Part shown: piece after piece, positions 1 through 64,000 of the stretch
Position numbering within the stretch: position 1 is the first letter of the stretch
Layout: every line of letters begins with the position of its first letter
Assembly (NCBI GenBank): GCA_038823825.1
Contig: JAWBCC010000003.1
Span: 69,351 to 133,350, forward strand
Length of the DNA stretch: 64,000 nucleotides
Reading direction: 5' to 3'
Source of the DNA: Candidatus Hadarchaeales archaeon
Lineage (GTDB): Archaea; Hadarchaeota; Hadarchaeia; Hadarchaeales; Hadarchaeaceae
Program-made: the position numbers and the translations under genes
Notes under the pieces: model-generated
What the model was told of the DNA's origin: nothing
The model's input: only the letters and a program-made list of their open reading frames with translations
Database searches by the model: none

Positions 1-221
1 TTGAGAATAGATGCAGTTTCGGCCATGAAGTCCACACCACAGAAAACAACTAGATTTTTATCGATCTTCGTGCACGCAAGTGCGAGTTCTAGCGAATCTC
101 CAACGAAGTCCGCCAAATCTTGGATTTCCGGGATCTGATAATTGTGTGCTAAAATGACAGCTTTTTTCTTTTCCTTGAGTTCTACGATTTTTTCAACGAT
201 TTCATCTACTTTCCTCATCAT
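1..221 (-). CDS. nadA: Quinolinate synthase NadA, N-terminal fragment. The gene continues beyond the window start.
   Basis: Reverse-strand translation from the ATG at 221 gives [68 protein letters not shown]. This matches the NadA N-terminus (AHYY/AHNYQ, PEIQ, DSLE, FMGETAKIL motifs). Confidence 0.75.
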
Positions 222-223
222 GT

Positions 224-940
224 TCACCAAGTCCCGAACATGAAATCTTGATACTCGACATATCTTTTGTAAAGGCGGGATCTCCTCCTTTTAACGTAAA
301 TTCCGGCGAGAACTCCGACGACTATTCCAATTAGATGGGCAAGGTTCGCGACCGAACTTTGCGGAAGAGTAAGAGCCATGAGGGCCGAGAGAATTCCAAA
401 GCCCGTGATGAACATCCAGAGGCGCATCGGAATGAAGAAAAAAAGGAGGACCGGGAGTCTAGGCATGATAACCGCTAGGGTTCCGAGTAGTCCAAGAATC
501 GCTCCGCTGGCCCCGAGGACGATGACGTCTGGAGGGCTAACTGAAAGCTGAGCGAGTGCGGCAATTACGCCTGAGAGGAAAAAGATAGCGAGAAAGTTTG
601 CCTTTCCTATTTTCATCTCTAGCATCGGGGAGAAGGAAATGAAGACGATAATGTTCACAAGCAGGTGGAGAATCCCCCCGTGTGCGAATATCGATGTGAT
701 GAGAGTCCACGGTCTCTCAGCCAGAGTTCTTCTTGATGGGCACAAATAGTAAAGAAAAGAATTCCTGTCTCCAGAAATAAAGTAGTTTTCGCCAAGACTG
801 ACTTCTGCAACGATCTGAAGGATGAAAACTCCAATTATTGCTGCGGTCAAGATATAAGTGGCAATGGGTCTTTCCAATCTGCGGAAGACGAAGCGCACAG
901 TTGATGGCTCGTATTCGACGTATCCAAATTCTATGCTCAT
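224..940 (-). CDS. Rhomboid family intramembrane serine protease
   Basis: Polytopic membrane protein. It has the GASGAILG catalytic serine motif (GxSG) and a downstream AHLIGIVVG histidine motif. It sits immediately upstream of nadA on the same strand. Confidence 0.8.
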
Positions 941-1021
941 CTATGAAAATGCAGATATCATTGGATTTAAATCACACTCCTCGAAAAACTTAAAGTCATG
1001 TGACGAAAAAAGAGAGAATAG

Positions 1022-1099
1022 GGGCCGGTAGCTCAGCCTGGTATGAGCACTCGCTTGGCATGCGAGGGGTCGCGGGTTCAAATCCCGCCCGGTCCACCA
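1022..1099 (+). tRNA. tRNA-Ala (anticodon GGC)
   Basis: Cloverleaf drawn by hand. Acceptor stem is GGGCCGG/CCGGTCC with the G3:U70 alanine identity pair. Anticodon loop TTGGCAT gives GGC. T arm is GCGGG-TTCAAAT-CCCGC. CCA is encoded. Confidence 0.85.
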
Positions 1100-1109
1100 A
1101 TTCTATTTT

Positions 1110-4100
1110 TTGTTGAATAAGAGGTGTTTAAATACCCCTAAAGGGATTGGTTTTGGTGCAAACGTGGATGAAAGTGGTAGTAATGTGCTGAGCACCTTTT
1201 TTGGTACATTGCTTTTAATATCGCTTCTCGCCTTCTCTGTTTCGTTTGTGTTTCTGTTTTCTGCGAGAACGGTTTCCGCATCGCCTGACTCTCACGCTCC
1301 GATATACATAGTTGGGAATGAAAACTTCACGCCTGCAAACGGTGTTCGCTCGGGTTCTGGAACCGAAACAGATCCTTACATAATCGAGAACTGGGAAATC
1401 GATGCTTCCACGGGACACGGGATCCACATTAAAAACACCACTGCATATTTCGTAATCAGAAATGTGTTGGTTGAGAACGGGAGCGGTGCTTACTATGGGA
1501 TTTATCTAGAAAACGTGGTTAACGGCAGGCTCAGTAATAACATCGTGGGGAACAACGAGTGCGGTATTTATCTATACTCCTCAGACAATAACACTCTCTC
1601 GGGGAACGTCGTTGAGAACAACGAGACCGGTATTTACCTTGACAATTCCAACAGCAACTTTCTCTTCGGCAACATCTTGGCGAACAACGGCACCGGCATC
1701 TTGCTCATTTATTCAGAAAATAATACTCTATCGGGAAACAATTTGGAGAACAACGAGTACTACGGTGTTGATCTATACTACTCCGACAACAACACAATCT
1801 CCGGGAACAACATAGAAAGGTCATGGGACACGGGAATATGCATTGATGAGTCATCCGAAAACAACTATTTGAGCAACAATCAGATTAGACAATCTGATTA
1901 TGGTTTTTATTTTTACTACTCCGGGAACAACTTTTTAGAAAATAATCTGGTTGAAAACTCTTCATACTCGGCGATATGGATAGATCACTCCGAAAATATA
2001 AAAATGCGGAAAAATGTGATGAAATTAGGACCCAGCCTCGTTATACAGGGCGGGTACCTCTTCCATTTCCTTCACGATATCGACAACTCAAATCTCGCGA
2101 ACGGAAAGCCAATCCTCTATTTGACAGGGAAGGAGAACAACCTCGTGATCAACCAGGACAACAAAGTGGGATGGCTCGGTCTGGTGAACTCCGAGAACAT
2201 GCGGGTTGAAAACATTGTCGTTGAGTCCATTCTGCTAGCTTTTACGTCAAAAAGCAAAATCGAGAACGTAATGGTTGAAAATGGATACTATGCAATCGAA
2301 CTTTTCAAATCTTCCAACAATAGAATTCTGAGATCTTACATTGCTAGGGGTTTATATGGCATCTATTTACAAAACTCTCCCAACAATTTGATCTCTAGCT
2401 GCGAACTGGAAAGATCTTACTATAGTGTATGTGTCACTTATTCCGATAACATCGAAATCTCAAACAACATCGTGAGAATTGCGAGCCTTGGCATATATCT
2501 CTATCAGTGCGACAATATGGTTATCGCGGGAAACACGATTCGAGACATCGAAAATTTTGCGGGAGTTGAGAGCTTTAAACTCACTAATAGCAGGATTTCA
2601 AATAACAGCTTTATCAACGTTTCTGCTCAGTATGTGATTGTCAGTTACGGCTATTCTGAAAATATTTCTATTACCGGAAATATTATCGGAGGAGGAGGCA
2701 ATTATTATGGGATATACACCGAACATTGGAATGAAGCGTTTATCTGTGGGAATACTATCGAGAACAACGTGGTCGCGGGCATATATCTCCATAGCCCTGA
2801 AAATTGCACAATTGAGAACAATATCTTAAGAAACAACCCAACTGGTATTTCTCTCTCCTACAATGCGAAAAGCAACAAAATTTCTGGGAACTGGCTGGAA
2901 AACAACAATAACTCCTCTCTCAGTATAACGAGTTATTCGGATAACAACAGGATAGTAAATAACACGATTAAGAAAAGTTCAGAGATGCGCATTAATTGGT
3001 CTAATTTCATCACGGTGGAAAATAATACAGTAGAAGACAGTTCCGGCTTCGCGTATTTATACTCATCCGACAACAATCTCATCTCAAACAATAAAATAAC
3101 GAATGTTATTAGCGGGATAACCATGAGCACTTCTTGCGAGTACAATAGAATAGAAAACAACTTTATTACTAAAGTAGCTACTAGCGGGGTCTTGCTAATG
3201 AGCACTAATTGTCAGTGGAACAAGATCTCTGGAAATAAGATTGAAAATTCCAATTGGGGCATAGAGGTAAGTTATAAAAATAACGAAATCTTTTCGAACG
3301 TGGTGAAGTTTTCAAGTAAAGGAATTTATGTCTATGGACAGTCGGATAATACCACAATCTTCGGAAACATTTTGGAGAATAATGAGGAGGGCATCCGCGT
3401 ATCTAACTCAAAGGCAGAAATCACGGGGAACGATTTAAAGGGAAACACTTATGGAATTTACCTAGCGACAAAAACAACCACTGTCTTGCATAATACGATA
3501 GTGGATGGCAATTATGGAATTTATTCATACTACTCCGAAAACATTCTGATCGAAAACAACGTAATAGAGAGAAATTTGCTCGCAGGCATCTATTTTGATA
3601 GTTCAAAGAGCAATTTGATCGAAAACACCAAGATAGAAGGAAACGTTCAGTACGGCATATATCTTTTCTACTCGGATAACAACAGAATTCTAAACAACGA
3701 TATCTTGAGCAGTTATCAAGGAATGTATCTATATCAGTCTAAGGACGCTGTGATCTCCGGTAACAGAGTGGAAAATAATGAGCAGGGAATATATCTTATG
3801 TACTCGAGTAAGGACAACATTCTAAACAATACTATACGTAGCAATAAATTTGGCGTTCTAATCGTCTGGGCTTCGTTAAATAATATAGTTGAGAACAACG
3901 AGGTCGATAGCAACCGGACCGGTGTGTATCTGTTTGGATCAAAATCTAACATCCTCCGCAGCAACAAAATCCTGTGGAGCACGGACACCGGGATAGGCGT
4001 TTACAATAATGCGGAGCTTAACAGGCTGGAAAACAATACCTGCGAGAACAACGCATTTGGGATTCGCTTGGACACGGCGAAAAAAACCATTTTGAGAGGC

Positions 4101-7028
4101 AACAAACTCGAGAATAACGTTTGGTATGGGTTGTTCGTCAGCGGCTACCAGATGGACTACTACGACCACGATATCGACAACTCGAACGAACTCAACGGAA
4201 AACCGATTCTCTATCTGGTGGGAGAAAACAACATAGTGATTAACCAAGACAACGATCCGGGCTTTCTAGGTCTCGTAGGTCTGGAGAATGTGAGGGCGGA
4301 AAATCTACAACCGGAATCTATTCTTCTCGTATTTACCGAAAACGTTTTGCTTAGAAATCATGCCGCACGCAGTCTCATTATGTGTTTTTCTGAAAACTGT
4401 AGACTAGAAAATAGCATCTCCGAGAACGGCATGTTTGGCATTTTAATTTGGTGGTCTAGAAATCTAACACTCCGAGCGAACCAAGCAAGAAACTGTCTCT
4501 ATAATTTTGGCGTCGAAGGATGGGAGCTTCCTCATTACCTACATGATATTGATAACTCGAACTCGGTAAACGGGAAACCGGTCATCTATCTGATAAACGA
4601 AAACAACATCACGATTGAGCAGGGCGATCAGCCGGGTTACTTGGGCCTCATTAATCTGAGCAGCGCGAAGGTTAAAGATGTCAAATTTGAGAAAAACTGT
4701 CAGGGAATTCTGCTTTTCAGCGTAGAGAACATAGAAATCGAGAATGTCGATCTCAAAGCCAACTGGTTAGGTCTGGAGGCCAGCTTTTTGAAAGGTGGCG
4801 AGGTTAGCAACAACAGGATCGAAAATAACCTTGAAGGTTGCGTAATCCGGGATTCGAATAGCAATCTTTTCCATTCGAACATAGTGAGGAATAACCAAGA
4901 AGATGGTTTTTTGGTGAAAACTTCGGAAAACATTGTTTTCAGCGGAAACTTCGTTGAGAACAGCAATTATGGTATTAATGCATCCGAAACGGACAACATT
5001 ATCATCACCGGGAACACAATAGAGCACACCTCAGAGTTTGGAATATACCTCGATATGATTTTAGGTGGCAGCGTGACTTTCAACAATTTGCGGAACAATC
5101 AAACCGGAATTAGAGTTGACAGCGGCAGTCGATTGGTTATTTCCTACAACGTTATTGAGAACAGCTCGGATCGAGATATCATATTTAATGGAGAAAATTC
5201 TGTTTTCGAGGCAAACGTCTACACAACAGCAGACGGCATTCCTCACATACATTCAGTTTCTGTTACGAACATCACGCAGACATCTGCAACGATAACTTGG
5301 GTTACTGATGAGGACTCAACAACCGTTGTAGAATACGGACCAACAACGGCATACGGATACACCGCCACCGATGGTGTGACGAAAAACCATCAGGTGAACC
5401 TCTCCAACCTTTCACCTGGAACAATCTACCACTTCCGCGTCCTTTCAACCGACAGTGAAAACAACCTTGAGATATCAAGGGACTTCACCTTCATGACGGC
5501 TTCACCTCCACCTCCACCGCCCCCACCGCCTCCTCCACCTGCCCAGATCTCAACATCCATAACGATCGAGCCATTTGCCTTCTCCATTGTCTCAGGAGGT
5601 TCTAGAGAGATAACAGCCATTCTGAGGGATAACGGAGGGAACCCGCTTTCCGGAAAGACGATATCGTGGAGCACAACCGCTGGAACAATAACCCAGACGA
5701 GCGTGACAGACAACCTTGGGAGGGCAATCGCAACCTTCACGGCTCCTGTTGTCACGCGAGTGGAAAATGTGACTATCACGGCAACATTTGCTGGTGATGC
5801 AAGCTATTTGGGGAGTCAGGCAAACGCCCTATGTACGGTTTCTCCAACTCCTCTCATCCCAACAACCTTGAGAATTTCACCGCCAAGTTTCACAGTCAGA
5901 GTTGGTGGAAGGACAACACTGACCGCAATCCTCTTGGATAACGCTGGAAATCCGCTCCAAGGGAAGCAGATAGTTTGGAGCACAAATTCCGGTTCGATTG
6001 AACCGATGAGCGGTCTCACGGACAACTACGGGAGAATGGAGGTGACGTTTTTCGCACCGTCGGTCAGCGGATCTGTTGAAATCGGAGCTATGTTCGCAGG
6101 AGATTCCACACATACTGGAAGCCAAGCTGCATGTGAGGGAACCGTTTCCCCTCTTCAGGCCAGGATAGACATAACTCCTGATGTCATCTACAGAGGTTCC
6201 CTGCCACGCTGGATCTTCTGCTACATAGAGATCCCGGAGGAGAATGTGGAAGAGATAGATGTTGGCAGCGTTAGGCTTCAGCAAATTCCTGTTGATCCTA
6301 GCGCTCCGACGTCAGTCGGAGATCATGACGGGAACGGAATCCCAGACATTCTTCTAGGATTCAGCTCCCAGGCTCTTGCGCTTCCAGATTCCCCGGGCAT
6401 TCTGCAACTTTCCGTCATCGGATTCGTTAAAGGACTGGAGTTCAAAGGCACAACCGCTGTCCTTTACACAACCATTTCAGAAAACTTGAAGCCGATGATT
6501 TTTATTTTAGAAAACCTCCAGCCCGGCTCCTGGCCGGTTTTCTTGGAAAACATCTCTCTAAACCGGATTGACATCATCCTCGAGAACTATAGGGAAAGAG
6601 CCCAGCTCTTTGTTCTAGAACTTTTCAGTCCTCCGGAGGGAATTCCTTCGGCCCCAGGAATAGTCTACAGATATCTCTTGATAACCGTGGAGAACCTGGA
6701 GGAGGTAGAAAACGTTTCCCTGACTTTTGCCGTAAGCCGCTCTTGGATTTCCTCCTCAAACATCTCTGAAAATCTGATTTTCCTAAAGAGATTCGACGCA
6801 TCTGAAAACATATGGGAAAACATACCGATCACGTTGGTCGGAGAAGATGAAAGCTACGTCTACTTCCGTGCAAACTTGCGAGGTTTCTCTCTTTTTGCTA
6901 TCTCCGGTCTCCCCGCAGCTGCGCCTAAACCAGAGGCCAAGCCAAGGACTGAGATCCTGATAGCTGTGATCGTCGTCATTATCATAATCCTTCTTTTTAT
7001 CCTAATCTCTCTTAGGAGAAGGCAGTGA
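1110..7028 (+). CDS. Giant secreted cell-surface protein (1972 aa). It has a signal peptide and many right-handed parallel beta-helix (PbH1/NosD-like) repeats. A ~130-aa module is present three times. These are followed by an FN3 domain, a poly-proline linker, two bacterial-Ig-like (Big) domains and a C-terminal TM anchor with a basic tail.
   Basis: Repeated N-rich motifs NNxxxGIYLxxSxNN throughout. The module HDIDNSNxxNGKPILYLxxENNxxINQDNxxGxLGL occurs at aa ~305, ~1015 and ~1150. VTNITQTSATITWVTDED...YHFRV is FN3-like. SPPPPPPPPPPPPPA follows. Two ITAILxDNxGNPLxGKxIxWST Ig-like repeats follow. The C-terminus is ...ILIAVIVVIIIILLFILISLRRRQ. The real start is probably the in-frame GTG at 1185 (signal peptide VLSTFFGTLLLISLLAFSVSFVFLFSARTVSA), because a TATA-like tttaaata lies at 1127-1134 inside the annotated 5' end. 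Confidence 0.8.
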   Translation: MLNKRCLNTPKGIGFGANVDESGSNVLSTFFGTLLLISLLAFSVSFVFLFSARTVSASPDSHAPIYIVGNENFTPANGVRSGSGTETDPYIIENWEIDASTGHGIHIKNTTAYFVIRNVLVENGSGAYYGIYLENVVNGRLSNNIVGNNECGIYLYSSDNNTLSGNVVENNETGIYLDNSNSNFLFGNILANNGTGILLIYSENNTLSGNNLENNEYYGVDLYYSDNNTISGNNIERSWDTGICIDESSENNYLSNNQIRQSDYGFYFYYSGNNFLENNLVENSSYSAIWIDHSENIKMRKNVMKLGPSLVIQGGYLFHFLHDIDNSNLANGKPILYLTGKENNLVINQDNKVGWLGLVNSENMRVENIVVESILLAFTSKSKIENVMVENGYYAIELFKSSNNRILRSYIARGLYGIYLQNSPNNLISSCELERSYYSVCVTYSDNIEISNNIVRIASLGIYLYQCDNMVIAGNTIRDIENFAGVESFKLTNSRISNNSFINVSAQYVIVSYGYSENISITGNIIGGGGNYYGIYTEHWNEAFICGNTIENNVVAGIYLHSPENCTIENNILRNNPTGISLSYNAKSNKISGNWLENNNNSSLSITSYSDNNRIVNNTIKKSSEMRINWSNFITVENNTVEDSSGFAYLYSSDNNLISNNKITNVISGITMSTSCEYNRIENNFITKVATSGVLLMSTNCQWNKISGNKIENSNWGIEVSYKNNEIFSNVVKFSSKGIYVYGQSDNTTIFGNILENNEEGIRVSNSKAEITGNDLKGNTYGIYLATKTTTVLHNTIVDGNYGIYSYYSENILIENNVIERNLLAGIYFDSSKSNLIENTKIEGNVQYGIYLFYSDNNRILNNDILSSYQGMYLYQSKDAVISGNRVENNEQGIYLMYSSKDNILNNTIRSNKFGVLIVWASLNNIVENNEVDSNRTGVYLFGSKSNILRSNKILWSTDTGIGVYNNAELNRLENNTCENNAFGIRLDTAKKTILRGNKLENNVWYGLFVSGYQMDYYDHDIDNSNELNGKPILYLVGENNIVINQDNDPGFLGLVGLENVRAENLQPESILLVFTENVLLRNHAARSLIMCFSENCRLENSISENGMFGILIWWSRNLTLRANQARNCLYNFGVEGWELPHYLHDIDNSNSVNGKPVIYLINENNITIEQGDQPGYLGLINLSSAKVKDVKFEKNCQGILLFSVENIEIENVDLKANWLGLEASFLKGGEVSNNRIENNLEGCVIRDSNSNLFHSNIVRNNQEDGFLVKTSENIVFSGNFVENSNYGINASETDNIIITGNTIEHTSEFGIYLDMILGGSVTFNNLRNNQTGIRVDSGSRLVISYNVIENSSDRDIIFNGENSVFEANVYTTADGIPHIHSVSVTNITQTSATITWVTDEDSTTVVEYGPTTAYGYTATDGVTKNHQVNLSNLSPGTIYHFRVLSTDSENNLEISRDFTFMTASPPPPPPPPPPPPAQISTSITIEPFAFSIVSGGSREITAILRDNGGNPLSGKTISWSTTAGTITQTSVTDNLGRAIATFTAPVVTRVENVTITATFAGDASYLGSQANALCTVSPTPLIPTTLRISPPSFTVRVGGRTTLTAILLDNAGNPLQGKQIVWSTNSGSIEPMSGLTDNYGRMEVTFFAPSVSGSVEIGAMFAGDSTHTGSQAACEGTVSPLQARIDITPDVIYRGSLPRWIFCYIEIPEENVEEIDVGSVRLQQIPVDPSAPTSVGDHDGNGIPDILLGFSSQALALPDSPGILQLSVIGFVKGLEFKGTTAVLYTTISENLKPMIFILENLQPGSWPVFLENISLNRIDIILENYRERAQLFVLELFSPPEGIPSAPGIVYRYLLITVENLEEVENVSLTFAVSRSWISSSNISENLIFLKRFDASENIWENIPITLVGEDESYVYFRANLRGFSLFAISGLPAAAPKPEAKPRTEILIAVIVVIIIILLFILISLRRRQ

Positions 7029-7112
7029 TGAGAATTCCATATTAACAGAGTTGATGGACGACTCGCAAAACAGTTTTTAACGTTGACTAAATGATGAACT
7101 TTGGAGAACTGT

Positions 7113-7508
7113 ATGAAACGAAGGGAAATTATAAAAATCACATCTGAGTCCGGTGTGGAGATTTTGTGCGAAATCCGTTTTGACAAAAATCCGAAGACGG
7201 CTGAGGCTCTTATGAGGGCGATACCTTTCGAGACTCGAGCGGAGCTGTGGGGAAAAGAGGTCTATTTTGAGGTACCGTTTCGGATAGCTCTTGAAAATGC
7301 AGATGAAACGGTGAATCTGGGTGATGTGGCTTATTGGCCAGATGGTCCCTCTCTCTGTCTGTTCTTCGGACCAACTCCTTTAAGTCCTTCCTCAAAGGTC
7401 ATCAAGCCCTATAGTCCTGTGAATGTGATAGGTAGAATTATTGGAGATCTGAGAATTCTTGAAAAAGTGAGAGAAGGCGAAAAGCTCGAAGTCGAAAGAG
7501 TTCCATAA
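7113..7508 (+). CDS. Cyclophilin-like fold protein (TM1367/PF04126-like)
   Basis: ~130 aa. The motif GDVAYWPDGPSLCLFFGPTP...VNVIGRI resembles the TM1367 cyclophilin-like family (GDVAYYAPWGNLAIFY...VPLGKV). The ATG at 7113 is preceded by a GGAGAA RBS. The TTG at 7101 in the ORF track is less likely. Confidence 0.5.
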   Translation: MKRREIIKITSESGVEILCEIRFDKNPKTAEALMRAIPFETRAELWGKEVYFEVPFRIALENADETVNLGDVAYWPDGPSLCLFFGPTPLSPSSKVIKPYSPVNVIGRIIGDLRILEKVREGEKLEVERVP

Positions 7509-7512
7509 ATCA

Positions 7513-7917
7513 TCATTTTTGCTCGGACACAGCCAGCCAGCTTTCCCAAAGATGGGGGACGGTGTCTAAGGACTTCATTTCCTCTGGGGTAATCCATCTT
7601 GCCTCCACATGCTCCCAGTCAATCTTCACCTCTCGATTTCTTACACGAAATCTAAAAGGATGAATTACCCAGATAATCCCGAGTTCCTCGTCCTTAAACT
7701 CGTATGGTTCTCCCTCCGCCATCAGTTCGAAATCCTGAATGCCGGTCTCTTCTCGTATTTCTTTTTCGGCAGCTTCTCTAGGGGTTTCTCCCTCTTCGAT
7801 GTAGCCAGCCACGGCGCCCCATTTACCTTGGTAAGTTCCAACTTTTTCGCTTCTTTTAAGCAAGAGAATCTTGCCCTCGCACTCTACGAAGCATGTTACG
7901 ACTCGTTTCCTGAGCAT
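7513..7917 (-). CDS. NUDIX hydrolase
   Basis: Nudix box GYIEEGETPREAAEKEIREETG (Gx5Ex7REUxEExGU). Confidence 0.85.
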   Translation of the reverse strand: MLRKRVVTCFVECEGKILLLKRSEKVGTYQGKWGAVAGYIEEGETPREAAEKEIREETGIQDFELMAEGEPYEFKDEELGIIWVIHPFRFRVRNREVKIDWEHVEARWITPEEMKSLDTVPHLWESWLAVSEQK

Positions 7918-7970
7918 ACAATAGAATTTGCAAAGAGATTTATTTATCTCATTACGATATTCTCTACGGA

Positions 7971-8046
7971 GGGCCCGTGGTCTAGTGGTTATGACATCAC
8001 CCTGACACGGTGAAGGTCGTGGGTTCGAATCCCACCGGGCCCACCA
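7971..8046 (+). tRNA. tRNA-Val (anticodon GAC)
   Basis: Acceptor GGGCCCG/CGGGCCC. Anticodon stem TCACC/GGTGA with loop CTGACAC gives GAC. T arm GTGGG-TTCGAAT-CCCAC. CCA encoded. Confidence 0.85.
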
Positions 8047-8114
8047 TCGTCAAAATTTTCAAAAATTTTACTAGAAAAATTTATTAACTCTCTTTGTGAA
8101 TAACTCAGGTTATT

Positions 8115-9146
8115 ATGAGAACCACACCATACTTTGTGGAAAAGGTGAAAGCGATAGAAGTCAAAGGAAAGAGAATCTCCGAACTTCTTAAGGAGATGGG
8201 AGACACAGGTTTTCAAGGAAGAAAGCTCGCAGAAGTCGTTGATGTTTGGGAGGAGATGATAAAGCAAAAAGATCTCACGATAATAATGGGATTGACGGGC
8301 TCAATGAGCACAACCGGCATGTGGAAGATTATCTGTTGGTTAATCGAAAATCGATATATCGATATCTTGGTTTCCACCGGTGCAAATATTTCCGAGGACA
8401 TACTTGATGCCATGGGTGCGGGCTATTGGAAGGGTTCTCACCTCGTTGATGACGAGGATCTGCTGCGTCACAAAATAGACAGATTCTACGATGTTTTTGC
8501 GGACGAGCTCGAATACCGGAAAATGGAGGAATTGATTGCAGAATTCATGAAGTCTATCGATGTGAACAAACTGTACACAACTAGGGAGTTCCTCTATAAA
8601 TTTGGTAAATGGCTGGATGAGCGCGGAATTTATTGTATACTCTCTGCAGCATACAGACATAAGGTCCCAGTCTACTGTCCAGCCCTTGTCGATAGCGGAT
8701 ATGGAATAGCTTCCCTTTGTGCGGAGAATAATCTGATGATAGACATGATGGAGGATTTTCGAGAACTCGTTCATGCTCTTAAAGACAGCAAGACGGGCGT
8801 GATTTACATAGGAGGAGGGGTCCCGAAAGATTTCGTTCAGCTTGTTGCAGTGGGTAGGGAATACCTACACGGTTGGAAAAATGTTCATCCTCATGAGTAC
8901 GCTATTCAGATTACTACGGATTCTCCACAGTGGGGAGGACTCAGCGGATGTACTCTAGAAGAAGCGGTTAGTTGGGGAAAGACCTCTCCAAAGGGAAAGA
9001 AGATCACATGTTATTGTGATGCCACAATTGCTCTTCCGTTTGTTTCACATGCTCTAGCGGAGAGAATAGGAAAGCCTAGAAAGGGCCCTGATTTTTCAGA
9101 GCTTTGCGAGAGAGAACTAAAAATTTATATCACCACAAAAAAATAA
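8115..9146 (+). CDS. dys: Deoxyhypusine synthase
   Basis: 343 aa. Motifs IIMGLTGSMSTTG, VSTGANISEDILDAMG, IYIGGGVPKDF and C-terminal CDATIALPFV resemble DHS NAD/spermidine-binding regions. Confidence 0.65.
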   Translation: MRTTPYFVEKVKAIEVKGKRISELLKEMGDTGFQGRKLAEVVDVWEEMIKQKDLTIIMGLTGSMSTTGMWKIICWLIENRYIDILVSTGANISEDILDAMGAGYWKGSHLVDDEDLLRHKIDRFYDVFADELEYRKMEELIAEFMKSIDVNKLYTTREFLYKFGKWLDERGIYCILSAAYRHKVPVYCPALVDSGYGIASLCAENNLMIDMMEDFRELVHALKDSKTGVIYIGGGVPKDFVQLVAVGREYLHGWKNVHPHEYAIQITTDSPQWGGLSGCTLEEAVSWGKTSPKGKKITCYCDATIALPFVSHALAERIGKPRKGPDFSELCERELKIYITTKK

Positions 9147-9263
9147 TTCTTTGAGAAATATGGCCTGCAAGTCCGCGAAGAAGAAAAAGAAGGAAGAAAA
9201 GAAAGGAGTCTGCTAAAAGGGATTGCTCCGTCATCAAAAGCCTCTTTATATCTAAGCTTTTGG

Positions 9264-10229
9264 TCACTTTTGGGTCTCGAAAATACATTCCTCAGGAGAT
9301 TTGTCTCTTCTTAGGCGCAAAAAAACAGGGGCTCTTAACTTGAGGTCATCAGTTACTTCTAGAAATCTCACCTCACAGACGAACTCTGGTCTAACCCATC
9401 GGACTTCGTAAGGTGGTTCCTCTTCAACTGGTTTTTCTGGAACTTCGATTTTTTTGAGTTCTGATGTGAGATATCTGATTGTTTCCTCATCAAATCCAGT
9501 TCCAACCTTCCCAAGGAAAATCAACTTTTCACGATCGTACGCTCCTATCGCAAGTGCTCCGAAGTAATCCTTCCGTTCTCCTTCCCCCGGCGTATAGCCC
9601 AAAATCACGCAGTCCATCGTCTTGAAAGTCTTGACCTTTATCCAATCCTCGCTTCTCTTCCCCTGCTGATAGGTGCTCTCGAGCTTCTTACCCATCACTC
9701 CCTCCAATCCCATCGCTTTTACGCTCTCCCACAGTCTTCTGCCATCCTCAGTATACATGCAGAGTCTCAGACGTTCGCTTTCTTTCACGATCTCTGAAAG
9801 TTTCTGCTTTCTTTCTCTGAGTGGTTTGTTTGTCATATCTTCTTCATTGGCAAGCAGAACGTCGAACGCGAAAATAACAGCCGGGTACATTTTGGAAAGT
9901 AGCTCTATTTTGAGTGGATGCTCCTGCTGTTCTCTAAGCTGCAAGAGTTGAAAATCTGGCTTGTTGTTTTTATCGAGCACAACGATCTCGCAGTCGAGAA
10001 TGCAGGGGTCGGCGAGGATGTTTCTGTGAATGCCTGAAAGTTCAGGATATCTGTGTTCAATCCACTTCTTTCTTCTGTTCAGAATTTTTATCCTCTCACC
10101 TTTTTTGTAAACGATCGCTCTTGTTCCGTCGAGCTTAGGTTCCCAGATGTAGTGGGGTTTGCTGAGATCATTTTCGCTTCCCAGCCTTGCAAGCATCGGG
10201 CTTATGATGGGTGGCCAGTCTGAGTTCAT
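9264..10229 (-). CDS. ligD: ATP-dependent DNA ligase, LigD ligase-domain type (NHEJ ligase)
   Basis: 321 aa with the KLDGTRAIVYKKG motif I (KxDG). Size matches a stand-alone LigD LigDom. It overlaps the upstream Ku gene by 4 nt (ATGA), which indicates an operon. Confidence 0.8.
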   Translation of the reverse strand: MNSDWPPIISPMLARLGSENDLSKPHYIWEPKLDGTRAIVYKKGERIKILNRRKKWIEHRYPELSGIHRNILADPCILDCEIVVLDKNNKPDFQLLQLREQQEHPLKIELLSKMYPAVIFAFDVLLANEEDMTNKPLRERKQKLSEIVKESERLRLCMYTEDGRRLWESVKAMGLEGVMGKKLESTYQQGKRSEDWIKVKTFKTMDCVILGYTPGEGERKDYFGALAIGAYDREKLIFLGKVGTGFDEETIRYLTSELKKIEVPEKPVEEEPPYEVRWVRPEFVCEVRFLEVTDDLKLRAPVFLRLRRDKSPEECIFETQK

Positions 10230-11044
10230 ACCTCGGTTACCTTCTTCTTTTCAGCGATTCGTAAACTCTCCTCTAGGGCTTTCATGAGATCCACGGTTGT
10301 CGGTGCTTCGGCCGGTTTCTCAAGTTTTATAGCAGCTCCTTCAGCCTTTCCTCTGATCAATTCGAGCAACGCTTCCCGGTATGCATCTTTAAGTTCCTCT
10401 GGTCTAAATTCTCCTTTCATCTGCTCTATCAGCTTTTTAGCAAGATCTCTTTCCCTATCCGAGGTTTCCGGAATTCTCTGGATTTCTGTCAGTTCATCTG
10501 TAGGAACGATTTCGTCGAAATAGTGAAGAAGGGTTAGATGAAGACAGTTCTGTCCGGGCCTTATCACAACCGGATATTCTTTATTCCGAAGGGTGAGCTT
10601 CCCGAGAGCAGCGGACCCTGTCTCTGCGAGAGCATGGAAAAGCAATCCATAAGCTCTCTCTCCACCCTCCTCGGGAGCGACGTAGTAATGCTCAGAGAAG
10701 TAAGTCACGTCTATGTCTCTAATTTCAATGAAATTCGAAATTTCAATGATTTTTGTGCTTTTAACTTTAATACCTTCCAATTCTTCTTCTGTTACTTCGA
10801 TAAACTTATCTTTAGCAAGCTCGAATGCCTTTACGAGTTCTTCGTCTGCAAGTTCTTTCTGGCATTTTGTGCACCACTTCTTGTATTTTACCGGTGTTTT
10901 GCACTCCTTGTGAATTAGATGAAATGAGATAGACTTGTCTCTCGTTGCTTTGTAAAGCTTGACGGGTATGTTGACGAGACCGAAAGATATTGCTCCTCTC
11001 CAAATTGCTCTAGGCATATCCTTCCCCCAAAAGAAACCTTCCAA
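10226..11044 (-). CDS. ku: Ku DNA end-binding protein
   Basis: N-terminus MPRAIWRGAISFGLVNIPVKLYKATRDKSISFHL is the canonical prokaryotic Ku start. 272 aa with an acidic/basic C-terminal tail. Confidence 0.85.
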   Translation of the reverse strand: MEGFFWGKDMPRAIWRGAISFGLVNIPVKLYKATRDKSISFHLIHKECKTPVKYKKWCTKCQKELADEELVKAFELAKDKFIEVTEEELEGIKVKSTKIIEISNFIEIRDIDVTYFSEHYYVAPEEGGERAYGLLFHALAETGSAALGKLTLRNKEYPVVIRPGQNCLHLTLLHYFDEIVPTDELTEIQRIPETSDRERDLAKKLIEQMKGEFRPEELKDAYREALLELIRGKAEGAAIKLEKPAEAPTTVDLMKALEESLRIAEKKKVTEV

Positions 11045-11061
11045 CCATTAAATAAAAAACA

Positions 11062-11361
11062 ATGCAAAAGCCAATATTTTTGATGCCGGAAACGACCGTG
11101 CTGCTTGACGAAATGTACATGGGGCTTAAGCCCTTCCTACAAGTCCTCGGCTGGAATGTTTTAACAGTTGACGATGTTGGTCTCAGAGGAGCTTCAGATG
11201 TTGAAGTTGTGGAGTTTGCATCAAAGCAAGGATATATATTGGTTTCTCAGGAGCCCAGAGTTGGGGAACTTGCGAGGCTTAAGAATGTTCCGTGTGTTGT
11301 CGTGGGTCTAGCGGACATCGCAAAGGTGATAGACGCTAGGTTGCGCGAGATAAAAAAATAG
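11062..11361 (+). CDS. DUF5615-like small PIN-like protein (putative toxin-type domain)
   Basis: LLDEMYMGLKPFLQVLGWNVLTVDDVGLRGASDVEVVEFASKQGYILVSQEP matches the DUF5615 pattern (vDEnLp...GhdV..v.d.gl.GasDeeil.~A..egrvLvT). No DUF433 partner was seen. Confidence 0.45.
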   Translation: MQKPIFLMPETTVLLDEMYMGLKPFLQVLGWNVLTVDDVGLRGASDVEVVEFASKQGYILVSQEPRVGELARLKNVPCVVVGLADIAKVIDARLREIKK

Positions 11362-11393
11362 GATTTTATTGACGGGTTCCAGATAGAGATTGG

Positions 11394-11469
11394 AGCCCCG
11401 TGGGGTAGCGGTCAATCCTGCCGGACTCTGGATCCGGCGACGCCGGTTCGAATCCGGCCGGGGCTACCA
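11394..11469 (+). tRNA. tRNA-Gln (anticodon CTG)
   Basis: Acceptor AGCCCCG/CGGGGCT with the archaeal Gln-type A1:U72 pair. Anticodon stem CCGGA/TCCGG with loop CTCTGGA gives CTG. T arm GCCGG-TTCGAAT-CCGGC. CCA encoded. Confidence 0.8.
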
Positions 11470-11537
11470 TCTGTCTGAGTAAGGGTTATATATTGCGGTT
11501 CATCATAAAAATGATAAAACGAAAAGGTGATCATCTG

Positions 11538-12554
11538 ATGCACAAGATACTCCCGAAAGAGAATTTGAGAAATTTTTTTGAAAAGCTGAAAGAGCTTGGA
11601 GAGGTGCACGCTCCCGTTAGACGCGGAACTATCTTCGCTTTTTCCAAGATAGAGTCCGTTGAACAAATCGAGTTTTCTTACGTAAGAACGATGATACCAC
11701 CAAAAAAATATTTCATTCAGACTTGTGAGGAGATCCTTAGGTTTACGCCGGATAAGGGTTATTCTCCGGTTACTACGGAAACTAAAAAAGTGGTTTTGTT
11801 TGGTGTTCATGCTTGCGATATTAATGCGATTAAAATTCTAGACAATGTGTTTTTGGAAGAGCCGGTCGATCTCTTTTATGAGGAGAGGAGAAAAAACACA
11901 TTTATAGTTGGGATTTCATGCGAACCAGACGATTTTTGCTTCTGTAAATCTGTGGGTGCTGACTCTGTTCAGGATAATTATGATCTTTTTTTGTACGACC
12001 TCGGGGATAGATACCTCATCGATACGGGAAGCAGAGCAGGTGAGGAGTTTCTTTTAAGTCTTAACCTGCAGAATCCGACTTCTACGGATTTTGAAGTCTT
12101 AAGAAAAATGCTTTCTGAGCGTGATCTGAAGTTCAAAAAAACTCTTAATGCTCAGGGTCTTGCGCAGATAGTAGACTCGAACCCATCTAGCGAGGTGTGG
12201 GGGAGATATGCTGAAAAATGTCTTGCCTGTGGAGGATGTACTCTCGTTTGTCCAACTTGTCGCTGTTATTCGATCGATGAGTTTAGAGATCTCTCGCTTG
12301 AAAAAAGCACAAGGACGAGAAGGTGGGATTCATGCTTTCTGAGAAGCCATGCTCTGGTTGCCGGTGGCTTAAACTTCCGTCCAACAAGGCTCGACAGATT
12401 TAGGCACAGATACAACTGTAAGAGTTCGATCGAGTGGAAATCTGGTGGACTCTTTTGTGTTGGATGTGGAAGATGCAGCGCCTTTTGTCCGGCGGGAATT
12501 GACCATGTGGAAGTTTTAAACAACCTTGTGCATCTTTCGGTGATGACGATATGA
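11538..12554 (+). CDS. hydB: Sulfhydrogenase / group 3b [NiFe]-hydrogenase beta subunit (Fe-S)
   Basis: From the ATG at 11538 (RBS AAAGGTGA), MHKILPKENLRNFFEKLKELGEVHAPV...IEFSYVRTMIPPKKYF closely parallels the Pyrococcus HydB N-terminus. Cys clusters CLACGGCTLVCPTCRC and CVGCGRCSAFCP are present. Confidence 0.8.
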   Translation: MHKILPKENLRNFFEKLKELGEVHAPVRRGTIFAFSKIESVEQIEFSYVRTMIPPKKYFIQTCEEILRFTPDKGYSPVTTETKKVVLFGVHACDINAIKILDNVFLEEPVDLFYEERRKNTFIVGISCEPDDFCFCKSVGADSVQDNYDLFLYDLGDRYLIDTGSRAGEEFLLSLNLQNPTSTDFEVLRKMLSERDLKFKKTLNAQGLAQIVDSNPSSEVWGRYAEKCLACGGCTLVCPTCRCYSIDEFRDLSLEKSTRTRRWDSCFLRSHALVAGGLNFRPTRLDRFRHRYNCKSSIEWKSGGLFCVGCGRCSAFCPAGIDHVEVLNNLVHLSVMTI

Positions 12555-13429
12555 CGTCTCTCCCACCCCTTCAAGTGCCGAAATTGGCAAAAATAGTTGA
12601 AATCGTTGAGATGACGGCGATAGAAAAAATGTTTAAGCTTGAGTTTCTTGATGGTAGCACTCTGAGCTTTAAGCCTGGGCAGTTTGTAGAAATCAGCGTA
12701 ATGGGAGTTGGAGAGGCACCGATTTCCATATGTAAATCGCCCACAAGATCTGGACCTCTCGAGATAATAGTGAGAAAGGTGGGAAGAGTGACAAAAGCTT
12801 TACATGCTATGAAGCCGGGCGATAAGGTCGGGGTTAGAGGACCATTCGGAAACGGGTTCCCGATGGAGAAGATGAAAGGAATGGATGTTCTGCTTGCTGC
12901 GGGAGGCCTTGGAATGGCACCGCTGAATTCGGTTCTCCAATATGTTCTGGATAAGAAAGAGGAATACGGGAAAGTAATTCTCATGTATGGGATCAGAAGT
13001 TATCAGGACGCACTTTTTAGAGAAGAGGTTTTTAAAATGCTTGAGAGCCAGACAGAACCGGTTGTGTTGCTCGCTTATGAGCGTGATGATCCTTTGCTCG
13101 CGAAGATTGCGGAGAAATATCCGCACAATGTTAGGAAAGGGGTGATAACCGTTCTCTGCAAAGAGTGTCTTCTTCCACACTTGAGAGCTGATAGAACGTG
13201 TGCGGTGGTTTGTGGCCCGCCGATCATGTATAAATTTGTGCTTAAGGAGTTGGTTGGTCTCGGAATACCCCCCGAGAGAATTTACATGACGCTTGAGAGG
13301 AGAATGGAGTGTGGAATGGGTAAATGTGGTCATTGTATCGTGGGCGGTGCATCGACAATCAGATATATTTGTAAAGATGGTCCGGTTTTTACGGGTGTCG
13401 ATGCTCTTACGATAAGGGGCTTGATATGA
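12551..13429 (+). CDS. hydG: Sulfhydrogenase gamma subunit (FAD/NAD(P)-binding, 2Fe-2S)
   Basis: FKPGQFVEISVMGVGEAPISICKSP, GPFGNGF and the C-terminal LERRMECGMGKCGHCIVG...YICKDGPVFT are almost motif-for-motif the P. furiosus HydG pattern. Confidence 0.85.
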   Translation: MTSLPPLQVPKLAKIVEIVEMTAIEKMFKLEFLDGSTLSFKPGQFVEISVMGVGEAPISICKSPTRSGPLEIIVRKVGRVTKALHAMKPGDKVGVRGPFGNGFPMEKMKGMDVLLAAGGLGMAPLNSVLQYVLDKKEEYGKVILMYGIRSYQDALFREEVFKMLESQTEPVVLLAYERDDPLLAKIAEKYPHNVRKGVITVLCKECLLPHLRADRTCAVVCGPPIMYKFVLKELVGLGIPPERIYMTLERRMECGMGKCGHCIVGGASTIRYICKDGPVFTGVDALTIRGLI

Positions 13430-14196
13430 AGCCGAAGGTTGGGTTTTACGAATTAACGGGTTGTGCTGGCGAAATGCTTCACATTTTGAATATGGAGGAT
13501 ATTTTAATTGATGTTTTTAGCAAAATCGATTTGGTCGAGTTCAGGATAGCGAGCAGTGTGAAGAGACCAGAAAGAGTTGACATCGCTTTTGTTGAAGGTT
13601 CTGTGACAACTGAGGAAAACTTGGAAGCCCTGAAGTCGATAAGAGAGAAGTCTGATGTTCTCGTTGCGATCGGAGATTGTGCCGTATGGGGAGGGATTCA
13701 GGCCTCCACAACCGGCGAGGATTGGAAGACATTGATGAAAGAAGTTTATGGTGTTGAGGAGAACTACTTCAGATTTCTGGGGGAGCATAAATCACTATCC
13801 GAGTGTGTGAAGGTGGACTATGAACTTCCGGGATGTCCGATTGAGCAAGACGAATTTGTCAGACTCTTCATCGAGCTTTTGGAGGGGATTGAGCCTAAAA
13901 TCAAGGATTATCCTGTTTGTGTTGAGTGTAAGATCAAAGAGATACCATGTCTTATCGTGGAGAAGAGAGAGCCATGTTTGGGTCCAATCAGTGTTGGGGG
14001 CTGCAAAGCCCGATGTCCATACTACGGAACACCGTGCATAGGTTGCAGAGGCCCCGTGAGGGAGGAGGCGAATGTCGCTGGAGAGGTTTCGACACTTGTG
14101 GAAAAAGGCTGGAGAAAAGAAGATATCGTGAAGAGGATGGAGCTTTTCGCCAAGAGATATAAGGATATTGAGAAACTTGTGGAGGTCAAAAAATGA
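13426..14196 (+). CDS. hydD: [NiFe]-hydrogenase small subunit (delta)
   Basis: Position and size (256 aa) fit. Cys-rich Fe-S ligand motifs (GCAGE, CPIEQDE, CVECK, GGCKARCPYYGTPCIGCRG) match a hydrogenase small subunit. Confidence 0.85.
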   Translation: MKPKVGFYELTGCAGEMLHILNMEDILIDVFSKIDLVEFRIASSVKRPERVDIAFVEGSVTTEENLEALKSIREKSDVLVAIGDCAVWGGIQASTTGEDWKTLMKEVYGVEENYFRFLGEHKSLSECVKVDYELPGCPIEQDEFVRLFIELLEGIEPKIKDYPVCVECKIKEIPCLIVEKREPCLGPISVGGCKARCPYYGTPCIGCRGPVREEANVAGEVSTLVEKGWRKEDIVKRMELFAKRYKDIEKLVEVKK

Positions 14197-15482
14197 GGGA
14201 AATCCTGGTTGAACATCTGGCGAGAGTTGAGGGTCACGGCAATATAAGAGTTGTTGTTGATAAGGAGAACGTTCGGGAGGTGAAGATGGAGATTTTGGAA
14301 GGACCAAGGTTTATTGAGAAAATTCTTGTTGGAAGGAGCATAGACGAGGCGCCGGACATAGTTGCAAGAATATGCTCGATTTGCCCGGATCCACACTCGG
14401 TTGCATGTGTGAACGCGATAGAGAAGGCCATAGGCTTTAGGCCGAGTGAACAAACGAGAGTTTTGAGAGAGCTTCAGCTTATATCGGATGTTATATCGAG
14501 CCATGCTCTTCATCTTTTCCTCCTAGCTCTTCCAGACTTTCTTGGTTATCCAGATGCAATTTCTATGGTTTCCAAGTATGGGAAGGAGGTGGCCTTGGGT
14601 TTGAAGGTCAAAAAGGCGGGGAACGTGATCAAGGAGGTTCTGACGGGCAGATCGGTTCACGGATGTACGGTAAAGCCGGGTGGATATACGAGAGTTCCGA
14701 CCCAGGAGGAATTAGAAAAGCTTGAAAAGAGTCTGGCGGAAGCGATGGATGGTGCAAGGCTTGCGGTGGATTTGTTTGCTTCTTTCGATCTTCCAGAGGT
14801 CTTCAGAGAGGAAAATATGTTTATGGCGGTTGATCCCGGGGAGGTTTACGGTTTTTCGGGTGAGCACATTTTAATATCGAATGGAGAGAGGAGACCTGTT
14901 GAGAATTATAGACTTCTAACGAATGAGAGGGTTGTTCCTCACTCAACCGCCAAGCACTCATATTATCAGGGCGAGTCCTTCATGGTTGGAGCTCTCGCTC
15001 GAATCCTTCTCAACAGGGGAAAGCTAAAGGGTGAAGCGGTGGAGCTGGCGGATAGAATTTGGGAGAAGCTGGATCCGAAGAATCCTCTGGCGAATAACCT
15101 CGCGCAGGCGTTGGAACTCGTGTATTCGGTTGAGAGAGCTATTGAGCTCATCGAATGGCTCCTTGATCATGGCATAGGGGAACCTAGAGGGGAGATGAAG
15201 ATAAAGGCTGGGGTGGGTGTGGCGGCAGTCGAAGCCCCTCGTGGAATTTTGTATCACTTTTATGAGGTTGACGGGGAGGGAAAGATAGCTCGTGCGGACA
15301 TAGTCACTCCCACTGCTCAAAATGCCGCGAACATTGAGAAATATCTGAGGATATCTGCGCAGAGACTTTTGGAGAGAGGAGTGGATAATCTCGAGCCTCA
15401 CCTTGAGATGCTTGTTAGGGCTTATGATCCGTGCATTTCCTGCTCGGCGCATCTTGTTAGGGTTGTGAGGTTGAACGAGTGA
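14193..15482 (+). CDS. hydA: [NiFe]-hydrogenase large subunit (alpha)
   Basis: N-terminal RVEGHG plus RICSICPDPH (L1 motif). C-terminal DPCISCSAH (DPCxxCxxH Ni-binding motif). 429 aa. Confidence 0.9.
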   Translation: MREILVEHLARVEGHGNIRVVVDKENVREVKMEILEGPRFIEKILVGRSIDEAPDIVARICSICPDPHSVACVNAIEKAIGFRPSEQTRVLRELQLISDVISSHALHLFLLALPDFLGYPDAISMVSKYGKEVALGLKVKKAGNVIKEVLTGRSVHGCTVKPGGYTRVPTQEELEKLEKSLAEAMDGARLAVDLFASFDLPEVFREENMFMAVDPGEVYGFSGEHILISNGERRPVENYRLLTNERVVPHSTAKHSYYQGESFMVGALARILLNRGKLKGEAVELADRIWEKLDPKNPLANNLAQALELVYSVERAIELIEWLLDHGIGEPRGEMKIKAGVGVAAVEAPRGILYHFYEVDGEGKIARADIVTPTAQNAANIEKYLRISAQRLLERGVDNLEPHLEMLVRAYDPCISCSAHLVRVVRLNE

Positions 15483-15910
15483 AATTTGTACTCTGTTTGG
15501 GCAGTTTCTTCGCCTCTGACGATGTTTTTGGTCTTCTCGTCGCAAAGGAGTTAACGAAAAAGGGCTTGAAAAATGTTCAGATCTGTGGTTCGGATCTTTC
15601 TCCGCTTATCTCGAGGATAGAAGAGGTGGAGACTCTGATAATAGTGGATGCCGTCGATTGGGGGGCAAAACCCGGGGAGATTTTTGTGAAAAATTTGGAA
15701 GAAATTGAGGATTTTTCAGGTTTGGTTACTCACGGCCTTTCTCCAATTTTTATTGTCAGGATTCTTAGAGAATTGACAGGGAAGCCGAAGGAGGTCTATA
15801 TCGTTGGAGTTCAACCAGCCAAAGTTGAGCTTGGTGTGGAAAGCTCTGAAGATATTGAAAAATCGGTTGAAGATGTTGTTGAAATAGTTTTGGATCTTCT
15901 CAAGTCCTGA
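15479..15910 (+). CDS. Hydrogenase maturation endopeptidase (HycI/HoxW family)
   Basis: 143 aa, N-terminus MKFVLCLGSFFASDDVFG, overlaps hydA by 4 nt. Typical placement and size for the large-subunit C-terminal protease. Confidence 0.75.
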   Translation: MKFVLCLGSFFASDDVFGLLVAKELTKKGLKNVQICGSDLSPLISRIEEVETLIIVDAVDWGAKPGEIFVKNLEEIEDFSGLVTHGLSPIFIVRILRELTGKPKEVYIVGVQPAKVELGVESSEDIEKSVEDVVEIVLDLLKS

Positions 15911-16454
15911 CCTTTCCCTTCTTGATGATCCCTTTTGTATCCATTATCGTGATGAAGGCTTCGGGGTCGGTTTTTCTAACAAGTTTGAGGAAGTCGGAAA
16001 GATGTCTTCGGGCTATGACTGACTGATAGATTAGTCTGTTTCCGCGCAATCCGCGTCCTTTGATTATTGTCATTGGGTAACCTGCATTTCTAAGGGCCAG
16101 TCCGATTTCTCTGCTTTTGGTCACTGAAATGACCTGAACTGTGACATGACCTACAGCCATTTTTTCCTCAATGTTTACGCCGAGGTAAGTTCCGAGTGCG
16201 TATCCTAGGGAAAAAGATATGAAATAGCTGATGCCGGCGAGACTGAAAGGAGCATCGAGGAAGTTCTTCAAAACGACCCCAAAGGTGATGAACCAGATTG
16301 TGGTCTCTAAAAAGCTCAGAAAAGAAGCACGAAATCTCTGGCCTCTGAGAACCCATATGTCTCTGACCGTTCCGATTGTGTTTTGCAGAAGTCGGGCAAA
16401 GAACACGGAAATGCAGACAGTGGATATCTTCAGTATTTCACTCATCAAAATCAA
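15900..16454 (-). CDS. DUF2179 / UPF0316-like membrane protein
   Basis: Two to three N-terminal TM helices followed by a conserved C-terminal soluble domain (VQVISVTKSREIGLALRNAGYPMTIIKGRGLRG) typical of the YitT/DUF2179 family. Confidence 0.45.
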   Translation of the reverse strand: MILMSEILKISTVCISVFFARLLQNTIGTVRDIWVLRGQRFRASFLSFLETTIWFITFGVVLKNFLDAPFSLAGISYFISFSLGYALGTYLGVNIEEKMAVGHVTVQVISVTKSREIGLALRNAGYPMTIIKGRGLRGNRLIYQSVIARRHLSDFLKLVRKTDPEAFITIMDTKGIIKKGKVRT

Positions 16455-16524
16455 GAAACATGAAAAATATTTAAAAAGAGATGCTTTTTATTATCGAGAA
16501 AAGAAGAATTGCAGAGGTGAAAAT

Positions 16525-16743
16525 ATGACAACAGATCTGGATCCAAGGACGCTGAAAGTTTATGAGACGATGAAGAAGCTCGGGGCTACCTCGCCAAACT
16601 CTCTGAAGACCGCGGACGACATAATGCGCGCCTGTGGTCTTCCGAAGAGCGTGGTGAACAACGCTCTAATGACTCTTGTGAACAAGGGTTATGCGAAGAG
16701 GGTGGCGAGGGAGAAGGCTGCCGGTTACTATCTTTTGAAGTGA
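16525..16743 (+). CDS. Small winged-helix DNA-binding protein (72 aa)
   Basis: The ATG at 16525 is preceded by a GAGGTGA RBS. The 5' part of the listed long ORF overlaps the opposite-strand membrane protein and is rejected. PNSLKTADDIMRACGLPKSVVNNALMTLVNKGYAKRV is a wHTH pattern. Confidence 0.45.
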   Translation: MTTDLDPRTLKVYETMKKLGATSPNSLKTADDIMRACGLPKSVVNNALMTLVNKGYAKRVAREKAAGYYLLK

Positions 16744-16806
16744 CTATTTTCCGGCACCTGGCCCTCCACAGTTTCTTTTTTCTTTTCTTTTTCCAAGGTT
16801 TAGCTG

Positions 16807-17916
16807 ATGAAAAGAGTGGGTGTTGCGGAGCTTCCTCTTCATGGCGGGAAATGTCCTCCTTGGCTTTTCGGCAGGATGAAGAGACTTGGGGGCGCTATTG
16901 CGGAGCTCATCGTCAGAGAGTACGGGAGGAAGGAGTTTCTCCGCAGGCTGGGAGATCCGTTTTTCCTCCAGTCTCTTGGTTGTGTTTTGGGTTATGATTG
17001 GCATAGCTCTGGTTTGACGACTGTGACGATGGGTGCTCTTAAAGAGGCACTTGCTGAGAGGGATCTTGGGATAGTCGTCTGCGGCGGAAAGGGTCTGGTT
17101 TCAAGGAGGACGCCGGACGAGATAGAGAAGGTTGCGGAGAAGTTCTCTTTCTCGACCGCGGAGAAGGAGAGGCTGAAGTATGCGAGTAGGATGGTTGCGA
17201 AGGTGGACAATGCTTGTGTTCAGGATGGATATCAGCTTTACCATCATACTTTCGTTTTGAGTGAGGATGGGGACTGGGCGGTTGTTCAGCAGGGGATGAG
17301 GGAGAAGTTTGCTAGGCGGTATCATTGGATATCGGAGGGTTTGAAGAGCTTCGTGGAGGAGCCGCATTCGGGGATAGCTGGAGAGAGAAAGGAGGATGTT
17401 GTTTTGGATATGACGGCTGAGGAGAGCGAAGAGGCGAGGAAGACGAGCGTGGATTTGGTGAGGGAGAACCCGAGGAGACTTCTCTCTTATGTTAGGGGTG
17501 CGGAGCAGAAGCTTTTGGATGAGTATCTGGAGAAGAAGCCGGAGGTTAAGGTTCTTCTCATGCCTGCGGGGCACAGGATATCGGAGTTGACGGAAAAGAC
17601 GATTGCGGCGCTTAAGAGGGCTTACGAGATTCAGCCTGAGAATTATGAAGAGCTAGTGGCAATAAAGGGAATTGGTCCGAAGGCGATAAGGGCTCTTGCT
17701 CTTGTCTCAGCGGTTATCTATGGGAAGCCGCCATCTTGGAAGGATCCTGTGAGGTATAGCTTCGCGCATGGAGGGAAGGACGGGATTCCGTATCCTGTTG
17801 ATAGGAAAACATATCAGACGACGATCGAGATTCTCGAAGAGGCGATAGAGGGAATGGAAGCTGGGAAGGAGGAGAAAATCCGAGCTCTTCGGAGACTTCA
17901 CGAGTTTGTTGGGTAG
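16807..17916 (+). CDS. DUF763 family protein
   Basis: N-terminal MKRVGVAELPLHGGKCPPWLFGRMKRLGG is the signature start of DUF763 (PF05559) proteins. 369 aa. Confidence 0.55.
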   Translation: MKRVGVAELPLHGGKCPPWLFGRMKRLGGAIAELIVREYGRKEFLRRLGDPFFLQSLGCVLGYDWHSSGLTTVTMGALKEALAERDLGIVVCGGKGLVSRRTPDEIEKVAEKFSFSTAEKERLKYASRMVAKVDNACVQDGYQLYHHTFVLSEDGDWAVVQQGMREKFARRYHWISEGLKSFVEEPHSGIAGERKEDVVLDMTAEESEEARKTSVDLVRENPRRLLSYVRGAEQKLLDEYLEKKPEVKVLLMPAGHRISELTEKTIAALKRAYEIQPENYEELVAIKGIGPKAIRALALVSAVIYGKPPSWKDPVRYSFAHGGKDGIPYPVDRKTYQTTIEILEEAIEGMEAGKEEKIRALRRLHEFVG

Positions 17917-18337
17917 TGCACAGCTGTGCATAATTTCGCTTCATTCACAAATTTGACTAGGGTTGAGTTCACAGCTGTGCATTCCCTTATAAACCGCTTT
18001 CAACTGATGGATCGGTGGGAGTGCACAGCTGTGCACGGTCGAGTAATTCTTTTCACGTGGGAGCTTAAGGAGAGCTCAAAATCTCGGCGTTGGTTTTACG
18101 CAAATCTCAGGCGACTGCTGGATGAGCTTCCGCGAAACAGCTGGTGTAAACTTGGGGGTTCGGTCTATCTCGTGGAAAAACGATATTCTGTGAGATTTCT
18201 AATGCTTCTCAAAAAGTTTGAAGGACCGGAACTAACGTGGTATTCGTTCGAGATAGTGCGTCAGGTTTGAGTTCACAGCTGTGCACAACGCCCCCGCTGA
18301 TCACGGGAAATCCCACCACAGCAGTGCACAGCTGTGC
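17917..18337. repeat. Array of five ~21-bp direct repeats, each ending in a perfect 14-bp palindrome T(G/T)CACAGCTGTGCA. They fall in two phased groups.
   Basis: Copies at 17917-17930, 17968-17981, 18022-18035, 18272-18285 and 18324-18337. Each is preceded by GGTTGAG/GGTGGGAG/GGTTTGAG-like flanks. Spacings are 51, 54 and 52 bp within groups. A 250-bp gap between the groups holds the body of a small ORF. Confidence 0.75.
18007..18270 (+). CDS. Hypothetical small protein (87 aa from the internal ATG) embedded in the palindrome array
   Basis: ORF track 17926..18270. The first 27 codons of the GTG-start version run through repeats 1-2 and are likely non-coding. The core RVILFTWELKESSKSRRWFYANLRRLLDEL...GGSVYLVEKRYSVRF has a beta-alpha pattern that loosely recalls Cas2/VapD-like ferredoxin folds. 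This is a weak pattern match only. Confidence 0.3.
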   Translation: MDRWECTAVHGRVILFTWELKESSKSRRWFYANLRRLLDELPRNSWCKLGGSVYLVEKRYSVRFLMLLKKFEGPELTWYSFEIVRQV

Positions 18338-18388
18338 ATAGTTTCGTGTGCGTAAATTCTAAAAATCGGTGAATAGATGTAGAAATGG

Positions 18389-18479
18389 GCCCGCGGTAGC
18401 TCAGCTTGGTAGAGCGGCCGGCTGTAGACCCGTCGGCCGAAACCGGCATGTCGGGAGTTCAAATCTCCCCCGCGGGACC
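18389..18479 (+). tRNA. tRNA-Tyr (anticodon GTA) with a ~14-nt intron at the canonical 37/38 position
   Basis: Acceptor CCCGCGG/CCGCGGG. D arm GCTC...GAGC. Anticodon stem GCCGG with loop CTGTAGA gives GTA. The 3' half of the anticodon stem (CCGGC) appears only after an inserted CCCGTCGGCCGAAA. T arm GGGAG-TTCAAAT-CTCCC. CCA encoded. Confidence 0.8.
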
Positions 18480-18502
18480 ATGAGTCCATTTCAATCGCCT
18501 GC

Positions 18503-19306
18503 TTAAGGATGACTGGAGAACACTGGAATCGGGGCCGCTTTCGTACACTTTTCCCGATATCCGCACGCACCACATTTTTCAGCTTTTCTGGTCGGTTTGG
18601 CGTTTCTTCTTTCCTCCCAAAACGGTATCGCCCATTCAAGCTTTTCGATTGCGCTTTCCAGCGAGAAGGGGTACATCCAGACCACTAGTCCAGGAATGTC
18701 GAGATCAACCGGTTCTTTTTTATACAGTTCAGGTATGCTCAGCATGCATATTGTCTGGTTGAGACTCTCGATCTTTTCTCTGTTCAGATCGTGTGGTGCT
18801 ACAGAGATGGCGTATCTCAGCTCAGAAGTTTCGAAGCCAAGGTCATGGAGAAGATATCCGTAAACCAGAGCCTGAACGTGATAACTCGGAAAAATCTTCG
18901 GCTTTCTGGAAAACTTGTATTCGATGAGCAGCGTGGGTTTTCTGCGCCTGAAGAGTATATAGTCCGGTCTACCTGCGATTACGCATTCCCGGTACTTTCC
19001 GAGTAGAAGCATAGAAGCCCCAACCGTTGGCTTTTGAAATATGTCTCTCCAGAGATCCTCTCTTTTTACAGGAATCATGCCGGAAAGAGTCAGTTCATGC
19101 TTTTCATCACCCTTTTCCATTTCTTGGGTCTGAATCTTCCCGTAGGTGTATTTGAGTTCCACTTTTTTCTCGCAATAAAACTGTTCTGCTATCTCCGAGG
19201 CATTCACAAAATGTAGTCCAAAGCGGAGCCTTTTTTTACTCTCTTTTGCTTCCTCCAGCAATGACATAAATCTTCTAAACGGTTTCCACCTTTTCATGGA
19301 ACCCAC
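18503..19306 (-). CDS. Cas4-family (DUF83) PD-(D/E)xK nuclease with a 4-Cys Fe-S cluster. It stands alone; no CRISPR array or other cas genes are in the window.
   Basis: N-terminal Cys in SEIAEQFYCEKK. Nuclease motifs GRPDYILF (D), LLIEYKFS (ExK) and YHVQALVYGYLL (QxxxY). C-terminal CGACGYREKC supplies three more Cys. Confidence 0.7.
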   Translation of the reverse strand: MGSMKRWKPFRRFMSLLEEAKESKKRLRFGLHFVNASEIAEQFYCEKKVELKYTYGKIQTQEMEKGDEKHELTLSGMIPVKREDLWRDIFQKPTVGASMLLLGKYRECVIAGRPDYILFRRRKPTLLIEYKFSRKPKIFPSYHVQALVYGYLLHDLGFETSELRYAISVAPHDLNREKIESLNQTICMLSIPELYKKEPVDLDIPGLVVWMYPFSLESAIEKLEWAIPFWEERRNAKPTRKAEKCGACGYREKCTKAAPIPVFSSHP

Positions 19307-19388
19307 AAAACTAAATTAGGGTTTTGTCATAAAATACGCTTGGGCAGTTAACAAGATCCCACAAACGAGAGTAGTTTTTTAAATTTCG

Positions 19389-19826
19389 TTGTTTATAAAG
19401 GAGCTTCATTCAATCAGCTTGTGGGTTGTTTTGTCAGGTGTTCGGATATCATCGCCGCATGACATATTTGCTCTCGTAAAAGGAGATTTCTCGAATGATA
19501 GCGAAAAGGTGGAGCTTGTAATGCTAGATTCGATGTGCAACGTTCTCGCAAAGGAAATTGTTTCCGAGGGAAGCGAGAACTCGGCTCCCCTCCATCCCCG
19601 TCAAGTGCTTGCCGTGGCTCTTCGATATCCGACGGTTTTCATTGTTCTTGTTCATAACCATCCGAAAGGTTGTGTGGAACCCAGCGAGGAGGATATAGAG
19701 GTAACGAGGAAAATTGCAAAGGCTGGAAAAATGGTTGGCGTTTACCTACTCGATCACCTGATAATTGGGAATGGGAAATTCTTTAGTTTCCTTCAGCAAG
19801 GTCTAATTTCTCCTTCAATTAGATAA
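19389..19826 (+). CDS. RadC-like JAB/MPN domain protein
   Basis: JAMM-type motif VLVHNHPKGCVEPSEEDIEVTRKIAKAGKMVGVYLLDHLII (HxHPxG...S..D) typical of RadC/DUF2466. Divergently transcribed from the Cas4-like gene. TATA-like boxes lie in the 80-bp spacer. Confidence 0.75.
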   Translation: MFIKELHSISLWVVLSGVRISSPHDIFALVKGDFSNDSEKVELVMLDSMCNVLAKEIVSEGSENSAPLHPRQVLAVALRYPTVFIVLVHNHPKGCVEPSEEDIEVTRKIAKAGKMVGVYLLDHLIIGNGKFFSFLQQGLISPSIR

Positions 19827-19864
19827 GCAGAAATTAAAGCTGCTTATCAGATAAGTTTATATGC

Positions 19865-21646
19865 ATGAAAGAAGAAAATTATAAGATTAATTTGGCAAAA
19901 AGAATCGACAGATGGCTAGAAAATAGGCGAATTTTGCTCATGAAAACTTTTGGGACTAGAGAATTTACCCGTAGAGAAGCTACAGATGTCCTAAAAGAAA
20001 AATTTGGTGATGATGAGAAAGCAGTTGCTGCAGTTCTCTCGGAGTTAAAGCATGCTGGTTATCTCGAGATGAGACCGGATCCTACTGACGCCAGGAAAAC
20101 GATATACTGCCTAAAAGAAGTCAAGATTCTCAAGCCTGAAACAGAGGAGCTGACAAGGGATGAGCTAGAATCGCTCCTAAAAAGAGCCGCGGATCTCATA
20201 CGAACTCGTGTTGATTACAAGTTCATTCTCATTCTGCTCTTTCTCAAGAGAATAAGTGATAAGTGGGAGATGGAGTTTAAACAGGTTTACGAGCAGCTTC
20301 TCCGGAATGGACTTTCGGAGGAAGAAGCCGAGGAGGAAGCTAAGAGCAGCATCTACCACGAGTTTGATTTGCCTGAGAAGTTCCTTTGGGAAAACCTTCG
20401 CAAAGATGTGGCTAGACTCCCGGAGAGACTCGCTGAATGTCTCAAAACCCTCGCCGAACGCAACCCGGAGTTGAAGGATGTGGTGGATAGGGGAGATTTT
20501 CTCCAGTTTGCGAGAAGTTCGGAAAATGCGGAGATTTTGAGGCAGCTTGTTGAACTCTTCAGTTCTCGCAAGCTCCACCACGTTTCTCCCGATGTGCTCG
20601 GAGACGCGTATGAATGGGTTTTGAGGTACTTTGCTCCGGAAAAGGCGAAAGAGGGAGAAATCTACACACCAAGGGAGGTCATAAAACTGCTCGTTGAGAT
20701 TTTGAATCCGAAATCTGGAGAATCTGTTTATGATCCAGCGTGCGGATCGGGTGGAATGCTCATTTTGTCGTTCAAGAATGTGGAGGAAAAGGAGGGGAGG
20801 GAGGCAACCCGAAAGCTCTCCTTGTACGGACAGGAGGCAAACCGGGAGATTTTCGCTCTCTGCAAAATGAATATGTACATCCACGATATTAGGGATGTCA
20901 ACATTGAGTGGGGTGATACGCTTCTCTATCCAAAGTTCATTGAGGGGAACAGGCCAAAGACTTTCGACGTTGTGATGGCGAATCCACCTTGGAATCAGGA
21001 TGGTTATCACGAGGAGGTTCTGAAGAAGGGAGAGTTCTGGGGAGAGAGGTTTGTCTACGGTTTCCCGCCCAAACAGTCTGCGGACTGGGCATGGATTCAG
21101 CATATGCTGGCTTCCGCCGACGGGAAAAACGGAAGGGTTGGGGTTGTTATAGACAACGGTTGTCTGTTCAGGGGAGGGAAGGAGCGGGCAATAAGGGAGA
21201 GGGTGCTGAGAGATGACCTGCTGGAGTGCGTGATCCTTCTGCCGGAGAAGCTCTTTTATAACACCGGAGCCCCGGGAGCCATTCTGATTTTCCGTAAACA
21301 TAAGCCAGCCGAGAGGAAGGGGAAGATCCTGTTCATTAACGCGAGCCAGGAGTATGAGAAGCATCCAGAGGTGAGGAAGCTGAACAGGCTTGGGGAGGCA
21401 AACATAAGGAAGATCGCTGAGGCCTACAGGAACTTCAAGGATGTTGAGGGTTTCGCCAGAGTGGTTTCGCTGGGGGAGGTGAGGGAGAACGATTACAATC
21501 TAAACGTCACGCTGTACGTCTTTCCGGAGGAGAAGGTCGAGGAGATAGACGTGGCGAAGGAGTGGGAGGAACTCCGCAAGATTGAGAAGGAAATTACAGA
21601 GGTTGAGGAGAAGATTCAGGGATATTTGAGGGAGGTTGGAGGTTAA
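19865..21646 (+). CDS. hsdM: Type I restriction-modification system methyltransferase subunit HsdM
   Basis: N6-adenine MTase motifs DPACGSGGML (motif I) and ANPPWNQDGY (motif IV, NPPW). Typical N-terminal HsdM domain. 593 aa. Confidence 0.9.
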   Translation: MKEENYKINLAKRIDRWLENRRILLMKTFGTREFTRREATDVLKEKFGDDEKAVAAVLSELKHAGYLEMRPDPTDARKTIYCLKEVKILKPETEELTRDELESLLKRAADLIRTRVDYKFILILLFLKRISDKWEMEFKQVYEQLLRNGLSEEEAEEEAKSSIYHEFDLPEKFLWENLRKDVARLPERLAECLKTLAERNPELKDVVDRGDFLQFARSSENAEILRQLVELFSSRKLHHVSPDVLGDAYEWVLRYFAPEKAKEGEIYTPREVIKLLVEILNPKSGESVYDPACGSGGMLILSFKNVEEKEGREATRKLSLYGQEANREIFALCKMNMYIHDIRDVNIEWGDTLLYPKFIEGNRPKTFDVVMANPPWNQDGYHEEVLKKGEFWGERFVYGFPPKQSADWAWIQHMLASADGKNGRVGVVIDNGCLFRGGKERAIRERVLRDDLLECVILLPEKLFYNTGAPGAILIFRKHKPAERKGKILFINASQEYEKHPEVRKLNRLGEANIRKIAEAYRNFKDVEGFARVVSLGEVRENDYNLNVTLYVFPEEKVEEIDVAKEWEELRKIEKEITEVEEKIQGYLREVGG

Positions 21647-22301
21647 ACAAATGAAAAGATCAAATGATGAGATTCGCGAGTTAATTCTAAGAGAATTATA
21701 TGAAGTTCACAAAAAAGCTAGGAGTCTAAAAGCCACGGGAAAAAGCATAAGCGAGTTGAAACGCCAACTTAAGAAGCAATATGGACTAAGTGAAAAAGAA
21801 ATTGTGCCCAATCTTGATTTTTTAATCCAATGCGGTTGGGTAAAGGTAGAGAAAGAAACATCCGAGTTTAAAACTCCAAGAGGGTTTATAAAGAAACAGG
21901 AGAAAGGTATCTTCAAAATTTCAGATATGGGTATCAACTATTTTGAAGGACAATCCAAATTCCAAAGGATAGAGAGATCGCTTGCTGGTATAAACATAAC
22001 TAATATAGGTGGGGTCACAGTCTTAGGGGACGGAAATGTAGTTGTAAATGTAAACTATGTTGATTTATACAAAGAACTGTCTATGCTTTCAGAGATCATA
22101 AGAAAAAGTGATCAACTCAAAGATGTTGACAAATTAAACTACATCGCGGAAATTGAAACAATAAAATCCCAGTTGATGAAACCGGAACCTGACAAGAACA
22201 TAATAAAGCAAGCTTGGGAAAAACTAAAGCCACTTGCAACTATTGCTGGCATAGCTTCGTTTTTCGAGCGAGTTGTTAAATTAATGGGGGCATTGTTTTG
22301 A
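21636..22301 (+). CDS. Uncharacterized 221-aa protein embedded between hsdM and hsdS (N-terminal wHTH-like region, C-terminal coiled-coil/Gly-rich region)
   Basis: Overlaps hsdM by 11 nt and hsdS by 4 nt, so it is translationally coupled inside the R-M operon. Very AT-rich coding sequence. No recognizable catalytic motif. Confidence 0.5.
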   Translation: MEVKQMKRSNDEIRELILRELYEVHKKARSLKATGKSISELKRQLKKQYGLSEKEIVPNLDFLIQCGWVKVEKETSEFKTPRGFIKKQEKGIFKISDMGINYFEGQSKFQRIERSLAGINITNIGGVTVLGDGNVVVNVNYVDLYKELSMLSEIIRKSDQLKDVDKLNYIAEIETIKSQLMKPEPDKNIIKQAWEKLKPLATIAGIASFFERVVKLMGALF

Positions 22302-23563
22302 AAACCGGTTACAAACAAACGCCAATCGGTAGTATCCCGAAGGAGTGGGAGGTTGTCAGGCTTGGGGATATTTCTAAGGTATCTTCGGGGAATACAGCAC
22401 CGCAAGATAAAAAATATTTTGAAAATGGGAAATATCCTTTCATAAGAGTTCAGCACCTTAGTACATTGCTAGAAAATAAATATCCTATTATTTGCGATTT
22501 TGTAAATGACTTGGCTGTTGAGGAACTCAAATTGAAAAAATTCAAGAAAGGTTCTATAATATTTCCGAAAAGCGGGGAGTCTATAAGGCTTGAAAAAAGG
22601 GCGATACTAAGAGAGGATTCCTATGTGGTAAACCACTTAGTTGTTGTCGAAGTTTTTTCAAATAACGTAGATACAAACTTTTTATATTATTATTTGTCAA
22701 GCCTCAGAACAAGTAGTTACCTTTCTAAAACTACAATGCCATCACTCAATCTTTCAGTCATTAAATCATTTTTAATCCCCCTCCCACCCCTCCCCGAGCA
22801 ACGTAAGATCGCCGAGATCCTCTCAACAGTCGACCAAGCCATCCAGAAGGTGGACGAAGCCATAGCCCGGACTGAGAGGTTGAAGCGTGGGCTGATGCAG
22901 AGGCTGCTCACCCGGGGTATAGGGCACAGGGAGTTCAAGGACACGGAGATAGGGAGGATTCCGAGGAAGTGGGAGGTTGTCAGGCTTGGAGACAAAAAAA
23001 TTACAGAAGAACTTTTCTACGGTATAACCGCTAAAGCTGTCGATAAGGATACTGGAGTAAAAATGTTGAGAACTACGGATATCAAAGAGTATTCTGTGGA
23101 CTGGGAAAAACTTCCTTTTTGTGAAATCACTGAAAGGAGGGGTAACTTAACTAGATATCTTCTGAAGAAAGGAGACCTGATTGTAGCAAGGGCTGGAACT
23201 GTGGGCGTTTCTATTCTTGTGGATAGAGATTTTGACAACGTGATTTTCGGATCATATCTGATAAAAGTGAAGCTAAAACCAAGCATACATCCAAAATTTG
23301 TTCACTATTTCTTCCAATCCTCACTTTATTGGAAACACCTGCAAAAGGCTCAAGGAAGTACTTTAAAAAACGTAAACCTGCCTTTGTTAAAATCTCTCAA
23401 GATCCCCCTCCCACCCCTCCCCGAGCAGCGCAAGATCGCCGAGATCTTCTCAATCGTCGACAAAAAGCTCGAACTCGAAAGAAAAAGGAAGGAAAAACTC
23501 GAGCGGATCAAGAGGGGTCTGATGAACGATTTGCTCACCGGGAAAAAGAGGGTGAAGATATGA
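22298..23563 (+). CDS. hsdS: Type I R-M specificity subunit HsdS (two target-recognition domains)
   Basis: Duplicated conserved segments: IGSIPKEWEVVRLGD and IGRIPRKWEVVRLGD open the two TRDs. LIPLPPLPEQRKIAEILSTVD and KIPLPPLPEQRKIAEIFSIVD form the central and C-terminal conserved coiled-coil regions. Confidence 0.85.
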   Translation: MKTGYKQTPIGSIPKEWEVVRLGDISKVSSGNTAPQDKKYFENGKYPFIRVQHLSTLLENKYPIICDFVNDLAVEELKLKKFKKGSIIFPKSGESIRLEKRAILREDSYVVNHLVVVEVFSNNVDTNFLYYYLSSLRTSSYLSKTTMPSLNLSVIKSFLIPLPPLPEQRKIAEILSTVDQAIQKVDEAIARTERLKRGLMQRLLTRGIGHREFKDTEIGRIPRKWEVVRLGDKKITEELFYGITAKAVDKDTGVKMLRTTDIKEYSVDWEKLPFCEITERRGNLTRYLLKKGDLIVARAGTVGVSILVDRDFDNVIFGSYLIKVKLKPSIHPKFVHYFFQSSLYWKHLQKAQGSTLKNVNLPLLKSLKIPLPPLPEQRKIAEIFSIVDKKLELERKRKEKLERIKRGLMNDLLTGKKRVKI

Positions 23564-24534
23564 TTGACCAACATTTGGAAAAAGAAAGAGTGATCGTGGA
23601 CGAAAAATTAAAACAAAATGAAGAGACCAAAGTATACGAAATTTTTCGTGAAGTTATGAAGAGTTATCTCGGAGTAGAAATAGAAAAAGAAAAGGCAGGA
23701 CGAATTTTAGAATTTTTCATGACAGTAATGTATAACTTGACTTTGAATCCAAGCGCCATCGTTAGAGGGTACTACCTTTGCGCAGAGCAAGATTATGAAG
23801 CCGCTAAGTTATTGAGTAAAAAATTTCCCTCCCTCGCCGTTTTTCATTTACAACAGACCGTAGAAAAAATAACTAAAGCTTACGCGCTCCACATGGGATT
23901 GATAAAAGAAGAAGAATCGTATAAAAAACGAGGAAATAAAGTCGGGACCGAAGTTGTTGGTCATATCTCACCTAAGGCTTTTATTTTGTTGTTGAAGAAA
24001 AGAGGCGCTGCAGAATTCGTCGATACGGTTTTTCTTGCATGTCCAGAAATTCCCAAAATAACTGTTAAAGAAGTTCTTCAAAAATTCGAAAAATTACTAC
24101 AAAAAACGGATGAATTGGCAAAACTCTCAAAAAATGAAATAAACCATTTTATAAAAAGATGCGAAGACATCCAAGACGCCATTAGAAAAATTGACATCAG
24201 GAAAACAAGGGAAAATTTCAAACGCCTCAAAGTAGGGTTTATTGCAAGACTAAGATCTGCGGTTTCACCAGAGATAGTTGAAGATATCAAGAAAAAATTT
24301 AACGCGATAGAAAGGAAGATCGGTTCAATAATCAATGAACTTCTAACGTTTTCGCAACTATATGCTCTGGCGATAATCACCTTTCCGCACTTCTCCTACA
24401 GTCGATACCCTGGAGGCAAAATAACATTTGCTGACTATCACGAAGGGCTGGGTATAGTAGATTCTCTCGATGATATTTTGATCTCTATCGGTTCTATTAT
24501 GAAAAGTCTAGAAAAAATTTGTGCGAGAGGGTGA
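23560..24534 (+). CDS. HEPN-like domain protein (324 aa) inserted between hsdS and hsdR, in the PrrC position
   Basis: Start ATG at 23560 overlaps the hsdS stop (ATGA). AEQDYEAAKLLSKKFPSLAVFHLQQTVEKITKAYALHMG matches the PF05168-type HEPN N-terminal helix pattern (A..D...A..LL..g.y..a.f.a.Qa.EKalKA). A C-terminal SRYPGG recalls the HEPN RYPd motif but sits after an unusually long ~200-aa insert. Confidence 0.4.
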   Translation: MIDQHLEKERVIVDEKLKQNEETKVYEIFREVMKSYLGVEIEKEKAGRILEFFMTVMYNLTLNPSAIVRGYYLCAEQDYEAAKLLSKKFPSLAVFHLQQTVEKITKAYALHMGLIKEEESYKKRGNKVGTEVVGHISPKAFILLLKKRGAAEFVDTVFLACPEIPKITVKEVLQKFEKLLQKTDELAKLSKNEINHFIKRCEDIQDAIRKIDIRKTRENFKRLKVGFIARLRSAVSPEIVEDIKKKFNAIERKIGSIINELLTFSQLYALAIITFPHFSYSRYPGGKITFADYHEGLGIVDSLDDILISIGSIMKSLEKICARG

Positions 24535-24536
24535 AA

Positions 24537-27500
24537 ATGCCAATCTTTACCGAAAAATCCACTGTTGAAAGCTACATCATAGAAAAGCTGAAGGAAAAAG
24601 GCTGGAAGCATGTTCCCGGAGAAGAATTAGAGCGAGAAGACTACTCCGAACCGCTTTTGGTGAGGCATCTTCTTGAAGCAATCCACAGAATAAACCCCCA
24701 CCTAACCCTGACAAAAAAGGATCTGGACAGAATTCTGCTAGAACTCAGGAGCCTTCCATCCACATTTGATGGTTCCAAGCGACTGCTCAAGTTCCTAAAA
24801 GAAGGAATCCCAATAGAACTGGAAAAAACAGGAGAACTCAGATATGTCTCTCTGCTCGATTACGAAAACCCAAAGGAGAAAAACGAGTTCATCGTAAGCG
24901 ACCAAGTACCTTTCCACGGGCCTAAAGAAAGATGTAGACTTGACATAGTCCTCTACGTAAACGGAATCCCGCTTGTAGCAATAGAGTGCAAAAACCCGAC
25001 CGACCCGACCAGAGACTGGGAAACTGCCTATAAACAGATAAAATCTTACGAAAAGGCTGTCCCAGAACTCTTCAAGTATGTCCAGTTCAGCATAGCCGCC
25101 GCCGCGACCACCAGATATTTCCCGAACGTCTTAGGAGCCGAGGATGTCAAAATCTACTTCCCTAAAGGGAAAGATACTCCCGAGTCCCTGGATCGAACAC
25201 TTGACCTCCTCCTAAATCCAGACGCTCTCCTCGATCTTGTTGCAAACTTCATTTTCGCGAGGGAAGAGCATGGAAAGTTCACAAAAGTTTTGCCCTACTA
25301 CTACCAGTACGAAGGCGCCAACCAAATCTACCAAAGAGTCCTTAACAACCTGTCTGAGAAGGAAAAAAAAGAGAAGGGGTTGATCTGGCATTGGCAGGGT
25401 TCCGGAAAAACCCTCACGATGATTTACGCCGCCCGTAAACTTTACCTTTGCCCCCTGCTTGAAAACCCCACCATCTTCTTCGTCGTCGACAGAGAGGAGC
25501 TTGAGGAGCAACTGTTTAAAGAATTTTCTTTCTTAGACCTCGGCATACCCTCACCTGAGGTCATTTCTTCGATCGAGCACCTCCGTCAGATTCTGACCTA
25601 TGACGAGGGAAGAGGAAAGAGGGGGATGTTCATCACTCTCATTCACAAGTTCGGCGAAAAGCTTGCCGATCTCGTTTTTGAGGACAAGGACATGAAAAAC
25701 ATTTCAAACAGGAGAAACGTCATCGTTTTAATAGACGAGGGACATCGGACGCAGTACGGAGAGTATGCCGGCCGTATGCGAGGCATACTCAAGAAAGCTT
25801 TCTTCTTCGCTTTCACGGGAACTCCTTTCTCCACGAAAAAGAGAGATACCTTCGCCGCTTTTGCTTATCCCGAGGAGGGCGAACTCTATCTTCACAAATA
25901 TTTTGTCCGAGAATCAATTGAAGACGGTTTTACCCTCCCCATTGTTTTCCAGACTAGGATGGAAAAAGAGGTCGGCCTAGAAAAAGAACTACTGGAAGAG
26001 TTTTTGGAGCAAGAGCTGGAGGAAATCACCGAAGAATCCCTCCGCCTCGCCCTAGAAGGAAAAATCAGCAGACGATTGACCCAGATCGTTGTATTCTTTG
26101 AGAATCCAGAAAGAATAGAAAAGATTGCCAGCGATATCGCCACTCATTTCAAGGAAAACGTGGACGGAAAGTTCAAAGGCATGGTTGTGGCGGCTTCAAG
26201 AAAAGCGTGCATCTATTATAAGGAGGCTCTCGATCGGCTGCTGGGACCGGAATACTCCGAGATTGTTATGACGTTCAATCCTCGCACGGACCCCGAACCG
26301 ATCAAATCCTATTACGAAAAGTTGAGGCAGAAATATCATGGCAAGGAGATTGAGGAAATCTGGGATGAGATAATCGAGAAGTTCAAAGAAAGGGAATATC
26401 CGAAAATTTTAATCGTCACGGACAAACTTCTGACAGGTTTTGATGCTCCAATTCTCCAAGTGATGTATCTAGACAAGCCGCTGAAGGAACATAGGCTTCT
26501 TCAAGCAATAGCAAGAACCAATCGTCCATTCAAAGAACTAAAACCAGCGGGTCTCATCATAGACTATGTCGGAATTCTCAAAGAATTCGAAAAAGCCGTG
26601 GCCATTTACGAAAAGCAGGATATTCAGTACGTAGGCTTCAAGCCGGAAGAAAAGATAGATGAGCTTCGAAAGCTTATCAGCGATGCGGAGGAGACCCTTG
26701 AGGGTGTGGATAAAACAAAAACCGATTTTGAAACTCTTAAAGCCGCAGCAAAACTGCTCTTTCATTATCCAGAAAAGCAGAGAAAATTCTCCCAAACGTA
26801 CAAACAGGCTAGAAATCTTTACGAGTTTCTTCTCCCCTTCGGGCTGGACAAGAAGACTGTGGAGAGATTCAAATGGCTGGCCGCAGTCTACAACTTTCAT
26901 CGCCAATGGGTGGAGCAGGAGAAGTCAGAGGAAATGGAAGAAAACTTTAGAAAATTCTATCCAAGAGTTGTTGAGCGCGTTCACAAGGCCATCCAAATAG
27001 AAATGAAAGAAGAGTTTCCAAGTTTAACGCTTGATAAAGAATATCTTGAACGGTTGGGCAGATTGGGTTTAGAAGACCAAGTTTATAACATGGTTTTCGG
27101 TCTAAACAAATATATCCGCGTAGACCGTCCGTTCAGTCCTATTTATGAACCAATCGCCAAACGCGTGGAAAAACTAGTTGAAAGGTGGCGAAACAAAAAG
27201 ATTTCGGTCGAGGAGGCTTATAACGAAGCAGTTTCCATTTTGCAGGAAACGAGAAAAACCGAGGAGAGAATAAAAACGCTCGGATTCTCAGAGCCAGAAT
27301 ACTTCATTCTCAAAGTTCTTGAAAAGGAACTGGGAGAATCTGAGGATCTAGTCCAAGAAGTCCGGAGTCTCTGGAGAAAATGGGAGAAGACTGGAAAAAT
27401 ATTCCCAGGATGGACTCGAAAAATGAGTATCCTAAAGGAACTCGTGCGAGATATAAGAATGTTCATGGTAAAGAAAGGTATCCCACTTAAAAGGAGGGAA

Positions 27501-27545
27501 GAGCTCTGTGAGGAGATCATCAACGGACTCAAGGCCACTTCATAA
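24537..27545 (+). CDS. hsdR: Type I R-M restriction subunit HsdR (SF2 helicase/endonuclease)
   Basis: Walker A WQGSGKT, DEAH-box VLIDEGHRTQ, helicase C-terminal motifs (QAIARTNR), ~1000 aa. Start taken at the ATG at 24537 (MPIFTEK...). Confidence 0.9.
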   Translation: MPIFTEKSTVESYIIEKLKEKGWKHVPGEELEREDYSEPLLVRHLLEAIHRINPHLTLTKKDLDRILLELRSLPSTFDGSKRLLKFLKEGIPIELEKTGELRYVSLLDYENPKEKNEFIVSDQVPFHGPKERCRLDIVLYVNGIPLVAIECKNPTDPTRDWETAYKQIKSYEKAVPELFKYVQFSIAAAATTRYFPNVLGAEDVKIYFPKGKDTPESLDRTLDLLLNPDALLDLVANFIFAREEHGKFTKVLPYYYQYEGANQIYQRVLNNLSEKEKKEKGLIWHWQGSGKTLTMIYAARKLYLCPLLENPTIFFVVDREELEEQLFKEFSFLDLGIPSPEVISSIEHLRQILTYDEGRGKRGMFITLIHKFGEKLADLVFEDKDMKNISNRRNVIVLIDEGHRTQYGEYAGRMRGILKKAFFFAFTGTPFSTKKRDTFAAFAYPEEGELYLHKYFVRESIEDGFTLPIVFQTRMEKEVGLEKELLEEFLEQELEEITEESLRLALEGKISRRLTQIVVFFENPERIEKIASDIATHFKENVDGKFKGMVVAASRKACIYYKEALDRLLGPEYSEIVMTFNPRTDPEPIKSYYEKLRQKYHGKEIEEIWDEIIEKFKEREYPKILIVTDKLLTGFDAPILQVMYLDKPLKEHRLLQAIARTNRPFKELKPAGLIIDYVGILKEFEKAVAIYEKQDIQYVGFKPEEKIDELRKLISDAEETLEGVDKTKTDFETLKAAAKLLFHYPEKQRKFSQTYKQARNLYEFLLPFGLDKKTVERFKWLAAVYNFHRQWVEQEKSEEMEENFRKFYPRVVERVHKAIQIEMKEEFPSLTLDKEYLERLGRLGLEDQVYNMVFGLNKYIRVDRPFSPIYEPIAKRVEKLVERWRNKKISVEEAYNEAVSILQETRKTEERIKTLGFSEPEYFILKVLEKELGESEDLVQEVRSLWRKWEKTGKIFPGWTRKMSILKELVRDIRMFMVKKGIPLKRREELCEEIINGLKATS

Positions 27546-28269
27546 AGTGCTGAGGATAGAAGGAGAAAGCATACCTTATACTGTCGAATGGAGGAAAGTG
27601 AAATATCCGCGTTTGGAACTGAAAACCGGGAAGCTAAAGATAATTCTTCCAAAAGGAGTAAAGGACGAAACACCCATTCTGGAAAGAAATCTCCAGTGGA
27701 TACTTAAAAGGCATGAAGAAATCAAGAGGGCAAAGGAGAACATAGCAAACTCCTTGAGCGGAAATGGGATTCTCATCTTCGGCTCTTTCTATAAAGTCGA
27801 GCCGGGCATACCCCTCGTCATTTTCCTGAACGGGATACAGAAAAAGTTCGACCTGATGAAAGAAAGAGACCAGGTTAAACTAAGAAACTTTCTAAAAAAG
27901 ATTCTGAGAGAGGAGCTGAGGAAGTTAGTGAACCACTATTCATCAAAATTTGGTCTGAGATTCGGAAGAATATACATAAGAAACCAGAAAACAAAATGGG
28001 CAAGTTGTTCCTCCTCGGGTAACCTGAGCTTTAACTTCCGGCTTGTTCACGTACCATATGATATTTTAAAGTATGTTGTCTGTCATGAGGTTCTTCACCT
28101 AGCTGAAAAAGGTCATTCGAAAAAATTCTGGGAAAAAATCAGAGAGGAGTTTCCAAACTACAAAGAGATGGAGAAAAAACTTTTCGAATACTGGTTTTTC
28201 ACGATGGATTCCCAATTTCCAGATATTCGTTTTATTGGAAAGCGAAAAACCTCAAGAAATTTGGAATGA
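27508..28269 (+). CDS. DUF45/YgjP-like (WLM/SprT-like) zinc metallopeptidase, commonly linked to type I R-M hsdR
   Basis: HExxH motif in VVCHEVLHLAEKGHSKKFWEKI. Size and placement immediately after hsdR (overlapping its 3' end) are typical of this family. Confidence 0.7.
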   Translation: MRRSSTDSRPLHKVLRIEGESIPYTVEWRKVKYPRLELKTGKLKIILPKGVKDETPILERNLQWILKRHEEIKRAKENIANSLSGNGILIFGSFYKVEPGIPLVIFLNGIQKKFDLMKERDQVKLRNFLKKILREELRKLVNHYSSKFGLRFGRIYIRNQKTKWASCSSSGNLSFNFRLVHVPYDILKYVVCHEVLHLAEKGHSKKFWEKIREEFPNYKEMEKKLFEYWFFTMDSQFPDIRFIGKRKTSRNLE

Positions 28270-28293
28270 AAAAGACAGAGAAACCTTCAAACA

Positions 28294-28330
28294 TTAGGCA
28301 AACCTAACTTTTTATGTTAGGCTCACCTAA
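28294..28330. promoter_or_regulatory. Two DtxR/IdeR-type iron-box half-palindromes (TTAGG-N4-CCTAA) bracketing a TATA-like box upstream of dtxR-feoB
   Basis: TTAGGCAAACCTAA at 28294-28307 and TTAGGCTCACCTAA at 28317-28330, with CTTTTTATG between them. Compare the classical DtxR box TTAGGTTAGCCTAACCTAA. Confidence 0.5.
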
Positions 28331-28338
28331 TTTTCTCG

Positions 28339-29040
28339 ATGAGAAAACGTCTCTCACAGTCCGAGGAAGAATATCTAGAGGCGATTTACAGAGAAACTCG
28401 CACAGGCAAGGATGCAAAAATCTCCAAGCTGGCTTCATCGCTCAAGGTAAAATCCCCAAGCGTAGTCCAGATGATAAACAGACTTTCCAGACGCGGCCTG
28501 ACCAGCAAAACGAAAGAAGGAGTCCGACTTACAAAAAAGGGAGAAGCCTCCGCGGCGAAGATAGTTAGGAGACATAGACTGGCAGAACGACTTTTGAGCG
28601 ACATTCTCGGCTGCGATCTTCCAAGCGTCCACGAGAAAGCCTGCGAGCTCGAGCACGTGATCGACGACGAACTCGCAGAAAAACTGGAGAAGGTCCTTGG
28701 AGCCCCCTCATGCCCTCACGGCGCCCCCATCCCCGACAGAGAAGGGAAGACGCCCGACATAGGCACCATCCCCCTCAGCGAGGTGGGTGAGGGGAAAAAA
28801 GCCATCATCTTCAGGATTCCAGAAGACAGATTGGCCGTTCAAAGGCTTCTATCCCTTTGCATTTTGCCCGGAGCCGAGGTAGAGGTGCAGAGGAAATCCC
28901 CAGGAGGTTCCGTGATCATAAAAGTTGGTAAAACAAACGTCGCCCTGAGCGGAGATCTCTCGAGAAATATAGAAGTCGCAAGTCCAGCCGTCTGGAGGAG
29001 GTTCAGACACAGATGGCGCTGGGGGATAAGAAAACCCTGA
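28339..29040 (+). CDS. Iron-dependent transcriptional repressor, DtxR/MntR family, with a C-terminal SH3-like/FeoA domain
   Basis: N-terminal SQSEEEYLEAIYRE (DtxR wHTH). Metal-site and dimerization region. C-terminal IPLSEVGEGKKAIIFRI...GAEVEV is FeoA/SH3-like. Confidence 0.8.
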   Translation: MRKRLSQSEEEYLEAIYRETRTGKDAKISKLASSLKVKSPSVVQMINRLSRRGLTSKTKEGVRLTKKGEASAAKIVRRHRLAERLLSDILGCDLPSVHEKACELEHVIDDELAEKLEKVLGAPSCPHGAPIPDREGKTPDIGTIPLSEVGEGKKAIIFRIPEDRLAVQRLLSLCILPGAEVEVQRKSPGGSVIIKVGKTNVALSGDLSRNIEVASPAVWRRFRHRWRWGIRKP

Positions 29041-30977
29041 AGATAGCCCTGGTTGGAACACCAAACGTAGGTAAGAGCGTTTTCTTCCACCAAATCGCCG
29101 GCGCGGACGTGATCGTCTCAAACTACCCTGGGACAACGGTGGAAATTCACGAAGCAAAGGTGAAAAGAAACGACTTTGAAATATCGCTCTTTGACCTGCC
29201 AGGAATATACTCACTTGGTGCACTCTCAGAGGACGAGATCGTTGCCAGAAAGGCCATACTTGAACAGCGCCCCGACGTCGTAATCGATATCCTCGACGCT
29301 TCCAATCTAGAAAGAAGTCTCTATCTCACGCTCCAACTGCTTGAGCTAAACATCCCCCTCGTAATCGCTTTGAACATGGTCGACCTAGCCGAATCGCAGG
29401 GTCTTCATCCCAACCCAGATAAACTTTCCAAAATTCTCGGCAGCCCAGTGATTCCAACGGTTGCGACTCGCGGAAAAAACATTTCTAAAGTCTTCGATGT
29501 CGCCATCACAATCGCTCAAAAAAGCACCAAACCAGAATGGAAGCCCAAGCTTTCAGGAGACCTCGAGGGCGCAGTCGGCAAACTTTCCCGCGTGATAAAA
29601 CGTAAATTCCGAGAAATCCCATACAATCTTCCGCCAGAAACCATTGCTCTCCGAATTCTTGAAGGAGATGCCCACATCATAGAGACGATCGCCGAAATCG
29701 AAGGAAGCGAGGATGTCCTAGAAGAAGCGGAAAGACTCGTGAAAAAAATAGAAAACATCCGCAAGGAGCCGCTTGCCATCACCATCGCCCGCGAAAGACA
29801 CAGCCTCGCCGCCATGATCGCAAAAAACATCACCGAAATAAAAAAGCCGAGGAAATCCAAGCTAGAAAGATTAGATTCAATTCTGACATCTCCAAAGACC
29901 GGGTTACCAATAGCTGCAATGGTTTTCGTTCTCGTGCTTCTAACTCTCATATACTTCGGCGGTTTGATCGAGGACATTCTCACAAATGGATGGGAAAATC
30001 ACATTTCCCCATCTCTCACTTCAGCCTTCTCTCATATGGGCAAGCTAGGCGAGGCTCTGAACATAGGACTCAACTGGGGAATCCAAGGAATCCTCGCAGT
30101 CATCATACCATACATTCTTCCATTCTTCATCATTATGGGAATTCTCGAGGACGTCGGCTATCTTCCAAGAATCGCCTTTCTTCTCGATTCCCTTATGCAC
30201 AAGATAGGACTTCACGGAAGAGCTGTGATTCCCCTCTTCGGCGGTTTCGGCTGCAACGTTCCGGCCATCATGGCGACGAGAACCCTCCTTTCCAAGCGTG
30301 AAAGAGTTATCGCAAGTATTCTTATCACAATGATCCCCTGCTCAGCCAGAACAGCGGTCATCCTCGGTTTGGTCGGAAACTATCTTGGCGTTCTCTACGC
30401 TCTAACAATATACGCCATAATCCTTTTCCTCATCTTTCTGGTGGGATTTCTCCTCAATCGCTGGATTCCCGGAAAAACCCCAGGAATGATCATGGAGGTT
30501 CCGCCACTCCGTGCCCCAGCTTGGAAACCCATCCTTGCAAACACGTGGATAAGAATGAAACACTTCCTATTTCTCGCCATGCCTCTTCTCCTCGTTTCAA
30601 GCTTCATCATCGGGCTCATGCAAGTCGGAGGAATTCTCGATGCCATAGTGCCGGTTTTCTCTCCTCTCACCACAGGTCTTCTCGGACTCCCAGCCATTAC
30701 AATCATTCCCCTCCTCTACGGTTTCCTAAGAAAGGAAGGCGGTCTTGTTCTCTTGGTGACCGTTGCCGGGACAAGCAACCTTCTGGAATTCATGACACCG
30801 TTACAGCTCTACGTCTACGTCCTCGTTCTGAGCATATACATTCCATGCGTGGCAACAGTCGCCGTCATAAGGAGAGAACTGGGCTGGAAGATTGCACTCT
30901 CAACAGCTTTTGGCACATTCATGCTCGCCGTAGCCGTGGGAGGTCTCGTCTTCCACTTTAATCCTCTTCGTCTATGA
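29013..30977 (+). CDS. feoB: Ferrous iron transport protein B
   Basis: N-terminal G-domain IALVGTPNVGKSVFFHQIAG (G1) and DLPGIYSL (G3), followed by a polytopic membrane domain with Gate motifs. 654 aa. Confidence 0.9.
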   Translation: MALGDKKTLKIALVGTPNVGKSVFFHQIAGADVIVSNYPGTTVEIHEAKVKRNDFEISLFDLPGIYSLGALSEDEIVARKAILEQRPDVVIDILDASNLERSLYLTLQLLELNIPLVIALNMVDLAESQGLHPNPDKLSKILGSPVIPTVATRGKNISKVFDVAITIAQKSTKPEWKPKLSGDLEGAVGKLSRVIKRKFREIPYNLPPETIALRILEGDAHIIETIAEIEGSEDVLEEAERLVKKIENIRKEPLAITIARERHSLAAMIAKNITEIKKPRKSKLERLDSILTSPKTGLPIAAMVFVLVLLTLIYFGGLIEDILTNGWENHISPSLTSAFSHMGKLGEALNIGLNWGIQGILAVIIPYILPFFIIMGILEDVGYLPRIAFLLDSLMHKIGLHGRAVIPLFGGFGCNVPAIMATRTLLSKRERVIASILITMIPCSARTAVILGLVGNYLGVLYALTIYAIILFLIFLVGFLLNRWIPGKTPGMIMEVPPLRAPAWKPILANTWIRMKHFLFLAMPLLLVSSFIIGLMQVGGILDAIVPVFSPLTTGLLGLPAITIIPLLYGFLRKEGGLVLLVTVAGTSNLLEFMTPLQLYVYVLVLSIYIPCVATVAVIRRELGWKIALSTAFGTFMLAVAVGGLVFHFNPLRL

Positions 30978-31799
30978 TTTCCGGAAAAGTTTTCTCACCT
31001 CTGAAATTCCCTTCCTCCCTATTTTTTCAGGTTCATCCGGATTAAAAAGCTCCACTATCAACGCTCCCGAATAATCGATTTTCCAGAAAGCAGCCACAAT
31101 AGGTTTAAAATCGATTTCTCCCTCACCCGGTACGAGATGATCGTCCTTAAACCCTCTATTATCGTGGACATGCACGTGAACGATTTTTTCGCAAAGTTTT
31201 TCGATTTTCTCAGCAATCTTTTTCTCCGGAGATTTCGACCTTTTTCTCTCGACCAAATATGCATGCCCAATATCCAAACATATCCCCACATCGAATTTTT
31301 TCAAAAGCTCAGGCAATTCCTCAAGCACAGCGTAAGGCCCAAAGGCCGAGCTTCCATTCTCAACCGCAATCTTCACATTTAGCCGTTTTGCAAATGCACA
31401 AACTTCTCTCATGGTCTTTTCGTATATCTCTCCAGCTTTCCTCCACATCCACTCCACTTCAGGGATTGGACATTTTCCAGCGTGAAGCACAACGGGACCC
31501 CCGTCCAGCTTTGCGCAGACTTCAATCCCAGACTTAATTCTTTTAACCGCTGTTTTCCTGACCTCAGGAATAATGCTTGCCGGATTGATATCCCAAAAGC
31601 TGGCGTGAACAGAAATTTCCAAGCCGGCGTCCCTAATTATTCGACCGATTCTCTGTAGGTCGGGTTTCTCACATCCAGGCGCAAAGTGCGGAAAATCCCA
31701 GATGATTTCCACCCACTCTGCTCCGAGTTCAGCACAGACCTCCACAGCTTTCTCCAGAGAATACCTCGGGAACAAGAGTGTGGATAATCCGATTTTCAT
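30972..31799 (-). CDS. Sugar phosphate isomerase/epimerase (xylose-isomerase-like TIM barrel)
   Basis: MKIGLSTLLFPRYSLEKAVEVCAELGAEWVEI... Metal-ligand pattern (HAPYAV..., HDN..., E) typical of the AP-endonuclease-2/xylose-isomerase-like fold. Start taken at MKIG (31799). Confidence 0.6.
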   Translation of the reverse strand: MKIGLSTLLFPRYSLEKAVEVCAELGAEWVEIIWDFPHFAPGCEKPDLQRIGRIIRDAGLEISVHASFWDINPASIIPEVRKTAVKRIKSGIEVCAKLDGGPVVLHAGKCPIPEVEWMWRKAGEIYEKTMREVCAFAKRLNVKIAVENGSSAFGPYAVLEELPELLKKFDVGICLDIGHAYLVERKRSKSPEKKIAEKIEKLCEKIVHVHVHDNRGFKDDHLVPGEGEIDFKPIVAAFWKIDYSGALIVELFNPDEPEKIGRKGISEVRKLFRKS

Positions 31800-31871
31800 T
31801 CTTTCCCTCCCCAGCTTTTCTGGTAGTGTTTGGTTTTCCACGTTATTATAAAATACCGGAAAAGGCACCGG

Positions 31872-32540
31872 CTATTTCTCATCTTCTTTCATGGCTTTGG
31901 TCGCTCTCTCGTGGGCAAGCATGATAGGCTCAGGTAATCGTCTCCCCCTACATGTTTCGAGTGTTATTTTGATGGCGCTCTCAAGTGAAATTTTATGTCC
32001 AATGCTCACGTAGACCGGTTTCTCCCCTTTCAGCGTCCTAACAATAGCGCCGACGACTTCATCCCCATCGATCAAAGGTTCCCAAGCCCCGGCTTTATCT
32101 GCGGGAATCTTCCCCTCTCCAACAAGCTTACTTTTCGCCACCCCGAGAGTAGGCCTATCGATCACAACGCCAAGATGGCAGGCCAGCCCAGCTCTTCTCG
32201 GATGCGCGAGCCCCTGTGCTCCAACCATATAAACATCCGCTTCCCTGCCAGTCAAAACTTTCAGAAGTCCCTCGAGTTCTCTGAATGCAAGGAATGTCGG
32301 AATGTAGGGAAATGTTAGCTTGACAGGTGCGATTTTCTCCTCCAAATCTTCAAGCGTCCTGTAATCCAGCACTACGCAGGCCGCATAAGCCTTATCACCT
32401 CTGCTGAACGAGATGTCGCAACCTGCAATTCTCTCGATTTTAGAAAAATCGTTTTCTCTTTTCACGAGCTGGGCAACCTTTAGCTGTATCTGCTTTAGCT
32501 CCTCCAGATTTAGACTCTTCGGTTTGAGCAACGGTAACAT
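31872..32540 (-). CDS. nfi: Endonuclease V (deoxyinosine 3' endonuclease)
   Basis: GCDISF (GxDVSY-like), YIPTFLAFRE (YIPGLLSFRE) and GAQGLAHPRRAGLACHLGV motifs. Confidence 0.8.
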   Translation of the reverse strand: MLPLLKPKSLNLEELKQIQLKVAQLVKRENDFSKIERIAGCDISFSRGDKAYAACVVLDYRTLEDLEEKIAPVKLTFPYIPTFLAFRELEGLLKVLTGREADVYMVGAQGLAHPRRAGLACHLGVVIDRPTLGVAKSKLVGEGKIPADKAGAWEPLIDGDEVVGAIVRTLKGEKPVYVSIGHKISLESAIKITLETCRGRRLPEPIMLAHERATKAMKEDEK

Positions 32541-32615
32541 CTCAAAAACATCCTCATTCGGGCGTATTTAGCTATCGCGAAGATATTAATTCTTCCAAAT
32601 TCCAAGTTTATCCCG

Positions 32616-32804
32616 ATGAGGCTGAAAGGACCGAAGTGCATGATCTGTGGGGAGAAGATACAGATAATGAGTATGGACTCGGCCTACGTGAAGTTTGTTA
32701 GACCTGGCGAAGCCAAAGGAATCTTCATCTGCTGGAAGTGTGCTGAAAAGGAGTTCGGCGAAGTCCTGCAGGATATCCTGACAAAGGTCGCTGGTAAGGG
32801 GTGA
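32616..32804 (+). CDS. Small zinc-ribbon protein (62 aa, CxxC...CxxC), translationally coupled to the downstream AEP gene
   Basis: CMICGEK...CWKCAEKE. Stop overlaps the start of the next gene by 4 nt. Confidence 0.45.
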   Translation: MRLKGPKCMICGEKIQIMSMDSAYVKFVRPGEAKGIFICWKCAEKEFGEVLQDILTKVAGKG

Positions 32805-33886
32805 TCTCCTTGACGGTCACTCCCCAAGATCACATCCTGATGACCCTAGCCATCAAAAGGATAGGAAAATTCGTAGATCTCGAACACATAAGGGAAAAGC
32901 TCTGCAGGGACGGAGGAAGGGATTTCTCTCTGGAAGAGACGAAGATGCTTTTAGATTCATTGATCGGAAAGGGTCTCGTGCAGGAGAAAGGAGGGGAGTA
33001 CGCTCTCACGGAAAAGGGCCGCGACTTTTTCGAGAAAAGATGGAGAGAAGTTAAAGATCATCTGAATCAAGACTATCTAAAGGTCTACCGGGCAAAGCGA
33101 TATTACCCCCATGTTTCTAAAACCATCCTAGAGTTCTGCAAGGACAGATACGTTTCAGTTTTCAGGCTCTTTACAGACCGTGCCTGGCTTCAAAGGAAAC
33201 TCGGTCCCCGCTGGATAACGATAAAGAGCGAGGACGACATACAATACTGGCTGGACATTCACGGCATCGATTTCATCCCCTACATTCACAGAATTGGAAG
33301 CGATAGGCCCGACTGGCTCGTCATAGATTTTGACGCCGGAAAGAAAGTAGAGTTCGAGCAGACGAAGAAGGTTGTCATGACAGCCGCCGAAGTTTTACAT
33401 AATTACGGAATCGAGGTTGCGTTGAAGTTCAGCGGTTCCCGTGGCTTCCAGCTTTGGGCGGTTTTCGAGCCTCACGATCTGCCGACAGATTACCAACCAA
33501 AAAAGCTGAAAACGGAACGCAGGGAACGAAACTTTTTCACCTTTTACTCGGATATCATAAGATTTGTCGAAAGCAGAGTAGCGAAAAAACTCCCGAATCT
33601 CACAACCTCGGAAACGGCGAAAAAAGAAGAGAGGGAAGACAAAGTCCTCCTCGACGCCTCCATAATAAAGCCGATGGGAGACGTCAGGGCTCCCTATTCC
33701 ATGCATCACCGAACTGGTCTCATTTCCATGCCAGTGGGTTTAGATGAGCTAGAGGAATTCGAACCCAAGCAGGCAGATCCAGATCTTGTCGTTCAGCGCT
33801 ATAGGAAAAGGGGAAACGAATTTAAGCTCAAGCCTTGTGATGGTTCAAAGTTGTTCGAAGATTTGGTCAAATGGTGCAAAGAGTAA
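32801..33886 (+). CDS. Archaeo-eukaryotic primase (AEP) superfamily primase-polymerase of the LigD PolDom / NHEJ-polymerase type, with an N-terminal winged-helix domain
   Basis: Motif I LVIDFDAG (hhhDhD). Motif II FSGSRGFQLWAVF (SGxxGxH-like, with Gln where His is usual). Motif III LLDASIIKPMGDVRAPYSMHHRTGLISMPV matches the PolDom pattern D.S....G...APYS...R.G..S.P. The N-terminal ~100 aa is wHTH-like. Confidence 0.65.
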   Translation: MISLTVTPQDHILMTLAIKRIGKFVDLEHIREKLCRDGGRDFSLEETKMLLDSLIGKGLVQEKGGEYALTEKGRDFFEKRWREVKDHLNQDYLKVYRAKRYYPHVSKTILEFCKDRYVSVFRLFTDRAWLQRKLGPRWITIKSEDDIQYWLDIHGIDFIPYIHRIGSDRPDWLVIDFDAGKKVEFEQTKKVVMTAAEVLHNYGIEVALKFSGSRGFQLWAVFEPHDLPTDYQPKKLKTERRERNFFTFYSDIIRFVESRVAKKLPNLTTSETAKKEEREDKVLLDASIIKPMGDVRAPYSMHHRTGLISMPVGLDELEEFEPKQADPDLVVQRYRKRGNEFKLKPCDGSKLFEDLVKWCKE

Positions 33887-33937
33887 GACTTTCTAGATTA
33901 TCCCTTTTCTTTCTGCATCGATTTCTAAAATCCAAAT

Positions 33938-34223
33938 AGGAGGGCCCCCGCTGTTCCCCGACACACTAACCCCCGGCTTCATCGTTTGCCTTTTCGGCGC
34001 TCTCCGCCAGGTAACCCTCATGGCGGGGATTCCACGGGGACCTGATCGCCTGTTCCGCACAGGGGTTGTCTTCGGGTCATGGGCAGACGGTTCGCCACTT
34101 CCTCCCCGAAGGACCCGTCCGCGCGGTTTCTCGGCGGTCATAGCTCCAGTGTCTCCGCGGCCTTGCCCAGCGTTCATAAAAAATCCCGCTGCCCTCGTAG
34201 CCGCGGAACTCCCCTCTCATCGC
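33938..34223. ncRNA. GC-rich, highly structured ~290-nt intergenic region. Candidate structural ncRNA in the SRP (7S) RNA or RNase P RNA size class; strand unresolved.
   Basis: GC content is far above the flanking coding DNA. It is dense in local complementarity (e.g. CCGCCAGG...TGGCGG, GACGG...CCGTC enclosing a UUCG tetraloop). The only ORFs are Arg/Gly/Pro-rich shadows. It sits between convergent and divergent protein genes, with 400 bp of otherwise unused space. Confidence 0.4.
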
Positions 34224-34295
34224 AAATAACCATATCTCACGCAAAGGGTATTAACTTAACGTTTCCAAGTTTATTATCTCACGAGGGGTGCGGTA

Positions 34296-36368
34296 ATGAA
34301 GAAGGTGTTCGTGATATGCGAAAAGCCGTCAGCTGTTCCTAAGATAGCTGAAGCGATAGCCGGGAGAAAGGTTACCCAGAAAGAGCTGATGGGTATCCCA
34401 TATTGCGAGTTTGAAAGAGACGGAAAGCTCTTCGTCGTCGCACCGGCGATGGGACATTTGTTTACTCTAAAAAGTATAAAGTCTCTCAAAGATTATCCGG
34501 TTTTTGACCTCAAATGGGTGCCCATCCATGAGGTCGAGAAAAACGCAAAAAATGCGGCTAGATTCATAAAAGCCCTGAGAGAGCTCTCAAAGAACGCAGA
34601 GGAGTTTATAAGTGCCTGTGATTTTGACGTCGAAGGAAGCGTTATTGCCTTCAACGTTCTCCGCTTCATCTGCGGGAGTGATGTCATATCCAAAGCGAGG
34701 AGGATGAAGTTCTCCACGCTCACCCGCGAAGAGTTAAAGAAATCTTTCGAGAATATGCTGCCCACATTAGACTTTGAAGTTATAAATGCCGGTCTCGCAA
34801 GACATTATCTCGACTGGTATTGGGGGATGAACGTCTCAAGATTTCTAAGCTCTGCAGCCGAGAAGGCTGGAAATAGATTTGTAAAGTTATCGGCCGGTCG
34901 TGTTCAAACCCCCACTCTTAAAATCCTTCTCGATCGCGAGAGAGAAATAAAGAACTTTGTTTCGGTTCCCTTCTGGGTTTTGAAAGCCGTGATCGAAATC
35001 GGCGGGGAAGAGTTCATCGCTGAACATGAAACAGAAAAATTTTGGGAGAAAGAAAAAGCTGAGGAAGTCTACTCGGCATGCCTTGGGCAACCGGCGAGGG
35101 TAGTCGAAGTCAAACGCAGAAAAATAAACAGAAATCCTCCACCTCCGTTTGATCTAGGAACGCTCCAGTCGGAGGCATACAGATGTTTTGGTTTCACACC
35201 TATGAGGACGCAGATGATCGCCCAAGATCTCTATCAAGCCGCGCTTATCAGTTATCCAAGAACGAGCAGCCAAAAGCTCCCCAGCTCGATAGGCTACCGC
35301 GATATTCTACAGAGAATTGCGAAAATCTCACCAGACTACGCTGAAATCGCTCTAGATCTTCTGAGACAGCAAAAATTAGTCCCGGTCGAAGGTAAGAAAA
35401 CGGACCCGGCGCATCCGGCCATATTTCCGACGGGCGAGCCACCTGAAGAGCTCCCAAGCACCCATCAAAAGCTGTATGACATGATCGTCCGCAGATTCCT
35501 CGCTGTTTTCAGCAAGCCCGCTATGCTCGAAAGCACGCATGCAGATTTGGACATAGGCGGTCAAAGGTTCTTCCTCCGCGGTCAAAGAATACTCGATCCA
35601 GGATGGCTTGAATCCTACGGAAAGTATGTTTCCTACGAGGAACAAATGATTCCGGAGATAGAGAAAGGCGAAGAGCTGAAAGTCAAGAACATTCTGTTGG
35701 AGGAAAGAAGGACACAACCGCCGCCCAGATTTAACCCAGCATCGCTCGTGAAAGAGATGGAGGCGCGCGGTCTCGGGACGGAGGCGACCAGAGGCCCCAT
35801 TGTGCAAACCCTTTACCAGCGCGGGTATATTCAGGGTAGACAGATAACGGTTACACGGCTGGGGGAAACCGTGGTTGAAAGTCTTAGGATATGTCCGGCA
35901 ATTCTGAGCGAGGAACTCACCGCCAGATTCGAGCGGGAGATGATGGAAATTCAGGAAGGAAAGGCAAATTGGGAAGACGTTGTCAAAAAAGCTGAGCGAG
36001 AACTCTCCACTTTGCTGGAAGAAATGAAAGCGAGGGAGAAAGAGGTCGGAGAGAGATTGATTGAGGCTTACAAGCTTGCCTTGAGAAAATCCTTTGGAAA
36101 ATGCCCAAAGTGTGGAAAAAATCTGAGAATGGTGATTGCACAAAAGAGCGGGAAGAGGTTTGTCGGCTGTGAGGGTTATCCATCCTGCGACTTTTCTCTG
36201 CCACTACCTCAGCAGGGAAGCATAGAAATTCTAGATACTCCTTGCAAGATCTGTGGTTGGCCGGTCATTCTCGTGAGAAGAAGTGGCAAGCGACCTTACA
36301 GAACATGTTTGAACCCATCTTGTTCGTCGAAAAATCGCTTGAAGGATGTGTATAACCAGCAGGAATAA
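34296..36368 (+). CDS. topA: DNA topoisomerase I (type IA) with C-terminal zinc ribbons
   Basis: Toprim start VFVICEKPSAVPKIAEAI. Active-site Tyr region (ISYPRTSSQ). C-terminal Cys4 zinc ribbons (CPKCGKNL..., CKICGWP...). At 690 aa it is too short for reverse gyrase. Confidence 0.85.
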   Translation: MKKVFVICEKPSAVPKIAEAIAGRKVTQKELMGIPYCEFERDGKLFVVAPAMGHLFTLKSIKSLKDYPVFDLKWVPIHEVEKNAKNAARFIKALRELSKNAEEFISACDFDVEGSVIAFNVLRFICGSDVISKARRMKFSTLTREELKKSFENMLPTLDFEVINAGLARHYLDWYWGMNVSRFLSSAAEKAGNRFVKLSAGRVQTPTLKILLDREREIKNFVSVPFWVLKAVIEIGGEEFIAEHETEKFWEKEKAEEVYSACLGQPARVVEVKRRKINRNPPPPFDLGTLQSEAYRCFGFTPMRTQMIAQDLYQAALISYPRTSSQKLPSSIGYRDILQRIAKISPDYAEIALDLLRQQKLVPVEGKKTDPAHPAIFPTGEPPEELPSTHQKLYDMIVRRFLAVFSKPAMLESTHADLDIGGQRFFLRGQRILDPGWLESYGKYVSYEEQMIPEIEKGEELKVKNILLEERRTQPPPRFNPASLVKEMEARGLGTEATRGPIVQTLYQRGYIQGRQITVTRLGETVVESLRICPAILSEELTARFEREMMEIQEGKANWEDVVKKAERELSTLLEEMKAREKEVGERLIEAYKLALRKSFGKCPKCGKNLRMVIAQKSGKRFVGCEGYPSCDFSLPLPQQGSIEILDTPCKICGWPVILVRRSGKRPYRTCLNPSCSSKNRLKDVYNQQE

Positions 36369-36407
36369 ATCATCTTTATAAAATAACTCATCCCAAGTAA
36401 AAGGGAG

Positions 36408-37919
36408 GTGATAGAAATAAAGAGGACCATCGCGGAGATAAACGAGAAAATCAAGCGAGGGGATGCCGTAATTCTCACGGCGGAAGAGATGGTAGAATTG
36501 GTCAGGGAAAAAGGTGCCGAGGCAGCCGCAAAGGAAGTTGACGTTGTGACCACAGGAACATTCGGCCTCATGTGTAGTTCTGGAGCATTTCTAAACTTCG
36601 GTCACTCGGATCCTCCGATAAAATTCGGAGGAGGAGAAGTCTACCTGAATGACGTTCCGGCCTACGCTGGCCTAGCTGCAGTCGATGTGTACATAGGTGC
36701 AACGGCTCTCTCCAGGAGCAAGGGCATTGAGTACGGCGGCGGCCACGTCATCGAGGATTTAGTCAGCGGGAGAGAGATAGAGTTGGAGGCCAAAGCATAT
36801 GGGACCGACTGTTATCCGCGACGAGAAATAAAGCTTACGTTCACGATTCACGATCTGAACCAGGCGATCCTCTGTAACCCAAGAAATGCTTACCAGCGAT
36901 ACGTCGCAGCGACAAATTCAACAGACGAAACGCTTTACACATATATGGGCACGCTTCTTCCGAAATTCGGAAACGTGACATTTGCGGGAACGGGTGAGCT
37001 TGGTCCGCTCGCGAAAGATCCGAACTACGAAACTATTGGAATCGGAACTAGGATTTTCTTAGCCGGTGCCCAGGGATATATAGTAGGCGAAGGAACGCAG
37101 CACGATCCAAAAAAGCAACGTGGAACGATAATGGTTGCTGGAGATCTAAAGCAGATGGATGCAAAATATCTACGTGGTGCGACAGTACATAAGTACGGGA
37201 CGTCGCTTTTTGTGGGAATCGGAATACCCATTCCGATTATCAGTGAGCGAGTTGCCGCATCTGCCGGAATCAGCGATGAGCAAATAATGATAGATCTTCT
37301 AGACTATGGGGTTCCGAGACGGGAAAGGCCGATTATCAGGAAAGTCAGCTATGCTGAGTTAAAGTCCGGTAAAGTGGAGATTTACGGAAAGGATGTTCCC
37401 GTTAGCCCGCTTAGCAGCATAAAAATCTCGAGGGAGATTGCAGAGAAGCTTAAGGAGCTCATAGAAAAGGGAGAATTCTTGCTTTCCGAGCCCGTCGCAA
37501 GACTTTCGACGGAGAGGGAATTCAAACCAATGCGTCAGCCGGAAAGGGTTATTGTGGCCAAAGATTTGATGACGAGGGAGGTTATAACCTGCAAGCCGGA
37601 AACCCCGATAGCGGAGGCTGCAAGAATTCTAGCTAGGGGAGGCTTCGATCACTTACCAGTGGTAGACGACTCAGGGACCCTAGTTGGTATTGTCACTTCT
37701 TGGGATCTAGCCATCTCTATAGGTTCTGGCAAAAACAAGGTTGCCGAGATAATGACGAGAAAGGTGATAACGGCCGTAGAGAATGAACCTATCGAATCGG
37801 TCGCCAGAAAACTAGATGAGCATGGCATCTCGGGGGTCCCAGTTATTGACGCCTTCCGCAGGGTTGTTGGAATAATCACTACCGACGACATCTCCAAGCT
37901 GATCGGGAAGAGGAGGTGA
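36408..37919 (+). CDS. COG1900/DUF39 protein with tandem C-terminal CBS domains (homocysteine biosynthesis protein, MA1821-like)
   Basis: GTG start with a GGGAGG RBS. N-terminus IEIKRTIAEINEKIKRGDAVILTAEEMVELV is typical of DUF39. Two CBS domains at the C-terminus (HLPVVDDSGTLVGIVTSWDL; GVPVIDAFRRVVGIITTDDI). Confidence 0.8.
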   Translation: MIEIKRTIAEINEKIKRGDAVILTAEEMVELVREKGAEAAAKEVDVVTTGTFGLMCSSGAFLNFGHSDPPIKFGGGEVYLNDVPAYAGLAAVDVYIGATALSRSKGIEYGGGHVIEDLVSGREIELEAKAYGTDCYPRREIKLTFTIHDLNQAILCNPRNAYQRYVAATNSTDETLYTYMGTLLPKFGNVTFAGTGELGPLAKDPNYETIGIGTRIFLAGAQGYIVGEGTQHDPKKQRGTIMVAGDLKQMDAKYLRGATVHKYGTSLFVGIGIPIPIISERVAASAGISDEQIMIDLLDYGVPRRERPIIRKVSYAELKSGKVEIYGKDVPVSPLSSIKISREIAEKLKELIEKGEFLLSEPVARLSTEREFKPMRQPERVIVAKDLMTREVITCKPETPIAEAARILARGGFDHLPVVDDSGTLVGIVTSWDLAISIGSGKNKVAEIMTRKVITAVENEPIESVARKLDEHGISGVPVIDAFRRVVGIITTDDISKLIGKRR

Positions 37920-37923
37920 TTTC

Positions 37924-38325
37924 ATGAAAAAGAAAATTCTTCTGAAATATTCAGCAACGAAAGCAACGGAACCGGTGCTGGCTTCAGCTATAAAAGAGAC
38001 TGGACTCCTTGTCAACATCCTCTACGCGGACATCGACAGTTCCGGTGGAGAAATAATGATTTCTGTGGACGCACCTCAGCATGAGCTAGAAAGACTCCTT
38101 CAGAAACTCAGAGATTTGGGTGTTGAGGTGGAAGAGATCAGAAGAGTCATAAAGCTCGATGAGTCGCGCTGCGTTCATTGTGGCGCTTGCGTTTCGATAT
38201 GTCCGACGCAAGCTTTACGTCTCACAAATGATTTCTCCTTGAAGCTTGATGAAGAAAAGTGCGTTTATTGTGAGGCATGCATTCCGACATGCCCCATGAG
38301 AGCTCTCAAGATCGGGAGGTGGTAA
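37924..38325 (+). CDS. NIL-domain / 2x[4Fe-4S] ferredoxin protein (MA1822-like partner of DUF39)
   Basis: N-terminal NIL-like domain. C-terminal CVHCGACVSICP and CVYCEACIPTCP motifs. Confidence 0.8.
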   Translation: MKKKILLKYSATKATEPVLASAIKETGLLVNILYADIDSSGGEIMISVDAPQHELERLLQKLRDLGVEVEEIRRVIKLDESRCVHCGACVSICPTQALRLTNDFSLKLDEEKCVYCEACIPTCPMRALKIGRW

Positions 38326-39056
38326 CCTTTCTAACGGCGAGATGGAGACGAGGAGAAACAACTCTGCTCATTAAGGCTAAATCCAAAGAAGCGATTCTTG
38401 CAGCCATTGAGGCGGCTAAGCAAGCTAGATTCGAAATAGAAGGATACGTTCTGCGTTATCCCGAGTTCAGATATTCTCTCCATCCGCTGAAAATTAGGGA
38501 CCCTGAGAAGCCAAAGGTGGTTTCTCTTATGTTGAGAGCAGCTGAAATCGCAGGTGTCGGACCTTTTGCAGCGGTAGCAGGAGCTATCGCTCAGGTTGCT
38601 TCCGTAGCAGCTTCCGAGGTGGGTGGGGCTATTGTTGAGAACGGTGGAGACATCTCGGCGTCCGGAAAATTCGATTTTTCGGTCGGAATCTTCGCCGGGG
38701 ATTCTCCACTTTCGGGTACCATCGGCTTCAGGATAACAAGTGGAGATCTCCCAATCGGCATATGCACGAGTTCCGGAACCGTTGGTCATTCTATAAGTTT
38801 TGGTGTGGCAGACGCAGTTGTAGTAGTAGCAGACGAAGCCTCGGTTGCAGATGCGGCAGCAACTGCAATAGCAAATGAGGTGACAGGAGAAGACATCGAA
38901 CAATCTATAAAAAATGGCTTGGAAAAAGCCGACGAGATAGACGAAGTAAGAGGGTGTCTAATAATTCGCGGAAAAATGGCTGGAATGAAAGGAAAGCTTC
39001 CCAAGCTTATTCCGACCGAAAGAAAAAGTGTTTTAAAAGAAATAGATTGGGTCTAA
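38313..39056 (+). CDS. Ala/Gly-rich ApbE-like protein, possibly COG2122/UPF0280 (a candidate third component of the sulfide-to-homocysteine module)
   Basis: TTLLIKAKSKEAILAAIEAAK... then GVGPFAAVAGAIAQ...GGAIVENGGDISASG...ISFGVADAVVVVADEA. The start is uncertain: an in-frame GTG at 38313, or an ATG at 38277 inside the upstream gene. Confidence 0.4.
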   Translation, partial: REVVTFLTARWRRGETTLLIKAKSKEAILAAIEAAKQARFEIEGYVLRYPEFRYSLHPLKIRDPEKPKVVSLMLRAAEIAGVGPFAAVAGAIAQVASVAASEVGGAIVENGGDISASGKFDFSVGIFAGDSPLSGTIGFRITSGDLPIGICTSSGTVGHSISFGVADAVVVVADEASVADAAATAIANEVTGEDIEQSIKNGLEKADEIDEVRGCLIIRGKMAGMKGKLPKLIPTERKSVLKEIDWV

Positions 39057-39059
39057 TCG

Positions 39060-39542
39060 GTGAATCAATTGGAAAACCGAAAATATCTTTTGATTTTTGT
39101 AGCCCTCGTCTTGGCAGGCTTATTGTGCTATTTCATTTTCAGGATTGGGCGCTCTAAAACTTCCGAAAATTTCCCAAGCTTTGTGGAAAGAATAGTAATA
39201 GTCAAAAGGGTGATCGACGGGGACACAATTGAATTAAACAACGGTGAGAGGGTAAGGCTTGTCGGAATAAACGCTCCAGAGCTTTACCACGATCCTCCTG
39301 AGCCCGGGGCGTTAGAGGCTAAAGAATTCTTAGAAAACCTGTGTCCTCCTGGGTCAACAGTAGGTCTGAACGTTGACGACATGAAACCACATGATTTCTA
39401 CGGCAGAACTCTGGCGGTCGTCTATGTGCTAGTGGATGGAAAATGGATAAACGCGAATGCGGAGCTGCTTAAGCACGGTTTTGCTGAAATTTTATTCATT
39501 CCACCATCGGAGTTCAACCCATGGGAGTGGCTAGAGGATTAA
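39060..39542 (+). CDS. Membrane-anchored thermonuclease (staphylococcal nuclease homologue)
   Basis: N-terminal TM helix. VIDGDTIELNNGERVRLVGINAPE is the classic SNase active-site region. Confidence 0.8.
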   Translation: MNQLENRKYLLIFVALVLAGLLCYFIFRIGRSKTSENFPSFVERIVIVKRVIDGDTIELNNGERVRLVGINAPELYHDPPEPGALEAKEFLENLCPPGSTVGLNVDDMKPHDFYGRTLAVVYVLVDGKWINANAELLKHGFAEILFIPPSEFNPWEWLED

Positions 39543-40420
39543 AAAATTGTGCCTGCCATGAAAGAGAGCAGACCGAAAAACATCCCGAGTTTACAATAGT
39601 TTGAGGCCATCGCTGCAGATTTCTTTGTTTGGGCTTTCACAATTTCACCTATGGCCGTGATGAAAGCGAACAACGACATCGGTAAAAAGAGAACGTAACC
39701 TGTTCTCAATATGCCGCAAACAAGCGGTAAGGGAGACAAGCAGATGGCAACAAGAACAAATATACTGGCAACGGCCGCACCAGTTCTTTTACCATATCTT
39801 ATTGGAAATGTTTCTAATCCCAGTCTTTTATCTCCCTCGAAATCCTGGATGGATTTTATGATTTCCCTTCCAACAGTCGAGAAGAAAGATAGAAGAACAA
39901 GCAAAAGCAAGGACGCCGGTAGAAACTCTTGTCTGAAAGGATAGAGTGCAATCCCGCCGAAAAGAAATGTGGATCCAACGAGATATCCGATCGTAATGTT
40001 GCCTGGCAATCCGGTTCGCTTGAGTCGGGCCGAGTATGCTACAAGCATGAGAGCGTTGAATCCGGCTAAAAGCAAGCATGGCATGTTTCTCATGAGCGTG
40101 GCGGTCGCAAATCCAGTGAGAAATAGAATCTTGGAGATTTTAACAGCTTCAGCCGGCTTTATTTTTCCAGAAGGTATTGGTCTATCCGGCCTGTTGATCT
40201 TGTCGATCTTCCTGTCGAAGAAATCGTTGATGGCGTTTCCGCCTCCCGAAATCATAAACGCGGTCAAAAAGGCGAGCAGGTAGAAATACCAGTCTGCTTT
40301 ACCTCCGGCTACAAAAGCTCCGATGATGACAGCTATGCCCGCCAGCAGACAGTTCAGCGGTCGTATGAGCTTCAAGCCAGCAGATAGTTTCTCGATTTTT
40401 GACGGAATATGTTCACCCAC
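39539..40420 (-). CDS. UbiA-family prenyltransferase (possibly digeranylgeranylglyceryl phosphate synthase)
   Basis: NAINDFFDRKIDKINRPDRPIPSG (NDxxDxxxD). Second Asp-rich motif. ~8 TM helices. 293 aa. Confidence 0.75.
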   Translation of the reverse strand: MGEHIPSKIEKLSAGLKLIRPLNCLLAGIAVIIGAFVAGGKADWYFYLLAFLTAFMISGGGNAINDFFDRKIDKINRPDRPIPSGKIKPAEAVKISKILFLTGFATATLMRNMPCLLLAGFNALMLVAYSARLKRTGLPGNITIGYLVGSTFLFGGIALYPFRQEFLPASLLLLVLLSFFSTVGREIIKSIQDFEGDKRLGLETFPIRYGKRTGAAVASIFVLVAICLSPLPLVCGILRTGYVLFLPMSLFAFITAIGEIVKAQTKKSAAMASNYCKLGMFFGLLSFMAGTIF

Positions 40421-40472
40421 CCCTCTCTCCCCGCAAATAACTTAAGAGTTATCCCGGAGCTTCTACCAGACG

Positions 40473-41522
40473 ATGAACGAAATTACTCTGGAAGACTCTA
40501 TTATGAAGCTCGTCGAGGAAATAAGATTCTACGAGATCAGAAGGATGAAGCTTATCAAGAAAATTCTGGAGAAAAATGTTTTCTCCAAGCTGAAAATGAG
40601 GATACAAAAGTTGACCATGGACGAAATTTCTGTTTGTGGAGTGGACGGAGGAATGTTGCAGTTGCAGTTGAACGGTTTAGATGTTGTCGCGATCAGAGCT
40701 GTGGCCGTCGTTTTTCATTATCTAGCAGGTAGACTGGCTTCGGTTGAATATTTTCCTTCAGGTCCAGCCCCAATTCATTTCTTTTTGGTCAAGGAGCCGT
40801 TAGACAAAGTTAAGACGGACTCATTGGCAGGCATGAGAAGACAAATACTAGAAGTTTCTAGGGCTAGAGAAGTGATAGGGAAAGGGGCAGCGCAACTCGT
40901 TTTGTTAGATGGATCGATTCTTCCGCAATATGTAGAGAGATTTCAGGATTGCAGGGAGTACGCCGAGCAATATGACGAGCTTATAACCTCATATAGAAGG
41001 CTTTTCGAGGAAGCAGAAAGCAAGGGCGTTTTGTTGGCCGGCCTTGTGAAGGATAGCAGGGGAAAGAGATTTTGTCAAATGCTTGCAGAGTTAGCAGAGT
41101 TGGACGGAGAAGATAAAGACTTTCTTCTCAGCTACCGCGATATCGCTATTCTCGATGAAATCTTATCCGAGAAAGAGCGTACGATCGCTTTCCCTTACAC
41201 CGAGGAATTTCCTCCGCAAACCTTGGGAGGTCTTGAGGATTTCGGTAGAAAAGTTAACGTATTCTATGCGAGGATGTCGCAGTTTGATGTGCCGTTTCGT
41301 GTTGAGTTTTTAGCAACCAGGAATTCTGAAGAAGTTGCGGATGAACTCTCCTCGATCTTGGAATTCCTCTTTTCTTTCGGTTTTGGGTTTTCGATTCCAC
41401 CCGTCCTGGTGGAGGCAGATTTCAGAGCGAGATTAAGAGAGGAGGCGGAATGGATCCAAGAAAGGGTTTTCGATGTTATTGGTCCAAGATTCTTGACGAG
41501 GCGGGATCGGAGACCTCTGTGA
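40473..41522 (+). CDS. nurA: NurA 5'-3' nuclease
   Basis: ISVCGVDGG (GIDGS-like), VLLDGSILPQ and GLVKDS motifs of the NurA domain. Confidence 0.75.
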   Translation: MNEITLEDSIMKLVEEIRFYEIRRMKLIKKILEKNVFSKLKMRIQKLTMDEISVCGVDGGMLQLQLNGLDVVAIRAVAVVFHYLAGRLASVEYFPSGPAPIHFFLVKEPLDKVKTDSLAGMRRQILEVSRAREVIGKGAAQLVLLDGSILPQYVERFQDCREYAEQYDELITSYRRLFEEAESKGVLLAGLVKDSRGKRFCQMLAELAELDGEDKDFLLSYRDIAILDEILSEKERTIAFPYTEEFPPQTLGGLEDFGRKVNVFYARMSQFDVPFRVEFLATRNSEEVADELSSILEFLFSFGFGFSIPPVLVEADFRARLREEAEWIQERVFDVIGPRFLTRRDRRPL

Positions 41523-41531
41523 GGTGGTCTG

Positions 41532-43088
41532 GTGGAGCTAGGTACTGTCATCGCTACGCCCGATGGGCCCACTCCCAGAAAATTCTGCTTTGTGGTAAAA
41601 GAAGGAGTTGTGGTTGGACTAAACAAGTTTGTGAAAGTAGAAGTCGACGGAAACTGGGCTTACGGTTATGTCAAGAACGTTGTGAGAATGAACAGGTATT
41701 TCCAAAAGACCGATGCTGTGTGGGAATATGAAAGAGGGGGAGGATTGAGCGCGGCTTTTCCGACGAGCATGTGGGAATATTCCATCGCAGAGGTTTGGGT
41801 TTTTGGATATTTGAAAGAGGGTTTTCTCAGAAGACCCTCCTTGCCACCATCGCCAGGCAAAGTTGTTTTCGATTTAACGGATGAAGAACTTAGATTTGTG
41901 CTCGGTTTAGACGAAGATGGATTAGAAATTGGGGAACTCGAGGAGCAAAATCTCCTAGTTAGACTTAACCCAACTCGTCTTTTACAGAAACATCTCGCCG
42001 TGCTCGCGATGTCCGGTGCAGGAAAAAGTAACTGCGCAAAGGTGATTGTGGAGGAGCTTTTGAAGAGAAACCCGGAGAGAGGGAGGCCAGCAGTTCTGAT
42101 ATTTGACGTTCACGGGGAATATTCTGATCTGGTTCGAAGTTTTCCCGGACAGGTTGTTGAGGTTAAGGCAGAGAACATTAAAATAAATACTTCTGAGCTG
42201 ACGGTTTGGCATTTCCGAGAATTCATTCCAGAAATGACTGGCAGCCAAGCCAGAGAGCTCGCTCAAATACTCGATGATCTCAAATCGAAGAAAGGATTTT
42301 TCGAGATCTGGGACATCATAAATCGTCTACGGGAGTTGGAAGGATTAAACAAGAATCTGAGAGGGGCGTTGGAAGGATGGCTTTTTGACTTACAATCTCT
42401 TGGTATTTTCGGCAGAGAAGACTGTCCTAGATGGGACTCGCTGATTTTTCCAGGACGCGCAGTTGTGGTGAACATGGAAAGGATGACGAGTCTGACGAAG
42501 AAGCAGATTCTGCTGACATACATTGTTAACAGGATTTTCCATCTGCGGAGGAGAGGACTAGTCCCACCGATAGTTCTGGTGATCGAAGAAGCACACACTT
42601 TTGCCCCAACGGAAGCAGCGATTTCTAAACATGTTCTGGAGACGGTCGCAAGGGAAGGAAGAAAATTCCACATTTCGCTCGTTGTCATTTCCCAGCGACC
42701 TGTTAGGCTTTCGACCACGTTGCTCTCGCAAACGAACACGAATATAATCTTAAGGATAACGAATCCATATGATCTTGAACACATAAAGAAATCTTCCGAA
42801 ATGGTGACCGGGGAGGTGGCAGAATCTATATCTAGTTTAGCTGTTGGTGAAGCACTTGTCGTTGGAGAAGCCGTGAACGTTCCAATCTTCGTTAGAATCA
42901 GGCGAGTATCATCACCCATCTCCTTTGAATTTAGCTTGGAAGAAGCAGCAAGACTTTACGAGCTTTCGCTTTCCGTCGGAATTGAGAGAACTGCGAAAGA
43001 AGAGCACTCATCGAGCCTTAGTATGACATCTGACGGAAGCACCTGTTCCTCCGCATACTCGTCCAGAACCGGTGAGAGATCGACATGA
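41532..43088 (+). CDS. herA: HerA bipolar DNA helicase (FtsK/HerA ATPase)
   Basis: N-terminal HAS barrel. Walker A LAMSGAGKSN. Walker B VLVIEEAHTF. 518 aa, immediately after nurA. Confidence 0.85.
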   Translation: MELGTVIATPDGPTPRKFCFVVKEGVVVGLNKFVKVEVDGNWAYGYVKNVVRMNRYFQKTDAVWEYERGGGLSAAFPTSMWEYSIAEVWVFGYLKEGFLRRPSLPPSPGKVVFDLTDEELRFVLGLDEDGLEIGELEEQNLLVRLNPTRLLQKHLAVLAMSGAGKSNCAKVIVEELLKRNPERGRPAVLIFDVHGEYSDLVRSFPGQVVEVKAENIKINTSELTVWHFREFIPEMTGSQARELAQILDDLKSKKGFFEIWDIINRLRELEGLNKNLRGALEGWLFDLQSLGIFGREDCPRWDSLIFPGRAVVVNMERMTSLTKKQILLTYIVNRIFHLRRRGLVPPIVLVIEEAHTFAPTEAAISKHVLETVAREGRKFHISLVVISQRPVRLSTTLLSQTNTNIILRITNPYDLEHIKKSSEMVTGEVAESISSLAVGEALVVGEAVNVPIFVRIRRVSSPISFEFSLEEAARLYELSLSVGIERTAKEEHSSSLSMTSDGSTCSSAYSSRTGERST

Positions 43089-43609
43089 AAGAAATTGAGA
43101 GTGATGCAGCTCTCGATCGGTTCTTGAGTGCAAGGAAGGGAGCCGGTTGTCCGAAAACGCCTATACTGCTGAACGGCTCTGCGGAGTAATTGATGTTCGC
43201 CTTTTAAGAATTCCTTCCCTACGAGTTTTGCATTTAGACCCTCCAAAATTTCGGAGCAGAGCTCTTCCTCAATGGAAACGACCGGAAATCCTAAATGAGA
43301 AGCTAATAAAATCGTTCTGAGATCCGTAAGAGATATTTCTCGTTCCTCGAGGAAAAGCAATCTTCTGGCCAGCTCGTCCAAGATCTCTGGCAGATAAAGG
43401 GCGAAGATTTCGCCGTTTCGCAAAAGCTGGTTTACAAATGTATATTTTATGACGTGCTTTCTTACTTGAATCAGTTTATCTCTGGCCAGCCAAGAATACG
43501 TAACTGAAGGTATGAAAAGGTCTCCATCTAGGAGAAGACGTACCCTTCTGAAATTCTGGAAAGAAGAGAGAATCCCAACATCGCAGACAGCTCCGTATCT
43601 AAACATCAA
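42956..43609 (-). CDS. Hypothetical protein (217 aa). Its 3' end overlaps the herA 3' end on the opposite strand by ~130 nt.
   Basis: Long ORF with no recognizable motif. The overlap suggests either a shorter true product or a spurious call. Confidence 0.3.
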   Translation of the reverse strand: MMFRYGAVCDVGILSSFQNFRRVRLLLDGDLFIPSVTYSWLARDKLIQVRKHVIKYTFVNQLLRNGEIFALYLPEILDELARRLLFLEEREISLTDLRTILLASHLGFPVVSIEEELCSEILEGLNAKLVGKEFLKGEHQLLRRAVQQYRRFRTTGSLPCTQEPIESCITLNFFHVDLSPVLDEYAEEQVLPSDVILRLDECSSFAVLSIPTESESS

Positions 43610-43647
43610 CTGGCTTTTAAAACGAGGAGGTTAAATAATCCGAACAT

Positions 43648-44574
43648 TTAAAAATCAAGTCTTATTTTCTGGTTTTTTATGAACTTCAGAACCTCCTCGA
43701 GTGTTGGCATGGAGGGCATTGCTCCGATTTTTGTCACAACCAAGCTTCCCACCGCGTTGGCGAAGATGGCAGTTTTTCTCACATCCCATCCTTTCAGAGT
43801 TCCATAAATAGCGCCTCCCATAAATCCATCTCCTGCTCCAGTTCTATCTACCACTTCAACGTCGGGCACACCCAGATATCCTCTTTGATCCCCCTCCGCG
43901 TAGTAACATCCTTTTGGACCCAGTGTGAGGAAAACCCTCCTCGCGTATCTTAAAACCTTGTTGACCCCTCTCTCTATGTCTTCCCCAAAAAGAAAGCGTA
44001 ACTCTTCGTCATTCATTTTGACAATATCAGCCATCATAAGACCTTGCACGATCATCCTCTTTGCCTTAGTTTCGCTATCCCACAAGTTCAGCCTGAGATT
44101 AGGGTCAAAGGAAATTATCGCCCTGTTTTTCCTTGCGACTTCTATGGCTTTCAAAGTTGCACTCCTTGAGGGTTCACAAATCATAGAAATGCTGCCAAAA
44201 TGGAAAATCCTGCAGCCCGCGAGCTTTTCTCTGTCGATTTCCGATGGTTTGAGATTCGCATCAGCGCCTCTTCTAAACTCAAACCTCCGCTCCCCCGTTT
44301 CATCAACGAAGACGAATGCTAGAGTAGTCCCGATTTTATCTTTCAAGATTCCATCGACATCGACTCCAGCTTCGCTCATAGTTTTTATCAAAAATCTTCC
44401 AAATTGGTCATCTCCAACCTTCCCGATGAATGCGGTTTTTAGTCCGAGTCTTGCACACGCAACGGCAACGTTTGCTGGGGCACCTCCTGCACAACAGGTG
44501 AAAGTCTTACCTCCATCCTTCGAAATCATATCCACCAAAAGTTCTCCCAAGCATATGACGTCAAGACGCTTCAT
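43648..44574 (-). CDS. PfkB-family carbohydrate/nucleoside kinase
   Basis: N-terminal GxGGxxxN-like CCAGGAPANVA and a C-terminal GAGDGFMGGAIYG anion hole. Confidence 0.8.
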   Translation of the reverse strand: MKRLDVICLGELLVDMISKDGGKTFTCCAGGAPANVAVACARLGLKTAFIGKVGDDQFGRFLIKTMSEAGVDVDGILKDKIGTTLAFVFVDETGERRFEFRRGADANLKPSEIDREKLAGCRIFHFGSISMICEPSRSATLKAIEVARKNRAIISFDPNLRLNLWDSETKAKRMIVQGLMMADIVKMNDEELRFLFGEDIERGVNKVLRYARRVFLTLGPKGCYYAEGDQRGYLGVPDVEVVDRTGAGDGFMGGAIYGTLKGWDVRKTAIFANAVGSLVVTKIGAMPSMPTLEEVLKFIKNQKIRLDF

Positions 44575-44730
44575 CTTTTCTCCTTCAAAGGCTGCCTTTT
44601 TATTTCTTCCCTATAAACCCATCAAAACAAAGAGTGAAAGCGGAGCATTAAGAGTATTACCTTTTAAGAGTAATCCCCATACCGCCGGCTTCAATGATTC
44701 GCCGTAGGGGTAAAAATAAATTGCATATAT

Positions 44731-45186
44731 ATGGGAGTTTCACCCAATTTCTTCAGGGTGAATGGAATGCAAATCAGAGTAAATCTCACATACATCTCGG
44801 CGGAAAGATTGATGGAGCCCGGGGAGACCGGTCCGCCTCAGGTACAGATCTCCACGAATGTGAATATCATCGGTGCTGAATTTAAACGAGAAAACTTGGT
44901 AATCCCCTTTATAGTGACCATAAACTATTCCCCTTCTATTGCTCAGATAAGCATGAAAGGTCAAGCATTTATCTCGGGTGAACCGGACGAACTGAAAAAG
45001 ATAGAGACTGGATATAAGGGAAAATCCCCACCATCTCCGCAAATACTACAAGCCATAACGAGTGCATCCTTGATCGAAGCGACAATCATTTCAAGATCCC
45101 TAAACATACCCCCACCACTTCCTCTGCCTTCCATCTCTCAGCAGATGAAATCCGAGGATAAGGAGAAACCGTCCTATGTTGGTTGA
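44731..45186 (+). CDS. Hypothetical protein
   Basis: ORF only. A possible internal start at MQIRVNL. Pro-rich C-terminus. Confidence 0.3.
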   Translation: MGVSPNFFRVNGMQIRVNLTYISAERLMEPGETGPPQVQISTNVNIIGAEFKRENLVIPFIVTINYSPSIAQISMKGQAFISGEPDELKKIETGYKGKSPPSPQILQAITSASLIEATIISRSLNIPPPLPLPSISQQMKSEDKEKPSYVG

Positions 45187-45217
45187 GGGTTCCTGTAGGT
45201 TGGACCCGGCAAACTGG

Positions 45218-45288
45218 CTCCCGGCCGCCATGCCCTGCAGGAGCTCTGGAGTCTCTCCAGCCATGGCTGCAGGTCCACCAGCCGGGAC
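45218..45288. other. Compact GC-rich nested-symmetry element. An inverted repeat CTCCCGGC/GCCGGGAC flanks a direct repeat of CCATG(C/G)CCTGCAGG, which in turn flanks a central CTGGAG-TCT-CTCCAG hairpin.
   Basis: Seen directly in the sequence. Only Arg/Pro/Gly-rich shadow ORFs overlap it. It lies in a 138-bp intergenic gap. Confidence 0.35.
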
Positions 45289-45324
45289 CAGGTCGATAGG
45301 TCCGTTCCAAGATAGGTAGATTAA

Positions 45325-45594
45325 ATGGAAGTAGTGGTGAGACTTCATCCAAGCCTCAAATCCGAAATAGGAACATGCGAGGTCAGAGTGCAGATATCAG
45401 ATTATGAGACAATTGATACGCTTATGATGAAAATAAGTCGCAGATATCCGAAGCTCCTAGAAATGGTTATCGATCCAACTACGGGTGACATAAGAACAGA
45501 CTTCGAGATTTTATTAAACGGCCGGAGGATAAAAGATATCCATACAAAGCTAAAGCACAAGGACGAGATTTCTGTAAATCCGGTTCAAACTTAA
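45325..45594 (+). CDS. Small beta-grasp (MoaD/ThiS-like) protein lacking the C-terminal Gly-Gly
   Basis: EVRVQI..., DFEILLNGRRI and KDEISVNP resemble the ThiS/MoaD core, but the protein ends in PVQT. Confidence 0.3.
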   Translation: MEVVVRLHPSLKSEIGTCEVRVQISDYETIDTLMMKISRRYPKLLEMVIDPTTGDIRTDFEILLNGRRIKDIHTKLKHKDEISVNPVQT

Positions 45595-46790
45595 AGTTTC
45601 TTTTTCATGGTGAGTTCAATCATTTTTTCAATTTCCATTTTAAGCGGTTCTGGGAGATCTGTGAGAATATTCGGATTCATAAAACCCTTCACTATGAGAG
45701 ATCTTGCCTCGTCTTCTGAGAAGCCACGAGACATGAGGTAAAAAATTTGTTCCTCCGCGATCTTTCCCACCGCCGCCTCATGTGAGAGTTCCGTCCCCTC
45801 GACCTCGGCTATAAGTTCCGGAAACGCTCTGATCACAGCACCTTCTGAAAGTATCAATCCCATGCACTCCAGGTGCCCCCGACTCTCCTTATCTTTCCCG
45901 ATTAGCAGTCCCCTGGCAGTCATATCAGCCCGGTCGGCCGCAACAGATCTCGAAATTATTTCACCCCTACTTTTCTTTCCTTCCAAGAGTATCTTTGTCC
46001 CAGCGTCTATCTTAGATTCTCCAGAGCCGTAGATTATGGAATTGAAAACAGCTCTTGACCCATCCCCGCGACAGTAGGCGGTTGGAAACATCTGTAGACT
46101 TCTGACAGGCTTCAACGAAACATAGTTGCTCACAAACGTAGCACCATCTTCGAGCAATACTCCGGTTCTCGGTCTGACAATCAGTTCTTCTCCCCACGCG
46201 TGGATCATCGTGAATGTCAGTTTTGCGTTTTCTTTGACGAAAAATTCGGAAATTCCAACGTGTAGCCCACTGCGAACATTTGGATGCACGGTACAACCGG
46301 TTATTATATGTGCTTCCGACCCTGGCTCGGCGAGTATCACATTGTGTACATTTTGGTCCAAATTGTTTGTGGAGATGAAAAGACATGCTTGTAGTGGCAG
46401 CGTTATTTTTTGATTTTCAAAAATCCTGATGAAATAACCGTTGTCCCATTCATTTGCTGCCAATCGGGTGTATTCATCCGCTTCTTTGTCGATGATCGAC
46501 CAGACAAATTTTTCAAGCCATTTATATTTTTTCATGGCATCCCTCACGCTCATGATTTCAGCCTTTCCTTCGAAAGCTTTCTGGATCCTTGAGAACACAA
46601 CAGAATGATCTATCTGAAAATACGCCCCGGATCTATCATTCATATCTGGCCTAACTCCGACCTCTTGCGCTCTTTCAGCTATATCCCTTGGGAGCTCAGA
46701 AAGCTGGCAGGGACCCCAAGCCTTAGCTGTTCTCTTAAATTTCCACCCCTCGCCAATCAACACCTCTTCTCCAGACATTTTTCGCACCAT
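45591..46790 (-). CDS. sufB: Fe-S cluster assembly protein SufB/SufD family
   Basis: 399 aa with the SufBD beta-helix core. Directly downstream of sufC, with overlap. Confidence 0.75.
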   Translation of the reverse strand: MVRKMSGEEVLIGEGWKFKRTAKAWGPCQLSELPRDIAERAQEVGVRPDMNDRSGAYFQIDHSVVFSRIQKAFEGKAEIMSVRDAMKKYKWLEKFVWSIIDKEADEYTRLAANEWDNGYFIRIFENQKITLPLQACLFISTNNLDQNVHNVILAEPGSEAHIITGCTVHPNVRSGLHVGISEFFVKENAKLTFTMIHAWGEELIVRPRTGVLLEDGATFVSNYVSLKPVRSLQMFPTAYCRGDGSRAVFNSIIYGSGESKIDAGTKILLEGKKSRGEIISRSVAADRADMTARGLLIGKDKESRGHLECMGLILSEGAVIRAFPELIAEVEGTELSHEAAVGKIAEEQIFYLMSRGFSEDEARSLIVKGFMNPNILTDLPEPLKMEIEKMIELTMKKKL

Positions 46791-47551
46791 TTGTATCCGT
46801 TTCTCATTATTTGGTTAAAGATCTTCTCAGGATCGCCACTGCAAGCGACGGTACCATTTATAATAACGTGTGCCCTGTGAACTCTTACATGTTTCAAAAT
46901 GTGCCCCGTGTGTGTGACAAGTAAACCGCTTCTTTCTTCGAGGAATTCTCCTATGATCCTACCTATCGCGTGTAAGTTCTCTACGTCGACCCCCGAATCT
47001 GGTTCATCAAATATAGCAAACTTCGGATTTTGTGCCATTACCTGCAGGATCTCCGAACGCTTGATTTCACCGCCCGAAAATCCTACATTGAGATCGCGTT
47101 CTAGAATCTCCTGCGATAGGTTAAGACTTCGCGTCAATCCAAGTATTCTCTCCTCATTACTCAGTCTGGTTACAATGGTTTTCAGTTTGACACCTTTCAC
47201 GGCGGGTGGCGACTGATAGGCTACGCCAAGCCCAAGTTTAACGCGTTCATTAAGCGGCAGGTTCGTTATATCTCGACCGTCAAAGATTATTCTCCCGCTT
47301 ACAACTTTGTAAGCTGGGTGACCGAGAATACTCATAATCAGCGAAGACTTCCCTGAACCATTAGGTCCGAAGATCACATGTACTTCTCCGCTAGGAATTT
47401 CTAACTCTACATCGTGAAGTATTTTCCTTCCAGCGATTTCAACTGAAAGTTTTTCGATCTTCAACATGTCCATAAAAACTCTGTCAATTTCGTTTATATG
47501 AATGAAGTTTCTTTCTCGAAGCAGAGATATTAACATACGTTGTGTGAACAT
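46757..47551 (-). CDS. sufC: Fe-S cluster assembly ATPase SufC
   Basis: Walker A GPNGSGKSSL. ABC signature FSGGEIKRSEIL. Walker B FAIFDEPDSG. H-loop. Confidence 0.85.
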   Translation of the reverse strand: MFTQRMLISLLRERNFIHINEIDRVFMDMLKIEKLSVEIAGRKILHDVELEIPSGEVHVIFGPNGSGKSSLIMSILGHPAYKVVSGRIIFDGRDITNLPLNERVKLGLGVAYQSPPAVKGVKLKTIVTRLSNEERILGLTRSLNLSQEILERDLNVGFSGGEIKRSEILQVMAQNPKFAIFDEPDSGVDVENLHAIGRIIGEFLEERSGLLVTHTGHILKHVRVHRAHVIINGTVACSGDPEKIFNQIMRNGYKWCEKCLEKRC

Positions 47552-47556
47552 TCATT

Positions 47557-48165
47557 GTGCAGCCAGAGGTTGTTTTCGTCGGCAGGTCGAATGTTGGCAA
47601 GTCCAGCCTGATAAGAGCACTTACGGGACTGCAGGTCAGAGTGGGAAGAAGACCCGGACTCACTAGGAGAATTTTGAGGTATCCTCTTGATGGTCTCTCG
47701 ATTGTTGATATGCCAGGTTTTGGCTTCATGGCTGGTTTACCCAGAAAAGTTCAAGAAAAAGTAAAAACGCAAATTGTCAGATATCTGGAGGGGAATAAGG
47801 AAAAGATACTCTTTGCCATAGAGGTTCTCGATGTCAGAGCGTTTTTAGAAATATGCAAGCGATGGGAGAAAAGAAACCAGATTCCAGTGGATGTTGAGAT
47901 GTTTTATTTCCTCGATGAGTTGGGTCTTGATCCGATTTTGGCGATCAACAAAATTGACATCATCCATCCGCTAGATAGAGATTTCATTTTGGATGCTATT
48001 TGCGAAAAACTTGGTATGTTGCCTCCTTGGCGGCAATGGCTAGACATAGTAGTTCCAGTTTCAGCGAGAACTGGCGAGGGCCTAAAGGAGCTTCGAGCTC
48101 TTATACTCGATAGGCTCAAAAGAAAGAAAGCGGAACATTTGATAAAGTGTTTTAAGAAGTTCTGA
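47557..48165 (+). CDS. engB: GTP-binding protein EngB/YihA family
   Basis: G1 VVFVGRSNVGKSSLIRALTG. G3 DMPGFG. G4 NKID. Confidence 0.75.
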   Translation: MQPEVVFVGRSNVGKSSLIRALTGLQVRVGRRPGLTRRILRYPLDGLSIVDMPGFGFMAGLPRKVQEKVKTQIVRYLEGNKEKILFAIEVLDVRAFLEICKRWEKRNQIPVDVEMFYFLDELGLDPILAINKIDIIHPLDRDFILDAICEKLGMLPPWRQWLDIVVPVSARTGEGLKELRALILDRLKRKKAEHLIKCFKKF

Positions 48166-49048
48166 TTTCGGAAAACGCAGGCACTTTAACCATTTTTTCC
48201 AGAATCGTGGAAAGATCGAAGGGGAGCTTTTCACCTTTTCTCAAATTCTCAACTGCGAGAAGGGTTTCCAATCCTATTTTTATCATGTCTTCCTCCAGCT
48301 TTGATTTCTTGATATCTTCCTTAAGCTCTATGGGTCCACTCTCTCCGGGCGATGCGAGAATCGCGAGAATCTCGCCCACGCGAATTTTCCCGGCTCTTTT
48401 CATCTGATAGAAATCTCTGAGAATACAGTAGACAGAAAACTCCATTGAGCTTGCAAGTACTCCCATTTGCTTGTATGAGTCAAGCTTGGGTTTCAAGATC
48501 TCGTAGAGAGGAGAGAAATATGGTGTTTCTCTGAAGTATAAGTCATCTTTAACGTGTGTGATACCAATCCATAGATTTCGCAAAAATTCATAGCCGTACA
48601 TTTCCGCGGTTCCCACAATTATCGGAACCAGTTCTGGATCGGCAATCGCTGGAAATTCTGCTCCGACCACGGCTTGGGTGGTTCTCTCATCCCTCACACA
48701 ACCAGTTGTTATAACAAGATGACCTGGCTTGACAAAGTTTTGAAGTGCGCCAGCTGTACCGAGTCTTAAAATCGTTAATGGACCTTCTGTCAATTCGATA
48801 GCTTCTGGGAGAGTTATCGCAGCACTCGCCGGACCCATACCCGTTGCGAAAGCAGAAACCATGATTCCCTTGTATTCGCCGTGAACTACGGTCAGACCTC
48901 TGTCTCCATCGATTATCTCCGAATTTTTAAGATACTTGCTGATTTTTCTCACTCTTCCTGGAGATCCGGCTGTAAGAATATTTGGGTAAAATTTTTCAGA
49001 CTCGAGGTGATATGCCTTGCCAGTAGGTGTTTTGAAAGTTATCCTCAT
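48152..49048 (-). CDS. Nucleoside phosphorylase (PNP/UDP-1 family; purine nucleoside or uridine phosphorylase)
   Basis: Start taken at MRITFKTPTGKAYHL (the ATG at 49048 has a GGAGG RBS). Motifs SPGRV, MGPASAAI and MEFSV. Confidence 0.65.
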   Translation of the reverse strand: MRITFKTPTGKAYHLESEKFYPNILTAGSPGRVRKISKYLKNSEIIDGDRGLTVVHGEYKGIMVSAFATGMGPASAAITLPEAIELTEGPLTILRLGTAGALQNFVKPGHLVITTGCVRDERTTQAVVGAEFPAIADPELVPIIVGTAEMYGYEFLRNLWIGITHVKDDLYFRETPYFSPLYEILKPKLDSYKQMGVLASSMEFSVYCILRDFYQMKRAGKIRVGEILAILASPGESGPIELKEDIKKSKLEEDMIKIGLETLLAVENLRKGEKLPFDLSTILEKMVKVPAFSEIRTS

Positions 49049-49098
49049 TTCCTCCTTATAAATTTTGTCTGCAATGTTAATAAACCACAAGAAGTAAG

Positions 49099-49632
49099 AT
49101 GTTTGAAGGAATGGGGAAATTAGAAATAACGCTTCTGGTTGGAGATCTAACAAAGCAGGAGGCCGACGCGATTACGAATCCTGCCAACAGTTTGATGTTC
49201 ATGGGCGGGGGTGCAGCCGGAGCTCTGAAAAAAGCAGGAGGAGAAGAGATAGAAAAAGAAGCTCGGATGAAGGCGCCCATACCAGTGGGAAAGGCAGTGG
49301 CAACGACTGCGGGTAGACTGAAAGCGAAATTTGTCATTCATGCCCCCACGATGGAACGTCCTGCCATGCCAACAACTAGAGAAAAGGTCTATCTTGCCAC
49401 AAAGGCTGCAATAGAATGTGCTGACGAGGTTGGCGCAAAGAGTTTAGTGATCCCCGGAATGGGCACAGGAGTGGGTGGTTTATCTTTTGAGGAGGCCGCG
49501 GAGGCAATGATTTCCGCTATCAAAGAGATTTCTAAGAAATTAAAAAATCTTCAAAAAATAATTCTTTGTGACATAAACGAGCAAATGGTCAAAGCTTGGA
49601 GAAAGGAACTAGAGCGGCAAGGTTTACTTTGA
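49099..49632 (+). CDS. Macro-domain (ADP-ribose-binding/processing) protein
   Basis: DAITNPANSLMFMGGGAAGALKKAGG with IPGMGTGVGGLSFEE are the canonical Macro-domain motifs. Confidence 0.8.
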   Translation: MFEGMGKLEITLLVGDLTKQEADAITNPANSLMFMGGGAAGALKKAGGEEIEKEARMKAPIPVGKAVATTAGRLKAKFVIHAPTMERPAMPTTREKVYLATKAAIECADEVGAKSLVIPGMGTGVGGLSFEEAAEAMISAIKEISKKLKNLQKIILCDINEQMVKAWRKELERQGLL

Positions 49633-50313
49633 GAATTCTACAACCTCGAGCAGATCTGCAATGCTTTTAATCACCGCATCGGGCCCATATTTCTCTAGCA
49701 ACTCGCGTCGCATCAGCCCAGTCAAGACCGCGACAGTTTTTGCTCCAACCTTTTTCCCATCTCTGATGTCGTTCCAGTAGTCTCCGACTATTACGCATTC
49801 CTGCGGTTTGACGCCTAGCTTTTCAATCGCAATCCTAAAGATTTCTTCCTTGGAGAAGTGATGTTTTTCATTCAGGTCTTTTATAGCATCCCTGCCCGTC
49901 ACGATCGTGTCCACAAATTCTCCAAGACCGAGCGAATCTAACTCTAGCTTTAATCTTTGGGCAGGGAGAATGCAGCTTGTGATGACGGCAATGGGAATTC
50001 CCTTTTCCTTAAGTTTTTTGAGAGTTTCTAAACTTCCATTGATCGGTTTGTTTCCCGCATCCTCCTCTCTGTATCTCTCCAAAAATTTCAGCCAGAACTT
50101 GTGCAAGTCTGTTTCAGGTCCGAGTCTTTCTAGAATCACATCATCAAGTGTGTCGTCGATGTACCTCTTCAGAAACTCGTCCCAGCTGATAGTTTTCCCA
50201 CCCTCTTGTGCGATGAGTTCGTTGAAGACCACGAAAAACCTAGGAAGAGTATCAACGAGAGTCCCATCGGTGTCGAAAATTACAGCCTTAGCTTGGATTT
50301 TTTGACTAGACAT
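49624..50313 (-). CDS. HAD-superfamily hydrolase (phosphatase)
   Basis: Motif I VIFDTDGTLVDT. Motif III/IV region GDYWNDIRDG. Confidence 0.75.
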   Translation of the reverse strand: MSSQKIQAKAVIFDTDGTLVDTLPRFFVVFNELIAQEGGKTISWDEFLKRYIDDTLDDVILERLGPETDLHKFWLKFLERYREEDAGNKPINGSLETLKKLKEKGIPIAVITSCILPAQRLKLELDSLGLGEFVDTIVTGRDAIKDLNEKHHFSKEEIFRIAIEKLGVKPQECVIVGDYWNDIRDGKKVGAKTVAVLTGLMRRELLEKYGPDAVIKSIADLLEVVEFSK

Positions 50314-50416
50314 GACGGGTCCCTTTAATCCTAGTTCTCAACACTTCATGAAGTTTTAAACTTTTTCATGTCTTGAAAAAGAATAAAAAACAAAGACGCA
50401 TTAGTCAAAGGGTGAG

Positions 50417-51172
50417 TTGATGGAAAGAAGAAACGCCATAAATCTGATCTCAGGTGGGGTAGACTCCGTTACTACTGCCTATTACGTCAACAAAGTTTTG
50501 AAGCCAGCCAAGCAGCTTCTCATATTCTGCAACTACGGACAAAGGACATATGTTGAGGAGGAGTTTTGCATAAAAAAGATTTCGGAGCTTTTGGGTGTTC
50601 CGCTCAAAATAATCGATCTCCGCTGGCTCGGGGAGATAAGCACATCTCTGCTCACGAAGCCAGACGTGCCTATCCCGGAAACGAAAACAGAAGATCTTTG
50701 GGATCCGGACAAAGCAAAACAAAGAATACTACGATGGTGGGACCCATGCAGGAATGCGATTCTTCTTCTCGTGGGTCTTGCACATGCGGAATCCTTCTAT
50801 ATTTCAAAGGGAGAAAGATATGATGTTTACATTGGAATAAGACGGGAGACTCCTGTGAGGATGAAGGATAATACCCCCGAATTCATGGATGAGATGAACA
50901 GACTCGCAGAACATGCGACCCATCACGGTGGATATAGACTACTTGCTCCACTGATCGAGCATGACAAGGACATGGTCGTGAAGCTAGGCGAGTCTCTTGG
51001 AGTTCCTTGGGAATACACGTACAGCTGTTATCAGGGCGGTGGACTTAAAGATGTGGGTGGGAGGATTCTGCCCGTCCACTGTGGAATCTGCTCAAATTGC
51101 AGAAGAAGGGCCATAGCTTTTAAAGATGCAGGCGTCAAGGATCCAAGCATCTACGCAAAACCGCCCATCTAG
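50417..51172 (+). CDS. queC: 7-cyano-7-deazaguanine synthase QueC
   Basis: PP-loop LISGGVDSVTTA. C-terminal zinc site CGICSNCRRR. Confidence 0.8.
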   Translation: MMERRNAINLISGGVDSVTTAYYVNKVLKPAKQLLIFCNYGQRTYVEEEFCIKKISELLGVPLKIIDLRWLGEISTSLLTKPDVPIPETKTEDLWDPDKAKQRILRWWDPCRNAILLLVGLAHAESFYISKGERYDVYIGIRRETPVRMKDNTPEFMDEMNRLAEHATHHGGYRLLAPLIEHDKDMVVKLGESLGVPWEYTYSCYQGGGLKDVGGRILPVHCGICSNCRRRAIAFKDAGVKDPSIYAKPPI

Positions 51173-51193
51173 AATCGATTAAACTTAAACATC

Positions 51194-52372
51194 GTGAATG
51201 TTTTTCGGGGGATAGATCTGGAAGTCATTGAGATTCGGAAATGGACGGATGGTTCAGAAGAGAAAATAAAGAGGTCGCTGGCAGAGAAAAAAATCGTCGC
51301 AATACTATGTGATGTTCCACTCGTGGAGGAAATGGAAATAAAGAAAGCTGATGATGGGCTTCTTCTCGGTCCTTGTTGTTCATTCTCGCTTATCAACGGC
51401 AAGGGCGTGGGAATATGGAACGAGATCAAAAAAGGACCAATTGGGCTTATCGGAAGTTCCTCAAGCGGTCTCAGGATGTTGGCTTGCATGCTCTCGGAAG
51501 TGGGAATATCACATGCCATACATGTGGGATGGCGGGATTTCTCCCAGGCGATCGGAGGTCTCTCAACGATAAAAGCTCTAAAGTTTCTTAAGGAAGATCC
51601 CGATACAGAATGTATAGCAGTCATCGGAGTTCTGCCAAACCAGCAAGTTGTGAAGAGAATAATGAAGGAGACGGAGGGCGATAAACCAGTGCTTTTTCTT
51701 TTTCTGGGTTATAAAGCTGAGGAATTGCAGACTCTTGAGAAATTTGCTCAGAGGGTGGCTCAAATAGTTGGTTGCGAGTTAAAACCTGAGCCATCAGACG
51801 AGAAACTTGAAAAGTTTGCGGAAGAAGAAGCCTCCAAGCTTGCATACGGGCAAAAATACGTAAGGGGCATTTTTTCTGGAAGGTTCGCTTGTGTCGAAGC
51901 TCAGCTGATCCTGTCGTGGTTTGGTAAAACGGTTTATTCAAACGTTCCACTTAAACCGCGACTCAGGCTTCCGGATCCGACTTCTAGTCAGGGGCATACG
52001 TTTGTTGATATTTCCATGCCGGAGCCCAGTCCAGGGGTCAACCCGATTGTTGATCCAAGCCCCTACGTGGAGAGAATTGTTAGGGAAGCGAAAGATGAGC
52101 AGATCGGCGCCTTGGTTTTTGACATTGTTTTGGGTCATGGTGCTCACGAGGATCCTGCATCAGTCCTCTCTGAGGCGGTCATCAAAGCTCGCAGAGTTTG
52201 CGAGTCTACTATGGGATATCTTCCGGTTTTTGCCACCATAGTCGGAACGGATAAGGACCCCCAAAATCTAAGCAAGCAGAGGAAGAAATTGGAAGAAACA
52301 GAGGTGATTTTGACATCTTCGACATCTAGAGCTATCACATTGGCCGCCATGACTGCGGGGTTTCAAAAATGA
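51194..52372 (+). CDS. FdrA-like protein (succinyl-CoA-synthetase-alpha-like CoA-binding superfamily)
   Basis: GLIGSSSSG and VGISHAIHVGWRDFS resemble the SucD/FdrA phosphohistidine-loop region (ISQAIGVGGRD). Confidence 0.45.
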   Translation: MNVFRGIDLEVIEIRKWTDGSEEKIKRSLAEKKIVAILCDVPLVEEMEIKKADDGLLLGPCCSFSLINGKGVGIWNEIKKGPIGLIGSSSSGLRMLACMLSEVGISHAIHVGWRDFSQAIGGLSTIKALKFLKEDPDTECIAVIGVLPNQQVVKRIMKETEGDKPVLFLFLGYKAEELQTLEKFAQRVAQIVGCELKPEPSDEKLEKFAEEEASKLAYGQKYVRGIFSGRFACVEAQLILSWFGKTVYSNVPLKPRLRLPDPTSSQGHTFVDISMPEPSPGVNPIVDPSPYVERIVREAKDEQIGALVFDIVLGHGAHEDPASVLSEAVIKARRVCESTMGYLPVFATIVGTDKDPQNLSKQRKKLEETEVILTSSTSRAITLAAMTAGFQK

Positions 52373-53229
52373 TAGTAAAATTTAAACCGGTGATTTTGCC
52401 GGTTATCACAAAATGGGTTGCGGAAAAAATTCTCAAATCCGGCGATGGAGAGTTAGAGGTCTCTCTCGATCTCGGTTTATCAAAAGCAAAAGTGACTATC
52501 TCCGGTGGTTTGGTCAGTCTTCCAACTGGCGATGTTATCAGTTTGAAAGTTTTAGAAAAATTGGAAGAGGGGGACGTTTACATTGTTCGCGAAAACGAGA
52601 TTTTCAAGGCAGAGTTTTTTGCCGAAGGTAAGTATTATCGATTGTTTGCTCCTTATCCAGAAGATGCTCCAACACTAGAAATCTCCGGAATAAGAATGCA
52701 TAGGACGGAAGAAGTGACTCCATGGGAGGATGCAAAGATGAAAGTGGTATCCATAAAGGTTTTCCCCAATGCATCCGTGCTGGATATAGGAACCGGGCTG
52801 GGTTACACGGCCATATGGTCGATCAACTTCGGTGCTTCCTCCATAATGACAATTGAAAAAGACCAGAATGTTTTAAAAATGGCGGAGATTAACCCTTGGT
52901 CGAGGAAGCTCGCCGATACAAGAATAACCATCCTACTCGGAGACGCGTCGGAGTTGATCGAAAAATTCGACGATTGTTTGTTCGACAGAGTGATAAACGA
53001 TCCTCCCCGCTTTGCCTTGGCAGGAGAACTCTACAGCCGGGAGTTTTATTATGAGATTTTCAGGGTTTTAAAACCAAAAGGGTGGCTTTATCACTACGTC
53101 GGAGAACCAGGGAAACGGAGAAGAAAGGACATACCGGCAGGAGTTATAAAAAGGTTAAAGGAGTGCGGTTTTGAAAAAATCCGTAGGCAGGATGTAGGAA
53201 TCGTAGCCAGAAAACCGGCAGGTGTCTGA
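52369..53229 (+). CDS. Class I SAM-dependent methyltransferase with an N-terminal accessory domain
   Basis: Motif I VLDIGTGLGYTA. A VINDPP(R) motif reminiscent of (D/N)PP(F/Y) amino-methyltransferases. Confidence 0.55.
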   Translation: MIVKFKPVILPVITKWVAEKILKSGDGELEVSLDLGLSKAKVTISGGLVSLPTGDVISLKVLEKLEEGDVYIVRENEIFKAEFFAEGKYYRLFAPYPEDAPTLEISGIRMHRTEEVTPWEDAKMKVVSIKVFPNASVLDIGTGLGYTAIWSINFGASSIMTIEKDQNVLKMAEINPWSRKLADTRITILLGDASELIEKFDDCLFDRVINDPPRFALAGELYSREFYYEIFRVLKPKGWLYHYVGEPGKRRRKDIPAGVIKRLKECGFEKIRRQDVGIVARKPAGV

Positions 53230-53908
53230 TTTGGTCAGAAAGAAAAGAAATGGACGCATCATAGATTTCATACCGGGAATATTCGGGTCCATGGTTTTTG
53301 TTTTGCTCTGCATTCTGTTTTTCGTCAGTGGATTCAAAGGGGAATCATCTTACTTGAGTCTTTCATTGGATAAGCCATGGGGAATTTTTACGTCGACCTA
53401 CGTGCATGCGGATTTTAATCATCTCTGGAACAATATTTCGGCCATCCTAATTTTCTCATCAATGATTTTCGTCGTAAACATGTGGGTACCTAAAAAAATC
53501 AGAAAAACCATAAGTTCGACTATGCTTGTTCTTCTTTTCTTCACCGGACCTCTGGTGGGTTCCTTAGAGTATCTGATTTGGCTAGCTACTAGTAGTTTTG
53601 ACGTTTCTTCGGTTGGAGCTTCCGATGTCGTCTATGCGGTCTCTGCTCTCGCTCTGGTTTCATTTGGTCTAAACATTCCGATTTTCTGGAAGGTGTCATC
53701 TGGGCGCAGAAAAAGTCGTGCTGCGACCTTTCTTTTTATCGTCGGGATTTTCATAGTTTTTATTTTCTTCTTTTCACTCATACAATCCCCGGAGGTTTTT
53801 TTCAGTGTGGCTCCTGGCGTTGACGTTTTAGCGCATGTCTTTGGCTTTATCATAGGGCTACTCGTTTCCTTCCGTTTTCTCCTTCCGGTTTACCGGCGGC
53901 TGATGTAG
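53222..53908 (+). CDS. Rhomboid-like membrane protein (second paralogue)
   Basis: Six TM segments. HADFNHLWNN. VGASDVVYAV (Ser in GxS context). LAHVFGFIIG (His motif). Confidence 0.55.
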   Translation: MSDLVRKKRNGRIIDFIPGIFGSMVFVLLCILFFVSGFKGESSYLSLSLDKPWGIFTSTYVHADFNHLWNNISAILIFSSMIFVVNMWVPKKIRKTISSTMLVLLFFTGPLVGSLEYLIWLATSSFDVSSVGASDVVYAVSALALVSFGLNIPIFWKVSSGRRKSRAATFLFIVGIFIVFIFFFSLIQSPEVFFSVAPGVDVLAHVFGFIIGLLVSFRFLLPVYRRLM

Positions 53909-53946
53909 TTTCCGTTTTTTAGGAAGACCGCAAAAGGATAATTGTT

Positions 53947-55203
53947 ATGACGACAAAGGACGCGAAATTCCGCTACCAGTTCAAGAAGATGGTGGAGGAA
54001 CTGGAGGCTTTCAGGGGCAGGGGAACCGAGTTGATATCAGTATATATCCCACCCGATTTCGACATGGCGAAAGTTCTTCAGCAGCTCAGAGAAGAGTATG
54101 GTACGGCAGCGAACATAAAGTCGAAGTCTACACGAAAAAACGTCCAAGCCGCAATTGAGAGAATAATCCAGTTCCTCCAAAGTTATATGAGAACGAATAA
54201 AAAGCCACCCGAGACCGGGCTAGCAATCTTTGCAGGAAACGTTGCAGAAAGGGAAGACTATACGGATATCCAGCTCTACTGGATAGAACCACCGGAGCCC
54301 ATAACAACGAGACTCTACAGATGTGATCAACAGTTTGTCGTAGAACCCTTGAAAGAAATGCTGGAAGTTAAAGAGACACTCGGGGTGCTCGTTATGGACG
54401 GAAACGAGGCAACAATTGCTACTGTGCGGGGAAAGCACGTAGAAATCGTCAGGAGATTGACTTCCGGAATTCCCGGAAAGCACAGTAAAGGGGGGCAGTC
54501 AGCCAGGAGATTTGAAAGATTACGGGAAATAGCCACACATGAGTATCACAAGAGGGTGGCGGAAGCGGCGGCCGAAGTTTTCTTGCAGATTCCGGATCTG
54601 AAACGCATTTTGATCGGTGGTCCTGGTCCGCATAAGGAGGATTTTCTGAAGGAGGAGCTTCTCCATCCGGAACTCAAAAAGAAAATCGCCGCTGTAATCG
54701 ATACAGGATACACAGATGAGCAAGGTGTGAAGGAGGTCGTCAATAAGGCCGAGGAGGTTTTGGGCGAACTTGAGATAGTGCAGGAAAAAAAGATTTTTCA
54801 AAAATTCATGGAGGAAGTTGCCAAAGAATCTGGCTTGGCTGTTTATGGTAAGGAAAAAGTGAGGGAAGCCCTTGAGCACGGTTTGGTCGATACTCTTCTG
54901 ATATCTGAGGCGTTTGGTGAGGTTACAGCAACCATAAGATGTCTAAATTGTAATAATCAGTTTCAGAAAACCGTGAAAAACATTGAAACCCTGAAAAGAC
55001 AGCTTCTCTCACAGGAGTGCTCCGTCTGTGGAGAAAAACAATTGCAGATCGTGGAGACAAAAGACGCAGTCCGAGAGTTCCTTGATTTAGCCGAAAGATT
55101 CAACGCGAACGTACACTTCATCTCCACTGAAACGGAGGAGGGGGAGCAATTTTATAGAGGGTTCGGTGGAATCGCCGCGATTTTGAGATATAAAACAGCA
55201 TAA
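53947..55203 (+). CDS. prf1: Peptide chain release factor aRF1
   Basis: NIKS motif (ANIKSKSTRKNV). GGQ motif (GGQSARRFERLRE). 418 aa. Confidence 0.9.
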   Translation: MTTKDAKFRYQFKKMVEELEAFRGRGTELISVYIPPDFDMAKVLQQLREEYGTAANIKSKSTRKNVQAAIERIIQFLQSYMRTNKKPPETGLAIFAGNVAEREDYTDIQLYWIEPPEPITTRLYRCDQQFVVEPLKEMLEVKETLGVLVMDGNEATIATVRGKHVEIVRRLTSGIPGKHSKGGQSARRFERLREIATHEYHKRVAEAAAEVFLQIPDLKRILIGGPGPHKEDFLKEELLHPELKKKIAAVIDTGYTDEQGVKEVVNKAEEVLGELEIVQEKKIFQKFMEEVAKESGLAVYGKEKVREALEHGLVDTLLISEAFGEVTATIRCLNCNNQFQKTVKNIETLKRQLLSQECSVCGEKQLQIVETKDAVREFLDLAERFNANVHFISTETEEGEQFYRGFGGIAAILRYKTA

Positions 55204-55232
55204 ACTTCATCCACACAGGACATTCCGAGAAG

Positions 55233-56468
55233 TCATGTTCCGAATTTCCAAGATTTCAAGTAGTTCTTTTGTTCAGCGGTGAGCTTTTCCATTTTGATTT
55301 TGAGAGAACGGAGTTTTAATTTTGCAACTTTCTTGTCTATCTCTTCAGGCACTTGATAAACCTTGGGTTCCAGCTCTGTACCGTGTTTGGCCAGATATAC
55401 TGTGCACAAAGCCTGAAGCGAGAAGCTCATATCCATTATTTCTATCGGATGCCCAAGTGAGCGCTTACCCGCCAGATTGACTAGACGCCCCTCCGTGAGA
55501 AGATATAAACGTTTTCCGTTCCTAAGCTTGAATTCCTTTACGTCCTCGATGATTTCTCGTTCGGAAGTGGCCAGCTTTTCCAGTCCCTTCAGATCTATTT
55601 CCACATTGAAGTGGCCAGCATTCGCGAGGATGGCACCGTCTCTCATTTTTTGCATATGCTCTGGGCGTATCACATTGACGTTGCCAGTTGCCGTGATGAA
55701 AATGTCCCCATCACGCACGGCTTCCTTCATGCTACCAACACGAAATCCATCCATTGCGGCTTCGAGTGCTCGGATAGGATCGGTCTCCACCACAATGACG
55801 TTCGCTCCAAGCCCTCTTGCACGTGAAGCTATCCCTCTCCCTACATATCCGTAACCTACAACCACCACACACTTGCCCGCAATCAGAGTGTTCGTGATGC
55901 TCATTATCGCCTGCAAAGTCGATTCTGCTGTCCCAAATCTGTTATCGAAAAGGCGCTTTGCTGGCGTATCGTTTACAGCAATAACCGGAATTTTAAGTGC
56001 TCCATCTTTTTCCATAGCTCGTAGTCTCATGACACCAGTTGTTGTTTCCTCACACCCACCGATCAGCCTCTCAAATTCTGGATGTTTTTCATGTGCAAGA
56101 ACGGTGAGGTCTCCTCCATCGTCGATTATTAAATCAGGAGCATGAGAGAGGACCTTTTCGAGGTTTCGATAATATTCTTGTTCGCTTTCCCCTCTTTTCG
56201 CGTATACAAAATTACCTTCCTCCGCAAGGGCTTCAGCAACTTCATCCTTGGTCGAAAGCGGATTACATCCTGCAATAGCGATTTCTGCCCCCGCATCGCG
56301 TAGTGCCCTGACAAGTACACCAGTTTTGGCTTCTACATGTAGCGCCATTCCCACCTTGAGTCCTTTCAATGGTTTCTTTTTCGAGAGCTCCCGTCTCACT
56401 TCGGCCAGAACTGGCATGCGTGATTCGGCCCAGTTTAGCATTCTTTCCCCGATATCTTTGGGTTTCAT
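55233..56468 (-). CDS. ahcY: Adenosylhomocysteinase (or S-inosylhomocysteine hydrolase)
   Basis: NAD-binding VVVVGYGYVGRGIASRARGLGANVIV. Conserved substrate-binding blocks. 411 aa, the archaeal short form. Confidence 0.9.
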   Translation of the reverse strand: MKPKDIGERMLNWAESRMPVLAEVRRELSKKKPLKGLKVGMALHVEAKTGVLVRALRDAGAEIAIAGCNPLSTKDEVAEALAEEGNFVYAKRGESEQEYYRNLEKVLSHAPDLIIDDGGDLTVLAHEKHPEFERLIGGCEETTTGVMRLRAMEKDGALKIPVIAVNDTPAKRLFDNRFGTAESTLQAIMSITNTLIAGKCVVVVGYGYVGRGIASRARGLGANVIVVETDPIRALEAAMDGFRVGSMKEAVRDGDIFITATGNVNVIRPEHMQKMRDGAILANAGHFNVEIDLKGLEKLATSEREIIEDVKEFKLRNGKRLYLLTEGRLVNLAGKRSLGHPIEIMDMSFSLQALCTVYLAKHGTELEPKVYQVPEEIDKKVAKLKLRSLKIKMEKLTAEQKNYLKSWKFGT

Positions 56469-57754
56469 CTGCTCACCAGATCTTCAGCAACCTGCTGTGC
56501 CTTTTCGATTACTTGTTCTTCATCGACCGTCAATATGTGTCTATCTTCCATAATGATTCTGCCGTTGACGATGACTGTGCACACATCGCAGCCACTTGCT
56601 GAGTAAACCAAATTAGAAACAACGTTATGTAGCGGTGTGAGGTGAGGTTTTCTAAGATCAACGAGAATAATATCAGCTTTTTTCCCAATTTCTATGGATC
56701 CGATTTCTCTTTCAAGCCCGACCGCTTTTGCGCCGTTTATGGTTCCAATTCTTAAAGCTGTCATCGCATCCACAACCGTTGGGTTTCCAGCTTTAACCTT
56801 GGCCAGCAAGCTACAGGTTCTGATCTCCTCAAACATGTCAAGGTTGTTGTTGCTTGCAGCACCGTCAGTTCCTATCGCCACCGTGATCCCTCTTTTGATA
56901 AAGTCCCAGATAGGAGCAATTCCAGAAGCCAGTTTGAGGTTACTTTGGGGATTGTGTGCCACCTTTACGTCATTTTTCTTTAGAGTCTCCGCCTCTTCTT
57001 TGCTTACTTGAACACAGTGTGCAGCCAGTATCTCGGGACCGAGAAAACCGATGTTTTGTAGAAATTCTATCGGCTTCTCCCCTTGAAACGAAATGGTATT
57101 TTGAACGTCTTTCTCGCTCTCTGCGAGGTGAATCATTATTCCGACTTTGAACTTTCTAGCTAAATCCTTGATCTCCAAGAGGCACTCTCTCGAACATGAG
57201 TAAGGAGCATGTGGTCCAAACATCGTTAGAATTCTTCCATCGGCTTTGCCGTGAAAATCTTTTACAATTCTGACGGCTTCTCTGATATCTTTTTCCCTTT
57301 TTTCTTCATCTCCCAAGTCAATGATTCCATGAGAGATGAAGCCCCTCATTCCCGTTTCCTCGATTGCTTTCGCAACAGCATCCATGAAGAAATACTGATC
57401 CACGAAGCAAGTAGTACCACTCTTTATCATTTCGACACAGCCAAGAAGAGCTCCCCAATAAACATCGTCTCTTTTGAGCTTCATTTCGAGTGGCCAGATT
57501 TTTTCCGTTAACCAGCTCATCAGCTCCATGTCATCGGCTATTCCGCGGAAGAGCGTCATTGCAAGATGAGTGTGTGCATTTATGAAGCCCGGGAGTGCGA
57601 CTTTTCTTTTTCCGTTAATCACATAGTCAGTCTTCTCCCTAACATCTCCTAGTTTTGCTATCCGATTTTCTTCGATCAATATGTCTCCTCGGAAGACCTC
57701 GTTTCTTGGATTGCATGTGACAATTTGGACGTTTTTGATTAGAATGCTTTCCAA
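56465..57754 (-). CDS. Amidohydrolase of the MTA/SAH deaminase (MtaD/DadD) family
   Basis: Metal-binding LPGFINAHTHLAMTLFRG plus downstream His/Asp ligands. Overlaps the ahcY start by 4 nt. Confidence 0.8.
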   Translation of the reverse strand: MESILIKNVQIVTCNPRNEVFRGDILIEENRIAKLGDVREKTDYVINGKRKVALPGFINAHTHLAMTLFRGIADDMELMSWLTEKIWPLEMKLKRDDVYWGALLGCVEMIKSGTTCFVDQYFFMDAVAKAIEETGMRGFISHGIIDLGDEEKREKDIREAVRIVKDFHGKADGRILTMFGPHAPYSCSRECLLEIKDLARKFKVGIMIHLAESEKDVQNTISFQGEKPIEFLQNIGFLGPEILAAHCVQVSKEEAETLKKNDVKVAHNPQSNLKLASGIAPIWDFIKRGITVAIGTDGAASNNNLDMFEEIRTCSLLAKVKAGNPTVVDAMTALRIGTINGAKAVGLEREIGSIEIGKKADIILVDLRKPHLTPLHNVVSNLVYSASGCDVCTVIVNGRIIMEDRHILTVDEEQVIEKAQQVAEDLVSR

Positions 57755-57758
57755 GCGT

Positions 57759-58277
57759 TCACCTCAACAGTTCTGCGATTTTCTTACCGAATTCTCTTGC
57801 TGCGTGTGGACCATTAGCAGTAACGATTTTTCCGTCTACTTCGACATTTTTTCCCGTATACTTTGCTCCACCGGCTTCAAGCATTTTGACGAAATCTCCA
57901 TCCCAGACGGTCGCCCGCCTACCCTTGAGAATTCCAGCGTTAGCCAGTATCACCGGTGCTATACATATTGCTCCAACAACTTTACCGGCGGAAAAAGCTT
58001 CCTTTGCTATGCTCAGTGCATGTTTGTTGGAGAAGTAAATGGAAGAGCCACTTCCCCCGACAAATATCACAGCATCGTAATCTTCGACCTTCACTTCCTC
58101 AATGGTCAGCTCGGCCGTTGCTTTTCCGCCGAGCATCCCTTTTGCTTCCCCCTTCTTCGTACTGGCGATTTTAGTCACTATTCCGGATTTTTCAAGAACC
58201 TCTTTGGTATGGAAAAGCTCTTCGTCGCGAAAATCCTTTGGAGCGATTATCAACAGGGCTTTCATCCAATTTTTCAT
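57759..58277 (-). CDS. DJ-1/PfpI family protein
   Basis: AVIFVGGSGS and the nucleophile-elbow region AICIAPVILANAGIL. Confidence 0.8.
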   Translation of the reverse strand: MKNWMKALLIIAPKDFRDEELFHTKEVLEKSGIVTKIASTKKGEAKGMLGGKATAELTIEEVKVEDYDAVIFVGGSGSSIYFSNKHALSIAKEAFSAGKVVGAICIAPVILANAGILKGRRATVWDGDFVKMLEAGGAKYTGKNVEVDGKIVTANGPHAAREFGKKIAELLR

Positions 58278-58345
58278 TTTCTCTCTTTAGAATAAAAATG
58301 GCAGAGGCGGAGGCGGTCAATAACTTGGGGAGAATCTCTTAAAGT

Positions 58346-60193
58346 ATGGCGTGGATGGAGATAGGTGGGTGTATGGGAAAGTTCTACATAACAACTCCCA
58401 TATATTACATAAATGCCGTTCCACACATCGGTCACGCCTACACGACCGTAATAGCAGATATCATAGCCAGATGGCGCAGGCTGGCAGGCGACGATGTTTT
58501 TTTCTTGACAGGACTCGATGAGAATTCGTCCAAAACCGTGGAAGCGGCGGAAAATATGGGATTCGAAAATCCGCAGGAGTATGCCGACTGGATGGCTGAG
58601 AAGTGGAAGAATGTTTGGCGAATTTTATGCATAAGCAATAACGATTTCATTCGCACGACAGAGGAGAGACACAAAAAGAGAGTTCAAGAGATTTTCCAGC
58701 GTCTTCTGGAAAAGGGCGAGATATATCCTGGAATTTACGAAGGGCTCTATTGTGACGGTTGTGAGGCCTACGTTTCCGAGGAAGACCTCGTTGATGGAAA
58801 GTGTCCTTTGCACGGAACGGAGCCGAAGAAAGTTAAAGAGGAGAACTATTTCTTCAGACTTTCCGCTTATCGCGATGCCTTGCTGGAGCACTTGCGGAAC
58901 AATCCGGATTTCATAATACCGGAGGCAAGGAGGAACGAAGTAGTGAGTTTTCTCCAGAGGGGTCTGAAAGACGTCAGCGTTACCAGGCGAGGTTTGAAGT
59001 GGGGAATCGAGGTCCCAGGAGATCCTGAACAGAGGATATGGGTCTGGTTTGATGCCTTGATAAACTACTTGGTTGCACAAGATTACTGGCCAGCCGATGT
59101 TCATCTAATTGCAAAGGACATTCTCAGATTTCATTGTATTTTATGGCCAGCTATGCTGATGGCCGCCAACTATCCTTTACCTAAAAAAATCCTGTCGCAT
59201 GGCTTCCTGACAGTTAACGGGAGAAAGATAAGCAAATCCCTTGGCAATGTTATAGACCCAGTATATCTGGCGGAGAAATATTCCCCCGATGTTCTCCGCT
59301 ATTTCTTAGCTAGGGAGATCTCGCTCGGACAGGATGGTGACTTCTCAGAAGAGAATCTTAGAAGAAGACTAAACGACGAGTTGGCAGATGTTCTCGGAAA
59401 TCTCATTCACAGGGTTTTAACCTTCATCCATGCGAGATACAACGGTAGGGCCCCAGAGGGAGAACTAGACAGAGAATTTTTGGAGGAGGTGAACAAGCGG
59501 GTGAGAGAAATCATTCGTCTAATGGACCGGTTCGAAGTCACGAGAGCGGCCGAGGAGATAGTAAATTTGGCTAGACTGGGAAACGAATACTTTCAGCGAT
59601 GCAAGCCGTGGGAATCGATTTCAACAAAGCCTGCGGAGGCCGCGAAGTGCCTTCTCAGTTGTTTAAACTTGGTTGGAACGATCTGTGTTCTGCTTTCTCC
59701 GTTTATGCCAATCACCGCAGAACGTTTGAGCAAGCAGATGAATTTTAAGGTAGAAAGGCTTGACCAGGCCCTGAGGCCGGGAATCCTTCCGGGCCACGAA
59801 ATTGGAAAGCCTGAGCCGCTTTTCAGGAAGGCTCAAGATGAGAAAACGGCTGAGGCCGCAGTAAGTCGAGAAGTAACAGTTTCCGACTTTGAAAAAATGG
59901 ATATTAGAATAGCAAAAGTTCTTTCCTGCGAAAAAATAAAAGGCTCCGAAAAATTGCTCAAGCTCTCGGTTGATGTGGGCGGAGAGGTACGGACAATCGT
60001 GGCTGGGATAGGAAAGTCCTATTCACCGGAGGATTTAGTCGGTAGACTTGTTGTTGTGGTTGTTAACATAAAGCCAGCAAAAATAATGGGAGTAGTTTCA
60101 CATGGGATGCTGTTGGCTGCCGGTGACGATGAGAATAAACTCTCTCTACTGGTTCCCGATAGGACGCAGGAGCCGGGCACCAAGGTGAGATGA
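58346..60193 (+). CDS. metG: Methionyl-tRNA synthetase with a C-terminal tRNA-binding (EMAP/Trbp111-like) domain
   Basis: HIGH (PHIGHAYT). KMSKS (KISKSLGN). Zn knuckle CDGCEAY...CPLHG. C-terminal IRIAKVLSCEKIKGSEKLLKLSVDVG OB-fold domain. The likely start is the internal MGKFYITTP (58373). Confidence 0.9.
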   Translation: MAWMEIGGCMGKFYITTPIYYINAVPHIGHAYTTVIADIIARWRRLAGDDVFFLTGLDENSSKTVEAAENMGFENPQEYADWMAEKWKNVWRILCISNNDFIRTTEERHKKRVQEIFQRLLEKGEIYPGIYEGLYCDGCEAYVSEEDLVDGKCPLHGTEPKKVKEENYFFRLSAYRDALLEHLRNNPDFIIPEARRNEVVSFLQRGLKDVSVTRRGLKWGIEVPGDPEQRIWVWFDALINYLVAQDYWPADVHLIAKDILRFHCILWPAMLMAANYPLPKKILSHGFLTVNGRKISKSLGNVIDPVYLAEKYSPDVLRYFLAREISLGQDGDFSEENLRRRLNDELADVLGNLIHRVLTFIHARYNGRAPEGELDREFLEEVNKRVREIIRLMDRFEVTRAAEEIVNLARLGNEYFQRCKPWESISTKPAEAAKCLLSCLNLVGTICVLLSPFMPITAERLSKQMNFKVERLDQALRPGILPGHEIGKPEPLFRKAQDEKTAEAAVSREVTVSDFEKMDIRIAKVLSCEKIKGSEKLLKLSVDVGGEVRTIVAGIGKSYSPEDLVGRLVVVVVNIKPAKIMGVVSHGMLLAAGDDENKLSLLVPDRTQEPGTKVR

Positions 60194-60197
60194 TCTG

Positions 60198-60833
60198 ATG
60201 AAGTTAGATCTACACGTTCACTCGCGTTATTCTGTCAAGGATTGTTCTTCGAATTTGAAAGATCTCGTGAAAATCGCAAAAATGAAAGGGTTGGATGGTT
60301 TTGCTCTCACGGATCACGACACCGTTGCAGGTCTCAGGGAGGCTAAAAGATTTTCTTCAAAGGGATTCCTGATAATCCCCGGCGTTGAAGTTTCCACAAC
60401 CGGAGGTCATGTTCTCGGGCTCGGCGTGAGCGATGAAATCCCCAAAGGACTAAAACCAGAGGAGACTGTCGAAAAAATACACGAGCAGGGCGGAGTCGCT
60501 GTGGCGGCCCATCCTTTTTCACTCGGCAGAAGAGCGTCTCTTGTCTACAGGACGAAGTTTGACGCTATCGAGATTCTCAATGCCCGGGCAGGGTGGCTCT
60601 CCAACAAGCTGGCAGAAAATTTTGCGAAAAATCATGGCATTGTTGGAGTTGGTGGCTCAGACGCCCATTTGTTAACGGATGTTGGCACCGCTTACACTGT
60701 TTTGAACTGTGGGTCTAAAATAGAGGAAGTGCTAGAAAGTATAAGAGGGGGAGAGACATCAGTAGGCGGGCGATCTCTCCCCCTCCCCTTGACCCTGTGG
60801 AGGATCCTCCAGCGCACCCTCCACAAAGGGTGA
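60198..60833 (+). CDS. PHP-domain phosphoesterase
   Basis: MKLDLHVHSRYS...ALTDHDTV with later His/Asp/Glu ligands (AAHP, GGSDAH). Confidence 0.75.
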   Translation: MKLDLHVHSRYSVKDCSSNLKDLVKIAKMKGLDGFALTDHDTVAGLREAKRFSSKGFLIIPGVEVSTTGGHVLGLGVSDEIPKGLKPEETVEKIHEQGGVAVAAHPFSLGRRASLVYRTKFDAIEILNARAGWLSNKLAENFAKNHGIVGVGGSDAHLLTDVGTAYTVLNCGSKIEEVLESIRGGETSVGGRSLPLPLTLWRILQRTLHKG

Positions 60834-60842
60834 GCGCAAAGG

Positions 60843-60869
60843 CGGGGAGGCTTTATCTCCCCGCCTATG
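60843..60869. terminator. Perfect 10-bp-stem hairpin (AGGCGGGGAG-GCTTTAT-CTCCCCGCCT) between convergent genes
   Basis: Inverted repeat read directly. It sits in the 60-bp gap between the PHP gene (+) and the RHH gene (-). Confidence 0.45.
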
Positions 60870-60894
60870 CTGGCTAGACCCGAGAGGCGATGGT

Positions 60895-61143
60895 TCAGCG
60901 TGATTTTTTCGCATATTCAACGAATCCTTTAACTTTCTCCAAGTTTGCCATCATCCAATCATGAATCATTTTTCTGACAACCTCGCTTCTATTCGCTCCA
61001 TAGCCGGCTCCAACGAGGTCGTCAATGATCTTGAGATAAAGACCTTCAACAAACACCCGGACTTCGACCTTGTGTTGTCCGGATGTTTTTTCTTGTTCAA
61101 CCATTCTTTTCATCCCTCCAGTTAACTGTAACTTCACTGACAC
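60895..61143 (-). CDS. Ribbon-helix-helix (CopG-like) small DNA-binding protein
   Basis: Beta-strand VEVRVFV followed by two helices (LYLKIIDDLV...GANRSEVVRKMIHDW). Confidence 0.4.
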   Translation of the reverse strand: MSVKLQLTGGMKRMVEQEKTSGQHKVEVRVFVEGLYLKIIDDLVGAGYGANRSEVVRKMIHDWMMANLEKVKGFVEYAKKSR

Positions 61144-61248
61144 ATAGCTGGATGGTAATATAAAAAACTTTTGGGAGTTTATAAAGCGAAAGTTTCGGCA
61201 ATTTTGCGAAAGCTTTATTTAGTCAACAACAGAAAGCGGGACGAAACC

Positions 61249-64000
61249 ATGAGAGTAGAGAAAGGAGCAGCGTTTGTGTTTTTATTATCTTTCGTGATCG
61301 CGCTTTTGATAATACCAAACCAGATGATTTTGGCTTCCCCATCCTCCATCGACGCTTATCTGGAAAACATCCATATTTCCGATCCATATCTTCTAAAGAT
61401 GTTCAGAAATACCTTCGTGAACACGATTCAGACAACAGTAGGACTAAAAGACGACAATACAACGTATGTGATTACTGGCGACATCAACGCAATGTGGGTA
61501 AGAGACTCCTGCGCTCAGGTGTACCCCTATGCTCTCATTTGCATAAATGATGCATATCTTCAGCGCGTAGTCCGTGGAGTGATGCTCCGCCACTTCAAGC
61601 ATTTTAATTCTTCCTACCCCATGTCCACGATCATAAACTCGTGGAAAGAGGATTATACTCCTTGGGAATATAAGTACGAACACGATGGCATAGCGTATTT
61701 AATTAGACTTTGCTGGGTCTACTGGAAAGTTTCAGGGGATGATTCTTGGGCTCATCTTTCTGGTGATTTCAACGCTCAGAAGGCGTTTGGGAAGGCGCTA
61801 AGGCAGATCTTGGACAACATGGATGTGACAACCGGTCTTGTGAGAGTTTCTCATAGGCCCAGCGATGATTCAACTGTTTATCCTTTTTTGATTCCGACAA
61901 ACATGTTCATCGCAGCCACGATGCCGATGTTGAAAGAGATGTATCTTAACCTATGGGAAAATGAGGTAGGCGCCGACCTCTGCGATAAAATAAGGGAAAA
62001 CATTATGCGCGGAATAGAGACGTACGCGGTATACAACGATCCAGTCTTCGGAAGGATATGGGCATACGAAGTTGATGGACGGGGAAGATACCTCCTTATG
62101 GATGACGCAAATGTACCGAGTTTGCTTTCTGCACCTTACATAGGATTCACATCAACAGACAACGATGTCTATCAGAACACGCGCAGATTTTTGCTTAGTT
62201 CTTCAAATCCCTATTTCTTTTCCGGAAGCTATATTTCTGGAATTGGAAGTCCTCACACGCCAGGATCGAGAGTGTGGCCAATGTCACTGATTGTCCAAAT
62301 TCTCACTTCGGATAATCATAAAGAAATAGAAAGTTGTTTGGAGCAGCTGAAGATTTCGGACGCCGGAACGAAATTGATGCATGAGAGCATAAATCCGAAC
62401 AACCCGGCGGACTACACGCGCTCTTGGTTTGCTTGGGCGAATTCTCTTTTTGCCGAAATGGTGATCACAAAAGTTGTTGGGTTACACATCGATAACGGCG
62501 AAATTTGGGTCAGGCCTCACCTGAACAAACATTTGAGCGAAATAGAAGCAAAAGACATTCCTTTCTGGAATTTTTCCTCACTGACGATAAAGGCGAAGGG
62601 GATAGATTCAACGATAAGACAAGTTCGAAGGAATGGGCAACCCGTGAATTTTGACCAGCGTATGGGTGTAAAAATCACAAATGATGAGCAGCAGATTGAA
62701 GTTTGCACGACTCAGCTTAGATTGACTCAAACACCGGTCGATCTTTCTTCATATTTTAACAGAGATGGAATCAGCTGGGACAATAACAGGGGAAATCTTG
62801 ATGGTTCTGAGGGTTATGACGCAGACGGGTTCTCCGACAACATCACCTGCCGAGATTGCGGTATTCTTTTCCTTATAGGCAGCAGGATGGACGGACAGAA
62901 AAACATGGTTTCGACCTCTTCTCAGACGATCGATTTGCCAAATGGACATTATTCCGCTTTACATATCTTGGGAGCATCAATTGGAAGCGGAAGTGTCCAG
63001 AGTGGAACGCTTCGCGTGAATTACCAAGATGGGTCATATTCTAACGTTACCCTGAGGTTGAGCGATTGGTGTCAGAGTCCGGAAACGGGAGAACATGTCG
63101 CCATTTTAATTGGCCATAGGCATTCTGGGGGGCAGGATCAAGTTGTTAAATGTAGAGTTTTTCACCGAGAAATTTCTCTCGATAGCAACAAAATTGTCGA
63201 AAATATAGTTTTGCCAAATAACCAGTACATGCGAATTCTAGCGATCACAGTTAGTAGACGGGATTATCCAATTCTAGTTAAGCCGGAGAACTCTTCCCAG
63301 ATAAATGACAACACGCCTATCTTCAGCTGGATACCCGCCGAGTTGCAGGATAACCAGAGATTCTTGCTCGATGATGATCTTTCCTTTTCTTCCCCAATTG
63401 AAAACATCATTTTGCCTCCTTCTGTCGAAAATTTTGAGGTGATTTCTGGTCTACCAGACGGCCGGTATTATTGGAAAGTAGTTCCGATTTTCGAAGGAGA
63501 GGAGTTCGATTCAGACGTTTGGGAGTTCAGCGTCGACACCCAACCACCGCAAGTCCCAACTCCATTGTCTCCAGAAAACGGTTTCAAGATTGTTGGACTA
63601 TCCGTAATATTCTCTTGGTCCGGATCTGAGAATGTTCTCTATAACCTACAAGTTACCACAGGAGTCACGGATTTAGACTACTTCACTTATGAGAATCAAA
63701 CTGAAATTCAGCTTCCGGACCACGGAATATACTACTGGAGAATTAGGGCGATGGATCAGGCCGGCAACTGGAGTGATTGGTCAGAATTTAGAAGACTCGA
63801 TGTCCTTTACAGTTGGTGGAACCAAGAATGGACCTGCCGGAGGAAAATTGAAATAAGTGGAAATCACCCTGAAAACTTCCAGATAAAAGTAGTTCTTCCG
63901 TCGGACATCGAAAATACAATTTATCCAAGCATAAGATTTTTGGAGGATGAAAACAGGGGTTTTCTTCCATATTGGATAGAGAAAGCGGAGAATGCTTACA
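61249..64000 (+). CDS. Secreted glycoside hydrolase family 125 (DUF1237, exo-alpha-1,6-mannosidase-like) with C-terminal beta-sandwich, two FN3-like domains and the start of a DUF2341-like domain. 3' partial; it runs off the window.
   Basis: Signal peptide MRVEKGAAFVFLLSFVIALLIIP. GH125 signatures YVITGDINAMWVRDSCAQ and LLMDDANVPSLLSAPYIGF. FN3-like repeats (...YYWKVVPIFEGEE; ...YYWRIRAMDQAGNWSDWSEF). Then WTCRRKIEISGNHPENFQIKVVL resembles the DUF2341 start. Translated by hand with no in-frame stop to position 64000. Confidence 0.7.
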   Translation, partial: MRVEKGAAFVFLLSFVIALLIIPNQMILASPSSIDAYLENIHISDPYLLKMFRNTFVNTIQTTVGLKDDNTTYVITGDINAMWVRDSCAQVYPYALICINDAYLQRVVRGVMLRHFKHFNSSYPMSTIINSWKEDYTPWEYKYEHDGIAYLIRLCWVYWKVSGDDSWAHLSGDFNAQKAFGKALRQILDNMDVTTGLVRVSHRPSDDSTVYPFLIPTNMFIAATMPMLKEMYLNLWENEVGADLCDKIRENIMRGIETYAVYNDPVFGRIWAYEVDGRGRYLLMDDANVPSLLSAPYIGFTSTDNDVYQNTRRFLLSSSNPYFFSGSYISGIGSPHTPGSRVWPMSLIVQILTSDNHKEIESCLEQLKISDAGTKLMHESINPNNPADYTRSWFAWANSLFAEMVITKVVGLHIDNGEIWVRPHLNKHLSEIEAKDIPFWNFSSLTIKAKGIDSTIRQVRRNGQPVNFDQRMGVKITNDEQQIEVCTTQLRLTQTPVDLSSYFNRDGISWDNNRGNLDGSEGYDADGFSDNITCRDCGILFLIGSRMDGQKNMVSTSSQTIDLPNGHYSALHILGASIGSGSVQSGTLRVNYQDGSYSNVTLRLSDWCQSPETGEHVAILIGHRHSGGQDQVVKCRVFHREISLDSNKIVENIVLPNNQYMRILAITVSRRDYPILVKPENSSQINDNTPIFSWIPAELQDNQRFLLDDDLSFSSPIENIILPPSVENFEVISGLPDGRYYWKVVPIFEGEEFDSDVWEFSVDTQPPQVPTPLSPENGFKIVGLSVIFSWSGSENVLYNLQVTTGVTDLDYFTYENQTEIQLPDHGIYYWRIRAMDQAGNWSDWSEFRRLDVLYSWWNQEWTCRRKIEISGNHPENFQIKVVLPSDIENTIYPSIRFLEDENRGFLPYWIEKAENAY

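What the first reader, a model, noticed from the sequence alone, without database searches (positions are those of the whole stretch)
36408..39056. Three-gene sulfide-to-homocysteine module: DUF39-CBS, NIL-ferredoxin, and a candidate ApbE-like third partner
COG1900 (DUF39 with tandem CBS domains) and the NIL/ferredoxin protein are the pair shown in Methanosarcina to be required for homocysteine formation from sulfide in organisms lacking the canonical pathway. Directly downstream, and overlapping, is an Ala/Gly-rich 250-aa protein that may be the COG2122/UPF0280 (ApbE-like) protein implicated in efficient sulfide assimilation. If so, this is the complete linked trio in a non-methanogen.
Basis: established knowledge. 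Interest (0 to 1): 0.5.

Follow-up and report, generated by a model that had tools for sequence, protein, structure and literature searches.

The report
Known sulfide-to-homocysteine three-gene operon
These three adjacent genes in an uncultured Hadarchaeales archaeon are an ordinary, intact copy of the already published pathway (DUF39-CBS enzyme, NIL-ferredoxin, ApbE-like UPF0280 helper) that makes the methionine precursor homocysteine directly from sulfide.

Summary
36408-37919 encodes a DUF39/HcyBio protein with a C-terminal CBS pair. 37924-38325 encodes a NIL + 2x[4Fe-4S] ferredoxin. The third ORF (most likely 38319-39056) is a UPF0280/COG2122 protein: NCBIfam PRK04334 E=2e-75, PDB 2o34 (DVU1097) E=6e-28, and an AlphaFold model that matches 2o34 first and then only ApbE/Ftp flavin transferases.

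The window comes from a Candidatus Hadarchaeales MAG. GenBank already calls the genes 'homocysteine biosynthesis protein', '4Fe-4S binding protein' and 'UPF0280 family protein'.

The interpretation, a complete linked trio in a non-methanogen, is right but not new. All three families were shown genetically to be needed for homocysteine synthesis in Desulfovibrio vulgaris (Price 2018). DUF39 was described as often adjacent to COG2122 and ferredoxin (Kuehl 2014). Price 2018 reads the Dehalococcoides run DET0921:DET0919 as encoding this pathway.

Of 71 informative species loci, 23 have the same A-B-C order, and 22 of those are from lineages not known as methanogens (Hadarchaeota, Bathyarchaeia, Dehalococcoidia and others).

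Absence of canonical metY/metB/metC genes could be checked only within the 64-kb window, which has none. Low interest.

The parts
36375..36383 (+). TATA-box-like element TTTATAAAA, about 25-30 nt upstream of the start codon of gene A. It is the putative archaeal promoter of the operon.
   Evidence: Read directly from the sequence. Its role as a promoter is inferred from its position only. The sigma-70 and intrinsic-terminator scan gave nothing above shuffled background.
36408..37919 (+). [quoted passage not shown] The DUF39 domain covers aa 20-359 (nt 36465-37484). Invariant Cys56 is at nt 36573-36575 and Cys135 at nt 36810-36812. The CBS pair covers about aa 384-499 (nt 37557-37904).
   Evidence: PF01837 E=3.2e-145 and CBS E=6e-33. 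Cys56 and Cys135 are the only invariant cysteines among 25 homologues. The CBS pair matches the MJ0100 CBS crystal structures at E=1.5e-36. The MMP16 model TIGR03287 scores only 171.5 bits against a 363.95-bit cut-off. NCBI names it 'homocysteine biosynthesis protein'.
37924..38325 (+). Gene B: the NIL-ferredoxin subunit (MA1822 type), 133 aa. The NIL domain covers aa 5-71 (nt 37936-38136). The 2x[4Fe-4S] domain covers aa 77-127 (nt 38152-38304). A GGAGGTGA Shine-Dalgarno sequence lies 5 nt upstream of the ATG, and the gap after the stop codon of A is 4 nt.
   Evidence: NIL E=1.8e-12, Fer4 E=1.1e-16. Eight Cys form two CX2CX2CX3C motifs. The junction sequence is shown.
38319..39056 (+). Gene C: UPF0280/COG2122 protein with an ApbE-like fold (family of MA1715, DvMF_0044 and DVU1097). 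The most likely start is GTG 38319 (245 aa), overlapping the stop of B by 7 nt. Alternative starts are ATG 38289 (the public gene call, 255 aa) and ATG 38277 (the longest ORF, 259 aa).
   Evidence: NCBIfam PRK04334 E=2.1e-75. P0001, 100% identical, is named 'UPF0280 family protein' and carries PF27030. PDB 2o34 matches at E=5.7e-28, and at 2.4e-54 with the family profile. The model has pLDDT 90.7. Foldseek finds 2o34 at TM 0.76-0.82 and then only ApbE/Ftp/FmnB. The start codon is inferred from relatives.

Best explanation

Gene A (DUF39-CBS) and gene B (NIL-ferredoxin) form L-aspartate semialdehyde sulfurtransferase. This enzyme reductively adds sulfide-derived sulfur to aspartate semialdehyde and gives homocysteine without a homoserine intermediate. 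In the published model, the essential DUF39 cysteine (Cys56 here) is in the catalytic core, the two [4Fe-4S] clusters of B supply electrons, and the CBS pair (SAM/MTA binding) and NIL domain (methionine binding) give end-product feedback.

Gene C (UPF0280/COG2122, ApbE fold) is translationally coupled to B. It is the accessory factor that makes sulfur incorporation efficient: it is required in D. vulgaris, and needed at low sulfide in M. acetivorans.

Shown here: the family memberships, the conserved residues, the operon structure and the conserved synteny. Inferred from published genetics in other organisms: the reaction, the regulation and the role of C.
For: Domain and family matches for all three genes.

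A has exactly the two invariant cysteines described for COG1900a L-ASST homologues (PMC12068725). It has the C-terminal CBS pair typical of archaeal L-ASST, close to the MJ0100 CBS pair. It lacks the inserted ferredoxin domain of MMP16.

B has NIL plus two complete cluster motifs.

C has a confident ApbE-like fold whose best match is DVU1097 of D. vulgaris.

Gene spacing is tight: A to B is 4 nt with a Shine-Dalgarno sequence, and B and C overlap.

A and B are the only neighbours of C conserved across 80 species loci. The A-B-C order occurs in 23 of 71 informative loci spanning archaea and bacteria.

Published genetics: DUF39, NIL/ferredoxin and COG2122 mutants of D. vulgaris are methionine auxotrophs, and the fitness profiles of COG2122 and DUF39 correlate at r=0.98 (PMC5764234). 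L-ASST is MA1821 plus MA1822, and MA1715 aids sulfide assimilation (PMC12068725).

The window also carries SAH hydrolase, an amidohydrolase and MetRS 16-20 kb downstream, so methionine-cycle genes are nearby.
Against: There is no biochemical or expression evidence for this organism.

The molecular function of C is unknown even in model organisms. Its one well-conserved cysteine (Cys159) is present in only 30 of 52 diverse family representatives, which does not fit a universal persulfide-relay role.

C scores 253.6 bits against the best NCBIfam equivalog model, just below the 262-bit cut-off.

L-ASST may have secondary substrates; a CoM-synthase side activity has been proposed (PMC12068725).

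Whether the genome also has a canonical homocysteine route is unknown.

Confidence: 0.85

Rival explanations
1. The module's main product is another thiol, not homocysteine. For example, coenzyme M could be made from sulfoacetaldehyde, because COG1900 enzymes perform chemically analogous aldehyde-to-thiol conversions and some Hadarchaeota carry alkyl-CoM reductases.
For: Gene A shares homology with MMP16/ComF (TIGR03287 E=1.9e-50). PMC12068725 proposes that L-ASST partly compensates for loss of MMP16 in M. acetivorans.
Against: A scores far below the MMP16 cut-off and lacks the inserted ferredoxin domain. It has the COG1900a cysteine pattern. Both regulatory domains point to methionine and SAM control: a CBS pair like that of MJ0100, and a NIL domain. 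No CoM-biosynthesis or mcr/acr genes are in the window.
Confidence: 0.04
2. Gene C is a true ApbE-type FAD:protein FMN transferase that flavinylates a partner protein, and its position next to A and B is incidental.
For: After 2o34, every significant Foldseek hit is an ApbE/Ftp/FmnB flavin transferase. The Ftp motifs GAIAKG...GGNI and D-A-L-A-T align with the most conserved UPF0280 motifs.
Against: The Pfam ApbE model gives no hit at E<=0.01. The UPF0280 profile reaches Ftp only at E=0.18. [quoted passage not shown] Linkage of C to A and B recurs across phyla, so it is not incidental. COG2122 mutants are methionine auxotrophs (PMC5764234).
Confidence: 0.05
3. The cluster is a decaying or redundant remnant, and homocysteine is made by a canonical sulfhydrylase encoded elsewhere in the genome.
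For: The rest of the genome was not available. D. vulgaris data hint at minor alternative routes (PMC5764234).
Against: All three ORFs are intact and keep every invariant family residue. The same three proteins recur at 99-100% identity on several independent assemblies. The model of C is confident. Translation signals and coupling are preserved.
Confidence: 0.05

Closest known systems
L-aspartate semialdehyde sulfurtransferase of Methanosarcina acetivorans (MA1821 DUF39-CBS + MA1822 NIL-ferredoxin) with the accessory protein MA1715 (COG2122)
   Same: The domain architectures of all three proteins are the same. A has two conserved DUF39 cysteines and a C-terminal CBS pair. B has NIL plus two [4Fe-4S] clusters. 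The third protein is from the UPF0280/ApbE-fold family (PMC12068725).
   Different: Judging from the locus tags, MA1715 is not adjacent to MA1821-22 in M. acetivorans. Here the three genes form one tight operon. The host is a Hadarchaeales archaeon, not a known methanogen.
Desulfovibrio vulgaris Miyazaki F homocysteine genes DvMF_1464 (DUF39), DvMF_0262 (NIL/ferredoxin) and DvMF_0044 (COG2122), and the crystal structure of DVU1097 (PDB 2o34)
   Same: The same three families are involved, and all are genetically required for methionine prototrophy in a non-methanogen (PMC5764234). C matches DVU1097 at E=5.7e-28, 32-34% identity, TM 0.76-0.82.
   Different: The Desulfovibrio genes are dispersed. 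This agrees with the Desulfobacterota loci here, where C stands alone. The bacterial DUF39 proteins fetched here lack the CBS pair.
Dehalococcoides gene run DET0921:DET0919, and the adjacency of DUF39 to ferredoxin and COG2122 genes noted by Kuehl et al. 2014
   Same: Price 2018 reads DET0921:DET0919 as encoding the DUF39 pathway in a non-methanogen (PMC5764234), and Kuehl 2014 reports the adjacencies (PMC4045070). The Dehalococcoidia loci L051, L063 and L082 show the same A-B-C order as the window.
   Different: The bacterial versions lack CBS domains on A. The archaeal versions (Hadarchaeota, Bathyarchaeia, Methanospirillum) have them.
MMP16/ComF coenzyme M synthase (COG1900d, TIGR03287)
   Same: It shares the DUF39/COG1900 catalytic domain and the analogous aldehyde-to-thiol chemistry (PMC12068725).
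   Different: MMP16 has a ferredoxin domain inserted into the DUF39 domain, no CBS pair, and conserved cysteines at different positions. Gene A scores 171.5 bits against the 363.95-bit cut-off.
ApbE/Ftp/FmnB FAD:protein FMN transferases (PF02424)
   Same: The fold is shared (Foldseek probability 1.0, TM 0.47-0.61). The GG and D-x-x-x-T motifs align with the most conserved UPF0280 motifs.
   Different: There is no significant sequence match. C is 70-90 residues shorter at the N-terminal, flavin-binding side. There is no evidence of flavin transfer.

Membership tests
L-ASST catalytic subunit (DUF39 / HcyBio PF01837, subgroup COG1900a) | Full-length DUF39/HcyBio domain | tested here: met
   PF01837 E=3.2e-145, profile positions 1-349 of 349 matched.
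L-ASST catalytic subunit (DUF39 / HcyBio PF01837, subgroup COG1900a) | Two nearly universally conserved cysteines (Cys54 and Cys131 in MA1821 numbering; PMC12068725) | tested here: met
   Cys56 (motif MCSSGA) and Cys135 (motif GTDCYPR) are the only invariant Cys columns in 25 homologues from archaea and bacteria.
L-ASST catalytic subunit (DUF39 / HcyBio PF01837, subgroup COG1900a) | C-terminal CBS pair (archaeal L-ASST; SAM/MTA-binding in MJ0100) and no ferredoxin insertion (which defines MMP16/COG1900d) | tested here: met
   Two CBS domains. The MJ0100 CBS structures 3kpc and 3kpb match at E about 1e-36. There is no Fer4 hit in A. TIGR03287 scores 171.5 bits, below the 363.95-bit cut-off.
L-ASST catalytic subunit (DUF39 / HcyBio PF01837, subgroup COG1900a) | Catalyses aspartate semialdehyde + sulfide + 2e- -> homocysteine | not testable with these tools
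   This needs an enzymatic assay or genetic complementation.
NIL-ferredoxin subunit (MA1822 / DvMF_0262 type) | N-terminal NIL domain fused to a 2x[4Fe-4S] ferredoxin, encoded immediately downstream of the DUF39 gene | tested here: met
   NIL E=1.8e-12, Fer4 E=1.1e-16. Eight Cys form two CX2CX2CX3C motifs. The gap to A is 4 nt. The same arrangement occurs in 23 other species loci.
UPF0280 / COG2122 (MA1715, DvMF_0044, DVU1097; Pfam PF27030) | Significant full-length sequence match to family models or members | tested here: met
   NCBIfam PRK04334.1-1 E=2.1e-75 covering 237 of 248 profile positions, although 253.6 bits is just under the 262-bit equivalog cut-off. There is a precomputed PF27030 assignment, and sources name it 'UPF0280 family protein' and 'ApbE superfamily ... 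(UPF0280 family)'. PDB 2o34 (DVU1097) matches at E=5.7e-28. That MA1715 belongs to UPF0280/COG2122 is taken from the literature and database naming, not re-tested.
UPF0280 / COG2122 (MA1715, DvMF_0044, DVU1097; Pfam PF27030) | Family-invariant residues present | tested here: met
   G91, P92, G98, G119, G120, G172 and D188 are invariant, and S161, S162, T192 and N196 are at least 90% conserved, in 52 diverse representatives. All are present in the window protein.
UPF0280 / COG2122 (MA1715, DvMF_0044, DVU1097; Pfam PF27030) | Genomic association with DUF39 and NIL-ferredoxin genes | tested here: met
   C follows B directly and overlaps it. A and B are the only widely conserved neighbours of C.
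ApbE flavin transferase (PF02424) | Sequence membership in PF02424 | tested here: not met
   No Pfam hit at E<=0.01. The UPF0280 profile against the Ftp/ApbE chains gives E=0.18.
ApbE flavin transferase (PF02424) | ApbE fold | tested here: met
   Foldseek finds ApbE, Ftp and FmnB structures at E from 4e-7 to 3e-3, TM 0.47-0.61, 11-14% identity.
ApbE flavin transferase (PF02424) | FAD binding and FMN transfer to a target threonine | not testable with these tools
   [quoted passage not shown] Here C is about 245 aa against 310-340 aa for ApbE proteins, and the alignment begins at Ftp residue about 145.
MMP16 / ComF coenzyme M synthase (TIGR03287) | Score above the curated cut-off, and a ferredoxin domain inserted in the DUF39 domain | tested here: not met
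   171.5 bits against 363.95. No Fer4 domain in A.

The most novel reading that the evidence does not exclude
UPF0280 (gene C) may not be a passive persulfide carrier. It may be an ApbE-like, Mg2+-dependent group-transfer or maturation enzyme acting on the DUF39/NIL-ferredoxin complex.

The family has no universally conserved cysteine: Cys159 is present in only 30 of 52 representatives. Its invariant residues fall on the motifs that align with GAIAKG...GGNI and D284-x-x-x-T288 of the ApbE-family enzyme Ftp. From memory, not checked here, those two Ftp residues are the Mg2+ ligands.

The stop/start coupling of B and C, conserved from Hadarchaeota to Dehalococcoidia, would then reflect assembly of an enzyme together with its maturase.
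Probability: 0.2. Interest if true: 0.45.

Novelty: already known. Interest (0 to 1): 0.12.

Why it matters
This finding mainly matters for annotation. It shows that this Hadarchaeales lineage can make homocysteine, and hence methionine, directly from sulfide and aspartate semialdehyde. It also shows that the generic GenBank labels '4Fe-4S binding protein' and 'UPF0280 family protein' can be upgraded to the second subunit and the accessory factor of the DUF39 pathway.

It adds no new biology. The pathway, its three components, its occurrence in non-methanogens and the clustering of its genes are all published. The open question in the field is what COG2122/UPF0280 does at the molecular level, and this locus is no better placed to answer that than the existing model organisms.

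Tried and rejected
(1) A possible B-C fusion protein in locus L013 (a 392-aa ORF). A Pfam scan found no NIL or Fer4 domain in that frame. The C frame is simply open across B, so this is not a fusion.

(2) Longer UPF0280 representatives (P0159, P0199, P0210, P0212, P0168) were scanned for informative extra domains. None was found in the local Pfam copy.

(3) The sigma-70 promoter and intrinsic-terminator scan of 36000-39800 gave counts indistinguishable from shuffles. This is expected for an archaeon and was not used.

(4) Rauch & Perona 2016 (PMC4936107) and Rauch 2014 (PMID 25315403) are not held in the library. Their content is therefore cited only through PMC5764234 and PMC12068725.

(5) The literature search for 'MA1715' was swamped by DOI strings. 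The search for 'DVU1097' found nothing.

(6) The SNase gene 3 nt downstream of C was considered as a possible fourth operon member. This was rejected because it is not a conserved neighbour in any of the 80 related loci.

(7) Paralogues of A, B or C, and SepCysS or ThiS-ThiF genes, were sought in the window by tblastn. None was found.

(8) Rfam found only four tRNAs in the window and no riboswitch upstream of A.
Full report
WHAT IS THERE

The interval 36408-39056 holds three plus-strand ORFs.

Gene A (36408-37919, 503 aa) matches Pfam HcyBio/DUF39 (PF01837) over the whole profile, E=3.2e-145. It carries two CBS domains at its C-terminus.

Gene B (37924-38325, 133 aa) has an N-terminal NIL domain and a 2x[4Fe-4S] ferredoxin domain. 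The ferredoxin domain has eight cysteines in two CX2CX2CX3C motifs.

Gene C (longest ORF 38277-39056) has no hit in the local Pfam copy. It does match the following:
- the four NCBIfam PRK04334 models, best E=2.1e-75 (253.6 bits, just under the 262-bit equivalog cut-off);
- a precomputed assignment to the newer Pfam family PF27030 'AbpE_bact';
- the crystal structure 2o34, protein DVU1097 of Desulfovibrio vulgaris Hildenborough, at E=5.7e-28, or 2.4e-54 with a family profile.

HOST AND EXISTING ANNOTATION

A protein 100% identical to C, and exact copies of A and B, are in GenBank. They come from 'Candidatus Hadarchaeales archaeon' MAGs and are named 'homocysteine biosynthesis protein', '4Fe-4S binding protein' and 'UPF0280 family protein'.

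The same gene order occurs on several independent assemblies of this organism (L001-L006). It runs: topoisomerase, A, B, C, SNase, then DGGGP synthase on the opposite strand, then NurA and HerA.

Nothing in the 64-kb window is a methanogenesis gene or a canonical homocysteine gene (metX/A, metY/Z, metB, metC). This covers most of the larger ORFs, not every ORF. The window carries these genes:
- a group-3b-like [NiFe] hydrogenase;
- Ku, a LigD-type ligase and a PrimPol;
- a type I restriction-modification system;
- FeoAB and SufBC;
- SAH hydrolase, an amidohydrolase and MetRS.

DETAILS OF EACH GENE

Gene A. I aligned A with 24 homologues extracted from the related loci, including Methanospirillum, Bathyarchaeia, Dehalococcoidia, Clostridiales and a Mesoaciditogaceae MAG. 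Exactly two cysteine columns are invariant: Cys56 in MCSSGA and Cys135 in GTDCYPR.
- This is the signature described for COG1900a L-ASST homologues, with Cys54 essential and Cys131 auxiliary in MA1821 (PMC12068725).
- A is not the MMP16/ComF paralogue. TIGR03287 scores 171.5 bits against a 363.95-bit cut-off, and A has no inserted ferredoxin domain.
- The CBS pair aligns end to end with the crystallised CBS pair of MJ0100, E=1.5e-36. PMC12068725 cites that pair as binding SAM and MTA.
- No solved structure exists for the DUF39 domain or for a NIL-ferredoxin protein in the PDB copy searched.

Gene C. An AlphaFold model built on 50 homologues is confident (pLDDT 90.7, pTM 0.89).
- Foldseek against the PDB returns 2o34 first (TM 0.76-0.82). 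Every further significant hit is an ApbE/Ftp/FmnB flavin transferase (TM 0.47-0.61, 11-14% identity).
- By sequence the family is distinct from ApbE. There is no PF02424 hit at E<=0.01, and the profile reaches Ftp only at E=0.18.
- C is 70-90 residues shorter than ApbE proteins, and the alignment starts around Ftp residue 145. [quoted passage not shown]
- So 'ApbE-like' is correct for the fold but not for family membership.

The UPF0280 family is large. It has 1,773 clusters at 50% identity with E<=1e-3.

OPERON ANATOMY

A TATA-like TTTATAAAA (36375-36383) lies about 25-30 nt upstream of the GTG start of A. Sister assemblies read GTG-ATG where the window reads GTG-ATA. A very short or absent 5' leader is plausible, but this is inference only.

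B follows A after 4 nt, with a GGAGGTGA Shine-Dalgarno sequence.

For C, the longest ORF (ATG 38277) and the public call (ATG 38289) both overlap B by tens of nucleotides. Most homologues begin only a few residues before the conserved W-x-x-x-ET motif. In the relatives L008, L009 and L015, the C frame is closed by a stop immediately upstream, and C begins at a GTG equivalent to window 38319. I therefore take 38319-39056 (245 aa, 7-nt GTGGTAA overlap) as the most likely gene.

Across the sampled A-B-C loci, from archaea and bacteria, a candidate start for C lies within about 20 nt of the stop of B wherever the C frame is closed just upstream. This suggests conserved translational coupling.

CO-OCCURRENCE

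One scan of the GTDB species collection, using a profile of diverse UPF0280 proteins, returned 80 loci. I searched them with A, B and C. Of the 71 loci with at least 2.3 kb of upstream DNA:

| Arrangement | Loci | Where found |
|---|---|---|
| Same A-B-C order | 23 | 5 Hadarchaeota, 11 Bathyarchaeia, 1 unclassified archaeon, Methanospirillum, 3 Dehalococcoidia, a Clostridiales MAG, a MAG labelled Cyanobacteriota |
| C alone | 41 | Methanobacteria, Desulfobacterota, Syntrophales, Asgard lineages |
| B-C without A | 3 | L012, L013, L076 |
| A + plain ferredoxin + C | 2 | L036, L049 |
| B-C, with A possibly lost beyond the contig end | 2 | L014, L066 |

An all-against-all clustering of neighbouring ORFs found A and B to be the only widely conserved neighbours of C. 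The CBS pair on A is present in the archaeal versions and absent in the bacterial ones.

The linked trio is therefore common, and most instances come from lineages not known as methanogens.

COMPARISON WITH THE LITERATURE

- Kuehl et al. 2014 (PMC4045070) showed DUF39 (Dde_3007) is needed for methionine synthesis in D. alaskensis. They noted that its orthologues are often adjacent to, or fused with, a ferredoxin and are often adjacent to COG2122.
- Price et al. [quoted passage not shown] They pointed to the Dehalococcoides gene run DET0921:DET0919 as encoding the pathway.
- PMC12068725 (2025) summarises the archaeal enzyme. L-ASST is MA1821 plus MA1822, with Cys54 and Cys131. CBS and NIL are the proposed SAM and methionine sensors. 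MA1715 is described as a sulfur-trafficking protein for efficient sulfide assimilation.
- Mukai et al. 2017 (PMC5424206) noted that these methanogen-type sulfur-assimilation genes occur in Deltaproteobacteria and Chloroflexi and co-occur with SepCysS.

'A complete linked trio in a non-methanogen' is established knowledge, not a discovery.

MECHANISM

Shown here: the three proteins are intact members of their families and keep all invariant residues. They are encoded as a tight operon whose composition is conserved across phyla.

Inferred from published genetics and biochemistry in other organisms:
- A and B reductively transfer sulfide-derived sulfur to aspartate semialdehyde to give homocysteine.
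- The ferredoxin clusters deliver the electrons.
- The CBS and NIL domains confer feedback by SAM and methionine.
- C enhances, or is required for, sulfur incorporation.

One observation bears on the unresolved role of C. Its only well-conserved cysteine (Cys159) is present in just 30 of 52 diverse representatives. The invariant positions (G91, P92, G98, G119, G120, D188, with T192 near-invariant) fall on the motifs that align with Ftp GAIAKG...GGNI and D284-x-x-x-T288. I recall those two Ftp residues as the Mg2+ ligands; this was not checked here. The pattern leaves room for a catalytic, ApbE-like role rather than a simple cysteine persulfide relay. The alignment to Ftp is not significant on its own, and this remains a low-probability hypothesis.

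WHAT COULD NOT BE TESTED

- Presence or absence of canonical homocysteine genes elsewhere in the genome.
- Expression of the operon.
- Enzymatic activity.
- Direct alignment to the M. acetivorans proteins, whose sequences were not retrievable. The original Rauch papers are also not held.

VERDICT

This is a correct and useful annotation of an ordinary, already described pathway. Novelty: already known. Interest: low.

Noticed in passing
L007:3000-5236, and likewise L008, L009, L015 (related Hadarchaeota): In sister Hadarchaeota the A-B-C trio is followed directly by a ThiS-ThiF fusion gene (PF02597+PF00899) and a SepCysS-like PLP enzyme (best Pfam PF05889). Together they form a five-gene sulfur-assimilation cluster. 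The window lineage lacks these two genes here and anywhere else in the 64 kb. A secreted SNase-like nuclease gene (39060-39542) sits in their place.
   Followed up: partly
window 55233-60193: An S-adenosylhomocysteine hydrolase gene (55233-56468, minus strand) overlaps by 4 nt an amidohydrolase gene (56465-57754, minus strand) that may be an MTA/SAH deaminase. Both lie next to methionyl-tRNA synthetase (58346-60193, plus strand). The pairing suggests the archaeal deaminase-dependent (S-inosylhomocysteine) route for recycling SAH to homocysteine, 16 kb from the de novo homocysteine operon.
   Followed up: no
window 9264-11044 (minus strand) and 32801-33886 (plus strand): There is a Ku homologue (10226-11044), an adjacent LigD-type ATP-dependent DNA ligase (9264-10229), and a separate LigD primase-polymerase domain protein with a winged helix-turn-helix (32801-33886). 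This is a bacterial-style NHEJ gene set, which from my own knowledge is uncommon in archaea.
   Followed up: no
window 11493-15482: A four-gene cluster resembles a group-3b (sulfhydrogenase-like) [NiFe] hydrogenase: a Fer4_22 subunit, an FAD/NAD-binding subunit, a small subunit and a large subunit. It coincides with a stretch of unusually high GC skew, +0.25 to +0.27 over 12-18 kb.
   Followed up: no
window 36408-36413; L002-L004: The second codon of gene A is ATA in the window and in L001, but ATG in three other assemblies of the same organism, where gene callers start the protein one codon later (502 aa). The GTG start lies inside a GGGAGGTGA string and about 25-30 nt after a TATA-like box. 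This suggests a leaderless or near-leaderless mRNA. Other Hadarchaeota have a Shine-Dalgarno sequence followed by a TTG start.
   Followed up: partly
L016:2966-5038 and L017 (Baldrarchaeota and 'Desulfurococcales' MAGs): Here the UPF0280 gene is paired divergently with a 433-aa DUF39 protein. That protein has a weak, sub-threshold Fer4 hit inside the DUF39 region and no CBS pair, and no NIL-ferredoxin gene is nearby. This is a different DUF39 architecture associated with the same accessory protein.
   Followed up: partly
L012, L013, L076: These loci have NIL-ferredoxin followed by UPF0280, but no DUF39 gene within 6 kb upstream. L012 is the Hadesarchaea MAG WYZ-LMO6. The B-C pair can therefore travel without A.
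   Followed up: no
window 19865-27545: A type I restriction-modification system (HsdM, HsdS, HsdR) is interrupted by two ORFs with no Pfam match: 21636-22301 (221 aa) and 23329-24534 (401 aa). A YgjP-like metallopeptidase gene follows.
   Followed up: no
window 1110-7028 and 61100-64000: There are two very large putative secreted or surface proteins. One is a 1,972-aa NosD/beta-helix protein with Big_1 and fn3 domains. The other is an ORF of at least 947 aa that runs off the end of the window and has an N-terminal hydrophobic segment.
   Followed up: no
window 28339-30977 and 45591-47551: Iron and Fe-S genes flank the operon. A DtxR/FeoA-like regulator and FeoB lie upstream. SufB/D and SufC lie on the opposite strand, 6.5 kb downstream. 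This may be relevant to supplying the [4Fe-4S] clusters of gene B, but the linkage is loose.
   Followed up: no
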